A stretch of DNA of 59,501 nucleotides from Promethearchaeota archaeon (GTDB lineage: Archaea; Asgardarchaeota; Lokiarchaeia; Sigyniarchaeales; SOKP01): assembly GCA_048938445.1 (NCBI GenBank), contig JBHLME010000008.1, forward strand, positions 1-59,501, given 5' to 3'. Of this stretch, positions 1-59,501 are shown piece after piece (position 1 is the stretch's first letter; every line of letters begins with the position of its first letter). The translations under genes were made by a program, and so were the position numbers. The notes under the pieces were generated by a model. It had not been told where the DNA came from. It ran no database searches and was given only the letters and a program-made list of their open reading frames with translations.

Positions 1-855
1 TGGCGTTATGAAAATGAATATCCGCTTTTAAGGACACAATGGACAAAATTTTTTCTACATCAAAATCCTGCTGGACCAGCAACTAAGGCCCCATGGGGAT
101 TACTTAACCAAAATGCCCCAACAGAAAATGAAAAACCCGATAAATTGAAGAGTTCTGCCTTAAGTGCCATGAGTATGTTAGGATCTGGGCTAAGTAGAGC
201 GCCGGCAGGTAGTGGCCTGAATATGGAAGGTGAGATACCAGCCTTTAAACCAGCAATTTTAGCATATTTAAGTCCACCTTTAACTGAAAATTTGACAGCA
301 TGGGGCCCGCTAAGCATTAATCTTTATGGTTCTGCTGATACAGAGGATACATATACATGGGCATGGTTTGTAAGAATAGGAGAAGTAGCACCCAATGATA
401 AAGTTAGGATCTGGACATTAGGTAATCTCAAAGCATCATTTAGGGAGGTTGAAGAGGAAAAGTCCAAGCCAGGACAGCCTTGGCATTCTTTCCAAAATCC
501 AGCTATTCTAGAGCCAAACACAATCTATGATTTTCAAATCGAGATTCAACCCTTATTTCTTACTTTTAAAAAAGGGCATAAGATTTATGTGCAGATTTCA
601 TGTGAGGACCTGGGCTATGAAATTGATAGTACATGTGATCCAATAGGTTTAGCGGGATCAGTGCCCAAAAAAATATCTGTTTACCATGATTCGGAACACC
701 CATCCCATCTGCTCTTGCCGGTTATTCCTGATGCTCCAGAAATCAAGCCAGTGGGACCACCTGTATCAAATATATATTGGGGTGGACCTTCGATTAAAGA
801 TAATTATATATCAAAATTTATGGGTGGAGCAAGTCGACGTAAGAGTTCTAAATAA
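1..855 (+). CDS. CocE/NonD family hydrolase, C-terminal part (5' end outside window)
   Basis: Frame 1 is open from base 1 (WRYENEYPLLRTQWTK). It has PLTENL..WGPLSINLY, FKKGHKIYVQIS and YHDSEHPSHLLLPVIP, typical of the CocE/PepX C-terminal domain. Confidence 0.8.
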   Translation, partial: WRYENEYPLLRTQWTKFFLHQNPAGPATKAPWGLLNQNAPTENEKPDKLKSSALSAMSMLGSGLSRAPAGSGLNMEGEIPAFKPAILAYLSPPLTENLTAWGPLSINLYGSADTEDTYTWAWFVRIGEVAPNDKVRIWTLGNLKASFREVEEEKSKPGQPWHSFQNPAILEPNTIYDFQIEIQPLFLTFKKGHKIYVQISCEDLGYEIDSTCDPIGLAGSVPKKISVYHDSEHPSHLLLPVIPDAPEIKPVGPPVSNIYWGGPSIKDNYISKFMGGASRRKSSK

Positions 856-1117
856 TATCATGAGTTTTGTGAGATTTTCTCACTACTTATTTTTTTTATA
901 GTTCAAAGAGACTAATTCCTATATTTTGTGTATCATATAAAAAAAAATAAAATTTTCAACAATTAATAGTATTATTTTAATCCCTTTTTACTTCATTTAT
1001 CTAAAAATAATAATAATTTGTGCTTCAAACAAATCCTCAATCAATAAAAATAATTAAAATAAAAGTCTCATAATCCAATTTTAAAATAAAATAATGAGAA
1101 AAAAAAATCTTTAATAC

Positions 1118-1876
1118 CTACTTTTTCTTTAAACTTTCCAATAGTGCATCAACTCGTGCGTGATTATCTTGCGCCCCAATGAATGTTCTAAAAAGCCATT
1201 CTTGAAGTCTCATGGCACTATCCAAATCATGATTCAATATCACGTTTCCTAACTGTTTGGTCTCTTTTAAGCATTCTCGATCATAGCTTGCCATTTCAAT
1301 AGCGATTTTTGAGACATTTTCAAGTAATTCTCCATCGGGGAATACTTTATTTACATATCCCATTTTTTCCGCTTCGGCAGCATCGTATATCTTTCCTGAA
1401 AGAGTTAGTTCTTTCGCACGTCCTAATCCAATGATTCGCCAAAGCGGATCTATTAATGGATTGAGAGTTAAAGCAATTTCACGTTGCCCGAATTTTGCTC
1501 TTTCTGAAGCATATCGAATGTCACACATTAATGTCAAGTCAAATCCCCCAGCAATGGCAGGACCACCTACGGCGGCGATGACCGGTTGTTCGCAAAACAT
1601 TATAGCTCGGTAAGCTCTATGAAAGAGTGCTGTGAAATCTTCATTAGACACTTTTTCTAAATTCCTAATGAAATTGAGATCGAAACCTGCTGAGAAATAT
1701 TTCTCACCCCCCGTAAGTACGATTACATTAACATCTTTATTTTTACTCAATTCATTAAATAATCCCTCAATTTCCTCTAATACTTCAGGTGAGAGTGCAT
1801 TTCTTTTTTCTGGACGGTGAATAGTAACCGTTGCTACTTTATCTTCTATTGAAAGCTTGAGAAATTTAATATTCAT
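1118..1876 (-). CDS. Enoyl-CoA hydratase/isomerase (crotonase fold)
   Basis: RPEKRNALS, FSAGFDL, PVIAAVGGPAIAGGFDL..MCDIRYAS. Start placed at ATG 1876 (MNIKF) rather than 1930. Confidence 0.9.
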   Translation of the reverse strand: MNIKFLKLSIEDKVATVTIHRPEKRNALSPEVLEEIEGLFNELSKNKDVNVIVLTGGEKYFSAGFDLNFIRNLEKVSNEDFTALFHRAYRAIMFCEQPVIAAVGGPAIAGGFDLTLMCDIRYASERAKFGQREIALTLNPLIDPLWRIIGLGRAKELTLSGKIYDAAEAEKMGYVNKVFPDGELLENVSKIAIEMASYDRECLKETKQLGNVILNHDLDSAMRLQEWLFRTFIGAQDNHARVDALLESLKKK

Positions 1877-1933
1877 AATAAAAATGATAATCAATGAAGA
1901 TTTATAACAGTTGTCTAATCGATAAGTCAATCA

Positions 1934-2893
1934 TTAAATTGGTTCAAAAGCATTGATTTTTTCAAGATGCTCAAGCATTTTTAAATATTGCCTATCTCTC
2001 TTGTTGAGTATTTCTTCTTCGCTAAGACCACCATAGTCGTAAAATCCCTTACCAGATTTTACTCCTAAATCCCCTCGCTCGACCATCGGAGCTACTACAG
2101 GATTATCTCTTCCTAAATTCCTTCCAACATCAAGAACAAGATCAAGCCCAGTAAAATCATAAGTCTGAACTCCACCAACAATAGGAAGCCTAATGCCTAA
2201 ACTAGTTTTTATTGCATAATCAATTTGTTCCACAGTTGCTATTCCTTGTCCTATAAGGGTGAAAACCACTGGACCGATGGCGTTCTGAATCTTATTGACG
2301 ATGAATGATGGAGAGAATTTTTTCATCACAATAGGCTTCTTTCCTAGCTTTTTAAGAAGCTTTTCTGATAATTCAACAAGATCTTCAGATGTTTTTCTTC
2401 CAGAAGCGACCTCAACAAGAGGAATTATATGAGCAGGAGCATAATAATGGTGAATGATCAATCTAGAAATTTTTTTCATCTTTATATTTCTTGCAAGTTT
2501 AAAGACATCTAATCCAGATGTATTGCTTGCGATGATGACGTCCTCAGAACATAAATCGTCCAATTGTAAAAAAAGCTTTTGCTTCAAATCTGGAACTTCA
2601 GAGATTGCTTCCACGACTAAGTCTGCTTTAGGAGCCTTCTCTGCAAGGTCAGTAGAAGGATGGATCCGATTGATAATCACATGGATATCTTTGTCATTAA
2701 CTTTCCCAAATTCTACTAAAATTGGTAAGTTTAATTTCACTAATTTCATGGCACGTTTAAGGGCATCCTCATTTAAATCCACAAGATCTACTTCAAATCC
2801 AGCTTGAGCATAGAGCTGAGCAATTGAATGCCCCATTGTACCCGCACCTATTACTAAAACTCGTTTAATATCTTCTATATTCATAATTATCAA
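1934..2893 (-). CDS. 3-hydroxyacyl-CoA dehydrogenase family protein
   Basis: Rossmann VIGAGTMGHSIA, VEAISE, IASNTS, H-Y-Y-A-P...LVEV, GDLGVKSGKGFYDY. Confidence 0.9.
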   Translation of the reverse strand: MIIMNIEDIKRVLVIGAGTMGHSIAQLYAQAGFEVDLVDLNEDALKRAMKLVKLNLPILVEFGKVNDKDIHVIINRIHPSTDLAEKAPKADLVVEAISEVPDLKQKLFLQLDDLCSEDVIIASNTSGLDVFKLARNIKMKKISRLIIHHYYAPAHIIPLVEVASGRKTSEDLVELSEKLLKKLGKKPIVMKKFSPSFIVNKIQNAIGPVVFTLIGQGIATVEQIDYAIKTSLGIRLPIVGGVQTYDFTGLDLVLDVGRNLGRDNPVVAPMVERGDLGVKSGKGFYDYGGLSEEEILNKRDRQYLKMLEHLEKINAFEPI

Positions 2894-2961
2894 ATTTTTT
2901 CTTGAATTTTAAAATTGAATCATTAATTATATTCTTATTTTCTTTTAATTTTATGTTAATC

Positions 2962-3117
2962 ATGGCATCATCAGAATCAGATTTTGGTGAATTCATTGAA
3001 CTTGAAAAAAAAGCAGTTTGGAATCATTTTATTAAACCATCTTCATAGGGTGAATTTGTTTTTAATCGAACAACTGAGAAATTTGAAAATGGCTGTAGAT
3101 TACTGTCAAGAGAATAA
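2962..3117 (+). pseudogene. Possible gene remnant or short ORF with internal TAG
   Basis: ATG2962 reads MASSESDFGEFIELEKKAVWNHFIKPSS*(TAG 3046)GEFVFNRTTEKFENGCRLLSRE*. Composition looks coding compared with the flanks. Confidence 0.25.
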
Positions 3118-3287
3118 TGGAATTAGGATCTTAATTTTAACCAATAAAGATAATTCTTATTTGTAATTGAGACTTTAAGACAATTATAATTCATAGTTAT
3201 AAAATAATGAATTAAAATTAATATACTTCAATAATAATAATTTTACGGGAGCATTTTTATTTAGTAGGTTAAAGTAAATTGTAATTA

Positions 3288-3791
3288 TTATTTAATTACG
3301 TTTCCCGTATATACTCCTAACAATCTCTCATATTTTCCAGGTAATTTTCCATTTTGTTCTAAAAAAATGAGCCATTCGTGAATCTCGCTTTCAAGAATGA
3401 ATTTCATATCAACATGCCAAGCTTCTCTATCAGTACGCATCACACGAGAAATTGGGGCCCATGAATATAAATTTAATACAAAATTTGTTTCTGCAATAAT
3501 GATAGAAGCAATATGAGTTATACATATTTCTTTTAAACAATTTATTATTACCCTAATGAAACTTTTGATTAAAATTTCTAGGTAAAAATCTCTTCTTTGT
3601 CTTATATTTTTAATATGATCAGGGAACAAATGATTTTTAATTATCTTTCCAGACAAGTTATAGTATAATACTGCATCTAAAGGAGTCTTTTTCAAGCGTG
3701 GAAAAGCATGTGGAAGTAAAATATATTCTAATTCTTCAATTTTGTCATCTAACATGATATTATTAGATTTTCTTATTATATAAATTTTCAA
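3288..3791 (-). CDS. Hypothetical protein
   Basis: 167-aa ORF in AT-rich DNA, protein-like composition, no recognised motif. Confidence 0.65.
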   Translation of the reverse strand: MKIYIIRKSNNIMLDDKIEELEYILLPHAFPRLKKTPLDAVLYYNLSGKIIKNHLFPDHIKNIRQRRDFYLEILIKSFIRVIINCLKEICITHIASIIIAETNFVLNLYSWAPISRVMRTDREAWHVDMKFILESEIHEWLIFLEQNGKLPGKYERLLGVYTGNVIK

Positions 3792-3860
3792 TACTATTTG
3801 TTATGAATAGAATAATATCCTCATGAATACCATGAAGAATAAATGAGCTCAAGGTCTACC

Positions 3861-3885
3861 TAAGTTATTTACCCTAAATAACTTA
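3861..3885. repeat. Perfect 11-bp inverted repeat (operator or terminator hairpin)
   Basis: TAAGTTATTTA-CCC-TAAATAACTTA, intergenic. Confidence 0.65.
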
Positions 3886-3905
3886 ATTCCGTTTTTCATC
3901 CAACC

Positions 3906-4121
3906 TTACATCTCAATTTCTGGCATATCGGGTTCTGGTTCCGTGGTTTCTGTATAATAATCTAAAATTTCCATTAAATCAAGCGTGACTAAATTATGCT
4001 TTTCATGTTTTTGTTCAAACGATTTAACAATCAATTGACCAACAATGTTATCAGGTTGAATTAAAACATATTTACGGCAGCGCACGCACGCGCGGGCTCG
4101 AATTGAAATAAATATCCCCAT
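3906..4121 (-). CDS. Small CxxC...HxxH (putative zinc-binding) protein, paralog 1
   Basis: RARACVRCRKY-x16-FEQKHEKH, aligns without gaps to the neighbouring ORF. Confidence 0.75.
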   Translation of the reverse strand: MGIFISIRARACVRCRKYVLIQPDNIVGQLIVKSFEQKHEKHNLVTLDLMEILDYYTETTEPEPDMPEIEM

Positions 4122-4238
4122 AAAACCATATAAAAATACACCTATAAATATTTTTACATTTTTGTAATGTTAACGTAAAATGAGCTACTTAAATCATTGA
4201 AAAGTTTAAACAAATAAAAAATTAGTAAAAATATTGGA

Positions 4239-4445
4239 TTATACAATAACAGTTTTTTTTACAACATCAATTTCTTTATTTGGATCAAAACGCTTATATT
4301 GATCCTTTATCTCAAAGTAATTTATTATTATAATCGAATGACCCAAATGAAATTTTTCGAATTTCTTGACGTTATTTTGATTTACTGGATTACTTGCATG
4401 AATTATTATATATTCCTTACATCTTGTACATGCTTTTGCTCTCAT
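4239..4445 (-). CDS. Small CxxC...HxxH (putative zinc-binding) protein, paralog 2
   Basis: RAKACTRCKEY-x16-FEKFHLGH. Confidence 0.75.
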   Translation of the reverse strand: MRAKACTRCKEYIIIHASNPVNQNNVKKFEKFHLGHSIIIINYFEIKDQYKRFDPNKEIDVVKKTVIV

Positions 4446-4645
4446 TTTTTATAAACTCTGTTTTGCAGATTATTATTGAGATGATAAAAAAAATATATAT
4501 CCCAATTCTAGTAAAACGAACTCTATTAAAAAACCTATCACTTAATAATTCTTTAAAAAATTGATAAACATCTTAGTTTTAATAAACTAAAAAATATTAG
4601 AATTTAATAATCTGAATAAAAATATCAATTTTATTAGATTCTTTC

Positions 4646-6895
4646 TTATATTTCCATCAAATTGGGGATCGTAGAATCGTAGAGATCTTTCAATTTTTTC
4701 GTTTCAAGAGATAATTCAATACTCTTTAATCCTTTAATATTTATTTGTGGATCTTGAGTAATCTTACCAATTTTTTTTAGGAATACACCATATTTTTCAG
4801 CCATTTCCATTATTTGATCAATATCTTTTGGTTCTGACTCGATAATGAATCTTCCCGCAGATTCACTAAATAAATAAATATCATCTCTAAGATCATTGAT
4901 ATTACAATCTTTAAGGTCAAGTTCGGCACCAAATCTATTTTTAAAGCACATTTCAGCTATAGTTATAATAAATCCTCCTTTATTCACGTCGTGATTTGAT
5001 TTGACAAGTTTTTTACTGTATAATTCTAATAAAAAGTTCCATGTTGCTTTGATAATCTCTTCATCAATTTTTGGTGGAATTCCGCCCTCCATATCATAAA
5101 TTACTGAATGATATTCTGATCCTCCGAGTTCCGCCTTAGTTTCTCCAATGAGTAATATATCATTACCTTCTTTTTTAAAAGGGAGGGTTATAATATTTTC
5201 TACCCCTTCAATAATTCCTAAAATCATAATTATAGGTGTAGCTTTAATTGCCGTATTATTAACTTCATCTTCATTATAAAAGGACACATTTCCGCCTACA
5301 ATCGGTATCTTTAACGCCCTACAAGAATCATTCATTCCATCCACGGATTTAGAAAAATACCAATATGATTCTGGTTTTTCAGGATTTCCAAAATTGCAGC
5401 AATTAACCATTGCTAATGGTTTAGCTCCATTTGCTAACACGTTTCCACATACTTCAATTAACCCTCCTTTTGCGCCCTCATAAGGATTAAGAAAACAGTG
5501 CTTTGAATTCGTGCCAACACTTGCGGCAATAAACTTATTCGTACCTATTATTCTTAAAACACCAGAATCCCCTTCACCGCACTTGACAACGGATCTTACA
5601 CCAACTTCATGATCATATTGTCGATATACCCATTCTTTACTACAAATATTTTCAGAAGCGATTAATTTATATATTATTTCCTCAAGAGAAATGTCAGGCG
5701 CTGGAGTTTTTTGTGCGAGCAGTTTATCTAGAAATTCTGGACGCTTTTCTTCCCTAGGTATTGGAGGTGCATCAGATAATGCTGTTGATGGTAAATTGAC
5801 CACAAAATTATCCCCATCTTGTACTTTTAATACTTTTGATTCGTCCGTTCTTCCTATAACGGCATGTGACATCTCAAACTTCCTAAAAATCTTTAAAATT
5901 TCTTCCAATCCCTCAGGTTTTACTATGAATGCCATTCTCTCTTGAGATTCTGAAAGCATTACTTCAAAAGAATTCATTCCAGGTTCTCTTGTAAAAATTT
6001 TTGACATGTCAATTTGAGCTCCTGTACCACCGTCTCCTGTAAGTTCACTTAACGCGCATGACAATCCTCCCCCTCCTAAGTCCTTCAGTCCTCTCACGTG
6101 GCCTGTTTTTATTGCTTCAATTGTTGCTTCTATGATCATCTTTTTCGTGAAGGGATCACCAATTTGAACCGCAGGTCTATCTGCTTCGGACATTTCTGTT
6201 AATGTTCGAGAAGCAAAAGTGACCCCGTGTATTCCATCTCTTCCAGTAGATCCTCCCATCAGTATGACATAATCACCGGGATGATATGCCCTACTTGGAG
6301 CGTGTTTGAAATCTTCTATGGTACCCAATCCTATGCATGCTACATTTACCAAACAATTACTTTCAAAACTCTTATCAAATTCCACTTCTCCTCCAATGGT
6401 TGGGATTCCAGTACAATTTCCATAATCTGCAATACCTTTTACAACATATTTGAATAACCATTGTGAATGTGGATTATTTTTTAAAGTACCAAATCTTAGA
6501 GGATCTAATAAAGCAATCGGTCTAACACCCATGCATAAAATATCTCTAATAATTCCTCCAATACCAGTAGCGGCACCATGATAGGGTTCTATGGCTGATG
6601 GATGGTTATGTGATTCAATTCTAAATGCTAAACAATACCCATCTCCTATACCGATGACACCCGCGTCTTGTCCTGGTCCCGCCAATACGTAATCATAATT
6701 TTCTTCAGCATTTTCAAAAAATTTTAACTTAGGTCGTGAAGATTTATACGAACAATGTTCTGAATGCATTACATCAAACATTCCCCACTCAGTAATAGAG
6801 GGATTCCTTTTTAATAGATCTTTTATTTGTATGATTTCTTTATCCGTTAAATCTACGTTCAATTCATTACCATCGCTTTTTACTTTTGGCATCAT
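4646..6895 (-). CDS. purL: Phosphoribosylformylglycinamidine synthase subunit PurL
   Basis: SEHCSYKSS, ESHNHPSAIEPYHGAATGIGGIIRDI, LSESQERM, GGNVSFYNE. Confidence 0.97.
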   Translation of the reverse strand: MMPKVKSDGNELNVDLTDKEIIQIKDLLKRNPSITEWGMFDVMHSEHCSYKSSRPKLKFFENAEENYDYVLAGPGQDAGVIGIGDGYCLAFRIESHNHPSAIEPYHGAATGIGGIIRDILCMGVRPIALLDPLRFGTLKNNPHSQWLFKYVVKGIADYGNCTGIPTIGGEVEFDKSFESNCLVNVACIGLGTIEDFKHAPSRAYHPGDYVILMGGSTGRDGIHGVTFASRTLTEMSEADRPAVQIGDPFTKKMIIEATIEAIKTGHVRGLKDLGGGGLSCALSELTGDGGTGAQIDMSKIFTREPGMNSFEVMLSESQERMAFIVKPEGLEEILKIFRKFEMSHAVIGRTDESKVLKVQDGDNFVVNLPSTALSDAPPIPREEKRPEFLDKLLAQKTPAPDISLEEIIYKLIASENICSKEWVYRQYDHEVGVRSVVKCGEGDSGVLRIIGTNKFIAASVGTNSKHCFLNPYEGAKGGLIEVCGNVLANGAKPLAMVNCCNFGNPEKPESYWYFSKSVDGMNDSCRALKIPIVGGNVSFYNEDEVNNTAIKATPIIMILGIIEGVENIITLPFKKEGNDILLIGETKAELGGSEYHSVIYDMEGGIPPKIDEEIIKATWNFLLELYSKKLVKSNHDVNKGGFIITIAEMCFKNRFGAELDLKDCNINDLRDDIYLFSESAGRFIIESEPKDIDQIMEMAEKYGVFLKKIGKITQDPQINIKGLKSIELSLETKKLKDLYDSTIPNLMEI

Positions 6896-7602
6896 AAACC
6901 CCCCCGTTTTATGAATTCTATCATGCTTTCAAAAAATAGTTTACCATGAGTAGTTCCATTTGGACTCAAAATTGTTTCAGAAGCACGTTCAGGATGAGGC
7001 ATTAATCCTACACAATTTCTATCAAGATTGCAGACTCCCGCTATACTTCCAAGGGAACCATTTGGGTTATGTTCTTCAGTTATTTCTCCCGCCTCATTCG
7101 TATATCTAAAGACAATTTGATCATTATCTTCAAGTTCTTTTAGATTGTCAGTGAAATAACGTCCTTCTGCATGAGCGATCGGAATATCGAGTACTGAATT
7201 CATCTCCATTTTATTTGTAAAGGCTGTCTTTTTGTTTTCTACCTTAATATTAATCCATTTACAAATAAATTTGAGTGTGTCATTTCTTAATAAAGCACCG
7301 GGTAGAAATTGTGCTTCTGTTAAAATTTGGAATCCATTACATGTTCCAAGAATTGGCCTTCCATCTTTTAACATTACTCTTGCTTCATCAATTGCGGGGC
7401 TATGGGCTGCAATTATGCCTGCTCTTAAATAATCACCAAACGCAAATCCCCCTGGAAATACACACCCATCAAATTGAGATTCTTTGAAGTTATTATGCCA
7501 TATTAATTCCGTTTCAACATTCATTACATTATTGAGAACATGAATTATATCAAGATCGCAATTTGAACCTGGGAACTGGATGACAGCTATTTTGATAGTC
7601 AT
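6892..7602 (-). CDS. purQ: FGAM synthase glutaminase subunit PurQ
   Basis: FPGSNCD, PGGFAFGDYLRAG, GTCNGFQIL, MPHPER. Overlaps purL by 4 bp. Confidence 0.97.
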   Translation of the reverse strand: MTIKIAVIQFPGSNCDLDIIHVLNNVMNVETELIWHNNFKESQFDGCVFPGGFAFGDYLRAGIIAAHSPAIDEARVMLKDGRPILGTCNGFQILTEAQFLPGALLRNDTLKFICKWINIKVENKKTAFTNKMEMNSVLDIPIAHAEGRYFTDNLKELEDNDQIVFRYTNEAGEITEEHNPNGSLGSIAGVCNLDRNCVGLMPHPERASETILSPNGTTHGKLFFESMIEFIKRGGL

Positions 7603-7616
7603 GATTTTTATATTAA

Positions 7617-7889
7617 TTATTTTTTAGATACATTTAAAATGGTTAAATTCTGTGTTACTGGATTGAAGATACGAAGATCATTACACATTTTATCAACAAT
7701 TGTTCTTGCGTGATTTTCTTCATTCGCTTTGAGATAGATTCTTAAATATTGCCCTGATCTAACATTAGAAACCATTTCATATCCTTTTTTTGCTAATAGG
7801 TCCTTTTGAATAACAGATCCTACAGGATCTCTCGCTGCAGGTTTATTTTCAAGTACAATTTCTACAATCCATTCATTATCATTGCTCAT
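7617..7889 (-). CDS. purS: FGAM synthase subunit PurS
   Basis: DPVG and NPV motifs, about 90 aa, directly upstream of purQ. ATG 7889 is the likely start. Confidence 0.9.
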   Translation of the reverse strand: MSNDNEWIVEIVLENKPAARDPVGSVIQKDLLAKKGYEMVSNVRSGQYLRIYLKANEENHARTIVDKMCNDLRIFNPVTQNLTILNVSKK

Positions 7890-8094
7890 TTTTCCTGAAA
7901 CCACTTCCTAAATTAACTTAATGTAATATATATATTTTAAATCTCGATTACTACTTCAAGATACATAGAGTTTCATTGATAATAAAGTAAACGTTTAATA
8001 AGTTTTAATTTATTCCTATTAATTTGGCAATAACGTTTATTATGAGAAATTAAGAGAACATCATAAAGTGATTATACTTCTCAAATAAGGACAT

Positions 8095-8313
8095 TTAAAA
8101 ACTTATTCCAACTGTCATGTATGGAAGACTCGCAATTACAAGCATTAATATTGATAGAATTATGAATAACAAGCTATAACCTGTGAATTTTGGCAAATTT
8201 TTACCTAAACTTTTACTTCTATCTACTTTTGGGGACAAAACATCATATAACAAAGCAATTATGGATGCAACAAACAATCCAAAACTGAGTAAAAGGAAAA
8301 TAACATCAATCAT
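8095..8313 (-). CDS. Small membrane protein (2 TM)
   Basis: Two hydrophobic segments flanking a basic loop. Confidence 0.6.
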   Translation of the reverse strand: MIDVIFLLLSFGLFVASIIALLYDVLSPKVDRSKSLGKNLPKFTGYSLLFIILSILMLVIASLPYMTVGISF

Positions 8314-8359
8314 TATAAGAAAAATACTTCTATTATTTTATTAAAATCTTTCTATAATT

Positions 8360-9340
8360 TTAGAGGTATTTTGCTTCTTTCAAGTTTTTTAGAATTCTCT
8401 GCTTTACTACGCCTACTTCAGGTTTAAATTCCATTCCCGTTATTTTTTGATAACTTTTCATGTACCTTTTAGCTAATTCAATTTTTATGTCATCTGAAAT
8501 TGGAGGTATCTCTTGGTCAGGTTTAATATTGGGAAAAATATCAGGATATGTATTCATCAACCATCCTCTAAAAATTTCCTTATCTAAAATTTCAGGTTCT
8601 TCTTTTTTTTTGAATAATTCATCATAACTGTCAGCAAACCAAAACCTTGATGAATCTTGAGTATGTATCTCATCGATTATCATCAATTCTCCTTCTTTTA
8701 AACCCATTTCATATTTCGTATCTACCAAGATTAGACCATTCTTTTTACAAAAATTCTGACCATACTTAAATAATGTAATTGCTGTTTCTTCCATCTCTTC
8801 ATAGAGATCCTTATCTACTATCTTTTCATTTATAATTTGGTCCTTTGAAATATAGATGTCATGACCTGATTCTGCCTTTGTTGAGGGGGTCACTATAATG
8901 TCATCGAGTTTTTGATTCTTTATTAATCCTTTTGGTAATACCACTCCTGAAGTATGTTCTCCCTTTAAATAGTTTCGCCAAGCAGTTCCAGTGATATATG
9001 CCCTTACTATCATTTCAATCGGAATCGTATCGCATTGATGGACAACAGCAACATTGGGGTCGGGAACTTCAATGATATGATTCTTAACAATATTTTTTGT
9101 TTTTTCAAACCAAAAAGCGCTAACTTGATTTAGCATTTGTCCTTTAAATGGTATCGTGGTGATAACTCTATCAAAAGAGGATAATCTATCAGTTGCGATA
9201 ATAATTCGTTTATCATTCAAGATATAATTATCTCTAACCTTTCCTCTATACAATTTTGCATTTGGAATATCAAGATTTGTATCTTTTAAAGTATTATCAA
9301 ATTGCTGTTTAATTATTTCATCAATATTTTCAGCTATCAT
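8360..9340 (-). CDS. purC: SAICAR synthetase
   Basis: RGKVRDNY, TDRLSSFD, IPFKGQMLN, TPSTKAE, LVDTKYEMG, DEIHTQDSSRFW. Confidence 0.96.
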   Translation of the reverse strand: MIAENIDEIIKQQFDNTLKDTNLDIPNAKLYRGKVRDNYILNDKRIIIATDRLSSFDRVITTIPFKGQMLNQVSAFWFEKTKNIVKNHIIEVPDPNVAVVHQCDTIPIEMIVRAYITGTAWRNYLKGEHTSGVVLPKGLIKNQKLDDIIVTPSTKAESGHDIYISKDQIINEKIVDKDLYEEMEETAITLFKYGQNFCKKNGLILVDTKYEMGLKEGELMIIDEIHTQDSSRFWFADSYDELFKKKEEPEILDKEIFRGWLMNTYPDIFPNIKPDQEIPPISDDIKIELAKRYMKSYQKITGMEFKPEVGVVKQRILKNLKEAKYL

Positions 9341-9403
9341 GATTACTATAAATTATAAACCTAATAAAAACTGTTGTTATTAACTCGCAAGTAAAACTTA
9401 TGT

Positions 9404-9775
9404 TCATTTCTTAAAATAAATACCATTATTGAATTCAGAAATAGGATATTTTTTCTTATTTTTAAGCATTTTTTTAAGGAATGTCGATGTAAGATCTAGA
9501 TCCAAAGAATTAATTAAACTTATTAAATAAATGAAAACATCTGCGCTTTCATCAGCAATATTGTTTAATAATGTTTTGTCTTTCATTATATCTTCAATAT
9601 TATGTTCTTTGAATAGAAATAATTGAGAAAGCTCTCCTGCTTCACAATTTAATGCTTGAACTAAATTTTTTGGAGAATGATATTTTTTCCATCCACGCTC
9701 TTCCACAAAATTCTTAACTTGATTTTTAAAAAAAGAAATACATGTATTATTATCGTTTTTATCAATCATTATCAA
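9404..9775 (-). CDS. MazG-like nucleotide pyrophosphohydrolase (dCTP pyrophosphatase-like)
   Basis: FVEERGWKKYHSPKNL...EAGEL...DESADV...KNKKKYP. Confidence 0.88.
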   Translation of the reverse strand: MIMIDKNDNNTCISFFKNQVKNFVEERGWKKYHSPKNLVQALNCEAGELSQLFLFKEHNIEDIMKDKTLLNNIADESADVFIYLISLINSLDLDLTSTFLKKMLKNKKKYPISEFNNGIYFKK

Positions 9776-9974
9776 TTAAAAAGTGACATTTATTTTAAGT
9801 TACTTTCAACCTTGGTTTATTATAAAATTACATGTTAAATCATTAACTATGTTAAAATCTTTATGAATTACCACAAATGGAAAGATTTTAATTCTTATTT
9901 AAGAGGAAAGTAAGGGAAGTGAAATTAATCTTTAAAAATTTATTATAAATCATAGATAATGGAGAATAAATGAT

Positions 9975-10823
9975 TTAATAACACTTGAATTGGTTTGTAG
10001 TATTTATAAAATTGCATATCAATTCATTCACTATTTCTTTCCGTTGGCTCGGAGCAAAATGGCCTGCCATATCAATTATTTCCAATTGAGAGTTTTTAAT
10101 TTTCTGATGTAAGTGTTCACTCATTACCTCTGGTGCGAAATTATCTAATCTTCCTCCTATTATTAAAGTAGGGCATTTAATTCCCGTAGGATCATATTCA
10201 TTAATTTCACTTATCATGGAAAAAATTTGCGATTCAATTTTCATTAATAATTCTTCTTTTGTTAATTTATATTCCTGTCTGTAATTCTTGAGTGCAGTCA
10301 CGATATAAGGAATGATTTTATCCAATATCTCTTCGATAGAATTTGCGAGAACTTCCAAGATGTTCATGCGGATAAAATATGGTAATAAATTATAAAATAT
10401 ATTACGAATTACATTATCTATCATTATGTAACCAGAATTCAATAATATGAGAAATTTTACCTCATCGGGATGTTTCATGGCAAAATATTGAGCTATCATC
10501 CCACCTACCAAAGAATGACCAATAATACCATATTTTTCAACAACTCCTAAATGATTTAATAAGTCTTCCAAGTCTCTAATTATCTCATGTCTTATGTTTT
10601 TTTCAAGATTCAATTGATCAGGATGGTCGCTTTTACCATGACCTAAAGCATCAAAAGCAATGATGCGATATCGCTCGCTAAGCATTTTGATCTGTGCTTT
10701 AAAAAAGGATACTGAAGATGCAAAGCCATGGATTAAAATAATTGTTCCCTCGTTATCTTCTCTATCTCCATTAATATCAGCATAATAGAGATTATAACCA
10801 TCTTGATTATTAAAATAAGGCAT
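9975..10823 (-). CDS. Alpha/beta hydrolase
   Basis: LIHGF, DALGHGKSD, nucleophile GHSLVGG, PTLIIGGRLD, AGHF. Likely start MPYF at 10823. Confidence 0.88.
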   Translation of the reverse strand: MPYFNNQDGYNLYYADINGDREDNEGTIILIHGFASSVSFFKAQIKMLSERYRIIAFDALGHGKSDHPDQLNLEKNIRHEIIRDLEDLLNHLGVVEKYGIIGHSLVGGMIAQYFAMKHPDEVKFLILLNSGYIMIDNVIRNIFYNLLPYFIRMNILEVLANSIEEILDKIIPYIVTALKNYRQEYKLTKEELLMKIESQIFSMISEINEYDPTGIKCPTLIIGGRLDNFAPEVMSEHLHQKIKNSQLEIIDMAGHFAPSQRKEIVNELICNFINTTNQFKCY

Positions 10824-10997
10824 TAATTTCTGAATTATCAACAATTTAAATATAATTTTTGAAATATTAGATGCGTAATATATTTTACTAGTCTTTATAT
10901 AAGAGAGTTTTTCATTAAAAATGACTATTAAAAAATTTTTATTTTTTAATAAAAAGAGAAGAATTATAAAAATGTTAGAATAAATATGTTATTAGTA

Positions 10998-12536
10998 TTA
11001 AAGATTCTCGTAATTCAAAGACCGATTAATGATATCTTTCCAATATTCATATTTTCTTGTTCTTGTTTCAGCGCTCATTATAGGCGTGTAAGTTTTATCT
11101 GTTTTTATAATATTCATTAAATCTTCTTGAGAACTCCAAAATCCTGTTTCTAATCCTGCTATGAAAGCAGCACCCAATGCAGTTGTTTCTGGGTTTTGAG
11201 AATGTTCAATCTTCTTACCTAAAATATCACTTAAAAACTGAAGGATAAATTTATTCTGTGAAACCCCTCCATCTGCTTTTATTTTTTCTACTTTTATTTT
11301 TGTATCTTTTATTATCCCATCTACAAAATCTTTAATTCTAAAACAAATTCCTTCTAACACTGCTCTTACAATATGTTCTTTTTTAGTTGTAAGGTTTACA
11401 CCAAATAAGTTTCCTCGAGCAGTAGAATCAAAGTAAGGATATGAAATTCCACTTGAAAAAGTTGGAAGAAAATATACTCCTTCAGTAGATTCTACACTTA
11501 AAGCCATTTCTTCTGTTTCAGAAGGATTTTTGAATAGTTCTAATTCATTTTGGATCCAATCAATAATATTTCCAGAATTATGAGATAATCCTTCTAACAT
11601 ATAAGTGAGCTCTCCATCTATTTTCCAAGCAATTAAGGGATATAATCTTCTTTTTGAAGCAAATGGTGTATTGCCTGTATTTAAATCTACGGCACTCCCC
11701 GTTCCATTTGTAACTTTCATATCTCCAAAATTGAAACACCCTTGTCCGAATAAGGATGATTGTTGGTCTGCAATCACGCATTTTATTGGTATGTTTCCCT
11801 CTCCAAACAAACTTGTATATCCATAATCATCTTTAGTTTCTTTGATTTCAGGTAAATAATGCGGATGAATTCCAAATATCTTTAATAAAAAACTCCATTT
11901 TACTGTAAATGGATCTAACATACCTGTAGCTGAGGCGTTTGAAAAGTCTGTAGCGTGAATTTTTCTTCCAGTAAGATTCCATAATATCCAAGAATCAATT
12001 TGACCCCATATTATTGAAGTATTAGGATCTTTTACCTTAACTTTTAAATTTGGATTATTTTCTAAAAAATAAGCTGTTCTTATAGAAGCAAAATCAGAAG
12101 AAAATCGAAGTTGTGAAGTTACAAGCATTTTGGTACTTCCAAATACTCGCAAGATTTTTCCAATCGCTCTAAGGAGCCTAATGCTTAATTTATTAGTCAT
12201 TTTTATAGCAAATGCCGCTGCTCGTTTATCTTGCCAAGTTATTATATTCGAATAAAGCTCTCCCGTATCTTTATCCCAAAATAAAAATGATGCTCTCTGC
12301 GTGCATATAGCAATTGAATTTATATCACTTGCTTTTAAATTATTTGAATTGATTACTTCTTCAATCACTTCCTTACTCATTTCCCAAATTTCCATTGGAT
12401 CTTGTTCTACTTGTCCAGGAACTTCCATTATATAACGAGGCCTTCTCCTCGCTTGAGCATGAATATTTCCTTGTTTATCAAACAATAATCCTTTAATATT
12501 GGTTGTACCAATATCTAACGATAATACATAAGACAT
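10998..12536 (-). CDS. Glycerol kinase family (FGGY), GK5-like
   Basis: LDIGTT, TQRA, ITWQDKR, ATDFSNASATG, ADQQSSLFG, YPLIAWKI, ADGGVSQN, ETTALGAA. Confidence 0.9.
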   Translation of the reverse strand: MSYVLSLDIGTTNIKGLLFDKQGNIHAQARRRPRYIMEVPGQVEQDPMEIWEMSKEVIEEVINSNNLKASDINSIAICTQRASFLFWDKDTGELYSNIITWQDKRAAAFAIKMTNKLSIRLLRAIGKILRVFGSTKMLVTSQLRFSSDFASIRTAYFLENNPNLKVKVKDPNTSIIWGQIDSWILWNLTGRKIHATDFSNASATGMLDPFTVKWSFLLKIFGIHPHYLPEIKETKDDYGYTSLFGEGNIPIKCVIADQQSSLFGQGCFNFGDMKVTNGTGSAVDLNTGNTPFASKRRLYPLIAWKIDGELTYMLEGLSHNSGNIIDWIQNELELFKNPSETEEMALSVESTEGVYFLPTFSSGISYPYFDSTARGNLFGVNLTTKKEHIVRAVLEGICFRIKDFVDGIIKDTKIKVEKIKADGGVSQNKFILQFLSDILGKKIEHSQNPETTALGAAFIAGLETGFWSSQEDLMNIIKTDKTYTPIMSAETRTRKYEYWKDIINRSLNYENL

Positions 12537-12638
12537 TTTTAGATTTATTGATGATTTTATTTTAATAATATTTATAAAAAATTGTTTAAATAGATTTTGT
12601 AAAAAAAACTTAGATGAGTAGATTATTAAAAAGATTTT

Positions 12639-14945
12639 TTATAGTATTTTTTTTTGTCTTTCATTAGGTGTTATAGGTTGAAAAACTTTTTTATTAATTA
12701 ACTTTAGGATTGTTTTAAAATTTCTATATTTCCACTCGTTCTCTGGAATTAGAAATAGGATATAAAAATGTGGTGTTGTTTTTATAATGTTAGTTGCTTT
12801 TTGAATCATCTTTCTTTCTGCTTTTTTTAATTCTTCGATATTTCTGTAAACAATTTTATGTGGATAAATTAGAGAAATATGTAAGTGTTTTTCTATCAAG
12901 TTATCTATTCCTTTGAAATTTTTTAATTCACCAGTAAAATTTGTAAAATATTCACCATACTCACGATCAATATCATAAGATAGCTTTTCTATAGAATTTA
13001 GGATATATTTAGACGGATTTTGTTTCATTATAAGGATTATCCTGAAGCTTTTAAACTCTGACATTAAGATTTTTGAATCTTGATATTCCAATTTAATTGA
13101 TTGAGATCGGTTCTCCGAATCCGTTAACGCAATTTCAAACTTGCTTATAGCATCTAAATATCCCGAAATGAGCATTGAATCTTGTTTTCCCTTTCCTATT
13201 TTTTCTTCATAAATATTCAAACCAGAATTCTTTTCAGTAATCATGAAATACTTTATATTCAAGATATCAGTAACCGTATTTAACAAGCTCCTTTTCTTTT
13301 CATCATAATGATTCTTGGTGAATTTTGCAGTTTGATAAGTTGATATGCTTATAATTGAAATTATGGCAATAATAATCAATACATTTATAATCATCTGTGG
13401 ATCTATCGTGAATGGAACAAAAACAGTGAATTCTTGGGAGGTAAATCCTGCATCGGTATTGTTATTCCAATATATATAGAGGTTCCATATGCCTGGTTCT
13501 GTTTTACTTGGAATTAAATGGTTAAAAACATAATCTCCTAAAAAATTTTCTGTCTCATTCCTGTATTCTTCATATCCCAAACTATCAACCAAAATAACTG
13601 TTATATCACCCGGTGGAGGGTATAATGTAAATCTTAAACTCTGACCTGCTTCAAGATTGAGTAACGCAGATGGAAAATCTAGCAGCAAATCTATTTTCAG
13701 AGAATTAGCAGTTATTCTCCAGTTTGTTATTCCCTCATTAATAGTATTATTTGAGAGAGTGATTATTTTGTTAATTTCATTCAGAATGGAAGGTGTGGTA
13801 ATATTTACTCCCTCTTTATAAATAATGATATTAAACCAATTGAAATAAGAAAAGTTTAACTCAATATGATAATAATTATAACTATTTTTATTTGTACTAA
13901 ATTCAATATTCCAAGAATTATCAAAAGACTCTTGAACTAAAATTGTAGATTCTAATGTGGATATTCTTTTTAGAGAAATAGAATAATCAATTGTAAAATT
14001 TAATATTATTGATCGATTATCTTTAACCTGGATTTCTAAAAGATTAGATATTAACATATTATTACATTGAAAAGATACATTTCCCCCCCCTAATTGGTTT
14101 GTTATTTTATAATTTTTACCATTAAATATAGCACTCATGTTTATTTCTTCAGGATTATAAGTCTTATCCACTTTTTGTACTAATTTATGTAATAATGTCT
14201 GATTTTCAATTACTGTCCAATCCGCTGGTGGTTGCGGTTCATACCCACCATGATGTAGATTTGGAGTTAAAGGTTCTTGCGCTCCATTATGATGCCAATC
14301 CAGAATATAACCATCTGAAGGAGAATAAGATCTTTCAGTTCCATTTATGACCAATGCATAATTTCCTATCGGAAGTGTAATTGGATTAGTAGAGAAATCT
14401 TGCAAATACCATCCCGAGTCTGAAGACATATTTAGATCAATTGATCCCCATATAGTACTGCTTGGTTTAAAAGTACCGATATTATATCCTTTAATTTGAA
14501 AAGTTAAATCATTGATTGAAGCACCTAAATAAGTATTACCATAAATATATACTCCATATATCGTCGTTTCTTCAGTAATGTTAAGTTGAACATTTAAAGC
14601 AACTTGGCTATTAGGGAGACCAAAATAATACAGAGTTTCAGGAGGACCTTGTTGGTCTTCAACCGTTTTAATTTCTTTTTCTATCCTAATATTAGTAAAG
14701 TTTAATTCAACATTAGTAACATTCCAACCTGATGAGGGTAGCAAAATATCTATTGAAGAAGTATTTTCAATTTTACCTTGACATTTTGAAGATTCTTTCA
14801 TTGGTAAGGCATTAGTTTTTATTGATAAAGAACCTCCATTTGATGCTGCTCGAGAAAAATCTATTCTATTAAAAAAATTTATCATAAATAGAGAAGTAAA
14901 TATCCAAAAAATGACTGTAACTTTAATGAGATTTGATTTTTTCAT
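12639..14945 (-). CDS. Single-pass membrane protein: large ectodomain, TM, cytoplasmic longin-like domain
   Basis: N-terminal signal-like helix, about 480 aa beta-rich region with many N-x-S/T sequons, TM (MIINVLIIIAIISIISI), then SGLNIYE..DSMLISGYLDAISKF..LEY..ILM..RIILIM. Confidence 0.7.
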   Translation of the reverse strand: MKKSNLIKVTVIFWIFTSLFMINFFNRIDFSRAASNGGSLSIKTNALPMKESSKCQGKIENTSSIDILLPSSGWNVTNVELNFTNIRIEKEIKTVEDQQGPPETLYYFGLPNSQVALNVQLNITEETTIYGVYIYGNTYLGASINDLTFQIKGYNIGTFKPSSTIWGSIDLNMSSDSGWYLQDFSTNPITLPIGNYALVINGTERSYSPSDGYILDWHHNGAQEPLTPNLHHGGYEPQPPADWTVIENQTLLHKLVQKVDKTYNPEEINMSAIFNGKNYKITNQLGGGNVSFQCNNMLISNLLEIQVKDNRSIILNFTIDYSISLKRISTLESTILVQESFDNSWNIEFSTNKNSYNYYHIELNFSYFNWFNIIIYKEGVNITTPSILNEINKIITLSNNTINEGITNWRITANSLKIDLLLDFPSALLNLEAGQSLRFTLYPPPGDITVILVDSLGYEEYRNETENFLGDYVFNHLIPSKTEPGIWNLYIYWNNNTDAGFTSQEFTVFVPFTIDPQMIINVLIIIAIISIISISTYQTAKFTKNHYDEKKRSLLNTVTDILNIKYFMITEKNSGLNIYEEKIGKGKQDSMLISGYLDAISKFEIALTDSENRSQSIKLEYQDSKILMSEFKSFRIILIMKQNPSKYILNSIEKLSYDIDREYGEYFTNFTGELKNFKGIDNLIEKHLHISLIYPHKIVYRNIEELKKAERKMIQKATNIIKTTPHFYILFLIPENEWKYRNFKTILKLINKKVFQPITPNERQKKIL

Positions 14946-15056
14946 GCTATACTGATATTTATATATTCTTATTTTTAAATATTAACCCCTAAAACATATA
15001 AACGTAATTGTTCTATTTTATAAAATTTTTTATTTATTAAGAAATTTGGGAAAAAA

Positions 15057-16331
15057 TTAGATATATCTTGACAATAATTCTGAAATATCGAGTATTTTAA
15101 TATTATTGCTATCTTTATTGGATATACCATATGATAATCCTAATTCACATAAGGGACAAGCAGAAATGATAATATGGGCACCTGTATTCTTTAATTCTTG
15201 AATTCTATTTGATGCTTCTTTTAATGCAATTTCCTTATCTGCCCAATGTAACGTTCCACTCCACCCACAACAATGAGTATTTTCTCTATTGTGAATTGGT
15301 TCTAAAACATCAATTCCAGATATCTTATCACACAGTTTTCTTATTGAGGTTGAATCATTTTGATTTCTTGCAAGATGACAGGGATCATGTATCGTAACTT
15401 TATTGAACTCATTGGGTAAGGACGTTTTAAGCTCAATCTTTTTCTCTTCAAGTAACATATTAATGTATTTTACGATATGAAATATTTCTACATTCATATC
15501 AATTCCAAGCATTTCATATTTTTTTGTGAGTGTTTCAACACATCCTGGGCAATCTGATACAACAATTTTCGCACCTGTTTTTTCTATTAATTTTTTGTTT
15601 TTCTCAGCTAAATCTTTAGCGACATCAAGTTCCCTAATGCTGAATGCTGGTGCTCCACAGCATGTTTTGGTTTCTAGGTTAGTAGAAAATTTAATACCAG
15701 CTTTATTTAAAATTTTAATATATCCCTTTATCATTTCAGGTACTTTCATAGATTGACATCCGATATAGTAATAGATCTCATCATTTCCATTTGTTTCTAT
15801 GTTTTCAATACCTTTTTCGTGATGAGTTTTAAAAATGTTGACTTCTTCAATAGTTTCAGTTCTTTTAAGTTTATCAATTTGCATTTTACAATACTCAGGC
15901 ATCAAACCTTTTGCGTTGAGATCATCTCTGACACTTTCAAGTAAAGAAACGACTGAAAATTCAAAAGGGCACCATACTTTACAAGTCTCTTCATTTGAAC
16001 ACATATAAATTAAATCAATAAAATCTTTATTTTCTTCTTTTGTAGGATCAATCTTTCCTATAGAAAGAAAATATCCGATTCGAGACTTGTATGCTGGACT
16101 CATCGTTTCCTTTTGGGCTGCTTGTAGGGAACCACAGTCAAATCTGCACATGTTTGGACAAAGCATGCAGTTTGCAAGATTTTTAACATCCGCTTTATAA
16201 TCTCCTTCTGGAAAAAAGTTCTTATTTTTTGAGGCAGCATTTTTTAATAATATAGCTTTTATTTTTCTATCTGCTTTTTCAAGTAATGAAACCATCCATG
16301 GATAATTTTTTAACGTGTCAAATATAGACAT
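15057..16331 (-). CDS. Fe-S oxidoreductase, GlpC/HdrD-like (ferredoxin motifs plus two CCG domains)
   Basis: CMLCPNMCRFDC; YIGC..CCG..CPGC; HDPCHLAR..CCG..ACPLC. Confidence 0.88.
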   Translation of the reverse strand: MSIFDTLKNYPWMVSLLEKADRKIKAILLKNAASKNKNFFPEGDYKADVKNLANCMLCPNMCRFDCGSLQAAQKETMSPAYKSRIGYFLSIGKIDPTKEENKDFIDLIYMCSNEETCKVWCPFEFSVVSLLESVRDDLNAKGLMPEYCKMQIDKLKRTETIEEVNIFKTHHEKGIENIETNGNDEIYYYIGCQSMKVPEMIKGYIKILNKAGIKFSTNLETKTCCGAPAFSIRELDVAKDLAEKNKKLIEKTGAKIVVSDCPGCVETLTKKYEMLGIDMNVEIFHIVKYINMLLEEKKIELKTSLPNEFNKVTIHDPCHLARNQNDSTSIRKLCDKISGIDVLEPIHNRENTHCCGWSGTLHWADKEIALKEASNRIQELKNTGAHIIISACPLCELGLSYGISNKDSNNIKILDISELLSRYI

Positions 16332-17819
16332 TTATTCTTCACTCTCCATTGTTTTCCAAGTCTCTATGTATATTTTTCCAGGATTTAAGATATTATTTGG
16401 ATCTAAAATTTTTTTTATTTCTCGTAGAGTTTGAATCCCTTTAGTACCCCATTCTTTCTCCATCCAATGAGAACGATTTATACCTACACCATGATGATGA
16501 CCAAATGATCCACCTATATCTAAGACTGCCTTTACTGTAGCATTCCAGCACATTTGATAAAATTCAAATTCAGATGTACCTTTTGGAGGAACTCCTCCAA
16601 AGGTAAAATAATATCCAACACCATTTGGATAAAAATGTGAAATATGCGCTGAGATGAGGAGATTTCCCATTATTTTACTGGTAGAATCCATTACGGCTTG
16701 ATATAACTCTGCAGCTTTTTCCCACATTACTGCCACTTCAATTGTATCCGCGATAATTTTATATGGAGGGAACATTGAAGTTTCTTTGACCGTAAATCTT
16801 GTTTCAAACCAATGTTCCACCGGTTTTTCACCACAATCGATTCCGGAATTTTTTTCACACACTTTTCTAGTAATTTTTTCTTCTAAATCCACGAGATCAG
16901 CATTTCCTTCGCATACAAAAATAGTCATTACCTTATCCCTTGCTTTTTCTTCATATTCAAAATGACGATTTGTTTCAATAGCATCATAAATCCTTATAAC
17001 CGCTGGAAAGATCATTTCTCTTAAAATTAACCTACACGCCTCTAAAGAATCCTCTAACGTAGGAAATGCGTAAGAAATTAACGCTCTTTTTTCTGGATAT
17101 GGCCAAATTTTTAAGGTTGCTTTTGTTACGATTCCAAGTGTTCCTTCTCCACCTATAAAAAATTTATCAAGTTGTGGGCCAGTTGAAGCTCGAACAATTG
17201 GTTTAAAATTAATTATTTCTCCTTGAGGAAGTACCACTTCCATTCCCAATACAATATCTTCAATTTTTCCATACTTGGTTGAGAATTGTCCTGCTGCTCT
17301 ATGAGCAATCCAACCTCCCACTGAGGAAGTATATATAGATTGAGGGATATGTCCTCCAGTATATCCTTTAGAATTTAAAATTCGTTCAAGATTCATTCCA
17401 TTAATTCCTGTTTCAACAGTTACAGTTAAGTTCTCATCATTAATTTCAATTAATTTAGAAAATTTTTTCATATCAAGTATAATTCCACCATAAATAGGTA
17501 TCGCGCCTCCAACAACTCCCGAACCTTCTGCGAAGGGAATAACGGGGATAGTCTCTTTATTTGCTAACTTTAAGATTCTTGAAATTTGCTCTAGATTTTC
17601 AGGCCATGTGATAAAATCTGGTTTTCCCGCAATTTTTCCTTCTATCATCCAATTTAACGTAATTAATGTTGCATCGCTAGTATAAGCAAATAAATCTATC
17701 TCATTATCACTCACGTTGTCTTTTCCGATAATATTTATTAATTTTTTTAAAATATCTTTTTTATTTTTAATTTGACGTCTATTTTCTTTATATATTAATT
17801 CAAATTCTTCAAAATCCAT
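16332..17819 (-). CDS. FAD-binding oxidoreductase, alkyl-DHAP synthase (ADPS/AGPS)-like
   Basis: GSGVVGG, GHIPQS..SSVGGWIAHRAAGQFSTKYGKIED, GGEGTLGIVT, HISHFY, HHHGVG, LDPNNILNPG. Confidence 0.85.
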   Translation of the reverse strand: MDFEEFELIYKENRRQIKNKKDILKKLINIIGKDNVSDNEIDLFAYTSDATLITLNWMIEGKIAGKPDFITWPENLEQISRILKLANKETIPVIPFAEGSGVVGGAIPIYGGIILDMKKFSKLIEINDENLTVTVETGINGMNLERILNSKGYTGGHIPQSIYTSSVGGWIAHRAAGQFSTKYGKIEDIVLGMEVVLPQGEIINFKPIVRASTGPQLDKFFIGGEGTLGIVTKATLKIWPYPEKRALISYAFPTLEDSLEACRLILREMIFPAVIRIYDAIETNRHFEYEEKARDKVMTIFVCEGNADLVDLEEKITRKVCEKNSGIDCGEKPVEHWFETRFTVKETSMFPPYKIIADTIEVAVMWEKAAELYQAVMDSTSKIMGNLLISAHISHFYPNGVGYYFTFGGVPPKGTSEFEFYQMCWNATVKAVLDIGGSFGHHHGVGINRSHWMEKEWGTKGIQTLREIKKILDPNNILNPGKIYIETWKTMESEE

Positions 17820-17932
17820 GAAATTTTCAATTATTTTTTTTTATGATAATAGTATATCAATAAAGAATAATAAAATCTTAAAATAAAGATTTGTGTCCAT
17901 TATCAGAAAAATATGGTATCCTAATATAATTA

Positions 17933-19420
17933 TTAATAAATTGTCTCTCCTGTAGTCTTATCCACTTTAAAATGTCTCAAACGTGGAGATGTTTTGGTTA
18001 TTCCTTCACTATTTAATATTTTTTCTACTAAATTATGAGGAAATAAATATTTTGCTAAATGAACTATAGTTTGCTTAGTTTCAATGCAATTTAAAAGCTT
18101 TAATGACTCTACTGAATAAAATAATTCACTTATCAAATCAAAATTAGTATCTTTTGAAAAGTCTAAGAATTCTAAATTTCTATAAATTCTTGAAACAATG
18201 TTATCCAACAAGTCATAATCTTTTAAATTATCAATTGTATTTCTCATATAATTGATAAATATTACATAATATGTTGATTCTGAAGTAATAAAACCGTCTC
18301 TATATTGTTTTATTCCTTCAGATGTTATTCGCAACTCGATTTCATCCAAAATCGCTTGAATTTTTTGTCTTTCGATTTTTTTGTAAACATTTAGAAGAGT
18401 ATATATTTTTATAATAACAATTAATTGTGATGTCTCAAAATTTTGAAAATAATTAGATTCTAATATCTTTTCATCCTCCTTAATAATTTGTTTGATATTT
18501 TTTTCATCTAACCATAATTGAGCCATTTCTGTTGATTTAAGATAATAATATACTCTATCAGTTGCTTCAAAAAGAGGTGCCTCAAATTCATCGATATTTT
18601 CTTCATATAAATCGAGTAAAAATCGCTTCACTTTATGATAATCAATTTCAACATTTAGATGTTTGGCCAAATAAAGTCCACAAAAATAAAGATCAGGATT
18701 TTTTAATGTAATTAGGGGTACGGATGCTAACCACTCATCAATATTATTTTTAAGATAGTTTTTTATATGAGAAAAGTCAAATTGGGTTGTGATATTAAAA
18801 AAGTCAAGAATACGAAAAATTGAATAAATTAATTGAAGTTTATCTCTGGGATTTTCTAAATCCTCTAAACTTTCAATTTTCCTTTTATTATCTCTAAATT
18901 TTTCTATGATTTTTTCTTGAATGTATATATATTTTCTTAGATTTTCCACATTTTCAGGTGATTTTTGAAGTAACTTTTTTAAATTTCTCAATTCTAATAT
19001 AAATTCTGTTGGAAAAAAACCTTTATATTTTAAATTTAAAATTATTAATGCCGCTTTAGTTTCTACGAGATAATCAATTATTTGTTCTAAAAATAATTCA
19101 TATACAATCGGAGCAAATTTTTTTGAATAAATGTCTAAAGATGAGGTAATCTCATTAAGAAATGTCACTTCTTTTTCAATGAATTTTACTTGAAAATAAT
19201 TATCAATCTTTTCTTTTTTAAAACCGATATGCATGAGTTCGATTTTTAATACTGAAAGAATTTCTTCATTAATTTTACTATATGTTAAGTCACTAAGTCC
19301 AGTTTTTTGAAGATAATCATTTATTTTCTCCAAAAAATAAATATCAATTTGGTTATAAAATTCTTCAATAGAAGATTCGAAATATAAATTGAGTATGTTG
19401 AATAAACCCTGGAAAATCAT
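17933..19420 (-). CDS. Hypothetical helical protein
   Basis: 495-aa ORF. The C-terminal half has helical repeats with a weak prenyltransferase-like segment (GIKQYRDGFITSESTYY). Confidence 0.7.
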   Translation of the reverse strand: MIFQGLFNILNLYFESSIEEFYNQIDIYFLEKINDYLQKTGLSDLTYSKINEEILSVLKIELMHIGFKKEKIDNYFQVKFIEKEVTFLNEITSSLDIYSKKFAPIVYELFLEQIIDYLVETKAALIILNLKYKGFFPTEFILELRNLKKLLQKSPENVENLRKYIYIQEKIIEKFRDNKRKIESLEDLENPRDKLQLIYSIFRILDFFNITTQFDFSHIKNYLKNNIDEWLASVPLITLKNPDLYFCGLYLAKHLNVEIDYHKVKRFLLDLYEENIDEFEAPLFEATDRVYYYLKSTEMAQLWLDEKNIKQIIKEDEKILESNYFQNFETSQLIVIIKIYTLLNVYKKIERQKIQAILDEIELRITSEGIKQYRDGFITSESTYYVIFINYMRNTIDNLKDYDLLDNIVSRIYRNLEFLDFSKDTNFDLISELFYSVESLKLLNCIETKQTIVHLAKYLFPHNLVEKILNSEGITKTSPRLRHFKVDKTTGETIY

Positions 19421-19653
19421 TATAAAACCTAAAAGATAACAACTATATTCATTTGGTAATAATAAATCTTTAGTAAAATTAATAGATAATGGTTTTTAAA
19501 AGAAAATTAAAAAAAAGTTTTATAATAACTAGTAATAGGTATACTTGTATAACTTATAATAACAATATAATATAGTTATTAAAAAAAATTAAAAATCTTA
19601 ATAAAGCTTTTGTTATTTTTTTATAATAAAAATACAACTCTTATTTTAATTTT

Positions 19654-21555
19654 ATGTGTGGAATATTTGGCATTGTAACAAATCAGAACATATCCATTGG
19701 AAAAATAGTACTTGATGGAATAAAACGCTTGGAATATCGTGGCTACGATTCATGTGGTATAGTATCTTTAGATAATGGGAAATTATATATAAAAAAAGAC
19801 TCGGGTAAGATATCTGAGATTCATAAAAAAAGAAAATTAGATGATTTTCCAGGAAAGCTTGCTTTAGCTCATACAAGATGGGCAACTCATGGCGCGCCTA
19901 CTAAAATTAATAGTCATCCCCATGTAGATTGTTCAGGGAAAATTGCTATAATTCATAATGGAATCATCGAAAACTTTATAGAACTTAAAGATTATCTCAT
20001 TTCAAAAGGACATGAATTTAAATCAGAGACAGATACGGAAATTATTCCACATTTAATTGAAGATTTGATGAAAGAAGGATTGGACTTTCAATCTGCTGTG
20101 TTTAAGGCTTTGAAAAAGTGTATTGGAGCATACGGAGTTGCTATATGCCATGTCGATCATCCAGACAAAATTTATGTTGTAAGAAAAGAATCTCCTTTAG
20201 TGATTGGAATTGAAAAGGGAAAAACAACATATTGTGCTTCTGATATTCCCGCATTTCTTCCCTACACTCGTACATGTTATATTCTTGATGATGATGAACT
20301 TGCCATTTTAACACCTGGAGAAGTAGATTTTTATGAATTAGTTACACAAAAAAAGGTTGAAAAAAGCCCTAGACAAATTGATTGGTCGATTGATGCTGCA
20401 GAAAAGGGTGGATATGAACATTTCATGTTAAAAGAAATTCACGAGCAACCTGAAGCATTAAAGCGAACATTGACAATTCCACAAGAAGATCTTAAGGTTT
20501 TTGCAGACATTCTTCTTTCTGCTAGAAATATTTTTATTACTGCAGCAGGTACTTCTTACCATGCATCTTTAGCTGGAAAATTTATCATTTCTAAATTTCT
20601 CGGAAAATACATCCAAGAATTGGAATGTTCTGAATTCCAAACTCAACTCTCAAATTGTTTGGAACAAGAGTCAGTTATAATAGCCCTTTCACAATCTGGA
20701 GAAACCGTTGACACAATTGAAGCGATTCGATGGGCAAAACAAGCTGCTAAAGCAAAGATTTTAACAATTACAAACATTGTAGGGTCCTCATTAACGAGAT
20801 ATTCTGACCATGTCATTGTAACTCGTGCTGGACCAGAGATCGGAGTTGCAGCAACAAAAACATATACTACTCAAGTATTAACTCTGGCTTTAATCGCTAT
20901 AGAGATCGCTAAAAAGAGAAATATTATACAAATTAATGAAATAGAGAATTATTATAGTGCTCTAAAAGCGTCCCCTGATATCGTAAAAAATTTTTTAACT
21001 AATAATATTAGTTTAATAAAAAGTATAGTAAAAGATTTAGGAAAAAGTCATAAGTTTTTATTCTTAATGCGCTTAATACAAAAATTTTCAAAGAAGTTAA
21101 AAAAAAATCATAATTTCTTCTTCTTAGCACGAGGGATTTCAATCGCGACGGCAAAAGAGGGAGGATTAAAAATGAAAGAAGTAGCATGTCGATTCATTGA
21201 AGGATATTCAGCAGCTCATGCAAAACATGGCCCCATTTCATTAGTAAGAAAAGGTTTCCCTATAATTTTCATTGCTCCCCCCGATGAGACTTATGATAGG
21301 CTAATTGGGAATGTTGCGGAATTTAAAGCGCGTGGAGGGAAAATAATTTCTTTAGTCGTTAAATCAGATAAATTAATTTCAGATATGAGTCATGTAACAA
21401 TTCCTATTCCCCAACCTGCTGATAAATATCATAATTTAATTAGTCCAATTACATTCATTCCTGCTTTGCAATTACTTGCTTATTATGCTGCTTTAGAACA
21501 CGGATTAGATCCTGACAAACCGCAAAACCTCGCTAAGACAGTAACTGTTCATTAA
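19654..21555 (+). CDS. glmS: Glutamine--fructose-6-phosphate aminotransferase
   Basis: MCGIFG, LEYRGYDS, HTRWATHG, HNGIIEN, SQSGET, KHGP, NLAKTVTV. Confidence 0.97.
   Translation: MCGIFGIVTNQNISIGKIVLDGIKRLEYRGYDSCGIVSLDNGKLYIKKDSGKISEIHKKRKLDDFPGKLALAHTRWATHGAPTKINSHPHVDCSGKIAIIHNGIIENFIELKDYLISKGHEFKSETDTEIIPHLIEDLMKEGLDFQSAVFKALKKCIGAYGVAICHVDHPDKIYVVRKESPLVIGIEKGKTTYCASDIPAFLPYTRTCYILDDDELAILTPGEVDFYELVTQKKVEKSPRQIDWSIDAAEKGGYEHFMLKEIHEQPEALKRTLTIPQEDLKVFADILLSARNIFITAAGTSYHASLAGKFIISKFLGKYIQELECSEFQTQLSNCLEQESVIIALSQSGETVDTIEAIRWAKQAAKAKILTITNIVGSSLTRYSDHVIVTRAGPEIGVAATKTYTTQVLTLALIAIEIAKKRNIIQINEIENYYSALKASPDIVKNFLTNNISLIKSIVKDLGKSHKFLFLMRLIQKFSKKLKKNHNFFFLARGISIATAKEGGLKMKEVACRFIEGYSAAHAKHGPISLVRKGFPIIFIAPPDETYDRLIGNVAEFKARGGKIISLVVKSDKLISDMSHVTIPIPQPADKYHNLISPITFIPALQLLAYYAALEHGLDPDKPQNLAKTVTVH
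21013..21132 (+). repeat. Degenerate in-frame 60-bp tandem duplication in glmS
   Basis: LIKSIVKDLGKSHKFLFLMR / LIQKFSKKLKKNHNFFFLAR; 40/60 nt and 10/20 aa identical by hand count. Confidence 0.75.
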
Positions 21556-21565
21556 AAATGTAGTA

Positions 21566-22336
21566 TCATCTCTCACGATTAATCAACTGCATTAATTCCT
21601 CCTCTGATAAATCCTCTTCGAGTGTAGATTGTGCTTTAATTTGTTCAATTTTTTTCCCTAGAAATATCCATGCATAAAATTGGCTAAATGCAAAGCCCAA
21701 TGAAAGGACAACATTAAAAAATGAATATATTTCTGCTATATAAACATCACCTAAAAATGAAATAAGCAATCCGTGTATTGGGAATAAAAATCCTTGAATC
21801 GCAAGAAATATAGCCGAGATACCGATGTATTTATATCTTAATTTTATATTTATATTAATATTTTCATTTTTAATCATTTTTAGTGAAGAAAATGAAGCTG
21901 AAGAATGCCAAATTGAAGCTATAATAGTCGCCTGACTTAACAAATATAACTCTAGCAAATATAGTGGAATATCATTACTAAAGATTCTAAATATACATGT
22001 TATAGTTGAACCAATCGAGAGTCCTGCTGAAATACTAACTACATACTTAAATATACTTTGTCTATCTTTGTAAAAAGTCTCTTTAGTAAAGATAATTAAA
22101 GATATAAATACGATAAATTCAAGCATATTAAAAACTATATCAATAGGAGGAAAAACTTCTGCACCCATCTTTATAAATCCAACAGAAGAAGTCGCCACTA
22201 ATGAGATAATTAACCATTTTAGATTTGATAATTTAGTTTGTTTCATTCGTATAAATAGTCTAAATAGGAGTAACGCCAGAAATATTAACAATAAGCATGA
22301 TAGAATAATATTTATGATGTTAAAGGGAGAATCCAT
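21566..22336 (-). CDS. Putative 7-TM membrane protein
   Basis: Seven hydrophobic stretches and an acidic tail EEDLSEEEL. Confidence 0.7.
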   Translation of the reverse strand: MDSPFNIINIILSCLLLIFLALLLFRLFIRMKQTKLSNLKWLIISLVATSSVGFIKMGAEVFPPIDIVFNMLEFIVFISLIIFTKETFYKDRQSIFKYVVSISAGLSIGSTITCIFRIFSNDIPLYLLELYLLSQATIIASIWHSSASFSSLKMIKNENININIKLRYKYIGISAIFLAIQGFLFPIHGLLISFLGDVYIAEIYSFFNVVLSLGFAFSQFYAWIFLGKKIEQIKAQSTLEEDLSEEELMQLINRER

Positions 22337-22525
22337 ATCTTCTATACCTTATAAATTGGAAAAAACCTTTAAAAAAATTGAAAAGGAATTTGTTTTTAAA
22401 TCTATTTTTTATAATGTATTTGTAAAAAGTTTTAATAAAAATTGGAGAAATAAATTGTCCCAAAGTTAAAATTAGTTTTTTTTTTAAACTAATATAAAAA
22501 ATTCTATAATTTGATTGAGTATTTT

Positions 22526-24073
22526 CTAAAAAGTTATGTCAGCATAATCCTCTCTAGAGACCTTCTTCCTCACTTCAAAAATATGGGCACTCCAAGAGTT
22601 TAAATCAACATATATTCCATAATATTCGAGATCTTTACCATTATAAGTATATGTTTTATGATTTAGGGTGTCTATGAATATCCAGTCGAATGGACCATAA
22701 TCAATTTTTTTAAGTCTCACGTGCGCTCTACCAAAAAAAGGACTATAGTTCACAACAATAAGTTGACATCTTTGAGAAGTGTTCCATTGATAGGCGATTA
22801 AATTTAAGTATGATTGATCATAATCTGTTAGTGGTTCTACTTCACAGAGCGACCATTCACCCTCTCCAAGTACTCGATCAGGAGCCGCTTTTAATAATCT
22901 TTGATAAAAATCAAATAATTCTACATTGTCGTTTTCTAGAGGTTTTCGTCCTAATTGAACGGGAACTTTAATCTTAGACCCCTTCATCTGTCCTTCATGA
23001 ATTAAACGTGCCCCTGGTAATGTTAATGCAATAACAGCCGCAACTTGAGATCTTCTCTGCCCAAATATTTTATAAGCTCTCTCCTCATCATGATTTTCAA
23101 TAAATCTTAAGAGTTTTTTTTGATAATCCCAATCTGCATTGAGATGTGCTTTAACTGAATTTATATCCTCGTGTGTTAATCGTTCATATAGTTTCTTATC
23201 ATAACAAAAATTAAATCCTTGTTGTTGGAGTTTCCATTCCATATCCCAATATACTTCAGCTAAAAATATAAAATGGGGATATTCATTTTGAACTTCTTGT
23301 ATTATTTCTTCCCAAAATTCCCTTTTTGGAATTGGTCCTGCTCTTTCACCCCATATATTGCTAAATACTTCATTAGTTACTAACATTGCCATATCACAAC
23401 GTACTCCATCACATTTTGATGCAATATTTATTAGAGTCTTGATTGCTTTTTCACGGGCAACAGGAGAAAATGCATTGATTTGAACTGTATCTGTCCAAGG
23501 TGGAAAATAGGGATCTCTTCCATGCGCATAAACAATGTCATAACTTGTAAAGAATTCATTTGAATGTTCAATTAAGTCATCTTTAGTCCCTGTAATGAAC
23601 ATGTTTGATTTTTCCAGTGTCCAAATATGGTCCACTGAAACATGATTAGGAACGTAATCTAATATTAAAAATTTATCACGTCCCATTAATTGCATTCGAA
23701 AGGCTGCTAAGCCCTCTGACCCTCCTAGATGTGAATCTACATGATAGTAAAAAACAGAATATGGTGAACCTACGACATCCTCAGGAGTAAAATCATTTAA
23801 AGCATTATGATATTCTGCTTGTAAATCAGGATGGTTTAAAGCAATTTCTCTACCTTTAGGACTTCTTTCCCATACGCCCATTAACCATATAGCATCAAAA
23901 TATTTTAAATCTCCTTCATAAATTTCTTCTGGAATGTTATTAAGCGTGATTGGTTTATCAAATCTTTTAGATAATGAATTTAACCAAGGCCATGTATTGA
24001 TTTGAAAAATTTTAGGGTGTTTAGGCCAAGATTTTGTTAATTTGATAGTAGTTTTTCTTTTCAATTTACTCAA
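22526..24073 (-). CDS. GH13 alpha-amylase family protein
   Basis: LDYVPNH, DGVRCDMA, LAEVYW, FIENHDE (conserved GH13 regions). Confidence 0.92.
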   Translation of the reverse strand: MSKLKRKTTIKLTKSWPKHPKIFQINTWPWLNSLSKRFDKPITLNNIPEEIYEGDLKYFDAIWLMGVWERSPKGREIALNHPDLQAEYHNALNDFTPEDVVGSPYSVFYYHVDSHLGGSEGLAAFRMQLMGRDKFLILDYVPNHVSVDHIWTLEKSNMFITGTKDDLIEHSNEFFTSYDIVYAHGRDPYFPPWTDTVQINAFSPVAREKAIKTLINIASKCDGVRCDMAMLVTNEVFSNIWGERAGPIPKREFWEEIIQEVQNEYPHFIFLAEVYWDMEWKLQQQGFNFCYDKKLYERLTHEDINSVKAHLNADWDYQKKLLRFIENHDEERAYKIFGQRRSQVAAVIALTLPGARLIHEGQMKGSKIKVPVQLGRKPLENDNVELFDFYQRLLKAAPDRVLGEGEWSLCEVEPLTDYDQSYLNLIAYQWNTSQRCQLIVVNYSPFFGRAHVRLKKIDYGPFDWIFIDTLNHKTYTYNGKDLEYYGIYVDLNSWSAHIFEVRKKVSREDYADITF

Positions 24074-24274
24074 TGTATATCATTCTTTCTTGAATATAAC
24101 ATAATACTTTTTGTTTAAAAAAATAATTCTCTCAAAAGTTGAATTATTTAATATATAAAGCAAAAAAAAAAAGAAAAAAAATGACTAATCATTCTTGATA
24201 CCTCCCCTAAAAAATAAATATAAATAAAAAATCCTACATAAGTATTATAGAGAAAACTAAAATGGATAATAAAC

Positions 24275-24865
24275 ATGAGTGAAGAAAAAGAAGCATTACG
24301 AAAATTAATAATGTTAATTTCGGAACTGCGTGCGAAGGATGAAGAGAGATATGAAGCACACGTGAATTTCATGAATGAAACAATTAAAATGATTAGTGCT
24401 ATTGAATCTCAAATGAATAAACATTGGTCTACTGTATTGGAATCACTAAAAGAATTGAATGAAAATATTTCAACAAACTTGGATTCATTATTAACTGGTA
24501 TTAATCCAATAGGGTTAAAAGAGACTTCAAAATCATTGAATGAAATTATGGATACTATGAATAAAAGCATTCAATCAATGAATTTAGAAAAAGTCATAAG
24601 TGAACTCAATTACTTGAAAAGTGGTGGAGCCTATGCAATCCAAATGCCTGTTCAAGCAGCTGTTGCTGGAACTGCTCAACCTGAGCAAATAACCGTAGGA
24701 TTAAATCCTCCACCAGGTGGACAAGCTTCTACTGGTTTGAGGTCTCCGGCTGCAGCAAAAGCTAAGAGTGGAGAAGCAGAATGGGTTGATCCTACTGAGA
24801 AACGAGAAGAACAAGATGATGAGGATTCAAGATTACTAAAACCAAGTGATTTTTTTGGTATGTAA
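24275..24865 (+). CDS. Hypothetical protein (helical N-terminus, low-complexity tail)
   Basis: 196 aa, amphipathic N-half, Ala/Pro/Gly-rich linker, C-terminal LLKPSDFFGM. Confidence 0.75.
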   Translation: MSEEKEALRKLIMLISELRAKDEERYEAHVNFMNETIKMISAIESQMNKHWSTVLESLKELNENISTNLDSLLTGINPIGLKETSKSLNEIMDTMNKSIQSMNLEKVISELNYLKSGGAYAIQMPVQAAVAGTAQPEQITVGLNPPPGGQASTGLRSPAAAKAKSGEAEWVDPTEKREEQDDEDSRLLKPSDFFGM

Positions 24866-24964
24866 TTTTTTTGTTTCTTAAAAATTTTTTATAAATTTTA
24901 TTTTAATTAGAAGTCTTTCTTCATTAGTCTATAATTTAGATATTCATTCTAAGTTAAATATCTT

Positions 24965-26305
24965 CTATTGTATGATTTCTATGAATGCTCCTAATCTAGT
25001 TTTAATTTGTTCTATATTTTCTCCAATTTTATTAAAGTTAATAGAAGTAATTGGAATCTCCAATCTTCTCCTAACTTTTTCACGTAACATATTATAACAA
25101 TTACTGATAGAATGGCATCCAAAAAGTTGATTAAAGATTATACCATCAACATCCATTTTTTCAGCCACGTTTAAGTATGAGTTTGTTAGTGTATCATTAT
25201 CCCATCCAACTCTATTATTTGTGGCATTTAAGAGAAAGCGACCGTATTCTTCTATTGGATTTGTATTTTTTGATGAATTAATTTCTTCTAGAAGTCCTAA
25301 GATTTCCCAATCTGCATATAAAGTTCTAGCTCCCATTTCAAATAATATTTCCTGCGTTTTTGGTTCCCATCCTCCAAACATGGGTGTTAATAAAATACGA
25401 GGCATTTTCGATACATCCATTCCAATACCTTTTTTAATCCTCTCACGCATTTCATTTACTAAATTTGTTATATTTTCTAAATATCTCTGACTATTTGAAT
25501 TGTAATCTTGAAATGATATGCTTAACAGCGCCAAAATTTCAGCAAAGGTTGCAGGATTACAAGGATAAAAATCTGATGCACTTATTTCATATATGATTGT
25601 TTTATATTGTTTCTTAACTTGATTGCTTAAATTAAATTGTTTTATTAAATGGTTATCTGTAACTGTAGATCCAGTAATCTCCTCTAATTGGTTTATTGCA
25701 TGTGTAATATTATTACTAACTAATTCTAATGCATTTCCAATATTTCTTGGTGGTATATCAATCCATATTTGTTTCGCTACCAATGGTTTTATGGACTCAT
25801 GATATTTATTAAACGCACTACATCGTATAGTATGATACAAACTTGCTTCCACATTCTTACCCTTTGAAACATGCATTCCATAGAGACCTTTTATTCCATA
25901 GCAGAAATCACTAGAAATACCACTCTCTACAGCAAGATCATCCATTTCATTATATTTTTCATTAATGGTGTTAATGATATCGTCAACTATTTTATCAATA
26001 ACATTCATTGAATCTACTTTTTTAAGAAGGCTCAAAACCTTCGTTGTCAATCCCCAACCTAAAATTGATGATGCAGAATTTAATGCTACTAAATATGGAT
26101 TAAGTTTGAATGATTCCATTCTTATTGGAAACACGGGAACTGCTTCTGATGCAAAAACGATATCTGAAAATCCTAAAACAACAGATATTAGTTTTTTACC
26201 TTCTCTAAATTTTAGTCTTTTTAAATATTCTCTTCCAGCTAAAAAATTATATGCCATTTTTAAAAAGGAGGTGAATCTCACTACATCATCCGCAAATACG
26301 CTCAT
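24965..26305 (-). CDS. 2-hydroxyacyl-CoA dehydratase subunit (HgdA/B family)
   Basis: Three spaced Cys (DFCYGIKG, TIRC, VDGIIFNQLFGCH), C-terminal EQIKTRLGAFIE, operon context. Confidence 0.82.
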   Translation of the reverse strand: MSVFADDVVRFTSFLKMAYNFLAGREYLKRLKFREGKKLISVVLGFSDIVFASEAVPVFPIRMESFKLNPYLVALNSASSILGWGLTTKVLSLLKKVDSMNVIDKIVDDIINTINEKYNEMDDLAVESGISSDFCYGIKGLYGMHVSKGKNVEASLYHTIRCSAFNKYHESIKPLVAKQIWIDIPPRNIGNALELVSNNITHAINQLEEITGSTVTDNHLIKQFNLSNQVKKQYKTIIYEISASDFYPCNPATFAEILALLSISFQDYNSNSQRYLENITNLVNEMRERIKKGIGMDVSKMPRILLTPMFGGWEPKTQEILFEMGARTLYADWEILGLLEEINSSKNTNPIEEYGRFLLNATNNRVGWDNDTLTNSYLNVAEKMDVDGIIFNQLFGCHSISNCYNMLREKVRRRLEIPITSINFNKIGENIEQIKTRLGAFIEIIQ

Positions 26306-27448
26306 TTATCTCATCATCTCCATAAATGCTTCTATCCTAGTCGATAGTTGGCCTCGATTTGCCCTTGAATAATCTCTTTCTAAATTGAGAAATTTAATTC
26401 CTTCTTCCTGAAGTTTTTCTTTTAAGAAAGTTTGAAAAATATTAATATGGTCGCAGAATTTTATAATATGGTTTATTACGCCGGCTCTCTTTCCTGTTTT
26501 TTGTTCATATTCTTCAATTAATTGCTTGATTTGGGTTACTTTATGTTCAAGAAAATTTGGAACAGAATGATCTCCGAATTTATTATTTTCAAATCGCATG
26601 ACAAGAAGATCTATTGCATCTCCTTTTGAATTTAATTGATCATCAGTGAAAACCTGCGAATAATAATTATATCCGATCCATGTATCAAAAAAGATGATAT
26701 TTCCTCCAGCTTCTTCAATTAGATTAATCAAATAATCCCCAATGAACATTGAACACCCCGTAAATATTAAATCAAAGTCCTGTTTACTAAATTCGCTTTT
26801 TTTAGATTTTAATTCAGTAATAATATTTTCTAGGTTATTCATATATGAAGGGCCATATAAAATTGCTTTTTGAAATATATCAAGCTTTTCTGAACCTATA
26901 ATTTTTAAATCCTGCACTTCTGATAGCTTTATTTTAAATCTGTTATATTTTTTTATACTTTTAATAATGTCTTCATTACTAATTTCTCGTCCAATAATAT
27001 TTTCTAATTGTTTTTTTAAATCTAAAAGTTCAATTTTAAAATATTTTAATGCTTCTGAGTTTTGAGTGTAAGCCATGTAAAAATTTAAACGTGGTATGTT
27101 AAAATATTTAGTGATAATCTCAGAAACACATATATCTGATACACAATGATTTGAAACTATGAAATAATCAACTAAATTCAAAAATTCATAATGACGTGGT
27201 TTTTGAGAATATAACCCTATACATGTCTGGGCAAAACTACATGTAGATGCAGGTAAATAATCATTACTTGCACTCATTAACTCATCAGTTCCTGCAAAAC
27301 TCATCCTTAAAGGAATCAATCCTGCTGCATCTATTATCTCCTCAGGAATATTATCATGTCCCATAAACGCAATTATTTTTTTATTTTCTCGCTCTTTACG
27401 TTCTTTTAAATATCTTGAAAATTCAGACAAAAGTTTTATATGTTCCAT
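26306..27448 (-). CDS. 2-hydroxyacyl-CoA dehydratase subunit (HgdA/B family)
   Basis: IPEEIIDAAG, TCSF, NHC, KFCD, GQLSTRIEAFMEM. Confidence 0.88.
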   Translation of the reverse strand: MEHIKLLSEFSRYLKERKERENKKIIAFMGHDNIPEEIIDAAGLIPLRMSFAGTDELMSASNDYLPASTCSFAQTCIGLYSQKPRHYEFLNLVDYFIVSNHCVSDICVSEIITKYFNIPRLNFYMAYTQNSEALKYFKIELLDLKKQLENIIGREISNEDIIKSIKKYNRFKIKLSEVQDLKIIGSEKLDIFQKAILYGPSYMNNLENIITELKSKKSEFSKQDFDLIFTGCSMFIGDYLINLIEEAGGNIIFFDTWIGYNYYSQVFTDDQLNSKGDAIDLLVMRFENNKFGDHSVPNFLEHKVTQIKQLIEEYEQKTGKRAGVINHIIKFCDHINIFQTFLKEKLQEEGIKFLNLERDYSRANRGQLSTRIEAFMEMMR

Positions 27449-27488
27449 TTTAATCTAGACTAATTGTAATTTAAAAATTATATGAATT

Positions 27489-28265
27489 TTATTCATTCAT
27501 TTTATCTTGTGCGATAAGAGCTGCTCCAATCGCACCAGTAAGCTGAGGATATTCAGGGGTTACTATTTCAAAACCTAATTCTACTTCCAAATATTTTTTA
27601 ACAGCAATATTTTGTGCAACACCTCCGCAAAATACTAACAACGGCGCTACTCCAATTCGCTTAGCCATCCCTGCAACTCTTCTTGCTATAGATTTATGAA
27701 TGCCACTGGCAATATCTTGCTTGGAAGTTCCACGAGCAAATAAAGAAATAACTTCGCTTTCAGCAAAGACCGTGCATGTGGAGCTTATTGCTGCAGGATT
27801 ATTAGATTTCAGAGCTAATTCTCCTATGCTTTCTATTGGGACTTCTAATGCATGAGCCATGACTTCAAGAAAACGACCAGTTCCTGCAGCACATTTATCA
27901 TTCATTTGAAAATCAATGACATTTCCGTTCTTTTTTGAAATTAAAATTGCTTTACTATCTTGACCTCCAATATCAATGACTGAGTGTGCCTCTGGAAAAA
28001 AAAATTGAACTCCTTTAGCATGAGCCGTGATTTCAGTAATCCGGTCATCTGCTATATCTATTGAATTCCTTCCATATCCCGTAGACATTACAAAAACATC
28101 GCTACGTTTTAAGTTATTTTTTTCTAGTAGGTCATTAAATAAATTGTTTCCAATTCTTTTAAAATCATACGTAGATCTATCAATCCGATGATCAATCATC
28201 TCTCTATCATTCATTAAAACAAGTTTTGATGCTAAAGAACCAATATCAATTCCAATTGTTATCAA
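27489..28265 (-). CDS. 2-hydroxyacyl-CoA dehydratase activator (HgdC/BadF ASKHA ATPase)
   Basis: GIDIGS, TGYGR, DIGGQDSK, MNDKCAAGTGRFLE, SSTCTVFAESE. Confidence 0.93.
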   Translation of the reverse strand: MITIGIDIGSLASKLVLMNDREMIDHRIDRSTYDFKRIGNNLFNDLLEKNNLKRSDVFVMSTGYGRNSIDIADDRITEITAHAKGVQFFFPEAHSVIDIGGQDSKAILISKKNGNVIDFQMNDKCAAGTGRFLEVMAHALEVPIESIGELALKSNNPAAISSTCTVFAESEVISLFARGTSKQDIASGIHKSIARRVAGMAKRIGVAPLLVFCGGVAQNIAVKKYLEVELGFEIVTPEYPQLTGAIGAALIAQDKMNE

Positions 28266-28385
28266 AATCCTTCTTCTCTTTTGACAATTTGTTTATCGTA
28301 GTTGTTCAAAATGTTATTTTTTAGAATTTATCAAATCATTAAAATTTATGTTTAATAAAATAAATGATCATTTAAGTTAAATAGT

Positions 28386-29106
28386 TCATATCAGATCATA
28401 ACCAAGAAATATTACAACAACTATAATAGTTAAAATGAATGCAGCAAGCATTTGTAGTATATTTTTAATAATTGATTCTTTTGAAACGATTCCTAAATAT
28501 ATACCCAGAAAAATTATGCATGTGAAAATGATAATAAATGAAATAATAAAGATAATAATATTCGCCTCAATTACAAATATGAAAGGAATTAATGGGATCA
28601 AACCACCTAAAAACGGGGCTCCTCCATTAACAAATGCAACAATTACTCCTGCAAAACGTTCGGCTTTTTGACGAATAGATTTTACATTTTTTTTTTTTTT
28701 TACCTATATGAGTCATTTTTTTTAAATTTACTGGTTTTAACATTGCTTTTTTTAGTTCTTCTTCTTTTTTTTTCACATCCTCTTCTTCTACTTTAGCTAT
28801 TTCAGTGATGACCATGGCTTTATTTAATTCATCTTGACTTTTTTTCTGTTCAGCTCTTTCGGATAAATATGAACCAGATATTCCTGAAATGAACATAGAT
28901 ATAGCAGTACTGATTCCAGGTAATATTACTAAAGCAGAATCAATAGTAGGATTAGCAGGATGTAATACAACAACAAAAAATCCTAATAGTATCCCAAGAA
29001 TTGTTAAGGCACCATCATAAAAATTATTTATGAAATATCTTCGTGCAATTTTACTAAAATTAGTAATTTCATTATATGTCTTAATGGTCTTTCTAATTTT
29101 TGACAT
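28386..29106 (-). pseudogene. VIT1/CCC1-family transporter, frameshifted at an A15 homopolymer
   Basis: The 5' part has RRYFINNFYDGALT and GSYLSERAE. After the run at 28687-28701 another frame reads KSIRQKAERFAGVIVAFVNGGAPFLGGLIPLIPF, matching the adjacent paralog. Confidence 0.85.
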
Positions 29107-29186
29107 TTTTTTTAAATCTATCTCCTTTTAAGGAAGATAAAAACATTCCTAATCCGAATAAAATTATATATAAATATATGGAATCT

Positions 29187-29208
29187 TGAAATAAAAACTA
29201 TTATTTTT
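29187..29208. promoter_or_regulatory. 22-bp motif copy 1 (putative operator)
   Basis: TGAAATAAAAACTATTATTTTT, identical to 30277-30298, about 80 bp upstream of the split VIT1 gene. Confidence 0.55.
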
Positions 29209-29283
29209 GTTTTTCATTTTACGTCATTTATCAAAAATATTAAAAAATAGATTCATATTATAAAGTTTTTATTAAAAAACTTG

Positions 29284-29988
29284 TTAGGTAAATTGACCTA
29301 ATATCAAAGTTATTATCAATGTTACTACACCTGCTACAACAAGATTAACTGCATAATAAACACGCCTTCCACCGGATATATTTCCAAGAAATACACCCAA
29401 GTAAATTAATAAACCTGCTAAAATTATATATGAGAATATAAAATGCATATATGATAATTCTAACCCTATGAAAAATGGTATTAAAGGAAGGACTGAACCT
29501 AATACAGGAGCTAAGCCATCTACAAGTGAAGCTATAATTGTAGCGAAATTTTCAGCTTTTTGAATAATACTTTTTTCTTTCTCTCTTTTTTTTTTTATAT
29601 TTTTTAGCTCAATATATTTAATATTTATACTTCCGACCATTGCTTTCTGTATTTCAACATTATCAACTTTTTGTATTTCATCATCGAGAACCACCATTTC
29701 CTTCTTTAAATCTATCATTTTTTTCTTACGTTCAGCTTCTTCAGATAAAAATGCCCCCCATATTCCACTGATACCTATAGCTAGTGCTGTAGCCAAACCT
29801 GTGATCACAATAATTCTTGAAGTTATAGGTGTTCCCGCAAGATATGATATAAACATACCACTTACAATCCCCGCACATGTTAATGCTCCGTCGAAGCAAT
29901 TATTAAAAAATTTGCGTCGTGCTATTATTCCAAGTTCACTAATTTTTCCATAATTTTTCCATTTATCTAAATTTTTTTTAAATCTCAT
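29284..29988 (-). CDS. VIT1/CCC1-family transporter
   Basis: RRKFFNNCFDGALT, GISGIWGAFLSEEAE, GSVLPLIPFF, about 5 TMs. Confidence 0.85.
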   Translation of the reverse strand: MRFKKNLDKWKNYGKISELGIIARRKFFNNCFDGALTCAGIVSGMFISYLAGTPITSRIIVITGLATALAIGISGIWGAFLSEEAERKKKMIDLKKEMVVLDDEIQKVDNVEIQKAMVGSINIKYIELKNIKKKREKEKSIIQKAENFATIIASLVDGLAPVLGSVLPLIPFFIGLELSYMHFIFSYIILAGLLIYLGVFLGNISGGRRVYYAVNLVVAGVVTLIITLILGQFT

Positions 29989-30276
29989 AGCAACTAATCA
30001 TTAAAAATTAACTTAAATGATAAAAGGTATATTTTTTGATATATGTATAATAATTTTCAGTGTTTTAATATTCTTAATTTTTCTTAATTACATAAATTAT
30101 AATCTTATAAAACATAAATTTAAAAAATTTATAAGACTTAGAAAAAAAATTGGTTAAAATAATCAAGGTTTTCATTGAATATAAATCCAATTCTCTTTTC
30201 CGAAATAAAATATTAGGTTATTTTATTAGCAAGAATTTTTCCATTTTTATTAGAAAAATTTAGATATATAAAATCG

Positions 30277-30298
30277 TGAAATAAAAACTATTATTTTT
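30277..30298. promoter_or_regulatory. 22-bp motif copy 2 (putative operator)
   Basis: TGAAATAAAAACTATTATTTTT, about 55 bp upstream of the DUF47 gene. Confidence 0.55.
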
Positions 30299-30353
30299 AT
30301 TATTTATTTTATATATTATAGTCAAACACATAAAATAAGAACATGATTTATAG

Positions 30354-30986
30354 ATGAAGAAATTTAAAGAGCAATTAATAACCATGCTTATTGAACATTC
30401 TAAGATCATTTATTCAATAATCAGTGATATGGGAGTATATTATTCCAGTTGGGCTGGTTTAAATGGTTCAACCAAAGTAGATTTGGAAAAAAAAAAGAAT
30501 AAAATGCTTTTATCAGAAGAAGATGGAGATACAATAAAGATCCGATTGATCAAAGAGTTTGCTGAAGCAGGCGCACAAGGTTTAGGAGATTACATTGCAT
30601 TAGTTCTGAAAATGGATAATGTTATAAATACTGCACTTGAGTTTATTGATTTATTAGGGAGTATTGATAAAAATTTAAGTGATGAGATAAAGAAACGTTA
30701 TCATAAACTCATTAATTCATCGATTTTAATGGCTGATGTGTTAAAGAAGACAATTAAAAGTTTACGTGATAAACCTGAAGTTGTTTTTGAAAATACAACG
30801 AAAATCCATGAAATTGAAAATGAAATCGATGAGATTTTTAGGGAGTTCTTGAATTATTTATATAGTGATGAGGATTTGGATATAAGAACACTTCTTAGAA
30901 TTAGAGACAGTATAATTGTTTTAGAAGAACTTGCTGATAGAATTCACGATATAGCAGATGTTATTCGCGTTTTGCTATATCAATGA
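30354..30986 (+). CDS. DUF47 / PhoU-like protein
   Basis: Duplicated E-x3-D motifs (SEEDGD, IENEID), LEELADRIHDIAD. Confidence 0.82.
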   Translation: MKKFKEQLITMLIEHSKIIYSIISDMGVYYSSWAGLNGSTKVDLEKKKNKMLLSEEDGDTIKIRLIKEFAEAGAQGLGDYIALVLKMDNVINTALEFIDLLGSIDKNLSDEIKKRYHKLINSSILMADVLKKTIKSLRDKPEVVFENTTKIHEIENEIDEIFREFLNYLYSDEDLDIRTLLRIRDSIIVLEELADRIHDIADVIRVLLYQ

Positions 30987-31146
30987 AAATTAATAAAAGT
31001 TAGTTTCTATTTTCAATTTTTTTCTACATTTAGAATTTAATCATATTAAAACCATATATAGAAATCTTTATACGCCATTAATATATTATTTAATTAAATA
31101 ATACACAACAAAGTATTCATATGTTATATATTAAAAGTGAAATCTT

Positions 31147-31494
31147 ATGAACAATAAAAAGAGAAAATTTTTACTATGGTTTGGGTTAATACAAGTATTG
31201 CTAGTTATAATTGCCTATTTATCAATTAATGGGCTTATACCATTTGCAGCAGCTCAAGATCCAAATGCTGATGCACTTTCTTCAGGAATTATAGCAATAG
31301 CAGCCTCTATTGCAGTCGGACTTTCTGTTTTGGGAGCGGGTCTTGCCCTTAAAACGGTTGCAACTGCAGCAATCTCTGCAATAACCGAACGTGAAGGATC
31401 TTTTGGACAAATTCTAGTACTTGTAGCTTTAGCAGAAGCCTTGGCCATTTATGGGGTTGTAGTGGGAATTTTATTGTTGCAAAAAATTCCATGA
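31147..31494 (+). CDS. atpK: A-type ATP synthase proteolipid subunit K (c)
   Basis: Single hairpin with ion-binding Glu in ALAEALAIYG, plus an extra N-terminal hydrophobic segment. Confidence 0.92.
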   Translation: MNNKKRKFLLWFGLIQVLLVIIAYLSINGLIPFAAAQDPNADALSSGIIAIAASIAVGLSVLGAGLALKTVATAAISAITEREGSFGQILVLVALAEALAIYGVVVGILLLQKIP

Positions 31495-31536
31495 TACTTT
31501 TTTTAGACATAACTATAAGAAGAAACTAAAAGGTGT

Positions 31537-32595
31537 TTGAAAAAAACGAGTATTGTAGTTCCAAGTTATGCTTATACATATGTAAGACTTGGTTATTTAA
31601 AAAATTTGATCATGGATGATTTTACTCTACAAAAATTAAGTAGATTTAAAGACATAAAAGATTTAATTGATTATATTAAGCCATATTATCCTGGATTAAA
31701 GATTAAAGCGTTTACGATTGAAGAAATTGAAAAAGCCATATATCACATCTATATAAAGCTTATTGGGCGGATATTGCTTTTATCCCCAGATAACTTGAGA
31801 AATTTTTTAAGAGTCTATCTATTAAGATATGAAATAATGAACGTAAAATTCTTGATACTTGGAGCTATAGTTGGGATGAGAGTCCATGAAAAAGAGATTA
31901 ACATTAATTTTTTAGTTGAAAAATATTTAGAAAATACCAATTTCATAAACAATTTAATTAGTATTCAAAACTTAGAGGAAATACAGTTATATATGAAAGG
32001 AACAAGATATGAACGAGCGGTAAAAGAGGGAATTTTATATTTCAATAATACAAATGAAATATTTGTTTTAGAATCTTCTTTAGATCGCATTTATTATGAA
32101 TCATTAATAAGAGAAAAAAGATTTTACAACAAAAAAGAAAAATTAATACTTCATACTTTTATTGATTTTACTACTGAAATTTATAATATTAATATGATAT
32201 TTCGTGGAATAATAAATAATATCAATAAAGATTTATTAGCACAATTTATTATCCATAATTATCTGTTTTTAGATAATCAGAAAATATTGGAATTACTCTA
32301 CCAAAAAAACACTGAAGATTTTATAAGTTTAATCGAGTTTTATTTCAAAAAAGATGGGAGAATTAACATATTTTTGAATAAAATTCAAATCAAGAGAGAA
32401 CATTTTATTTGGTCAATTGAAGCATTATATCTCGAATATTTTTTTAAAAAACATCTGATAATTCTTGGTGATATCGAATTATCAACAATTTTCAGAATCA
32501 CAGAATTATTACTTAAAAAGGAAAAGGAAATCAAATTCAATATATTGCCTAATGTTGTAAAAATTATCCACAAAAAGTATGAACAATTACAGTAA
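31537..32595 (+). CDS. atpC: A-type ATP synthase subunit C
   Basis: YAYTYVR, YEIMNVK, ESSLDRIYY, EIYNINMIFRG; size and operon position. Confidence 0.85.
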   Translation: MKKTSIVVPSYAYTYVRLGYLKNLIMDDFTLQKLSRFKDIKDLIDYIKPYYPGLKIKAFTIEEIEKAIYHIYIKLIGRILLLSPDNLRNFLRVYLLRYEIMNVKFLILGAIVGMRVHEKEININFLVEKYLENTNFINNLISIQNLEEIQLYMKGTRYERAVKEGILYFNNTNEIFVLESSLDRIYYESLIREKRFYNKKEKLILHTFIDFTTEIYNINMIFRGIINNINKDLLAQFIIHNYLFLDNQKILELLYQKNTEDFISLIEFYFKKDGRINIFLNKIQIKREHFIWSIEALYLEYFFKKHLIILGDIELSTIFRITELLLKKEKEIKFNILPNVVKIIHKKYEQLQ

Positions 32596-32626
32596 AAGTT
32601 AAAATAATAGATCGGATTAAAATAAA

Positions 32627-32941
32627 ATGAAAATTTTCGAATGGGTTAAAGAAATTGAGGATGTTTATGATAAACTGATTGAAAAGGCAAAAATTGAAAA
32701 TGAAAATAGCCTTGAGGCATTTAAAAAACAACAACTGGAAACTATAAATTTAAACCAGAAAAAAAATAGTGAATTTATGGATTCCACTATGAAAATTATT
32801 TCAGAGGAAATTAATAATGGATTGAAAAAACACACAGATGAATTTACCAAAGCTCTTGAAAATGTTAAAAATGATTATTATAAGAATAAAAAAAAGTTAA
32901 TAGAGAAAATTATAAATCAATTTGGGTTTGATTTTGAATGA
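32627..32941 (+). CDS. atpH: A-type ATP synthase subunit H (G)
   Basis: 104-aa charged helix (VKEIEDVYDKLIEKAK) within the operon. Confidence 0.7.
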   Translation: MKIFEWVKEIEDVYDKLIEKAKIENENSLEAFKKQQLETINLNQKKNSEFMDSTMKIISEEINNGLKKHTDEFTKALENVKNDYYKNKKKLIEKIINQFGFDFE

Positions 32942-33258
32942 AAGGACAGAAAATTCATGTAATAGGTGTTGATGATATAAATATTTTATTTAGACTTTTG
33001 GGTATAAAAGGGACAGTTATTAAAGATGCTTCTGAATTTTTACACATATTTAAGGAAAAAATTAATAACCCCGCTATTGGAATGATAATCGTTGCTCTCA
33101 ATTTACCTCAAGAGTTAATCGAATATATTATAGACTTTAAATTAAATAATATTTCACCATTTGTTTATTATTTACCTGATATTTTTCAACCAAATATCGA
33201 AAAAGAAGATTTATTTTTAGATCAAATTATTAAATCAATTAAAAAAATCATTGCATAA
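32938..33258 (+). CDS. atpF: A-type ATP synthase subunit F
   Basis: KIHVIGVDD...FRLLGI...IGMIIV...LP. Confidence 0.88.
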   Translation: MKGQKIHVIGVDDINILFRLLGIKGTVIKDASEFLHIFKEKINNPAIGMIIVALNLPQELIEYIIDFKLNNISPFVYYLPDIFQPNIEKEDLFLDQIIKSIKKIIA

Positions 33259-33321
33259 TGGGTAATAAAAATTTCTGAAGAAACAAATTTAAAAGAGAGT
33301 TTTGGAAATTTAGGTAAATTT

Positions 33322-34002
33322 ATGATTGATAAAGCTCAAGATGAAATAAAGAAAATGAATCAGAAGCTTTTATTTCAGAAAGCAGAATTAAAAAAAAAAT
33401 ATAAAACTGATTTAATCTCGGATATTCGAGAAACTCAAAAATCATTCGAAGAATATTGTGAACAATTTTTTAATGACTCTTTAAACTCTACTTTAATAGA
33501 ACTGAATAACAAATTTCTAAATATAAAGCGAGAAATAGTAGAAGAATTAAATAATGAAATAATTAAATTAACAAAAGAAAAAATCAAAAGTGATTATTCG
33601 AAATATATAAATTACCTAATTGAAAAGATTAAAGAAGTTATAAAATTAATTAATGTAAATTTTCCTGCTAGCATAATATTTAACTCGAGAGATTATGAAT
33701 ATTTTCATAATGAAAATAACTTCAAAAAAATTCAGGATTTATTTAAGTCATCTCTAAAAATTAAAAAAAGTCCCAATGATTTTATAGGAGGTTTTATAAT
33801 GGAAATTTCTAAGCTAAATCTCTCCTATAATAGTACTATTGAAAATATATTAAATAAGAATTCTTCTCTTTTTGAAATTGAGCTCTCAAAGATCATCTCA
33901 GATGAAAAAATTGAAAAAATTAAAAATAGTTTAACTGAGTTTATTAACAATCAAAAAATTGAAATAAACATAATAAAAAGTCAATTAAATAACTATGAAT
34001 AA
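33322..34002 (+). CDS. atpE: A-type ATP synthase subunit E (may start at ATT 33271)
   Basis: N-terminal coiled coil, DFIGGFIME..SYNSTIE; lies between F and A. Confidence 0.8.
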   Translation: MIDKAQDEIKKMNQKLLFQKAELKKKYKTDLISDIRETQKSFEEYCEQFFNDSLNSTLIELNNKFLNIKREIVEELNNEIIKLTKEKIKSDYSKYINYLIEKIKEVIKLINVNFPASIIFNSRDYEYFHNENNFKKIQDLFKSSLKIKKSPNDFIGGFIMEISKLNLSYNSTIENILNKNSSLFEIELSKIISDEKIEKIKNSLTEFINNQKIEINIIKSQLNNYE

Positions 34003-35845
34003 ATTGAAGAATAATCCTAAATTTGGCTACATTTCAGCAATTAATGGATCCTTAATTGAAATTAAAGGTTTTGAAGATGAGATTCAAATTCATAATATGA
34101 TTGAAGTAGTTGAACATAATATTATTGGTGAGGTAATACAGATCTATTCAAATCGTGTAATTGCACAATGTTTTGAAAATACTAATCTGTTAAAATTGAA
34201 AGATAAAGTGATTGATCTTAAAGAACCGATATCTATGGAATTAGCACCAGGTTTATTAGCAAACATTTTTGATGGTATTCAAAGACCATTAGAAAGTATT
34301 TTTTCTAAATTAAAAGGGAATGGTTTTTTAGAGAGAGGTATAAAATTACCTTCATTATCGCGTACAAAGAAATGGCACTTCGTTCCAATGAAAAAAAAAG
34401 GAGATAAAGTCGAAGCAGGAGATATTATTGGTACAGTTCAAGAAACACTTCTTATCAAACATAAGGTAATGATTCCCCCAGGTATTTTTGGTAATTTAAC
34501 TTTTATTGCAAATGAAGGAGATTTTACAATAGTTGATGAAATTTATAAAATAAAAGATTCTACAGAAGAAAAATCATATAGTATGTTACAGAAATGGCCT
34601 ATAAATATTAATAGACCATATAAAAAAAGAATTAAACCCATGGAACCTCTAATAACTGGATTGAGAGTTATAGATTTATTATTTCCACTTGCAAAAGGTG
34701 GGACTGTTGCGGTACCAGGAGGTTTTGGAACAGGGAAAACCGTTATTCAGCAGAGTTTAGCTAAATGGAGTGATGCTGATGTAATCATTTATTGCGGTGT
34801 TGGTGAGCGAGGTAATGAAATTGCAGATGTGTTATCCCAGTTTAAAGAAATTATAGATCCTAAGAGCGGTCGCCCTTTATTAGAAAGGATTGTTATTATT
34901 GCAAATACTTCTAATATGCCTGTTTCTGCTCGAGAGGCAAGTATTTTTTCTGGAGTCACAATAGGAGAATATTATAGAGATATGGGTTATAATGTTGCTG
35001 TTTTAGCAGATAGTACTTCACGTTGGGCAGAAGCTTTAAGAGAAATCTCCGGTTTATTAGAAGAAATGCCCGCAGAAGAGGGTTATCCCGCATATTTACC
35101 TTCTAAACTTTCAAGCTTTTACGAAAGAGCTGGTTTAGTTCATATTTTGGGTAGTCATCAATCTGATAGCGAAAGATTAGGTTCCTTGACAATAATAGGT
35201 TCAGTTTCACCTCCCTCAGGAGATTTTAGTGAACCTGTTACAGCTACTACTAAACGTTTTGTGCAAGCATTTTGGGCTTTGGATGCCGCTTTAGCTTATT
35301 CGAAACATTATCCCGCAATTAATTGGTTACGTTCTTATTCTAATTATCCAGACTATCTTTCTGATTGGTGGAAGGAAAGAGACTATGAATGGGAGGAATT
35401 GAAAAATATGGATTGGAATAAATGTAGAATTCAAATAAATACGATATTATCAACCGAAAATGAATTAAAAAATATTACTCAATTAATTGGTAAGGAAAAT
35501 TTACCAGAAGACCAACAATTAATCCTTTTTATTGGAAATCTAATTAGAAATAGTTTTCTCATTCAAAGTGCATTTGATAAAATTGATTCATTTACTCAAA
35601 TTAATAAATTATTATTTCATATCAAATTATTACTTCTCCTTTATGATGAAGGAAAAGAGCTTCTTAAATCTGGATTTTTAATGGAAGATATCACAAAATT
35701 TGGAGTAATTGATGAAATTCTAAGAATTAGTACATCCATACCTAATGAAGAATATGAAAAAATCTTAAAAATAAAAAATAAATTGCTAAAAGAAATTGAA
35801 TCATTAAAAATGATGTTTGGTGAAAGTCGTGAGCGTCTCATATAG
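33995..35845 (+). CDS. atpA: A-type ATP synthase catalytic subunit A
   Basis: [53 protein letters not shown]; no intein. Confidence 0.97.
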
Positions 35846-37220
35846 TAAAATAGAACAAATTATTGGTCCCTTAATATTTTTAAAAAATCAACATGATATC
35901 GAATATGGGGAGCGTGTTCTAATTCAAACCAGTAATGGACAAATAAAAAATGGAGAAGTCATAAAAATTAACCAAGAATTTATTGTCATTGAAGTTTTTG
36001 AAGATACTATGGGTTTGTCTGCAAGTAATTCAGAAATTATTTTTACCGGAGAACCCTTTAAAGTCGAAATATCTAAAGATATGTTAGGAAAGACATTTAA
36101 TTCATTTGGAAAACCAATTGACGTCAAAACGAAAGAAATCTTAGATCTAAACATCGTTGCTGATGTGGTAAGAGACATAAATGGGTCGCCAATTAATCCC
36201 TTTGCTCGCGAATATCCCTCTGATGTCATACAAACTGGTATTTCTGTAATAGATGGACTATTCACTTTAATAAGAGGTCAAAAATTGCCAATTTTTAGTG
36301 GTCAAGGAATTCCTCATAATAAATTAGCAGCTCAAATTGTTACTCAATCAAAAGTTTTAACTGAGGAATCTTTTCTAATTATTTTTTGTGGGATTGGAAT
36401 TATTCAAGATGAGGTCTCTTATTTCTTAGAACGGTTTGAAAAAAGCGGAAATCGAGAACGTATTATTTCATTTATAAATTTTGCGGATGATAGCATAATG
36501 GAAAGGTTAATAATTCCGAGGGTTGCTTTAACAACTGCAGAATATTTTGCTTTCGAAAAAGACATGCACGTACTTGTAATATTAACTGATATGACAAATT
36601 ATGCTGAGGCATTAAGAGAATTAAGTTCCGCAAAAGAAGAAATTCCAAGTAGAAAAGGATATCCAGGATATTTATATTCTGACTTTGCATCAATATTTGA
36701 AAGGACTGGAAAAATAAAAGGTAAAAAAGGATCTATAACACAAATTCCGATTTTAACAATGCCAAATGATGATATCTCACATCCAATTGCTGATACAGCT
36801 GGTTATATAACCGAAGGGCAATTAGTTTTAGATAGAAATTTATATAAAAAAGGCATTTATCCTCCATTTGAAGTTTTAGCGTCTATTTCTAGATTAATGA
36901 AAGATGCTATAGGAAAAAAAAATACTAGGGAAGATCATGCTGACGTAAGTTCCCAATTATTGGCTTCATATTCAAGTGCACTTGAAGTTAAAGATCTTAT
37001 CTCCATTATAGGAGAAGATGGATTAAATCTTGAACAAAAAGCTTTAATTAAATTTGGGCAATTATTTGAGAATGAATTCTTAAATCAAGGATATTCTGAG
37101 AATCGTAATTTTGAAAAGACATTAAATATTGCTTGGAATGTACTTTCAGTCTTACCATTAAGTCAACTTTTTAGAATTCATGAGAAATTTATTACTAACT
37201 ATTATAAAGAAATGGTGTAA
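35817..37220 (+). CDS. atpB: A-type ATP synthase subunit B
   Basis: [44 protein letters not shown]. True start may be GTG 35829. Confidence 0.97.
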
Positions 37221-37224
37221 TTTT

Positions 37225-37887
37225 ATTAGTTTTCGAGAAGTTAAACCTACTAAAGCAAATCTTATAAATTTACAAAAACGCTTGAGTTTTGCAAGAAGAG
37301 GAAAAAATTTTTTAGAGTTTAAAAGAGAAATGTTAATGTTTCAAGTTAAAAAAAATTATTCTGATTATGTATCTTACAGAAATGAATTTATTCAACTATT
37401 TAAGAATACATTGAAAAAATTAAATCAAACCTATAAAGAAATGGGCAAAAACAATGTGATTATGATTAGTAAAATAAGCACTATTCAATATAACCCTAAA
37501 ATCGATATAAAACATGTCAGAGACATTGGAATAAACGTTTCAAAAATAAATTATGAATTAATACAAGAAAAAGAGCTCCCTGCGTATTCATTTGAAAATT
37601 CCAGCCATTATTTAGATGAATTAATGGTTTTATTAAAATTTTTTTTTGAAAGACTAATCAAATTAGCAGAAAAAGAGGATTCAATGCTTACTTTTGCGTA
37701 TCATTTTAAAAAAATAGATCGACGTATAAATGGATTAGATAATATTATTATTCCTAACTTACAAGAGGATATTAACAAAATAAAAAAAATTTTAGAAGAA
37801 TTAGAGCGAGAGAGTTTTGTTCGTTTAAAAAAAACTAAAAATTTAATAAATAAAAAACTTGCTGCGAAAATAGGAAATAAACAATGA
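37225..37887 (+). CDS. atpD: A-type ATP synthase subunit D (probable ATT start; ORF track gives 37180)
   Basis: VKPTKANL, LEFKRE, RRINGLDNIIIP, LEELERESFVRLK. Confidence 0.92.
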   Translation: MSFREVKPTKANLINLQKRLSFARRGKNFLEFKREMLMFQVKKNYSDYVSYRNEFIQLFKNTLKKLNQTYKEMGKNNVIMISKISTIQYNPKIDIKHVRDIGINVSKINYELIQEKELPAYSFENSSHYLDELMVLLKFFFERLIKLAEKEDSMLTFAYHFKKIDRRINGLDNIIIPNLQEDINKIKKILEELERESFVRLKKTKNLINKKLAAKIGNKQ

Positions 37888-40127
37888 AAGATTCTAATTT
37901 AATGTGTTTGTTTAAGGTCATAATACTAAATGATGAAAAAGATAACTTTTTGAATTATCTAGCAGGATTGAATTTAGTTCATATTAAAGAAAATAAAAAA
38001 ACTACAGTTAAGGAGAAAATTACTGATAAAAATACTTTAGAGCAAAAGGTCAGAAAATTAAGTGATAATTTAAATTCATTTTTTGATAAAATTGGAATTT
38101 CAGAGAATACTTTTGAGAATTATAAAATTAAAACAGAATCAAGATCAAAATTTAACGTTAAAGATTTAGGTGAATTGATATATCATATTTCTGATGAATT
38201 AAATTTTTTTATAAATAGATATAATGAATTAGAAAGATATATTGCAATAGCTAAGATCGAATTAGAGAACTTGACATTAATCAAAAAAAGTTACATCTTT
38301 CTAGAAAAATTTAATTTGAAGAGGAGTAGTTTATCTGTCTTTAATCATTTAGATTTTAAAGTTTATTCAACTTTTAAGAAAAATATTGAAATTTTAAATC
38401 ATCTATTAAATATTACTGAATTTCCAAATGTTTATCAAATTTCCTCAATTTCAGATGAAAGTATCGTATTTTATGTTATCTATCCAAAAGATCATGAAGA
38501 AGAATTAAAAAATAGGATAAATATAATTCATGCTGAAGAAATACCTATATTAAAAAAGTACCTAACAACTGAGGGAATAAATTTTACCAGAATTGTAAAT
38601 GAATTAGAGATTGTAGAAAATACGCTAGCCAAAGATGAAAAAGAAATAAGAAAAATTAGAGACGATAACCTGCATAAATTTGCTGCATTTAATGAAATAA
38701 TAAATAATATTGAACAATATCTATGGGCAGAAAAACAGTTTGAAGAATACTCATCACAATATTCTGCTATTGAATTTTATGCCCCTTTAAGAGTTAAGGA
38801 TAAATTAATTTATGGTTTAAATTCAAAATATAAAGAAAAAATCCAAATAGAATCTTCAATCTTAGCAAAACATCCTGTTAAACTCAAAAAAACAAAAAAC
38901 AAGGAAATAAAAATTGATAAGATAAATAAAGTAAAAAGTGCAGAAACATATTCTAATTTGGATGACATTGAAGAAATTGATTCAAGTCAAGAAAAATCAA
39001 CTCCAACTTTAATAAAGAGACACTCATTTTTTATAAGACCATTTGAAAGTCTAACGAAAATGTATGGTGTTCCCTCATATGCAGAGGTTGATCCAACACC
39101 ATTTTTAGCGATAACATTTCCTGTTTTATTTGGCTTAATGTTTGGAGATATTGGACATGGGATGGTACTTATCATTGCCGGATTACTTGGGGCCTTGATT
39201 TTTAAGAGGAAAAAAGGAAAGACCTTTTATAACTTTTGTTGGATTATTTTTTACTGTGGTTGGGGTGCCATTTTAGGAGGATTATTATATGGTGAATTTT
39301 TCGGTGGTGAATACATATTTAATTTAAAACTAATAGGAATTTGGGAAAATCCTTTAGGAGAAAATTTAACTTATACTCTTTGGTTCGTTATTTTGGTAGG
39401 AGTATTTCATATAAATCTGGGATGGACCATACAAGCTTTTAATTATTGGAGACAACATCGTAAATATATGGCTTTTTCTGATTCAATAGTAAAGATTTTG
39501 CTTCTTTCTGGAGGAACTTATCTTTTATTTTTCTATGGTTTTGATATTAATTCTTGGACAAGCTTTCCTTACCCTATTTTATTACCTTTAATTCCAGGAT
39601 TGTTACTAATAGTTTTAAAGCCATTAGGTAAAGTTTTGGGTGTATCCTATTTAAAAACAGAATCATTTGGAAGTTTAATGGGTGAAGGATCATTAGAAGC
39701 ATTTGAAACGCTATTATCCGTTCTTAGTAATGCGGCATCCTATATAAGATTGTTAGCTTTAGCTTTAGCTCATCTAGCATTACTGATCACGATTGAAGCA
39801 CTGGTAAATCTGATTTCAGGAGGGGGAATTGCCGAGATTTTCAGAATTATTGTCCTGATCCTTGGAAACTTTCTTGTGATTTTAATAGAAGGATTACTTG
39901 CTTTTATTAATAATTTAAGGTTGCATTTTTATGAGTTTTTCTTCAAATTCTTTAAAGGTTCTGGAATTGAATTCACTCCCTTTTTTTTAAATAATCAATA
40001 TTCTGAAATCGTGTTTAAAGTTGAAGAGGATATCGTTTCGGAAGAAATTGAAAAGGAAATTGTTTCCAAAATAGATGAGAGTTATGTTATGGATGCAAAA
40101 AAATATCTTAACGATAAATTTTCCTAG
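37884..40127 (+). CDS. atpI: A-type ATP synthase subunit I (a)
   Basis: YGVPSYAEVDPTP, FGLMFGDIGHG, essential Arg in SYIRLLAL, LRLHFYEFF. Confidence 0.96.
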   Translation: MKDSNLMCLFKVIILNDEKDNFLNYLAGLNLVHIKENKKTTVKEKITDKNTLEQKVRKLSDNLNSFFDKIGISENTFENYKIKTESRSKFNVKDLGELIYHISDELNFFINRYNELERYIAIAKIELENLTLIKKSYIFLEKFNLKRSSLSVFNHLDFKVYSTFKKNIEILNHLLNITEFPNVYQISSISDESIVFYVIYPKDHEEELKNRINIIHAEEIPILKKYLTTEGINFTRIVNELEIVENTLAKDEKEIRKIRDDNLHKFAAFNEIINNIEQYLWAEKQFEEYSSQYSAIEFYAPLRVKDKLIYGLNSKYKEKIQIESSILAKHPVKLKKTKNKEIKIDKINKVKSAETYSNLDDIEEIDSSQEKSTPTLIKRHSFFIRPFESLTKMYGVPSYAEVDPTPFLAITFPVLFGLMFGDIGHGMVLIIAGLLGALIFKRKKGKTFYNFCWIIFYCGWGAILGGLLYGEFFGGEYIFNLKLIGIWENPLGENLTYTLWFVILVGVFHINLGWTIQAFNYWRQHRKYMAFSDSIVKILLLSGGTYLLFFYGFDINSWTSFPYPILLPLIPGLLLIVLKPLGKVLGVSYLKTESFGSLMGEGSLEAFETLLSVLSNAASYIRLLALALAHLALLITIEALVNLISGGGIAEIFRIIVLILGNFLVILIEGLLAFINNLRLHFYEFFFKFFKGSGIEFTPFFLNNQYSEIVFKVEEDIVSEEIEKEIVSKIDESYVMDAKKYLNDKFS

Positions 40128-40159
40128 TTTAATTTCCTATAATTTATCAATAAAAATAT

Positions 40160-40579
40160 TTGTTAACAATGAGCGAACAAAATAATAATGATAATAACAA
40201 ATATAATATAAGAATTAGGTCAATTATTTTTATACTATATGTCTTATTGCTTTTTTACCTCTTCTTAGTCTTTATAAATATAGGAATGAATGCAATTTTA
40301 GTTATGGTAATATTAATCTTTTTTCTATTATTGATGATTGGTCCTATATTCTACGGTTTTAAAAGTCCTTTTTATTCTAGATTGTTTCAAAAAAAATCAA
40401 AAAAAGTATGGACTGAAAAACAAAAAAAAATAGATCCTTCCAAATCAAAAACACCAAGACCGTTTGGAACTGAAATAAAATTTCGAAAACCATTAATTCG
40501 TAAATGTCCAGGTTGTGGTATGACCGTTGCGAATTTTGTAAAAAAATGTCCTCAATGCGGTACTATTATTATGAGTTAG
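40160..40579 (+). CDS. Membrane protein with C-terminal zinc ribbon
   Basis: Two TMs followed by CPGCG-x8-CPQCG. Confidence 0.75.
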   Translation: MLTMSEQNNNDNNKYNIRIRSIIFILYVLLLFYLFLVFINIGMNAILVMVILIFFLLLMIGPIFYGFKSPFYSRLFQKKSKKVWTEKQKKIDPSKSKTPRPFGTEIKFRKPLIRKCPGCGMTVANFVKKCPQCGTIIMS

Positions 40580-41184
40580 GGCTTAAACCATTCAAAAAAA
40601 TAATAAGAGCAAGTCAGAGGGTTAGCAATGACAAATTTTTTCCTCACTGAAGTTGCTAATCTACCTGCTCTGACCATATCAATAGCCGATATTTTTGAAT
40701 CATTAGGTAAAACATGAACAATGAAAGAAGAATGTTCTAATCCTGGTCCTCTTTTATAAACAACAAAATCTGCTCCAAATTTTAATCCTGGTCGGGGAAC
40801 ATATCCTTTTTCACGCAGATCTTTATAAATAATATATTTATCTTCAAATTTATGGTGAATAGTTTTAGCCAACTCATAAAATTCATCAGAGGATAAAAAT
40901 TTTTTACTCTTGACATCAAAAATGGTTATTTTATCTTTAGAAATTAAATAGTATGCTTCTATTAAAGAAAGTTCTGAGGGACGTCGGAAAAATTCTATCC
41001 TTGGTTTAGCTATACCTAAAGGACTACCAAAAAAATTGTATTTTACATAAAGATACGAAGCATGAACAGGATCAAATACTATAACTCTCGAATTTATCAA
41101 TTTTGTGGGTATCTTTTCAAGGATATCAAAAACTTCGGGTATCTTTTCTTCTTGAATATCAACTGAGTCGTTTTCTTTATTCAT
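40576..41184 (-). CDS. endA: tRNA-splicing endonuclease, catalytic subunit
   Basis: LSLIEAYYL, YKDLREKGY, GLKFGADFVVY..GPGLEHS, RLATSVRK (Tyr/His/Lys triad). Confidence 0.95.
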   Translation of the reverse strand: MNKENDSVDIQEEKIPEVFDILEKIPTKLINSRVIVFDPVHASYLYVKYNFFGSPLGIAKPRIEFFRRPSELSLIEAYYLISKDKITIFDVKSKKFLSSDEFYELAKTIHHKFEDKYIIYKDLREKGYVPRPGLKFGADFVVYKRGPGLEHSSFIVHVLPNDSKISAIDMVRAGRLATSVRKKFVIANPLTCSYYFFEWFKP

Positions 41185-41401
41185 GTTTATATGGTATTTT
41201 ATTTATGATAGCTTATTAAATTATATAATAAAAGATATGATTTATTCATAGTAAAACTTATGATAGATTTAAATTCTTTAAACTAATAAGTTAATAAGTT
41301 TATCTAATTGATCTCATCTCTTTTTTTATATCCTAACCATATTTTTTTAAGTTTAACTATTATTATTTTAAATATTGAATTATATTGTTAGGTGGAAAAA
41401 A

Positions 41402-42280
41402 ATGGTCCTAAGAAAAGCACATCTTGCAGGGGGATGGTATCCCGGAAGTCATGAAGGATTATTGAAAACATTAGAGGAATGTTTTAAAAATAAAGAATTT
41501 GGACCTGGGGAACTACCAACATGCTTAAATAAAAGCGAACGTAATATTATTGGTGCTGTATCTCCTCATGCTGGAATAAAATATTCTGGAGATTGCGCTG
41601 CTTTCAGTTATCTGAATTTATTCAAGGAAAAAATACCTGATACAGTTATTATAATCGGTTTTTATCATCGAGAATTCGGTCCAGATGCGATCTTTATTGA
41701 TGGTGAATGGGAAACACCAATAGGAAATATACCTATTGATAAGGATCTTGGTGAAATAATAATATCAAAAACAGATGTATTAGTCCCTAAAGAATCAGTA
41801 TTTATTCGAACTGATGAGAATAGCATAGAACTTCAAATGCCTTTCATAAAATATTGCGCTATGAACTTGAACAAGGAAACTAAAGTATTACCAATTAAAA
41901 TCATGACACATGACTTCGATAAATTAAATAAAATTTCTCAAGTGTTAGCAGATGTAATAAATTCATCGAATAAAGATATAACAGTAGTAGCCTCTTCTGA
42001 TATGAGCCATGAATCCATACAGAATGAAAAACAACTCAAGGAATTTAAAGATAGGGATCTTAGTATAATAAAGGAATTCGAAAAATTAAATCCCGAATCA
42101 ATAATAAAATTAGTTGGAAAAAAGAGTATATGTGGACTGCACACGATAACATTGCTAATTCTTACGTGTCAGAGATTAAATGCTTTAAAAGGTCAATTAA
42201 TGAAATATTATGCAAGTGCTGAAAAGTATGGTATTGGAGGATATTGCGTCGGATATTTTTCAGGTATAATTTCAAGATAG
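41402..42280 (+). CDS. MEMO1 family protein (AmmeMemoRadiSam protein B)
   Basis: AGGWYP, SPHAGIKYSG, WETPIG, ENSIELQMPF, ASSDMSH, SICG, VGY. Start at ATG 41402. Confidence 0.9.
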   Translation: MVLRKAHLAGGWYPGSHEGLLKTLEECFKNKEFGPGELPTCLNKSERNIIGAVSPHAGIKYSGDCAAFSYLNLFKEKIPDTVIIIGFYHREFGPDAIFIDGEWETPIGNIPIDKDLGEIIISKTDVLVPKESVFIRTDENSIELQMPFIKYCAMNLNKETKVLPIKIMTHDFDKLNKISQVLADVINSSNKDITVVASSDMSHESIQNEKQLKEFKDRDLSIIKEFEKLNPESIIKLVGKKSICGLHTITLLILTCQRLNALKGQLMKYYASAEKYGIGGYCVGYFSGIISR

Positions 42281-42386
42281 GTTTATTTATGACTAGAATA
42301 AAATTTTAGTAAAATATTAAAAATTAATCCAATATCTTTTTTCATATTATAAAAGTATAGAAATTTTTAAATTTTTTAACTGGAAT

Positions 42387-44294
42387 CTAAGTTATATCTA
42401 TTCTTTTGAGAAAAAAAGTCGCTACGGTTAAACAAATTACTGAGATGATTATAAGAATTAAACAAATCTCTGTAGGTGAGAAGTTTAGAGATATTATTTC
42501 AATATCAATTAATTGAGTTACTGAACTTGTTAAAGAACTTATTCCTCCCCCTGTATTAGAAATCCAAGACATTCCTAACTGTTCACCGTAATAGGAAAAC
42601 GATAAAAGAAGCGGCCATTCATTTCTGAAAAGTATAGGAAGGAAGCTAATAAAGGCAGGTATGACCATGAATAATAATATTGGAATGAATATTGCAAGAC
42701 CAGGCTTTTTAGATATCGAAGTTAATAACATTCCTATTGTGGTAATTGGAATTAATGTAATTATACCAATTATGAATACATAACCTCCAATAGAGAGAAT
42801 TTCCATTATATATGATTGCTCTACAAAGAAAATCCCGCTCAAAACAATTGAAATTGCTGATGACATCGACAATAAAATGACTATTAAGAGAAAAGTTAAT
42901 GTTTTTCCCCATAGAATTTCCCAGCGTCTTGCTGGTTTACTAAGAAACCATGATAACGAACCATTCTTTTTTGAATTAATAATTGAAGTAGCAGTAAAAA
43001 AGATTGAAAAGGCCATGCCAAAATATAAATAGAAAAAACTAAGAATCATACTAATCATCAATCGAATTGTATCAATCCCCAACATTCCAGATAGTTGTTT
43101 AATAGTACTAAATATTATAAGAAGAATGATTCCTGGAGCCGCTGAAATCCCCATGAATATTAGAATTTTAACTTTACTATCGATTAATTCTTTTTTAAAT
43201 ATTACAGGTAATGAACTAAAATATCCACGCTTTTGTTTATATCGTAATAACATTATAGGAACAAATACAGCCATACCTGCAATTAAAGCTCCAATCAAAA
43301 AGATTGGCCATTGAAATGCGGGATATTTAATTATCTCTATTGTTATTTCTGACGTGTAGTTATTTCCAAACTTATCAATAGATATTAAAGTAATATTATG
43401 CTCACCAGCGATTGGAATATCCATTATTAAGCTTCCGGAGTAAGTATCATGATATCCTGAACCGTCAATTTCAGCATATAATTGACCATCTAGTAATATT
43501 TGGAATGTAACATTCATGAATCCATCTATTATTGGATTGTCCCATCCTGTCCATGTGAAATTTATTGAATTTTCGGATGTCTGATATCCAAATCCCGTGA
43601 GCCCCAATTCAGCAATAATTGATTGGAAACCATATCCAATTGGACCCGTGATAATGTTAAAGGGTATGGCGAAATCACTCATAACTGTTATTGTTGAATT
43701 ATTAATTGATGTTCGAGATAATCCATACAAAGCAACAGTATTTATCAAAGAATTATTAATTAATACATCTCCTTCAATTCCAAAATCACTAAATCGAAGT
43801 AATGTACAATTAATTATTGTGAGGTTTGCAGAATTAAATTTCAACATTTTTGTTGAAGGACTTTGACATGAGGAAATTACCAAAGTAGAATGATCGCGGC
43901 CTTGAATATCACTTCCTATTGTTGAATTATTAATATTTACGTTTGAATTATCTGAACAAATAACATTTCCTGTAATATTAGAATTTGCACTAATAAAAAG
44001 AGTTCCGAAATCAATCACATAAATACTACCTTGAACTGTAGAATTAATTATATACACGGTTGCGCGTTCTCTAATCAATATTTCCTCATTTATAATTGTA
44101 TTTTGATGAGTAATATTATCAAATTCTTTATATTCAAGAGCTGTTTTTAATGGTAAATTTGAATTATTTTGGGGATTTTTATTAAGGTTTAGAAATATCG
44201 TAGTAACATTAAATAAAGAAAATGATAAGATGACTCCTAAAAAGATGGTGAGAAAAATTTTATGCTCTTTAATTATTTTCTTTAATTTATTCAC
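42387..44294 (-). CDS. ABC-2 type permease with large N-terminal beta-helix/Ig-like ectodomain
   Basis: C-half has IFKKEL and GSLSWFLSKPARRWEILWGK plus about 6 TMs. N-half has xxxINNS repeats and GEHNITLISIDKFGN. Confidence 0.82.
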   Translation of the reverse strand: MNKLKKIIKEHKIFLTIFLGVILSFSLFNVTTIFLNLNKNPQNNSNLPLKTALEYKEFDNITHQNTIINEEILIRERATVYIINSTVQGSIYVIDFGTLFISANSNITGNVICSDNSNVNINNSTIGSDIQGRDHSTLVISSCQSPSTKMLKFNSANLTIINCTLLRFSDFGIEGDVLINNSLINTVALYGLSRTSINNSTITVMSDFAIPFNIITGPIGYGFQSIIAELGLTGFGYQTSENSINFTWTGWDNPIIDGFMNVTFQILLDGQLYAEIDGSGYHDTYSGSLIMDIPIAGEHNITLISIDKFGNNYTSEITIEIIKYPAFQWPIFLIGALIAGMAVFVPIMLLRYKQKRGYFSSLPVIFKKELIDSKVKILIFMGISAAPGIILLIIFSTIKQLSGMLGIDTIRLMISMILSFFYLYFGMAFSIFFTATSIINSKKNGSLSWFLSKPARRWEILWGKTLTFLLIVILLSMSSAISIVLSGIFFVEQSYIMEILSIGGYVFIIGIITLIPITTIGMLLTSISKKPGLAIFIPILLFMVIPAFISFLPILFRNEWPLLLSFSYYGEQLGMSWISNTGGGISSLTSSVTQLIDIEIISLNFSPTEICLILIIISVICLTVATFFLKRIDIT

Positions 44295-45234
44295 TTTTCT
44301 CCTCTCTTCTAATTTCTTTTTTATTTATAGCTTTCAAAAAAATTTGCTCTATTTCAAATTCCGAGGATCGAAACTCGCTAACTGCTATATTGTTTTTTAA
44401 GGAGATATCTGCGATAGTCTGCCAAGCTTTTTCTAATTGGTCGGTCTCAAAAATCAATGCATTACTTTCTTCCGAAATAGTTAGCACGAGTGGTTCAAGA
44501 GATTTACGAAACATTTCATTATTTGGTTTAAGTCTTACTAATTTTCTACCTAATTTTTTATTTAACTCATCAAGAGAACCTTCCATGACAAGATGACCTT
44601 CATTGATGATTCCAATTGAATCAACATTCATTTTTTGAATTTCTGGAAGAACATGTGTAGATATAAAAATTGTTTTCCCTTCTTTGCGTAAATCATTGAT
44701 CAAATTAATCATAGCATTTCTTCCAAGAGGATCAAGATTAGAAGTGATTTCATCTAAAATAAGCAATTCAGGATCATTCATTAAGGCTTGAGCTATTCCA
44801 AATCTCTGTTTCATGCCAGCAGAATATTTTACAATTGCGCGATTTCTAGCTTCAGTTAAATTAACTAGTTTCAATAAATCTGAAATACGTTTGTCTATCT
44901 CTTGCTTAGACATATGAAAAATAGAACCAATATATCTTAGTAATTTGTCAGCGGTCATTCCTAGAAAATAAGTAGGATGTTCTGGGACATATCCTAAACG
45001 TTCATGAATACTCATATTTTTATTACCTGTAATGTCCTCTCCGAATATTTCAATATGCCCAGATGTTGGGAGGAGAGATCCTATAAGCATCTTTATTGTT
45101 GTAGTTTTTCCCGCTCCATTTGGTCCTAAAAATCCATAAATACCTTTTGAAATTTCTAAATTCAAATTATCAACTGCTAAAAGCTTTCCATACTTCTTAG
45201 TTAGGTTGAATGTTTGAATAATTGGAGTTTTCAT
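44287..45234 (-). CDS. ABC transporter ATP-binding protein
   Basis: GPNGAGKTT, YSAGMKQR, LLILDE, ISTH. Confidence 0.95.
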   Translation of the reverse strand: MKTPIIQTFNLTKKYGKLLAVDNLNLEISKGIYGFLGPNGAGKTTTIKMLIGSLLPTSGHIEIFGEDITGNKNMSIHERLGYVPEHPTYFLGMTADKLLRYIGSIFHMSKQEIDKRISDLLKLVNLTEARNRAIVKYSAGMKQRFGIAQALMNDPELLILDEITSNLDPLGRNAMINLINDLRKEGKTIFISTHVLPEIQKMNVDSIGIINEGHLVMEGSLDELNKKLGRKLVRLKPNNEMFRKSLEPLVLTISEESNALIFETDQLEKAWQTIADISLKNNIAVSEFRSSEFEIEQIFLKAINKKEIRREEKSE

Positions 45235-45556
45235 GATTAAAGATTATGGAATAATGATTCCTGTTTTTATACAAATTTTTTGTTTTTTATATTATTTATG
45301 GTAAATTATTTAAAAATTTATAGAATCTTATCAGTCTCTATTCCACCTATATAATTTTAGTATTCCTTTCATACTTCTTATATTATATATACAAGTCAAT
45401 TTAAACGTCTCTGTATTGCTATAATGCATTCTTACCATTTAATTTGTAATGGAAAAGATAATTCAAAAGATTTTCATATAAATATGTTTATAAATTAACA
45501 CAGTTAGTTACTTAATAGGAAATATCAATCGTATAAGATTATGGCATGACTTTAAA

Positions 45557-46336
45557 ATGTTAGAGAAACTCCAATATCATGAAATTGACAATTTCAATCA
45601 AGAAAGAATGCAAGAAATGATTGAAAACATCTTACATGACAATTTAGACTATAAAACAAGAGCTGTCAGATTAGGAAGAAGAATAATTAAAATAAACTAT
45701 TATGATCCAAAAGTTGCATATAATTTACAGGGAGATAATAAAATCTTAATATTGCAGGATCCTAATAAAAAGTGTCATGTGAACTTTCAAGGTAAGTTAG
45801 AACCGACTCAAATTTCAAATGTATGGAATGAAATAAAAAGAAAAATATCAAATTCTCAGATCATTACAGATCAAGAGAAAATTATACTTACAAGGGAGGA
45901 AGTGATCTATGAAATCATTGAAAAAATTGAAGGAAGGAAAATAAAAATAGATACTTTAAAAGTTTTAGATTATATTGGAGAATTCCAACAAAAATATCAG
46001 AGATTACCTTATAAGAATGAAATAGATCAAATTGTTAAAGAATATATTGGATCTCATGAAGTTGAAAAAAAAGTGGAACTTAAGATAGAGAAAAAAAAGA
46101 AGATTTCTCCAATAAAAAATAAAATTCTAACCCGGAACAAATCTGATAATACTTCAGGAAATATACTTGTTATTCCAAAACCCGTAGGTCGAAGGCTTTG
46201 TCCTCATTGTGGTAATGTTTCAACCTATAAAATTCATGAGAATATTGATAAAAGTTATATCTTATGTGCGTATCCACGAGTTTATGGTAAGAGGTATTAT
46301 TGTGATGGTTGTCGGGGTATGTGGCGTGAGAAATGA
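45557..46336 (+). CDS. Hypothetical protein with C-terminal zinc ribbon
   Basis: GRRLCPHCG...YPRVYGKRYYCDGC. Confidence 0.75.
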   Translation: MLEKLQYHEIDNFNQERMQEMIENILHDNLDYKTRAVRLGRRIIKINYYDPKVAYNLQGDNKILILQDPNKKCHVNFQGKLEPTQISNVWNEIKRKISNSQIITDQEKIILTREEVIYEIIEKIEGRKIKIDTLKVLDYIGEFQQKYQRLPYKNEIDQIVKEYIGSHEVEKKVELKIEKKKKISPIKNKILTRNKSDNTSGNILVIPKPVGRRLCPHCGNVSTYKIHENIDKSYILCAYPRVYGKRYYCDGCRGMWREK

Positions 46337-46509
46337 TTAGTTATTGTTATAATAGAAATTTATAATAAAGACTTTAAGCAACTTGTAACAAATATAAATC
46401 AAAATGTAAACTTATAAAAATAAATTTATCTAAAATACAATATAATAATCATTCTCTTCTTAATAACGATTTAAAATTTTAAATTTAAACCAAATAAATA
46501 GAAGAACAA

Positions 46510-47487
46510 TTGAGCCAAATGCCAAAGGAAAGCGATAATGTAAAGGGTTTTGCGGATATAATAAGTGAAAAAGCACATTCAGAAGGAGAACAATCAGTAA
46601 TAGGAGATTTCATAAAACGCATACAGAAAATTGAGGAAGAAAATACTAAATTAAGAAATACAATTAAACAAGATATTGAATTAATAGCAAAAACGGAAGA
46701 AATCGTAAAAAAAGCTATTATTGATAAACAAAATTTAGAAAAAGGGATATCTGAAAAAGATAAAGAGCTTAAAAGAAAAGATGCAGAAATTTCACTGCTG
46801 AAAATTGAATCAACAATGCCCTTACCTGATAAACCTCGTTCTCAAGAATTATTATCTCAAAGTGATCTTCAGGTTAATCAATCTTTAATTGAAGATTTAC
46901 AAGAACAATTAGAACTTAAGAAAAAACAAATTATGTCTTTCCAAAATACTATCAAGAATAATGAATCAAGAATCGAAGAATTAGAAAAAGTAAATGAATC
47001 TTTAACAGGCCAATCAATATCAAGAGGAACAAGTGGATCAGATCGTTCTGGTTCTCAATTAGCTTCACTCGTGCAAGATCTTCAAACTGAAATCAACCGT
47101 TATAAAAGCAATATTAGCAGGTTAAAGGCAGAAAATGAAGAACTCAAAGATGCTATTAAAAAGGGTGGAAAAACGCTTGAGAATGAAGCCATTAAGCAAC
47201 TAACTATTGAAAATGAATCTCTTTCGAATCAACTTTCAGATATGGAACAGATAAAAAGTAAAAAAGATAAAAAAGAAAAATTAAAAGAACTTTATCAAAA
47301 AATAGCAGAAAAAGACCATCTGATTGAACGATTGGTAAAATTAACTGAAAAGGAGGATTCAGAGCCAGCTGGAGAAGCAGCAGCTCCTGTCTCGGGATTG
47401 GTTGAAGAATTACAAAATAAAATCAATAAATTAAGCCTTGCTTTGAAAGAAAAAGATAGTATAATTTCTAAGCTTAAAGGAAAATAA
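46510..47487 (+). CDS. Segmented coiled-coil protein
   Basis: Heptad-rich segments separated by Ser/Pro/Gly linkers, almost no aromatic residues. Confidence 0.78.
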   Translation: MSQMPKESDNVKGFADIISEKAHSEGEQSVIGDFIKRIQKIEEENTKLRNTIKQDIELIAKTEEIVKKAIIDKQNLEKGISEKDKELKRKDAEISLLKIESTMPLPDKPRSQELLSQSDLQVNQSLIEDLQEQLELKKKQIMSFQNTIKNNESRIEELEKVNESLTGQSISRGTSGSDRSGSQLASLVQDLQTEINRYKSNISRLKAENEELKDAIKKGGKTLENEAIKQLTIENESLSNQLSDMEQIKSKKDKKEKLKELYQKIAEKDHLIERLVKLTEKEDSEPAGEAAAPVSGLVEELQNKINKLSLALKEKDSIISKLKGK

Positions 47488-47531
47488 ACTCCAAAAGCAT
47501 TAAATCATTGTTATATTGTAAATAAACATAA

Positions 47532-48536
47532 ATGAGAAATAAAATCAATAAAATATTTTCTATATTATTTATAGGACATTTCTCAAAAGATTCAATTATA
47601 AAAAACAATATACAATATGAACCTACAATTGGAGGAAGTATCTCATTTGGGTCTTTAAGCTTGAAGACTTATGCAAGAAAAATAAATGTTCGAATCGTTT
47701 CTAATTGTGGTAATAAAAATTTTAGTCCTTCGTTATTAGATCTTTTAAGAAAAAAAGAAATTGATCTTAAAGGGATTAAATGGTTCAATACAGAAAATAC
47801 ATCTTTTATATTGGAATATTTTAGTAATTCAAGAACATTAACTTTAAAATCAAAAAGTCCAAACTTGAATTTTTTAGATATCCCCGAAAGTTATTTACAC
47901 AATCCTCCAGATGCAATTATCATTGCTCCTTTATGTAATGAAGTTTCAGGTGATTACATAGAGACCATTTTAAAACAATTTCCAGATGCTCTAATTGGAA
48001 TTGATTTACAAGGATTTATACGGAAATTTAATGAAAAAGGAGAGGTATTTTATGCTTCAGATAAAGATCTTATTAATTATATATATAAAATAATAGATCT
48101 TGTTGGAGAGCGATTAATTTTAAAAGGTTCTGAGATTGAAATGAAACTTTTAGCTGGTAATGGGGACGATTTAAATAAAATCATGTCAAAATTTGATAAT
48201 TCTAAATTAAAAGGATTATTCATAATGACTTTAGGAGAAGCAGGTTCCATGTTAATAAAATCTAGAAAAAAAATACTAAAAATTCCTGCTTTCAAACCTA
48301 AAGTTGTAAAAGATGAAACGGGTGCTGGTGATGTCTATTTAGCAATTTTCATCTATGAATATTTAAACTCTGATAAAACTTGGCCTTCTGTAAAAAAATG
48401 TGCACTTCTAGCATCCTCAGCAGCATCTTTTCTCGTGGAAGAGATTGGACCTTCAGGTATTAAAAAAAAGAAGAAAGTATTATATAGATTAAATAAGAAA
48501 AACTACATTAAAAGAGGTAATTTAAATTCATATTAA
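47532..48536 (+). CDS. PfkB family carbohydrate kinase
   Basis: GHFSKD, IGGS, IDLQGFIR, TLGEAGS, DETGAGDVY. Confidence 0.9.
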   Translation: MRNKINKIFSILFIGHFSKDSIIKNNIQYEPTIGGSISFGSLSLKTYARKINVRIVSNCGNKNFSPSLLDLLRKKEIDLKGIKWFNTENTSFILEYFSNSRTLTLKSKSPNLNFLDIPESYLHNPPDAIIIAPLCNEVSGDYIETILKQFPDALIGIDLQGFIRKFNEKGEVFYASDKDLINYIYKIIDLVGERLILKGSEIEMKLLAGNGDDLNKIMSKFDNSKLKGLFIMTLGEAGSMLIKSRKKILKIPAFKPKVVKDETGAGDVYLAIFIYEYLNSDKTWPSVKKCALLASSAASFLVEEIGPSGIKKKKKVLYRLNKKNYIKRGNLNSY

Positions 48537-49116
48537 TATTCACATTGCTGTAGGTTTAATAATAGCTTCAATTTTTCATCATATTTTTGGATTTGATATA
48601 TTTCAATTCATGTTTATTGTAGTATGTGCTTTTGTAGCAGATTTTGATATAATTTTTTTAAAATTTACAAAAGAAGATAACCATAGAATGTTTTTTTCTC
48701 ACTCCATTTTTCCAAGTTTGATATTATTCGTAAGTGGAATTTTATTTAATTCTTATTTCTTGAATATTTGTGGAGTAGCATGTCTTTCACATGTATTTAT
48801 TGACACTATTGATTGGGGCACAAATGTATTTTTCTTTAAAAGAAAAATAATTGGATTCAAATTCTTAATAACAAAAGAAGAATTTGATAATATAGAGAGC
48901 TATCTAGTTAAATATAAAGTAGCTAGATCCTTTTTTGATTTCAGGTATTATCAAAGTAAGTTAATGATGACTTTAGAAATAGGATTTTTCTTAGCTATGA
49001 TGGTTTTTATGATATCTTTCTCATTAGTATTTATTTTGATGATAATGTTATATTTTATTGGATTTGTACTACATCTATTTACCCATTATCGATTAAAGGC
49101 TATTGAGGAAACTTAA
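48526..49116 (+). CDS. Membrane metal-dependent hydrolase (YdjM/DUF457-like), probable ATT start
   Basis: Frame is open from 48526 (IHINIHIAVG), supplying the N-terminal His. Also ADFD, HRMFFSHS, SHVFID. Confidence 0.75.
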   Translation: MHINIHIAVGLIIASIFHHIFGFDIFQFMFIVVCAFVADFDIIFLKFTKEDNHRMFFSHSIFPSLILFVSGILFNSYFLNICGVACLSHVFIDTIDWGTNVFFFKRKIIGFKFLITKEEFDNIESYLVKYKVARSFFDFRYYQSKLMMTLEIGFFLAMMVFMISFSLVFILMIMLYFIGFVLHLFTHYRLKAIEET

Positions 49117-50099
49117 TCTCCAATTCCATCTTCTTTAATAGTAAAAATAGCCTCATCCTCAGGTAAGTGAGGTGCATCTATGATCTTGGCTACACGTTGG
49201 TCGCCTTTTCCTTTTCTTAAATATATCCGTATAGTTGCTCCATGTGCTATGATATTACCTCCCGTATGTGTCAATGGATTTCCATAGAATACATCAGGTT
49301 TAGCAGATACTTGATTTGTAAAAATAACTGCTAATTCATCATATATTTCAGTTAAACGTAATAGATCATGAATATGACTATTTAAGACCTGCTGTCGTGT
49401 AGCTAACGTACCTCTCCCTATATATTCACTACGAAAATGCGTTATTATGGAATCAATAACAATCAATTTTATATTTTTTTCATCTATGAGCTTTGGAGTC
49501 TCTCGAATTAAAAGGACTTGATGATTACTGTTATAAGCTCTTCCAATCGTTATATTTTTAAGGACTTCATTATAATCTAAGTCTTTTCCTTCAGCCATTT
49601 GAATGATCCTTTCAGGTCGAAAAGTACCTTCTGTATCGACATATAAGGCATTTCCTTTAAGACCACCTTCTTCATAGGGTAATTGAACATTTACACAGAG
49701 TTGATGGGCTAATTGTGTTTTACCTGTTCTATATTCACCAAAAAGCTCAGTTAAAGCCCCAGGCTCTATACCTCCAGATAAAATATCGTCCAAATTAACA
49801 CTTCCAGTATGAATCCTATTTAATTGTTTTCTTTTTTCCCATATTTCTTCAGCAGATTTAAAACCCAATTTTTCCATATCTTGGGCTGCTTTAATAATTT
49901 TATTAGCTGTTTTTTCCCCAATTCCCGCATCAATAAGTTTAGAGATTGGAGACATAGCAAGAGCTTTAACAGAAAGGATTCCCTCCTCTTTCAGCTTTTC
50001 TAAAGTGACATCTCCTATTCCTGGAAGATCTTTCAATTCGAATGATGATTTTAGTTCATTATTATTATTATTAGATGATTGGATTGATTTTTTAGCCAT
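49113..50099 (-). CDS. radA: DNA repair and recombination protein RadA
   Basis: N-terminal HhH (LPGIG), GEYRTGKTQLAHQL, DTEGTFRPERI, FRSEYIGRGTLATRQQ, IDAPHLP. Confidence 0.96.
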   Translation of the reverse strand: MAKKSIQSSNNNNNELKSSFELKDLPGIGDVTLEKLKEEGILSVKALAMSPISKLIDAGIGEKTANKIIKAAQDMEKLGFKSAEEIWEKRKQLNRIHTGSVNLDDILSGGIEPGALTELFGEYRTGKTQLAHQLCVNVQLPYEEGGLKGNALYVDTEGTFRPERIIQMAEGKDLDYNEVLKNITIGRAYNSNHQVLLIRETPKLIDEKNIKLIVIDSIITHFRSEYIGRGTLATRQQVLNSHIHDLLRLTEIYDELAVIFTNQVSAKPDVFYGNPLTHTGGNIIAHGATIRIYLRKGKGDQRVAKIIDAPHLPEDEAIFTIKEDGIGD

Positions 50100-50210
50100 A
50101 ATGGTTATTTTTAATACTTTTAATTTGAATATTATTTATATATTACAAACTAAGTATATATAATATTAATATTATTAATGAAAGAAAAAAAAAATGATTT
50201 TTTTTTTATT

Positions 50211-50894
50211 TCAACCGCTTTTCGTAATAACTAACAATAAAATAAAAAGGATAACACACATTAAAAATGCTAATACCCACATTGCAGGACCTGGAAGCCA
50301 GATAAATCCTAGAAATAGAAATGGTAAATAAAAGATAATAGAAATTACTACAATTACGGGTAAAGGTACTTCTTCATCTTTGATATCTAATATCAATGGG
50401 ATTATTGCTAATAATACCATCAATGTTGCTGCAACTTGAAAACCTACTCTAATACTTGGAGAAGTTTCAAGATGTACGTTGGGTAAGAAGAAAAACCACA
50501 GTGGTTCAAGAGTAGGATCATTAAGGTAAAGTAGAGGTATCGCATTAGGAAGTATTGCTGAAATAATTAATTGAACGAACATTCCAAGCAACAAAAATAG
50601 GATAATATCATCAAATTCTTTACTCTTGCGATATACAAAAATCAAATCACGCAATAAGCACACATCTAATAATATAAACCAGACTAGAAACACTGTCATG
50701 GAATTAATACTGTAGAATATACTTCCATAAACTGAAGTTAATCCCCATAAATAATTAATAGGAAGGAGTATTACTAAGTAAGCTAAGTATGAATATTTCT
50801 CGTTTCTTTTGAATAAATCAAAGAATAGGAATACACCAAATATCACAAAAAACGTCGCAAGCAAAATTATATAATATACGTCCAAGTCAGCCAT
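50211..50894 (-). CDS. Multi-pass membrane protein
   Basis: About 7 hydrophobic segments, no recognised motif. Confidence 0.75.
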   Translation of the reverse strand: MADLDVYYIILLATFFVIFGVFLFFDLFKRNEKYSYLAYLVILLPINYLWGLTSVYGSIFYSINSMTVFLVWFILLDVCLLRDLIFVYRKSKEFDDIILFLLLGMFVQLIISAILPNAIPLLYLNDPTLEPLWFFFLPNVHLETSPSIRVGFQVAATLMVLLAIIPLILDIKDEEVPLPVIVVISIIFYLPFLFLGFIWLPGPAMWVLAFLMCVILFILLLVITKSG

Positions 50895-50970
50895 AATTCT
50901 TCAACATTAAATAAGTTATTATTTTTTTTAATTAATAATATTATATGATATCATACATTTAAAATTACAT

Positions 50971-52335
50971 CTACATTTTAATTATCAACTTTTCTATATT
51001 TGATACTAATTTTTGAGCTTTCTCAATGTCATCTGATTCCCCAGAGAGAAGGATTATATTACGAGATAATGCAGTTTTTATAGTAACACAAACACCATTA
51101 CTAATGATTTTAATTTCGTTTAAAATGTCGTGATATTTAAATCCATTATTCTCTGCCATGGTTCTCAAGCGATCATGGATATTATCAACCAATTCTTTTG
51201 AAACAGGAACCGATTTATTAATTTTTTTCCCTTTCGGAAAACCTCTCGTAAGAGAACTGATTAGATCTTCTTGAAGACTCATAATTTCAAGTATTTTTAG
51301 TAATATAAAATTTCCATCACTTATAGGAGCTAATTGAGGAAAATAAAACTTCAACGTATCAGCAGCAGCAAAACAAGCTCTATCTTCCCTAATTCTTCTT
51401 GAAATCTCTCCAGGATAATTCTCCACCTGTTTTATTGGATATCCACTTTCTTCAATATATTTTTTTGCAACAGGAGAAAGTGAAGGTGTGGTAATTATTG
51501 TGTTTGATTTAGATTTTATAATCCGGTCATCATATGCTACAAAAAGCATCAATAAATCTTCAAAACTAATTTCCAAACCATTTTCATCTATGACAAGTAT
51601 CCTTGACCCATCAATATCAAAACACACTCCAAGATGACTATTAGATGCTTTTACTATATCAGCAACATTTCTTATCGTGTTTATATTTGGAATGGGAAAA
51701 CCACTTCTTTGACGATAATGTGTATTTAATGCAATGATTTCTACTCCAATTTCATTGATTAATATCGGTGTAATCTTTCCGGTAGGAGAATATGAGCAAT
51801 CGACAACAATTTTTAAATTTGCACTCTTTATTTTCTTTTTATTAACAAATTGTTCTAAAGATTTAATATAAACATCAACGGTTTGAGGAATAGCATTAAT
51901 CTGTCCAATATCTTTTGGATCAACTCTCCGAACATCTTCTGGATTTGAGGTCATGATCTTTTCTATTTCCATTTTATCTATTTCTATACCTCCAGCATCA
52001 ACCAATCTTACGTATATTCCTTCAGATGAATGTCCTCCTGAAAAAAATACTCCTCCACTGGCACCAAATCTACGAATGGTAAATTGCAGCATTGGAAATG
52101 TACAATCAGATAGATTTAAAATGTTTACTCCCGTTGACATTACTCCTGCTGTAAAAGCTCTTTTTAACATGCGACTATCATTGTGATAATCTCTCCCCAT
52201 TACAATAGATTCTCCTTCTTCGAACATGCTGCCAAAAATGGACCCTAAAGAGCTTGATATCTCTGGTGTAAATACGATATTTGCTTTTGCTAAAATCCTA
52301 CCATTCTTAACTAATTGATCTAAATTTTGACTCAT
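50971..52335 (-). CDS. Phosphohexomutase-fold protein with degenerate active site
   Basis: ANIVFTPE, GRD..SRMLKRA, IVVDC. The usual SHNP reads GGHSS and DxDxDR reads DIDGSR. Confidence 0.8.
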   Translation of the reverse strand: MSQNLDQLVKNGRILAKANIVFTPEISSSLGSIFGSMFEEGESIVMGRDYHNDSRMLKRAFTAGVMSTGVNILNLSDCTFPMLQFTIRRFGASGGVFFSGGHSSEGIYVRLVDAGGIEIDKMEIEKIMTSNPEDVRRVDPKDIGQINAIPQTVDVYIKSLEQFVNKKKIKSANLKIVVDCSYSPTGKITPILINEIGVEIIALNTHYRQRSGFPIPNINTIRNVADIVKASNSHLGVCFDIDGSRILVIDENGLEISFEDLLMLFVAYDDRIIKSKSNTIITTPSLSPVAKKYIEESGYPIKQVENYPGEISRRIREDRACFAAADTLKFYFPQLAPISDGNFILLKILEIMSLQEDLISSLTRGFPKGKKINKSVPVSKELVDNIHDRLRTMAENNGFKYHDILNEIKIISNGVCVTIKTALSRNIILLSGESDDIEKAQKLVSNIEKLIIKM

Positions 52336-52507
52336 TTATGATGTTACCATTATATATAATAATTTCATTAGAATGGAAATCTTATATTATTGCACATGGG
52401 TATTATGCTTTATATTTGTTTTTATAATTTAATATCATTCTAAAAATATTTTAGGTATGAAATTTATTAGGAATTTATAATTCTAAAAAAGTGAATTTAT
52501 TACAATT

Positions 52508-54226
52508 ATGACAGATAAAATCATTGGTTCATTTTCATTTGTTTTACATTCTCACTTACCTTGGGTCATAAATCATGGGATTTGGCCCCATGGGACATCA
52601 TGGGTTAATGAGGCGGCAGCTGAAACTTATTTACCCTTATTAATGGAGCTTTATAAATTAAGGGATGAAGGATACCATCCAAAACTAACTATTGGTCTAA
52701 CACCTATATTATGTGAGATGTTGAGAAATCAATCATTCATGAATGGCTTTATTGGGTATTTAGACGAGAAAGTATCTGCTGCTCTACACGACTATGATGA
52801 TTTCACGGAAAACATGTATGAAGAAGGTAGGATCAGGTTGACCAAATGGTGGGAAGAATACTATGAAAGAATGAAAGATCTCTTTGTTCACAGGTTTAAT
52901 AGAGATATCATCGGTGCTTTTAAGATTTTGCAGGATGATGGTCTATTAGATATCATAACAAGTGGAGCAACACATGGATATAGTCCCTTACTCTCTAAAG
53001 ATAGCTCGATTGATGCTCAGTTTAAAACGGGTGTAGATAATTATAAAAAACACTTTGGAATGGCCCCAACAGGAGTTTGGCTTCCTGAATGTGCGTATCG
53101 ACCGGGTTATAAATGGAAAAATCCCATTACAAAAGAAGAATATGATCGACCGGGTGTGGAATATTTCCTTGCGAAGAACGGATTGAAGTATTTCTTCATT
53201 GATACTGCAATGTTGTTAGGTGGAAAATCACAAGGAGTATATGCTGCGAGATTTCCTTTATTGAAAGAATTATGGAAGCAATTTGAATCTCAATATGAAG
53301 AAATCCCTACTTCTTTTGAAAAATCCCAATATGAAGCATACTTAGTTTCTACGAGTCCATCGACTCCCAATCCCGTAGGTTTTTTCACGAGGGATGAAAA
53401 AACGGGAATTGTTGTCTGGAGTGGGGAACATGGGTATCCAGGATGTGCAGAATATTTAGACTTTCATAAGAAACATTATCCCGGTGGATTGAGGTACTGG
53501 AAAGTCACGGGAGCAAAAATAGATCTAGGGGAAAAGATGTTATATTGGCCTGATGATGTCCCTAGAAAATTGGATGAAAATGGCAGCCATTACGTTAATT
53601 TAATTAAAGACATTCTAAGAGGCCATCGTGATAAATTTGGTACTAATGGAATAATTATCGCACCATACGATTGCGAACTTTTTGGGCATTGGTGGTTTGA
53701 AGGAACTTGGTGGTTAGCACGAGTTCTACGTTGGCTCGAAGATGATCCAGAAGTTAATCTGACAAACACGCGATTATATCTTGAACAAAATCCTCCAAAT
53801 AAAGTTGTTTCGCCGATTGAAGGAAGTTGGGGGCAAGGTAGTGGGCATTGGGTGTGGCTTAATGATTGGACTGTCTGGACATGGGAAAGAGTCTATGAAT
53901 GCGAAGCCAAAAGCGAAGAATTAGTTGCTCGACTGAAAAACTCAAATGATGGCAATACTCAAAGAATTCTCAAGCAAATGGTAAGAGAATTATTGCTACT
54001 AGAAAGTTCTGATTGGCAATTCTTAATAACAACGTGGTCCGCAAGAGATTATGCTGAAAATAGAGTAGCTGTACATTATGAAAATTTCCATAGATTATAT
54101 AACATGGTATCGAAATATAGTCAAGGTGAATACATTGATGAGGGTGAATGGCACTTTTTAGGTTTACTAGAAAACAATGATGGAATTTTCATGGATATAG
54201 ATCTTGAACCATTCGCGAAAAAGTAA
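52508..54226 (+). CDS. GH57 1,4-alpha-glucan branching enzyme (DUF1957 type)
   Basis: VLHSHLPWV, ETYLPL, ATHGYSPL, WLPECAY, YDCELFGHWWFEG, LLLESSDWQF. Confidence 0.93.
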   Translation: MTDKIIGSFSFVLHSHLPWVINHGIWPHGTSWVNEAAAETYLPLLMELYKLRDEGYHPKLTIGLTPILCEMLRNQSFMNGFIGYLDEKVSAALHDYDDFTENMYEEGRIRLTKWWEEYYERMKDLFVHRFNRDIIGAFKILQDDGLLDIITSGATHGYSPLLSKDSSIDAQFKTGVDNYKKHFGMAPTGVWLPECAYRPGYKWKNPITKEEYDRPGVEYFLAKNGLKYFFIDTAMLLGGKSQGVYAARFPLLKELWKQFESQYEEIPTSFEKSQYEAYLVSTSPSTPNPVGFFTRDEKTGIVVWSGEHGYPGCAEYLDFHKKHYPGGLRYWKVTGAKIDLGEKMLYWPDDVPRKLDENGSHYVNLIKDILRGHRDKFGTNGIIIAPYDCELFGHWWFEGTWWLARVLRWLEDDPEVNLTNTRLYLEQNPPNKVVSPIEGSWGQGSGHWVWLNDWTVWTWERVYECEAKSEELVARLKNSNDGNTQRILKQMVRELLLLESSDWQFLITTWSARDYAENRVAVHYENFHRLYNMVSKYSQGEYIDEGEWHFLGLLENNDGIFMDIDLEPFAKK

Positions 54227-54239
54227 GGATCAATTTTTT

Positions 54240-55394
54240 TCAAATCATTTCGCCCAAATTAAGCGTTTCATCAATTATCTGTGCATTGTCACTAATTTTG
54301 CTAAAAGGTGGAATTATCGCCTTCCTAAGGAGGACATTAGCCCCGATTTCACAATTATTACATATTATTGACTCTTCCACGTTTGAACCGGGTCCTATTT
54401 TAACATCATCCCAAATTACACTCTTCTCTATGATAGTGTCTTCCCCAATGATTACATTGCTTCCAATAGAAGATAAACTCTTAATATTAATCTTGTTATT
54501 TAATCTGACATTTTCTCCAAAACATGTTGGTCGTTCAATTGTAATGTCTTGACCAGAGTCTATTATTCCCATGACAAAAATTTCATCATATTCCTTACCA
54601 TTCGGAGTAATTGGCCACGCATATTTACGTAACAAGTCCCAATTTGCCCACATATATGTTTGAGAGTTACCACAATCAAGCCAATAATAATTTTTTACAA
54701 ATCCATATAAATCATATTCATTTTCAAGTAAGTAAGGAAATGCTTCTCCACCAAAATCCATGATATTTGAATTTTCTTGGAGTATACCATTAATTGATTT
54801 ATTGAATGTGTAGATACCCGTATTAATGATGTTTGTATGTAAAAATAGATCCGCTCTTTGTGCCATACTACTCAGATATAACTCCATTGGTGCTGGTTTT
54901 TCTAGAAATAGATAAATTTTTCGATTATTATCAAGTAAAACAACTCCATATTGAGAAGTATGACTCTCTACGGTTTTCATTGAAATCGTGGCTATGCCGC
55001 CCTTCTCAGTATGAAACTCCATGAATTTTTTCATCGGGAGGTTCGTTACAATATCTGCCATTGAAATTACTACCTTTTCTGAATCTACATGATCGATTAA
55101 CAACCTGTATGCATCTGCAGTGCCTTTACTATCATGAATCTCCCACTCAAGTTCGACATCATCCAATATATCTGGAGTCCATGTTTTTTTTATATATGTT
55201 TCCATTTTTTCACCCATATATGCTAAGGCCAAAGTAATGTGCTTAATATCAGCATATATTAAATGAGCTATGGCATAATCTACCATTGGTTTATTAGTGA
55301 CTTTAACTAATGGTTTTGGAACTAAAGAAGTGAGGGGCATTAATCTTGTTCCTTTTCCTCCCGCTAAAATGATTGCAGACCATTCTCTTGCCAT
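54240..55394 (-). CDS. Sugar-1-phosphate nucleotidyltransferase with left-handed beta-helix tail
   Basis: LAGGKGTRLMPLT..PKPL, FLEKP, INTGIY, YWLDCG, hexapeptide repeats. Confidence 0.92.
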   Translation of the reverse strand: MAREWSAIILAGGKGTRLMPLTSLVPKPLVKVTNKPMVDYAIAHLIYADIKHITLALAYMGEKMETYIKKTWTPDILDDVELEWEIHDSKGTADAYRLLIDHVDSEKVVISMADIVTNLPMKKFMEFHTEKGGIATISMKTVESHTSQYGVVLLDNNRKIYLFLEKPAPMELYLSSMAQRADLFLHTNIINTGIYTFNKSINGILQENSNIMDFGGEAFPYLLENEYDLYGFVKNYYWLDCGNSQTYMWANWDLLRKYAWPITPNGKEYDEIFVMGIIDSGQDITIERPTCFGENVRLNNKINIKSLSSIGSNVIIGEDTIIEKSVIWDDVKIGPGSNVEESIICNNCEIGANVLLRKAIIPPFSKISDNAQIIDETLNLGEMI

Positions 55395-55507
55395 TTAATA
55401 AATGCCTCTAAAAAACGAACTCCATCTAATATCTAGTAAAATAATTTATGATACTTATCTCTTTTAAATTTTAGGGCTTTTTCATACTTTAACTTTTTGG
55501 TCTATTA

Positions 55508-55912
55508 TTATTTAACTTCATCTAGCCATTTTTCTGCTTTATAAATACTAGTAAAACATCTTTTTGGAAATAAAGTTTTTTTTGAATATCGTTTTAATGT
55601 TCGCCTGTCAATTATGCGTGGTGGAGATATTTCCGCAACACGTTTAATCCCACTATTTATCAACATTTTCTGGGTTTCAATATGAAGTATATCTAATTCT
55701 GGAGGTGGAGTAATGAAATTAGAAGCATCAATAAGAAGTGTAAAGTTATCATTATCTAATAATTCAATTGCTTTATGAATATCCTCTAAATATTGTGAAA
55801 CTTGGACTAGAGCGCTCCAAAGGCCATTTAAAGTAAGATAAATTCTATTTTTTTCTATATTAATTTCAATTTTATACAGGTCATTAATAGAAATTACTAT
55901 TTTAAATGACAC
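55508..55912 (-). CDS. STAS/SEC14-like (SpoIIAA-like) small protein
   Basis: KNRIYLTLNGLW, FTLLIDASNF, GIKRVAEI, FTSIYKAEKWLD. Confidence 0.65.
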   Translation of the reverse strand: MSFKIVISINDLYKIEINIEKNRIYLTLNGLWSALVQVSQYLEDIHKAIELLDNDNFTLLIDASNFITPPPELDILHIETQKMLINSGIKRVAEISPPRIIDRRTLKRYSKKTLFPKRCFTSIYKAEKWLDEVK

Positions 55913-56216
55913 CTCTTATATTATCTTTCTAATTTAATCTCTATTCAAGTTTAATTTGGTTCTATTGCCCTGAAATCTTACTTAATGTTAATATTTTTTA
56001 AATAAACCTTTTTTTTTTCTTTTTATCAAATATATAGGTCAATTGTCAATAAAATATTTACAAGATTATTTGTTAGTCTTCTGAACTTTTTATGGAACTT
56101 CTCTAAATATTATAACATATATTATATTTAAATTTATAGAAAAAATATTAATTGTCTTTATTCAAATGTTTGTTAAAAATCTCGCTAAATAAAATGAATT
56201 AACTAAATTCTTGTTA

Positions 56217-57473
56217 CTAATCATCTAATTGAGTAATATCTCTAATCTCAAGAGCTATATCTTCTGGTAATTTACGTGCAACTCGCATGTCATCGGCCAT
56301 CTCTGCTCCTCCAATAATTTCGTGAGGGATGATGTCACCAAACATATGAAAGTCAGCGTCATAACCGAATGGACACGAATTAAAAATTATATTCCTATTA
56401 GATTCTATTGATAAGTCATCAAGGGCTTTAAAAATTAGTTTAAGTGATTTAGCTAAATCAAAAATTTGATTTATTTTGAGATTCGAAAACCTTCTTAGAT
56501 GTTCATGAGGATAGAATCTAAGATGATAGTTACGTAAGGGACTACCTGCAGCATAGAATGTCCAAAATTCACTTTTTAATACTAAACGACCATCTTCGTG
56601 ATCAGTCGAACATAAACGACAAGTTTTCATCTCTTTAAATGCATTCAAATATCCTGCTAGTCTTGAACCGTGTCCATCTCCATTTAAATCAATATATACT
56701 TGACTATGAATCCTTGGTTGGGATCCACCTACTTTCTTCCCAATATTAAAAAAGGGCATTACTAAAATATCATAATAATCTCGATTTATCGCTTCTTCTA
56801 CAGAATAAAGAATTGCTGCTTTCATTGAAGAGAATATTCCAGCAATTACATCTTCTGGTATTAATCTTAAACAAGATGCGGGATAATAATGTCGGGAAAT
56901 AGTAATTAAATTAATTCCAATTGATATTTTTGAGTTAGGTGGTAATTGTTTTTTTACTGATGTCATAATTTCCTCATCAACTACCCGCGCCATAGAAGGA
57001 AATCTATTAATTAAAGTAACCGCTTTGCATGAATTTGATAATGGCTTAATTTTATGAGGTTCATCACTAAATGGGTTATCTCGCCTCTTTTCATCCTCGG
57101 TTATAATAATAGTATTTCCATCTCGAAATATTTCTCCATCATCACTAAACAAGGCTTTTCCTTCGGTAATGGAAACAAATACATCATTTAATTTTTCAGT
57201 AAGCATTTCGGAACAATCTAGTTGCTCAACACTGTCATCTATACTAATTGGTCGGGACGCTCTTATTGGTGATAGATAAGAAAAATGACCTGAAAATCTC
57301 TCCTTCTTTCGAAGTCCAAAGCTTTTTGTCGTTATCACTGCTGTGGATAGAGGATCCCATCGTTTGAGAGGTATTTCATTGATTGTTTTGAAGTTCTCCT
57401 TCTTAATTATACCCCATTCCATGAATTTTAATGGAGCATTTTTTTTTTCTTTTTCATTGGAATTATTTGTCAC
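56217..57473 (-). CDS. GalT-like (HIT superfamily) nucleotidyltransferase
   Basis: R-W-D-P-L, INRFPS, FFNIGKKVGGSQPRIHSQ, CRLC, GGAEMA..VARKLPED.A. Confidence 0.8.
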   Translation of the reverse strand: MTNNSNEKEKKNAPLKFMEWGIIKKENFKTINEIPLKRWDPLSTAVITTKSFGLRKKERFSGHFSYLSPIRASRPISIDDSVEQLDCSEMLTEKLNDVFVSITEGKALFSDDGEIFRDGNTIIITEDEKRRDNPFSDEPHKIKPLSNSCKAVTLINRFPSMARVVDEEIMTSVKKQLPPNSKISIGINLITISRHYYPASCLRLIPEDVIAGIFSSMKAAILYSVEEAINRDYYDILVMPFFNIGKKVGGSQPRIHSQVYIDLNGDGHGSRLAGYLNAFKEMKTCRLCSTDHEDGRLVLKSEFWTFYAAGSPLRNYHLRFYPHEHLRRFSNLKINQIFDLAKSLKLIFKALDDLSIESNRNIIFNSCPFGYDADFHMFGDIIPHEIIGGAEMADDMRVARKLPEDIALEIRDITQLDD

Positions 57474-57488
57474 AACAATCCATCTATA

Positions 57489-58376
57489 CTAATTTGATTT
57501 AGAATTTATTAACTGAACACCCACTTCAATAACTTCTTTAATTTTTGCTAGTTTACTAATTATTGCTTCTAAAACTAGTTTACTCGTATCGATATAGACC
57601 TCATAAATGCATTTATTTCCTTCCTGACAAATACCTGTAGTAAAAACTAATGATAAATCTTTACTATATTTTGAAAATAATTCAGATATTTCTTGTATGA
57701 TTGAAATTGTCATTTTGTCCTTAAAAATAACTTTAAGATTGAAAATTTCTTTCGCATCAACAGGAATTATATCTAATTTTATTACTTTTCCTCTAGTGCG
57801 ATATGCAAAAAAGAAATTTCTTTTAGCGATAGATTTTAATTGGTTTAAAATGTCATTAGATAGTTTAATTTGTTTTAGCTGTTTAAGTTCCTTAAATGTA
57901 AAAAGCTGACCTATAGTTTCAATTGGCTTAATTGATAGAATCTTATATGTATTATCAAACTCATCACTTAAAATTTCATGATATTTTTGAATTTCTTCTC
58001 TTACTTCTTCATTTACGTTAGTTTCTATGTATAGTGCTTTATAAATCTCTGGAATTTTATTTAATTTCTCTATAAAACGAATAAATATTTTTTCATAACT
58101 TGTATAATCTGGATCCTCTTCAGAACAAATAGCTGTTATCATTAAACTTTCTTTATGACCACGAGCCCATTTAGAATTCAAGCTAAATGTATAATTTGCC
58201 GTTATTACGTCTTGAGGAAAAGTATGAATGAAAAAACCTCTATCATCTCTATCAAGCAAGGTTTTTATCTCGTTTAAAATATTTAAATTCTCGTTTTCTT
58301 CATTCAATAAATCATTTGGAACTGTTAAAAATATCCTTGGACCTATTCGTCGATCAAAATAACTTAATATTAGCAT
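57489..58376 (-). CDS. uDENN/longin-like N-terminal domain fused to C-terminal ACT-like domain
   Basis: LILSYFDRRIGPRIFLTVP..ANYTF..WARG..LMITAI, and a C-terminal beta-alpha-beta-beta-alpha-beta pattern. Confidence 0.6.
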   Translation of the reverse strand: MLILSYFDRRIGPRIFLTVPNDLLNEENENLNILNEIKTLLDRDDRGFFIHTFPQDVITANYTFSLNSKWARGHKESLMITAICSEEDPDYTSYEKIFIRFIEKLNKIPEIYKALYIETNVNEEVREEIQKYHEILSDEFDNTYKILSIKPIETIGQLFTFKELKQLKQIKLSNDILNQLKSIAKRNFFFAYRTRGKVIKLDIIPVDAKEIFNLKVIFKDKMTISIIQEISELFSKYSKDLSLVFTTGICQEGNKCIYEVYIDTSKLVLEAIISKLAKIKEVIEVGVQLINSKSN

Positions 58377-58599
58377 TTGGACAAAAAATTAGAAAATTTG
58401 AATCATATAACTTATATTCATTAATTAAGATACTTATTTTTAAATAGTTATTGTCTAGAACATAAAAATATTCATTTGGACTTGATAAAATCATTCAATC
58501 CATCAATAAAAAAATAAAATAAAAAAGAAGTGAGATCTTTTTAAAAACTATTTGTTTTTTTTATAACTTATTTAGGTTATATAAAAAACTGTGTAATTT

Positions 58600-58890
58600 T
58601 TATGCCTCCCTTAAGATTTTGTAAGTTTTGAATTCTGTAACTGGCTCATCATTCTCATCCTTACTTGAAACGGGAATACGAACAAAATTCTTGTCATCAA
58701 AATTTTCGATCTCAGGGGCACTCACTTGCCATTTTTGCATGTTTCGAGCTAATTTTAATTCTTTTAAGAGAAAATCTCTTACAGCACATCGAATTAGTTC
58801 TGATCGTGAGGGATAAAGTCCATTTTCCCCAACTAGCTTTGATATTGCATTTATATAACTTTCTGGAACATTTACAGTGACTATTTTCAT
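58600..58890 (-). CDS. Ribbon-helix-helix (CopG/Arc/MetJ) transcriptional regulator
   Basis: MKIVTVNVPESYINAISKLV..GLYPSRSELIRCAVRDFL. Confidence 0.9.
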   Translation of the reverse strand: MKIVTVNVPESYINAISKLVGENGLYPSRSELIRCAVRDFLLKELKLARNMQKWQVSAPEIENFDDKNFVRIPVSSKDENDEPVTEFKTYKILREA

Positions 58891-58967
58891 ATTTTAGTCA
58901 TTCTCCTATCAGTCTTTTCTAAAATATTAATTTTAATCCATTTAATTATTAATTGTGATATTGTTCG

Positions 58968-58999
58968 TGAAATAAAACTTGATTGTTAATTTTATTTCA
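58968..58999. promoter_or_regulatory. Perfect 10-bp inverted repeat upstream of the RHH gene
   Basis: TGAAATAAAA-N12-TTTTATTTCA. Confidence 0.6.
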
Positions 59000-59501
59000 A
59001 TTTTACATAAAAAATTTCTTCCTTGGAATCGTTTCGTGAGTTTTTTTAACCCACTTTTGTACAATGATGCGAAAATGATCTATTTGTTCATAAAGCAACA
59101 AAAATTTTTGCTCAACCTTATCAATGTAATTTTTCGTGTAAAAATTTTATAAAGAATAATTATTTCATATAATATTTAAATATTCCTTTTTATCAGATTA
59201 ACATGTATTTTTATAATAATAATTAACTCGCTAATAAAAAATCTTTAAATATCGCCACATAATCTAAGCGCTCTTAAAATTACGTGAATATATAACTTTT
59301 CTCAAAATTGTCACCCTTTATATACAGCTTTTTATACTAAATGAATTTTCTCTGAATATTATATTAATAGTAACTAAAATATGTTCAACTTATTTATCTT
59401 CTTAAATGATAAAATTGAACAAGATCTTAGATAACTTAGTAAAAAATTATTTTTATTCAAAGATCTATTATACATATAAAGAAGTATCTAATTTTTAGCT
59501 T

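Follow-up and report, generated by a model that had tools for sequence, protein, structure and literature searches.

An AGPS-like flavoprotein paired with an iron-sulfur protein in Asgard archaea: a candidate dehydrogenase of glycerol-backbone metabolism

Does a relative of the eukaryotic ether-lipid enzyme AGPS (ADPS, EC 2.5.1.26), encoded in an Asgard archaeon beside an iron-sulfur protein and a glycerol kinase-like protein, serve the building of ether lipids or a different chemistry? This question is raised by a locus in the 59,501-nucleotide stretch of DNA analysed here as a whole (the window), for which a preliminary description had proposed an undescribed pathway to scavenge or build non-archaeal lipids. 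It reaches beyond one genome, as some databases name this protein type 'alkyldihydroxyacetonephosphate synthase', and that label feeds claims on the ether lipids of LUCA and on the lipid divide. According to the ORF list, five co-oriented genes lie on the minus strand between positions 9975 and 17819. They are given below together with a sixth, upstream gene that falls outside the range first described.

17933–19420, minus strand: P0006, upstream co-oriented gene, 495 aa, listed for its conserved position
16332–17819, minus strand: P0001, AGPS-like FAD flavoprotein, 495 aa (Pfam FAD_binding_4, 9.9e-39; FAD-oxidase_C, 6.9e-34)
15057–16331, minus strand: P0002, predicted soluble Fe-S protein, 424 aa (Pfam CCG twice, 5.8e-32; Fer4_8)
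12639–14945, minus strand: P0003, inserted, predicted single-pass membrane protein, 768 aa (hydropathy)
10998–12536, minus strand: P0004, non-canonical GlpK-like FGGY kinase, 512 aa (Pfam FGGY_N, 1.5e-43; FGGY_C, 1.1e-32)
9975–10844, minus strand: P0005, predicted alpha/beta-fold hydrolase, 289 aa from a TTG start (Pfam Abhydrolase_1, 2.4e-29)

The co-oriented group and the abutting flavoprotein and Fe-S genes (16331/16332), both pointed out earlier, were confirmed by the ORF list and at the codon level: the TAA stop of P0001 is followed by the ATG of P0002 with zero gap, and the junction reads ...GAATAAATGTCT.... The arrangement recurs in related as well as in distant genomes and so does not stem from chance. 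The additional gene noticed inside the group is P0003, which has hydrophobic segments at residues 4–25 and 507–541 and matches no Pfam or NCBIfam family. It sits between P0002 and P0004 in the window alone, being missing at that spot in the six closest loci (L009–L014), and its Atlas neighbours are all Promethearchaeota clusters; it belongs to a Promethearchaeota-specific family and stands outside the conserved module. A homologue of P0005 follows the kinase in five of these six loci (L009, L010, L011, L013 and L014) and in L030. The NCBIfam matches of P0005 all lie far under their cut-offs, and it is best regarded as a generic esterase/lipase-type protein. P0006 likewise matches no Pfam or NCBIfam family, and its Atlas match to an alpha/alpha-toroid fold (prenyltransferase/terpene-cyclase-like) is weak, below the threshold of the tool; homologues of 55–60% identity stand directly upstream in four of the six closest loci (L009, L010, L011 and L014).

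P0001 was assigned to the VAO/PCMH fold, with no transmembrane segment predicted by hydropathy. Its best PDB sequence matches are AGPS (2uuu, 7e-60; 4bby, 4.6e-58), against 1.5e-46 for D-LDH, which bears out the earlier term 'ADPS-like'. The AF2 model (pLDDT 91) also gave AGPS as the top Foldseek matches (4bby and 5ae3; model-based TMq of 0.85–0.87 and TMt of 0.75–0.81), and mLDHD was matched at a TMq of 0.81. Residues 24–290 and 294–483 align to ADPS 95–363 and 390–583, and residues 55–302 and 301–478 to guinea-pig AGPS 194–441 and 468–652, with R276, Y404 and H441–H443 aligned to R419, Y578 and H615–617 of the guinea-pig enzyme, for which the PDB holds the mutants R419H (4bc7) and Y578F (4bca). 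These residues of P0001 are invariant across 30 relatives. Among 102 aligned relatives the Arg, Tyr and HHH co-vary (R in 76, Y in 74 and HHH in 66), whereas 17–18 D-LDH-type relatives have E, H and GEH at positions 276, 404 and 441–443, which we take to be the metal site in D-LDH and D2HGDH. HHHG was found in 135 of the 150 cluster representatives and in all 119 close homologues listed; GEHG occurred in none of the 150. The R/Y/HHH group was monophyletic in a tree built without eukaryotic or myxobacterial AGPS sequences, and a GEH-type archaeal control matched LctD, glycolate oxidase and LDHD, with no AGPS match at 1e-40. The best NCBIfam match of P0001 is GlcD, at 223.8 bits, far under the cut-off of 567.9. 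Judged by sequence and modelled structure, P0001 is AGPS-like and groups away from GlcD/D-LDH. Its catalytic residues match those of a non-redox enzyme, an observation that runs against reading it as a dehydrogenase.

The candidacy of P0001 as an AGPS orthologue was ruled out. It has neither the N-terminal domain nor the internal insertion, which presumably shape the lipid tunnel of AGPS, and its bit score against 2uuu is 206, far lower than those of long bacterial forms (301 for a Streptomyces form, 427 for an Acidobacteriaceae form). The comparison shows a subfamily that is sister to AGPS, with the same catalytic residues and a different architecture, partner and gene context; the database label is therefore no evidence for ether-lipid synthesis. 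No characterised member of the subfamily was found in the literature searched. A P0001-type protein is present in 82 of the 151 genomes sampled from the phylum, so that for Lokiarchaeia-type Asgard archaea it ranks as one of the more strongly conserved enzymes. The closest homologues carry the source names Promethearchaeota, Lokiarchaeota, Thor-, Hermod-, Hod-, Heimdall- and Odinarchaeota, which speaks for the Asgard assignment, and identities among the 119 listed are 68–83%.

The partner P0002 combines an N-terminal region of 2x[4Fe-4S]-type Cys motifs with two CCG domains, resembling GlpC, GlcF, HdrD and TfrB, and 17 orthologues show little or no variation at the Cys residues of the two cluster types. 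Its NCBIfam scores (TfrB 151 bits, LdhH 129, GlpC 86.7 with a cut-off of 278) are all under the cut-offs, and P0002 is best classed as a member of the GlpC/HdrD-type CCG superfamily, not as GlpC itself. A CCG-type gene was located within 4 ORFs of the flavoprotein in 23 of 23 Asgard loci; a CCG2-type gene directly adjoins it in 18 of the 20 fetched loci, and a GlpC-type CCG gene adjoins it in the other two. One natural fusion of flavoprotein and CCG Fe-S partner (P0131) was also found. Outside Asgard archaea, 44 of the 45 R/Y/HHH loci have no separate CCG gene within 4 ORFs, and a CCG fusion was detected in only 1 of 36 long forms, so that not every member of the subfamily needs the Fe-S partner, a point against the dehydrogenase reading.

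For the kinase P0004, earlier called 'GK5-like', the data show a GlpK-like protein. It is approximately 40% identical to bacterial GlpK structures over its full length and keeps the substrate Arg and the catalytic Asp-Gln of GlpK. Its NCBIfam GlpK scores are 443.2 against a cut-off of 498 and 435.9 against 590.35. The glycerol contacts of E. coli GlpK are presumably R83, E84, Y135, D245 and F270; relative to S. aureus GlpK (3g25), P0004 keeps R and D and shows E->A, Y->F and F->A at the contact positions. The GlpK motif QRE reads QRA in P0004, and QRA, QRS or QRG in all linked Asgard kinases of both FGGY types (motif table); a change of the Glu beside the substrate Arg to Ala, Ser or Gly was also observed in bacterial GlpK-like (FGGY_A) neighbours. 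The alignment further revealed a hydrophobic/amphipathic insertion of about 40 aa after the W-Q-D motif, beside the pocket, which was detected in 10 close Asgard homologues alone. By these scores and motifs, P0004 and the linked kinases are not canonical glycerol kinases. Two FGGY types, about 24% identical, fill the same slot in sister genomes. Two findings had been named beforehand as speaking against the lipid proposal, namely a grouping of the flavoprotein with GlcD/LdhD and an unconserved linkage to the kinase; what was found is a grouping with AGPS and an FGGY kinase in 15 of the 20 fetched Asgard loci.

The wider gene context points to glycerol phosphates. GlpA-GlpB-GlpC genes, or DAO genes with BFD/Pyr_redox_2/DUF1667 genes, are co-operonic with the flavoprotein in eight Asgard loci (L018, L020–L022, L024, L025, L027 and L028). 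The operon in the window has neither GlpA nor FngA, and both kinds of gene were located on other contigs of its genome, one of the 123 among 151 phylum genomes with a DAO-type G3PDH homologue. The available text of one paper describes GlpABC and FngABC as catabolic G3P dehydrogenases of anaerobes that act on phosphorylated glycerol-type substrates (PMC13689815). Outside Asgard archaea, a G3PDH-like gene or a kinase lies within 4 ORFs in 31 of 45 R/Y/HHH-type loci, as against 0 of 17 GEH-type loci; a GlpD/GlpA-like gene is beside the flavoprotein in 25 of the 45 and a DAGK_cat/YegS lipid kinase in 16, though these locus counts include kin, many of the bacterial loci being actinobacterial and many of the Asgard loci coming from one family. 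HHH-type flavoproteins fused to a PfkB kinase or an HAD phosphatase also exist. No fatty-acyl reductase or DHAP acyltransferase was found linked to P0001 in the window region by Pfam. A double PlsC-type acyltransferase and an NAD_binding_4 reductase are encoded on other contigs of the genome, and no FAR C-terminal domain was seen in the latter.

These data leave the idea of a module that builds non-archaeal ether lipids unsupported. AGPS catalyses a reaction without net redox, yet in Asgard archaea the flavoprotein is always accompanied by a CCG Fe-S protein; AGPS parts are missing from P0001, which is also far less AGPS-like than long bacterial forms; a linked fatty-acyl reductase or DHAP acyltransferase was not found; and catabolic G3P dehydrogenases of the GlpABC/FngABC type are co-operonic in other Asgard lineages. 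A lipid flavour nevertheless survives from the original proposal, through the altered kinase pocket, the hydrophobic insertion, the hydrolase and the DAGK-type neighbours in bacteria. The proposal also noted GlpC-like proteins as electron carriers in G3P oxidation, and this role suits the context better than the making of ether lipids.

The explanation that we favour, and to which we give about an even chance, is that P0001 and P0002 form a dehydrogenase that carries out net redox on a phosphorylated C3 polyol or ketol within a glycerol-backbone scavenging module. The two proteins would pair into a two-subunit dehydrogenase with the architecture of GlcD/GlcF and D-lactate dehydrogenases, and the AGPS-type active site (Arg, Tyr and His-His-His, with no metal triad) would suit such a phosphorylated compound, of the type of glycerol phosphate or DHAP. 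A glycerol-type backbone would be released by the hydrolase P0005 and phosphorylated by the kinase P0004; P0001 would then accept two electrons from the phosphorylated product, or donate them to it, and the electrons would pass through the two [4Fe-4S] and the CCG clusters of P0002 to an acceptor. The module may thereby act in scavenging or catabolism of glycerol backbones, beside or jointly with GlpABC/FngABC-type G3P dehydrogenases, and not in ether-lipid biosynthesis. Where GlpABC or FngABC occurs in the same Asgard operon, there would be no need for another G3P dehydrogenase, and the substrate may therefore not be sn-G3P. We infer the physical complex, the net redox, the substrate class, the direction and the acceptor from the domain identities, the signature residues, the gene abutment and the synteny observed across Asgard and bacterial genomes.

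A rather unlikely alternative is that P0001 uses AGPS-type covalent-flavin chemistry on C1-O-substituted DHAP, exchanging or removing the C1 substituent and so building ether lipids, as first proposed, or cleaving them without O2. The kinase would act on 1-O-alkyl- or 1-O-acyl-glycerol, a G3PDH-type enzyme would oxidize C2, and the Fe-S protein would just keep the flavin oxidized. This would agree with the kept Arg/Tyr/HHH and with AGPS as the top structural match, with the kinase pocket (Glu replaced by Ala, Ser or Gly; also Phe->Ala and Tyr->Phe in P0004) and the insertion near it in Asgard GlpK-like kinases, with the hydrolase kept next to the kinase, with the DAGK_cat/YegS and GlpD/GlpA-like neighbours in bacteria, and with the acyltransferase and reductase encoded elsewhere in the genome. 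The constant Fe-S partner, however, points to net redox, the N-terminal domain and insertion of AGPS are missing and the TMt is just 0.75–0.81, long bacterial forms are far more similar to AGPS, and the acyltransferase and reductase are encoded away from the locus, on other contigs, the reductase without a FAR C-terminal domain. FGGY kinases, moreover, are generally known to act on soluble substrates. A preprint, in its available text, finds Archaea without evidence of the plasmalogen pathway and the phylogenetic signal of AGPS too small (10.1101/2025.10.10.681575). That the whole module constitutes an oxygen-independent route for glycerol ether/ester lipids, from the odd kinase through a G3PDH-type enzyme to C1-O cleavage or exchange by P0001, with the Fe-S protein handling the flavin electrons, has in our estimate a slim chance; if true, Asgard archaea would handle G3P ether lipids of the bacterial/eukaryotic type by a pathway with an AGPS relative at its centre.

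We also hold it improbable that P0001 and P0002 act specifically on the archaeal enantiomer, sn-glycerol-1-phosphate. In this narrower version of the favoured explanation the pair would work alongside GlpABC/FngABC, which are specific for sn-G3P, so that DHAP could be reached from either enantiomer of glycerophosphate, whether it stems from lipid debris or from turnover of the lipids of the cell itself. This would account for the pair sharing an operon with complete GlpABC or FngABC and for the DAO-type G3PDH in nearly all pair-carrying genomes, and the active site fits a phosphorylated triose. GlpK-type kinases, however, are known to yield sn-G3P and not G1P, and in the window's family the nearest neighbour by function is such a kinase; the subfamily also occurs widely in Actinobacteria, in which it is harder to see where G1P would come from. 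G1P uptake by marine bacteria is known from a paper whose subject, in its available text, is not a catabolic G1P dehydrogenase (PMC12718374). An ordinary GlcD/GlcF-type dehydrogenase of D-lactate, glycolate or another 2-hydroxyacid, adjoined by a sugar kinase by accident, is very improbable, for although the two-gene architecture, GlcD as the best NCBIfam match, the mLDHD structural match and about seven further GlcD-like and CCG pairs in the genome would agree with it, the sub-cut-off GlcD score, the R/Y/HHH residues and their monophyly, the behaviour of the GEH-type control and the lack of G3PDH-like or kinase neighbours at GEH-type loci argue against it.

In bacteria as well as in Asgard archaea, the subfamily is linked with G3P-dehydrogenase-type enzymes and with kinases from three families. 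Its substrate, once found, would close a gap in anaerobic glycerol or lipid-backbone metabolism and could show the chemistry from which AGPS arose.

Among known systems, AGPS (2uuu, 4bby) shares with P0001 its fold and the Arg, Tyr and His-His-His loop at about 29% identity; P0001 lacks the N-terminal ~70–140 residues and an insertion of ~26 residues, the long bacterial forms are much nearer to AGPS, and the Asgard type always comes with an Fe-S partner and without a FAR/GNPAT context. GlcDEF and the FAD/CCG D-lactate dehydrogenases (e.g., the Desulfovibrio type, with E. coli YdiJ as a fused form) likewise join a VAO-fold flavoprotein to a protein with 2x[4Fe-4S] and two CCG domains, and by this analogy electron transfer between P0001 and P0002 is likely to follow the same mode; they differ in having an E/H/GEH site and a lactate/glycolate context, in contrast to R/Y/HHH and a kinase/G3PDH context. 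GlpABC/FngABC share operons with the P0001 type in several Asgard lineages, and GlpC has the domain architecture of P0002, but their catalytic subunit belongs to the DAO family, whose fold is unrelated to that of the VAO family of P0001. GlpK has the substrate Arg and catalytic Asp-Gln in common with P0004, which differs from it by QRA, Y->F, F->A and the insertion of ~40 aa.

The region is made up of six ORFs, all co-oriented on the minus strand:
17933–19420 (−): upstream gene P0006, 495 aa, no family in Pfam or NCBIfam
16332–17819 (−): AGPS-like flavoprotein P0001, 495 aa, FAD_binding_4 and FAD-oxidase_C
15057–16331 (−): Fe-S protein P0002, 424 aa, Fer4_8 and two CCG domains
12639–14945 (−): membrane protein P0003, 768 aa, no family in Pfam or NCBIfam
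10998–12536 (−): GlpK-like kinase P0004, 512 aa, FGGY_N and FGGY_C
9975–10844 (−): P0005, 289 aa, alpha/beta hydrolase
The TAA stop codon of P0001 is followed directly by the ATG of P0002, with no gap between them. Only P0003 among the six proteins contains transmembrane-length hydrophobic segments (4–25 and 507–541). The module is flanked upstream by a GlmS-type gene on the opposite strand and downstream by a MazG-like gene with purC, purS, and purQ (Pfam). The names of the organisms that carry the nearest homologues assign the window to the Asgard phylum Promethearchaeota. The stretch following the hydrolase (4646–9775, −) carries the MazG-like, purC, purS, purQ, and purL-like genes in this order, and the MazG-like/pur order was also kept in five of the six closest loci (L009–L011, L013, and L014). 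This looks like a conserved gene order with no evident functional link. P0006 was kept directly upstream of the flavoprotein gene in 4 of the 6 closest loci; its Atlas lead, an alpha/alpha-toroid fold (prenyltransferase/terpene cyclase), was weak and below the threshold, and names no family. P0003 is a single-pass membrane protein located between the Fe-S and kinase genes in this genome only. In the Atlas, the clusters closest to it are three Promethearchaeota families without a name (approximately 730–765 aa), which suggests that it belongs to an expanded Asgard-specific family, and its C-terminal cytoplasmic part showed a weak likeness, below the threshold, to V4R-domain models.

The solved protein most similar to P0001 in a sequence search was Dictyostelium ADPS (7e-60, 206 bits), along with guinea-pig AGPS (4.6e-58), and mouse D-LDH came next (1.5e-46). 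R276 of P0001 aligns with R419 of AGPS, Y404 with the Tyr that reads Phe in the AGPS Y578F mutant chain, and H441–H443 with the HHH of AGPS. These R (76), Y (74), and HHH (66) residues co-vary in an alignment of 102 relatives, in which the D-LDH-type proteins have E, H, and GEH at the same positions. The latter residues would bind the metal in D-LDH and D2HGDH. The R/Y/HHH proteins formed a single clade in a FastTree phylogeny rooted on the GEH group, which was built from 101 sequences and omitted one short paralogue. An archaeal GEH-type control matched LctD, glycolate oxidase, and LDHD, and gave no AGPS match at 1e-40. The AF2 model of P0001 (pLDDT 91) matched AGPS best (TMq 0.85–0.87), and mLDHD was nearly as close (TMq 0.81), so that the fold alone discriminates little. 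Judged from its PDB matches, residue signature, and separation from the GEH clade, P0001 is AGPS-like and not GlcD-like, in agreement with the preliminary description, which had called it ADPS-like.

P0001 is, by the same kind of comparison, not an AGPS orthologue. The N-terminal ~70 residues of the Dictyostelium enzyme and ~140 of guinea-pig AGPS fall outside its alignments, as does an insertion of ~26 residues; long bacterial proteins within this clade cover both parts. Against AGPS, an Acidobacteriaceae protein scored 427 bits and a Streptomyces protein 301 bits, compared with 206 bits for P0001 and 238 bits for a second Asgard form. In the tree, taken without eukaryotic or myxobacterial AGPS sequences, long forms (536–600 aa) separated from forms of ~480 aa, and the latter group included every Asgard protein. 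The lists of 120 and 150 homologues contained no eukaryotic or myxobacterial AGPS. A recent preprint (10.1101/2025.10.10.681575) describes too little phylogenetic signal for AGPS, and no evidence of a plasmalogen pathway in Archaea.

Twenty Asgard loci, spread over the families with a match, were fetched and their ORFs were compared with the window. A CCG2-type gene, encoding a P0002-type protein with two CCG domains, lies immediately beside the flavoprotein gene in 18 of the 20, and a GlpC-type CCG gene takes its place in L020 and L024. An FGGY kinase is present in 15/20 loci (missing from L015, L016, L017, L020, and L026), so that the linkage of flavoprotein to kinase is conserved. The family of the window has the order P0006–flavoprotein–CCG–kinase–hydrolase, and P0003 is not at its position in L009–L014. 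Five other loci (L021, L022, L024, L027, and L028) have an operon of kinase–GlpA–GlpB–GlpC–flavoprotein–CCG, and L020 has that GlpABC order but neither the kinase nor a second CCG gene. In two loci of one Asgard family (L027, 6709–7824, −; L028, 6735–7859, −), the gene immediately after the CCG gene encodes a radical-SAM protein of ~372 aa. In L018 and L025, the pair adjoins DAO+BFD, Pyr_redox_2, and DUF1667 genes, a set reported as FngABC, an electron-bifurcating G3P oxidoreductase purified from Pyrococcus furiosus (PMC13689815). The genome of the window itself encodes an FngABC-type set (contig C17) and a GlpD-like protein (C242). A DAO-type homologue was found in 123/151 genomes of the phylum, which rules out, as a general rule, that the pair substitutes for an absent G3PDH; it is not simply a G3PDH replacement.

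A scan of one genome per species gave 80 loci, of which six in which the ORF caller found no centre ORF were not counted. The loci retained comprised 72 from outside Asgard, including 45 of R/Y/HHH type and 17 of GEH type. Within four ORFs of the R/Y/HHH genes, we observed a GlpA/GlpD-like gene in 25/45 loci, an FGGY kinase in 4/45, a DAGK_cat/YegS lipid kinase in 16/45 (DAGK_cat confirmed by Pfam in seven), and at least one of these in 31/45, though many of the loci are actinobacterial and hence not independent observations. None of the three occurred in the GEH-type loci (0/17), 8/17 of which had a CCG gene. Among the HHH-type flavoproteins, P0201 also carries a fused PfkB kinase, and P0264 a HAD phosphatase. 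CCG motifs were detected in 1 of 36 relatives longer than 700 aa, the flavoprotein–CCG fusion P0131, and most of the others, including many 800–1000 aa forms such as P0130, contain a second FAD_binding_4 stretch. A small DHH/EHH subgroup of the same clade (among L037, L045, L047, and L052) is accompanied by KduI/IolB, class II aldolase, fucose-isomerase-like, and FGGY genes, or alternatively by MIP channel, SDR, and Fe-ADH genes, and probably represents a separate sugar or polyol pathway.

The kinase P0004 is ~40% identical to solved GlpKs and falls below both NCBIfam GlpK cut-offs. In the alignment to S. aureus GlpK, the Arg and Asp-Gln are retained; the Glu beside this Arg is replaced by Ala, a Tyr by Phe, and a Phe by Ala. 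The altered Glu, Tyr, and Phe are presumably glycerol contacts of GlpK. In sister genomes, the same slot holds another FGGY kinase (487 aa), ~24% identical to the P0004 type, with XylB or AI-2 kinase as its best NCBIfam matches, below cut-off. Both Asgard kinase types and the bacterial GlpK-like neighbours read QRA, QRS, or QRG where S. aureus GlpK reads QRE. The Asgard GlpK-like type has a hydrophobic/amphipathic insertion of ~40 aa after the W-Q-D motif, and a search with this region found only 10 close Asgard homologues. An earlier study reported that Loki ‘glpK’ homologues are mostly carbohydrate kinases (PMC6737245).

The pair may be a dehydrogenase for a phosphorylated C3 polyol or ketol that serves glycerol-backbone scavenging, a reading to which we give roughly even credence, because it has a constant Fe-S partner, an AGPS-type site without the D-LDH signature, and neighbours of kinase and G3P-dehydrogenase type. 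P0001 and P0002 would bind each other, judging from the abutting genes, their adjacency elsewhere, and one natural fusion. A partner this constant suggests a net transfer of electrons, for which AGPS has no need, and the P0001 site keeps the residues that handle the DHAP moiety in AGPS. Both kinases and G3P-dehydrogenase-type enzymes surround the pair, and its co-occurrence with GlpABC and FngABC means that the substrate may be other than sn-G3P. An AGPS-type exchange or cleavage of a C1–O substituent, making or breaking ether lipids as in the module proposed by the preliminary description, would fit the altered kinase pocket and insertion, the hydrolase in the module, and the lipid kinases beside bacterial relatives; we nevertheless consider it unlikely in view of the Fe-S partner, the AGPS N-terminal domain missing from P0001, and the lack of FAR and GNPAT genes linked to the module. 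As the substrate of the pair, sn-G1P is an attractive candidate, albeit a rather improbable one. An ordinary 2-hydroxyacid dehydrogenase is very improbable.

Elsewhere in the genome of the window, about seven more GlcD-like flavoprotein genes have a CCG gene nearby (C17, C37, C56, C92, C95, C159, and C187), and several of their proteins have neither GEH nor HHH (YWM, NYR, and others). Two PlsC-type acyltransferase domains occur in a 567-aa protein (L110 on C68, 439–2142, +), whose family had no match in any of four archaeal control genomes. Its gene is adjacent to a DUF2229/HGD-D gene and to one for a Ras/Roc-family GTPase of 474 aa. A 511-aa protein (L109 on C99, 6920–8455, +) contains, at residues 154–386, a complete NAD_binding_4 domain of the male-sterility type without the FAR C-terminal domain, and its gene neighbours MCP-signal and Hsp90 genes.

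The 119 listed homologues of P0001 share 68–83% identity and come from Loki-, Thor-, Hermod-, Hod-, Heimdall-, and Odinarchaeota bins; several are labelled ‘alkyldihydroxyacetonephosphate synthase’ by JGI. A match at E ≤ 1e-100 was present in 82 of 151 genomes sampled across the phylum, and in 46 of the 72 high-quality ones. The subfamily is large beyond Asgard, with 1827 cluster representatives at E ≤ 1e-30, of which the best 150 include 135 with HHHG and 0 with GEHG. The same label appears in a LUCA reconstruction among the enzymes of ether/ester lipid synthesis (PMC11383801), where the present analysis advises caution. Literature searches on AGPS in archaea and Asgard, glycerol kinases, G1P catabolism, and G3PDH turned up no member of the subfamily that had been characterised. 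Both AGPS and FAD/CCG dehydrogenases are known already; the P0001/P0002 pair, which has an AGPS-type site together with a CCG partner and lies in a kinase/G3PDH context, is an uncharacterised variant.

Follow-up and report, generated by a model that had tools for sequence, protein, structure and literature searches.

A conserved gene at the head of a sugar-metabolism operon

The window analysed here is the whole of a 59,501-nt stretch from a genome of Promethearchaeota (Loki-type Asgard). On its minus strand, at 57489..58376, lies a gene coding for a protein of 295 residues, with an ATG start and the stop codon at 57489-57491, as an earlier reading of the letters alone had reported. The two strings singled out in that reading are present in the protein, ILSYFDRRIGPRIFLTVP at residues 3-20, which fits the pattern F-D-x3-G-P-x6-P, and GICQEGNKCIYEVY at residues 248-261, as is the ARG tripeptide (A71-R72-G73). 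The protein very probably consists of three parts, namely a longin domain resembling those of FLCN, NPRL2 and SMCR8, a stretch that aligns collinearly with AbrB/MazE proteins and an ACT-like βαββαβ domain. The AF2 model of the whole protein has a mean pLDDT of 82.5.

We identified 19 full-length or nearly full-length orthologs (E values from 6.5e-133 to 3.8e-55, 42-73% identity), all of metagenomic or Promethearchaeota origin. Of 1.84 billion cluster representatives, 527 matched a profile built from 19 of these sequences at E<=1e-3. The complete architecture was found in 20 of 301 sampled genomes, using a full-length profile of 291 positions and taking domain coverage from the query ranges. 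Whole-protein searches of Pfam, NCBIfam and the PDB sequences yielded no significant match, nor did a search of the PDB sequences with the ortholog profile. Going by sequence comparison, the ORF is a real, conserved gene, and chance is excluded. Nine sequencing runs from three studies contain this stretch, none of them listed as RNA.

The gene is the first of a conserved operon devoted to the metabolism of sugar phosphates, NDP-sugars and glycogen. Its downstream partner (56217..57473, minus strand), which begins 15 nt past its stop, codes for a 418-residue GalT-like nucleotidyltransferase of the HIT superfamily (E 9.6e-6 with the PDB GalT chain 6k5z_A), whose relatives are named UDPglucose--hexose-1-phosphate uridylyltransferase by JGI. 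A GalT-like gene comes directly downstream on the same strand, with gaps of 15-92 nt, at all 13 related loci having downstream sequence, and an NTP-transferase gene follows it at 11 of the 11 loci that reach far enough. Past the GalT-like gene, the usual order in related loci is NDP-sugar pyrophosphorylase, GH57 branching enzyme and phosphoglucomutase. In the window, Pfam matches and synteny identify these as an NTP-transferase+LbH protein (NDP-sugar pyrophosphorylase; 54240-55394, minus strand), a GH57 branching enzyme (52508-54226, plus strand) and a phosphogluco/mannomutase (50971-52335, minus strand).

Upstream, at 58600..58890 on the minus strand, is a gene for a 96-residue ribbon-helix-helix (RHH) protein (PF01402, E 7.7e-7) that is weakly CdrS-like (36 bits with NF058555 CdrS, for a cut-off of 100). 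Of the 12 loci whose upstream sequence is long enough, 11 have an RHH gene within about 1.1 kb upstream, which in two cases lies on the opposite strand. Neither GTPase nor Roadblock genes were detected among the 43 other ORFs of the window that were scanned, or in the conserved neighbourhood.

The longin domain and its conserved arginine

Residues 1-147 (57936..58376, minus strand) form a predicted longin domain of the FLCN/NPRL2 type, ββαβββαα. In the model, DSSP assigns the elements E2-8, E12-19, H28-42, E47-53, E57-67, E75-84, H91-106, H111-116 and H123-147, which correspond to a five-stranded antiparallel sheet in the order β-β-α-β-β-β-α-α. The best VIA-align match is the folliculin complex 6nzd_H (Z 13.3, rmsd 2.4, 136 aligned). 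Further matches are 8yqg_B (Z 11.4), 8fw5_B (11.3), 8adl_S (10.6), 7o2w_A (9.6) and 4zy8_C (9.4); GATOR1/SEA, C9orf72, Lst4 and DENND1A rank below folliculin, and more than 25 longin-domain chains have Z values of at least 7.5 over residues 1-150. With Foldseek, the first match is a GATOR1 chain (E 9.7e-5). The Atlas structural neighbours comprise eukaryotic NPR2 (PF06218) and Folliculin (PF11704) clusters (TM 0.65-0.75), as well as archaeal Arf-fused clusters. The longin fold proposed for the N-domain by the sequence-only reading is thus borne out by the model, VIA-align and Atlas. Its label 'uDENN/longin' survives in part: no central DENN or d-DENN module follows the longin domain, no DENN Pfam match was obtained, and residues 153-291 are modelled as AbrB-like and ACT-like folds, so that 'uDENN' is valid merely in the sense of an FLCN-type longin.

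Neither NPR2 (PF06218) nor Folliculin (PF11704) matched the protein at E<=1, and the N-domains of the 47 longin-family relatives scanned gave no Pfam matches. A profile of 31 N-domain sequences retrieved no FLCN, NPRL2, SMCR8 or C9orf72 chain from the PDB sequences at E<=10; its matches there were helical chance matches only. The modelled N-domain is tied to FLCN and NPRL2 by fold and motif, not by sequence. Like FLCN (of FLCN-FNIP), NPRL2 (of GATOR1) and SMCR8 (of C9orf72-SMCR8), whose structures come closest to residues 1-151, the protein has a GP motif at the start of β2 and a conserved arginine about 60 residues further on. Unlike them, it possesses no DENN module or NPRL2 C-terminal domain; it has no sequence-level match to them, and no longin partner for it was found.

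The GP motif, G12-P13 (58338..58343, minus strand), makes up the N-terminus of strand β2, which the model places at residues 12-19. In an alignment of 169 domain rows from 170 longin-family proteins, the first position is Gly in 160 and the second Pro in 155 of 161 non-gap rows. The candidate arginine finger, R72 (58161..58163, minus strand), is in the β4-β5 loop (SKWARG). It is Arg in 164 of 165 non-gap rows and in all 14 rows of Arf-fused proteins, and it is the sole invariant column among 31 diverse N-domains. R72 would be the equivalent of FLCN R164 and NPRL2 R78, and it presumably lies beside the GP motif, as the longin topology would have it. Section 2.4 of PMC12290439 defines the GP motif as one that closes the β1-β2 loop or opens strand β2; here, G12-P13 are the first residues of β2. 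The paper reports that Asgard longins of FLCN/SMCR8 type combine this motif with the Arg finger, and it raises GAP activity of Asgard longins as a possibility.

Asgard longins have been described as 'NPRL2-like' (Liu et al., bioRxiv 10.1101/2020.10.19.343400) and as 'FLCN-SMCR8-type' (Traffic 2025, PMC12290439, with 15 Asgard longins), and fusions of family members with GTPases and two-component signalling domains are on record (10.1101/2020.10.19.343400; PMC12290439). The Asgard longin family of NPRL2/FLCN type has thus already been published, together with its GP/Arg motifs and its fusions to GTPases and sensors. The protein studied here belongs to the same longin family, by fold, GP motif and arginine, and comes from the same phylum. 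However, the longins presented in the passages considered here have GTPase or PAS/HK-type fusions, whereas ours carries an AbrB-like and ACT-like module and is part of a sugar operon. We found no longin-ACT or longin-AbrB fusion in archaea in the literature, although Fig. 5c of Liu et al. and Data S1 of the Traffic paper may show this architecture. Within the bounds of these sources, the combination of a longin with an AbrB-like/ACT-like half, the Cys/Glu motif described below and the operon appear new.

We scanned 47 longin-family members, mostly picked for length, of 150 listed. An Arf-family GTPase domain directly follows the longin in 12 of them, while PAS domains are present in 26 and histidine-kinase ATPase domains in 11. 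Longin paralogs are thus found joined to GTPases of the Arf-like type as well as to PAS, GAF and histidine-kinase modules. The host genome itself codes for two longin-Arf fusions (loci L003 and L007). The closest stand-alone longin paralog is found 155 nt downstream of a gene for a Ras-like GTPase fused to a winged HTH (L002), and another longin paralog is near a LAMTOR3-like Roadblock gene (L006). The database names of 10 family members are solely 'hypothetical protein', 'PAS domain S-box protein' and '50S ribosome-binding GTPase'. According to Atlas, PF06218 is annotated for 19% of an archaeal cluster related to ours, which is a lead only.

The AbrB-like segment and the ACT-like domain

Residues 153-206 (57759..57920, minus strand) tentatively correspond to an AbrB/MazE-like segment, β-[β]-α-β-β, which the sequence-only reading had suspected ahead of the ACT-like domain. 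Three comparisons point to collinearity with AbrB/MazE proteins. NF006352 (PRK08577) matches over profile positions 15-134 of 136 with an E value of 2.8e-4, at 20.9 bits for a cut-off of 140. Using hhalign with 27 AbrB-ACT proteins, 121 columns spanning both domains were aligned at a probability of 89.7% (E 1.8e-6). Lastly, an Atlas MazE+ACT cluster superimposes on residues 166-295 with a TM of 0.63, the AbrB-ACT range being 0.61-0.63. The C-half model also shows the element order β-β-α-β-β of AbrB/MazE/SpoVT, but the segment by itself is weak (hhalign probability 12.8%, E 0.0022). No Pfam AbrB/MazE match was found in the protein, and fold searches, which the ACT part dominated, returned no solved AbrB chain for residues 148-208.

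The ACT-like, or ferredoxin-like, domain covers residues 210-291 (57504..57749, minus strand) in a C-half model with a pLDDT of 91.7. Its DSSP elements are E210-218, H224-235, E241-252, E255-264, H266-277 and E282-291, in the order βαββαβ. With VIA-align, the C-half matched ribosomal protein S6 (Z 11.7), the NikR C-domain (2ca9_A, Z 11.5, rmsd 2.0, 81 aligned), the homoserine dehydrogenase ACT domain (10.7), the small subunit of acetohydroxyacid synthase, AHAS (10.7), and TM1266 (10.6). The ACT domains as a set, those of aspartate kinase, Rel and PGDH included, have Z values of 9.4-10.7. Foldseek returned MgtC-C, TM1266 and NikR at E 4e-4. These fold searches covered mainly residues 61-148 of the model. 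As the Z value of S6 is on a par with those of ACT and NikR, the fold alone leaves ligand binding unproven. The ACT part by itself reached an hhalign probability of 71.8%, the Pfam ACT model did not match the protein, and the ACT ligand loop (D-x-P-G, 'kD-iPG' in the family) was aligned by hhalign to the non-conserved stretch 'f--~~tp'. The domain is therefore a distant ACT relative at best. Of the earlier claim of an ACT fold, the βαββαβ architecture held up in the model, VIA-align, Foldseek and Atlas, and the Pfam signature and the classical ligand loop did not.

The conserved site of this domain is at the β2-β3 hairpin rather than at the classical Gly ligand loop between β1 and α1. It is marked by the motif FTxGxCxExxxCxYE (residues 245-259; 57600..57644, minus strand), found in 19 of 19 orthologs, which we consider a candidate ligand, metal or redox site. 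Across the alignment of 19 orthologous sequences, F245, T246, G248, C250, E252, C256, Y258 and E259 never vary.

Taken as a unit, the AbrB-like segment and the ACT-like domain are diverged relatives of the AbrB-ACT proteins (NF006352/PRK08577-like; host copy at L025:1489-1896) that archaea possess as free-standing polypeptides with the same collinear two-domain layout. Two loops of the latter are nevertheless missing, D-x-P-G and D-x-R-G-R, the second of which is invariant in the AbrB-ACT family and aligns with non-conserved residues of our protein; conversely, our protein has a CxExxxC motif of its own, and the longin is an addition. The C-half also occurs as free-standing proteins of about 141-148 residues in another Asgard family (L023 and L024, titled Thorarchaeota; profile E of about 1e-30 over positions 151-289). 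The 295-residue protein thus looks like a longin fused to a pre-existing small sensor module. The stand-alone Thorarchaeota forms share the AbrB-like and ACT-like module, and the motif is kept in those of 141 residues, as FTTGxCxExNxCxYEVY. A longin domain is absent from them, their surroundings revealed no longin gene, and their neighbours (an EamA transporter, an RHH protein and an Rpb5 fusion) differ from those described above. We also considered that they might result from split genes and rejected this idea, as six-frame translations of two loci gave no longin HMM match at E<=10.

Possible functions of the protein

The likeliest function, in line with the inference of the sequence-only reading, is regulation of a small GTPase coupled to a sensor, an assignment that we favour tentatively and with somewhat less than even confidence. 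The longin domain would dock on an Arf/Rag-like small GTPase, and R72, beside G12-P13, would probably stimulate GTP hydrolysis, as in FLCN, NPRL2 and SMCR8. The AbrB-like and ACT-like half would dimerise the protein and use the conserved Cys/Glu hairpin to bind a small ligand or to pick up a metal or redox cue, and the state of that hairpin would set the availability of the longin face. Since the gene heads a sugar-phosphate, NDP-sugar and glycogen operon, the sensed signal most likely reflects carbon or energy status. Indirect support for this mechanism comes from the longin paralogs that carry Arf-like GTPases or sensor domains. Against it stand the lack of GTPase and Roadblock genes among the scanned window ORFs and in the conserved neighbourhood, a tie to FLCN and NPRL2 by fold and motif only, and the missing classical ACT ligand loop. 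In addition, eukaryotic longin GAPs act as heterodimers of longins with DENN or other domains, a DENN module being absent here, and many longins are GEFs or passive platforms. A functional analogy is provided by CASTOR1-GATOR2-GATOR1, in which an ACT-like sensor is coupled to a longin GTPase regulator. CASTOR is unrelated to our protein by sequence; it has four ACT domains, is a separate protein and works through GATOR2.

The most serious alternative, unlikely though it is, is a ligand-responsive transcription factor that binds DNA as an AbrB-like dimer, senses a metabolite with its ACT-like domain and controls its own sugar/glycogen operon. The longin would then be an extra input, for instance for docking a GTP-bound GTPase, which partially overlaps with the GTPase-regulator hypothesis. 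The C-half is indeed collinear with proteins that databases name AbrB/MazE/SpoVT DNA-binding proteins, and the first place in a conserved metabolic operon is a usual one for a regulator. Moreover, the helix resembling the AbrB recognition helix contains basic residues in many orthologs (consensus IIKKL, compared with IIRKSLGL), and the Ras-like GTPase-winged HTH fusion next to the closest longin paralog indicates that GTPase-to-transcription coupling exists in the host genome. Nevertheless, the low score of the AbrB part on its own, the lack of a Pfam AbrB/MazE match and the loss of the D-x-R-G-R loop argue against this function, and the corresponding helix of the protein itself has a single Lys.

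It is improbable that the protein is an allosteric regulatory subunit of the GalT-like transferase or of the NDP-sugar pyrophosphorylase, in the manner of the ACT small subunits of AHAS. The tight, same-strand linkage with the GalT-like gene at 13 of 13 loci is consistent with such a role, as is the rank of AHAS small subunits near the top of the structural matches (6wo1_B, Z 10.7; 2pc6_A, Z 10.0). However, the GalT-like family is far wider, with 300 matches at E<=1e-10 (Thor-, Heimdall-, Hod-, Odin- and Hermodarchaeota). As the full architecture is present in just 20 of the 301 sampled genomes, the GalT-like enzyme works without this protein in most lineages. A regulatory subunit would also leave the longin domain unexplained. 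The predicted complex between the two proteins scored 0.00 for a mark of 0.32, in a prediction run without controls, and this score weighs neither for nor against such a role.

A metal or redox sensor following NikR-like logic, in which the Cys/Glu patch binds metal or switches redox state and the protein possibly forms a split NikR-like pair with its RHH neighbour, is very improbable: NikR, which has its RHH in the same chain and a His/His/Cys nickel site, offers a functional analogy of an ACT-like sensor with a DNA-binding partner and a shared fold (with Foldseek, TM values of 0.78-0.81 when normalised to the NikR chain), C250, E252, C256 and E259 are invariant, and an RHH gene lies upstream at 11 of 12 loci, but there is no relatedness by sequence, the conserved set here is C-x-E-x3-C with the RHH in a separate gene, strand alternation in the DSSP assignment should put C250 and C256 on opposite faces of the sheet, and the RHH genes that also flank two stand-alone Thorarchaeota forms resemble that of the window weakly (E 0.003 for one, no match for the other), so that RHH adjacency may be due to chance.

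Returning to the regulation of a small GTPase, a more specific version appears quite doubtful to us, namely that the protein is a self-contained nutrient switch whose ACT-like module reads a sugar phosphate, an NDP-sugar or a metal/redox cue and thereby gates an arginine-finger longin GAP acting on an Arf/Rag-like GTPase. If true, this switch would link small-GTPase signalling with the metabolism of glycogen and NDP-sugars. In eukaryotes, mTORC1 nutrient signalling relies on longin-domain GAPs (GATOR1, FLCN) controlled by separate metabolite sensors. The protein would then be a one-polypeptide forerunner of a sensor-to-longin-GAP logic that eukaryotes split over CASTOR/Sestrin, GATOR1 and FLCN. 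To our knowledge, the only prokaryotic relatives of these longins are in Asgard archaea.

With a longin and a sensor-like module encoded by a single gene in a carbon-storage operon, this compact, soluble protein represents a test case. If its arginine and GP motif act on an archaeal GTPase, and a ligand at the Cys/Glu patch alters this activity, sensor-gated longin GAPs would turn out to predate eukaryotes. If it binds DNA instead, it would reveal a route from longin/GTPase signalling to transcription. Either outcome would provide a first function for the large Asgard longin family.

The longin domain and its conserved arginine

The gene at 57489..58376 (- strand) codes for a 295-aa protein and is real. 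The ORF, its relatives and the strings quoted in the sequence-only reading were all found, with ILSYFDRRIGPRIFLTVP at residues 3-20, GICQEGNKCIYEVY at residues 248-261, and ARG as A71-R72-G73. A word-seeded search identified 19 other matching proteins (E 6.5e-133 to 3.8e-55, 42-73% identity), and an exhaustive profile search collected 527 cluster representatives (E<=1e-3), of which 276 pass E<=1e-10 and 22 pass E<=1e-30. Named relatives are few and are annotated as 'hypothetical protein' in Promethearchaeota MAGs. The whole protein has no significant match in Pfam, NCBIfam or the PDB sequences, save for a weak match of NCBIfam NF006352/PRK08577 to residues 173-290 (E 0.0014).

In an AlphaFold2 model of the full-length protein based on 19 orthologs (mean pLDDT 82.5), the secondary structure elements of residues 1-147 follow the longin order, β-β-α-β-β-β-α-α(-α). 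For residues 1-~151, the best match in an all-against-representatives structural search is a chain of the lysosomal folliculin complex (6nzd_H, Z 13.3, rmsd 2.4 Å, 136 aligned residues), most likely FLCN itself judging from its residue numbering, 4-267. It was followed by a solved Lokiarchaeal longin (8yqg_B, Z 11.4), GATOR1 (8fw5_B, Z 11.3), the SEA complex (8adl_S, Z 10.6), C9orf72-SMCR8 (7o2w_A, Z 9.6), the Lst4 longin (4zy8_C, Z 9.4) and DENND1A (6ekk_A, Z 9.2), with adaptin σ/μ, SNARE and TRAPP longins at lower Z. The best Foldseek match of the model is a GATOR1 chain (E 9.7e-5). The structural neighbours of the ESM Atlas model include eukaryotic clusters with Pfam NPR2 (TM 0.65-0.74) or Folliculin (TM 0.75) and archaeal clusters with Arf/Ras domains (TM 0.73-0.75). 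Topology and structural matches thus bear out the longin assignment. Sequence methods do not make the tie to FLCN/NPRL2: Pfam has no match on the N-terminal domain, and a profile of 31 N-domain sequences reached no FLCN, NPRL2 or SMCR8 chain among the PDB sequences.

A recent study (PMC12290439, Traffic 2025) defines a 'GP motif', located where the β1-β2 loop ends or β2 begins and adjoining the arginine finger. The motif is carried by FLCN, NPRL2, SMCR8 and C9orf72 and missing from non-GAP longins, and both features are reported in Asgard 'FLCN/SMCR8-type' longins. In our model, β2 opens with G12-P13, and R72 sits in the β4-β5 loop. In the 169 domain rows obtained from 170 proteins of the family, these columns hold Gly in 160/161, Pro in 155/161 and Arg in 164/165 non-gap rows, and the R72 column is the sole invariant one across 31 diverse N-domains with 24-39% identity to the query. 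In the 2-1-5-4-3 sheet order of longin domains, the β1-β2 and β4-β5 loops share one end of the sheet, which should place R72 beside the GP motif.

The AbrB-like and ACT-like C-terminal half

Residues 148-295 were modelled alone with a 38-row alignment (pLDDT 91.7, pTM 0.85), and residues 210-291 are predicted to form a βαββαβ fold. The best structural matches of this half are tied, namely ribosomal protein S6 (Z 11.7), the NikR C-domain (2ca9_A, Z 11.5, rmsd 2.0, 81 aligned), homoserine dehydrogenase ACT and the AHAS small subunit (both Z 10.7), TM1266 (Z 10.6), aspartate kinase ACT (Z 10.1) and Rel ACT (Z 9.9). MgtC-C, TM1266 and NikR lead the Foldseek matches (E 4e-4). The modelled fold is thus ACT-like/ferredoxin-like, in line with the proposed ACT-like domain; these groups are not separable by fold alone.

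An AbrB-like segment had also been proposed to precede this domain. The organism's own genome encodes a PRK08577-like protein of 135 aa with Pfam MazE_antitoxin (AbrB-type) and ACT domains, and a profile built from 27 relatives of this protein aligns with the C-terminal half over 121 collinear columns (89.7% probability, E 1.8e-6). Archaeal Atlas neighbours include a MazE_antitoxin+ACT cluster (TM 0.63 over residues 166-295) and an ACT_AHAS_ss cluster (TM 0.61). Collinearity with AbrB-ACT proteins tentatively favours the segment, but when the alignment is split, the AbrB part alone reaches 12.8% probability, compared with 71.8% for the ACT part. Neither the D-x-R-G-R loop, invariant in the AbrB family, nor the ACT D-x-P-G loop is kept across the target family alignment. 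A conserved patch was found on the β2-β3 hairpin, comprising F245, T246, G248, C250, E252, C256, Y258 and E259. Based on strand alternation, T246, G248, C250, E252 and E259 should point to one side of the sheet, and F245, C256 and Y258 to the opposite side.

Paralogs, distribution and genetic environment

Pfam scans were performed on 47 of 150 listed longin relatives, picked mostly for length and hence biased towards multidomain proteins. In this sample, an Arf-family GTPase domain directly follows the longin in 12, PAS domains are present in 26 and a histidine-kinase ATPase domain in 11; GAF, receiver or TPR domains occur in others. Fifteen of the 47 have no Pfam match at all, and in none is the longin itself matched. 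These fusions agree with those described in the available parts of two reports, 'NPRL2-like longin' families with longin-GTPase and two-component-domain fusions in Asgard (Liu et al., 10.1101/2020.10.19.343400) and longin/Roadblock-GTPase fusions in MK-D1 (Tran et al.).

The own genome (4.6 Mb, 256 contigs) harbours eight paralogous N-domains (E<=3.8e-5), four of them in informative contexts. Two are fused, as longin-Arf-PAS-PAS (L003) and longin-Arf (L007). At a third locus (L006, contig C94; 557-1027, +, and 1414-1866, -), ~400 nt separate a 150-aa longin and a 156-aa protein that weakly matches the LAMTOR3/MP1 Roadblock family (PF08923, E 1.9e-4), with a further Roadblock-sized ORF (117 aa) nearby. 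The closest paralog is a 145-aa stand-alone longin (L002:1492-1929, +, contig C28), 155 nt downstream, on the same strand, of a gene (L002:17-1336, +) for a 439-aa protein composed of a Ras/Rab-like GTPase (PF00071, E 6.6e-36) and an ArsR/MarR-type winged-HTH domain. GTPase-to-transcription wiring therefore exists in this genome, which favours an alternative that overlaps our preferred reading, in which the target protein would be a ligand-responsive AbrB-type transcription factor of its operon with the longin as input.

Of 301 genomes drawn from across the phylum, 246 gave some match to a profile of the full target length. In 19 of them, the own one included, the architecture is complete (positions 1-~289, E<=6e-97), and in one more it is divided between two contig ends. 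These 20 genomes all belong to families f1 and f2 of the organism's own order, and within f1 genera g2 (22 genomes) and g5 (27 genomes) have N-domain matches only. The C-terminal half alone (positions 150/151-288/289) accounts for 32 rows among the matches listed, all from family f9, in ORFs of 141-197 aa (E about 1e-28 to 1e-30). Since the full architecture is confined to f1 and f2 and the C-terminal half is free-standing in f9, the target looks like a lineage-restricted fusion between a family-wide longin and a pre-existing small module. The proteins of two Thorarchaeota-titled C-half loci (L023 and L024) keep an FTTGxCxExNxCxYEVY motif, and no longin gene was found near them. A convergent gene follows each (L023:8280-8882, -; L024:1963-2520, -), coding for a 185-200-aa protein with an RHH domain and a conserved ~130-aa C-terminal domain without Pfam match. 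Both loci also encode an Rpb5 C-terminal domain (PF01191) joined to an N-terminal Mrr_cat restriction-endonuclease-like domain (L023:6068-6676, -; L024:358-975, -), an arrangement reminiscent of the additional N-terminal domain in eukaryotic Rpb5.

The target gene is followed on the same strand by a gene for a 418-aa GalT-like protein (56217-57473, -) after 15 nt, and this order is conserved in all 13 related loci with downstream sequence (gaps of 17-92 nt). The GalT-like protein has no Pfam match; it matches a solved galactose-1-phosphate uridylyltransferase (E 9.6e-6), and JGI labels its relatives UDPglucose--hexose-1-phosphate uridylyltransferase. Its family, far commoner among Asgard lineages than the target, shows >60% identity across many of them, and ~100 columns are invariant, among them a C-x2-C...H cluster and the H-x-Q of a HIT-type site; one locus (L010) has two tandem copies (8906-10189 and 10412-11626). 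Next, in all 11 loci that reach far enough, stands a gene for a homolog of the 384-aa NTP-transferase+LbH protein, in one case inverted behind a GH57 gene. GH57 branching enzyme and phosphogluco/mannomutase genes occur in four and five related loci, respectively. A second alternative draws on these neighbours: the target could regulate the GalT-like enzyme or the pyrophosphorylase as an ACT-type subunit. The 134-aa ORF between the GalT-like and NTP-transferase genes (55508-55912, -) has no family match and no counterpart in 16 related loci at E<=1e-5, and may be a genome-specific insertion or a non-gene; the two genes are 164 nt apart in L009.

Upstream, a 96-aa RHH protein (58600-58890, -) is encoded within about 1.1 kb of the target in 11 of the 12 loci with enough upstream sequence, on the opposite strand in two. 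Its conservation exceeds that of the target (92% identity with the copy in L009, 60-70% with others), and the cell-division regulators that it matches best in NCBIfam, CdrS at 36 bits and aCcr1 at 17.5 bits, fall short of their cut-offs of 100 and 60, respectively. A NikR-like metal or redox sensor partnered by this RHH neighbour is a third alternative. The interval from the RHH stop to the target ATG contains a T-rich tract (about 58505-58529) and, 29-43 nt before the ATG, AT-rich TATA-like boxes. They hint at a promoter of the target's own, a weak indication given the high AT content of the genome (22-36% G+C in the window). No GTPase or Roadblock protein was detected among the 43 other window ORFs scanned at E<=1e-5. 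Elsewhere the window carries ordinary housekeeping genes: a complete A/V-type ATPase operon (31147-40127, +; subunits c, C/AC39, F, A, B, D, I), a group for purine synthesis (4646-9340), and the genes for a 2-hydroxyacyl-CoA dehydratase and its activator (24965-28265).

A putative sensor-coupled GTPase regulator

Asgard NPRL2/FLCN-type longins, their GP motif and arginine finger, and GTPase and two-component fusions are already in print. The literature searched yielded no longin + AbrB-like + ACT-like architecture, which Fig. 5c of Liu et al. or Data S1 of PMC12290439, outside that search, may show. Nor did it yield the CxExxxC motif of the target, the stand-alone C-half relatives or the conserved GalT-like/NDP-sugar/glycogen operon.

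The best-supported reading is that the target is a sensor-coupled small-GTPase regulator, which is plausible. The folds, motifs, paralog fusions and synteny are shown, and GTPase binding, GAP chemistry, ligand binding, dimerisation and the kind of signal are inferred. Through the longin surface that bears R72 and the GP motif, the protein would act on an Arf/Rag-like GTPase, with GAP activity as the probable mode. Its AbrB-like and ACT-like half would mediate dimerisation, and the Cys/Glu patch of that half would be where a ligand, or a metal or redox cue, is sensed. Because the operon content points to it, this cue may be tied to carbon status.
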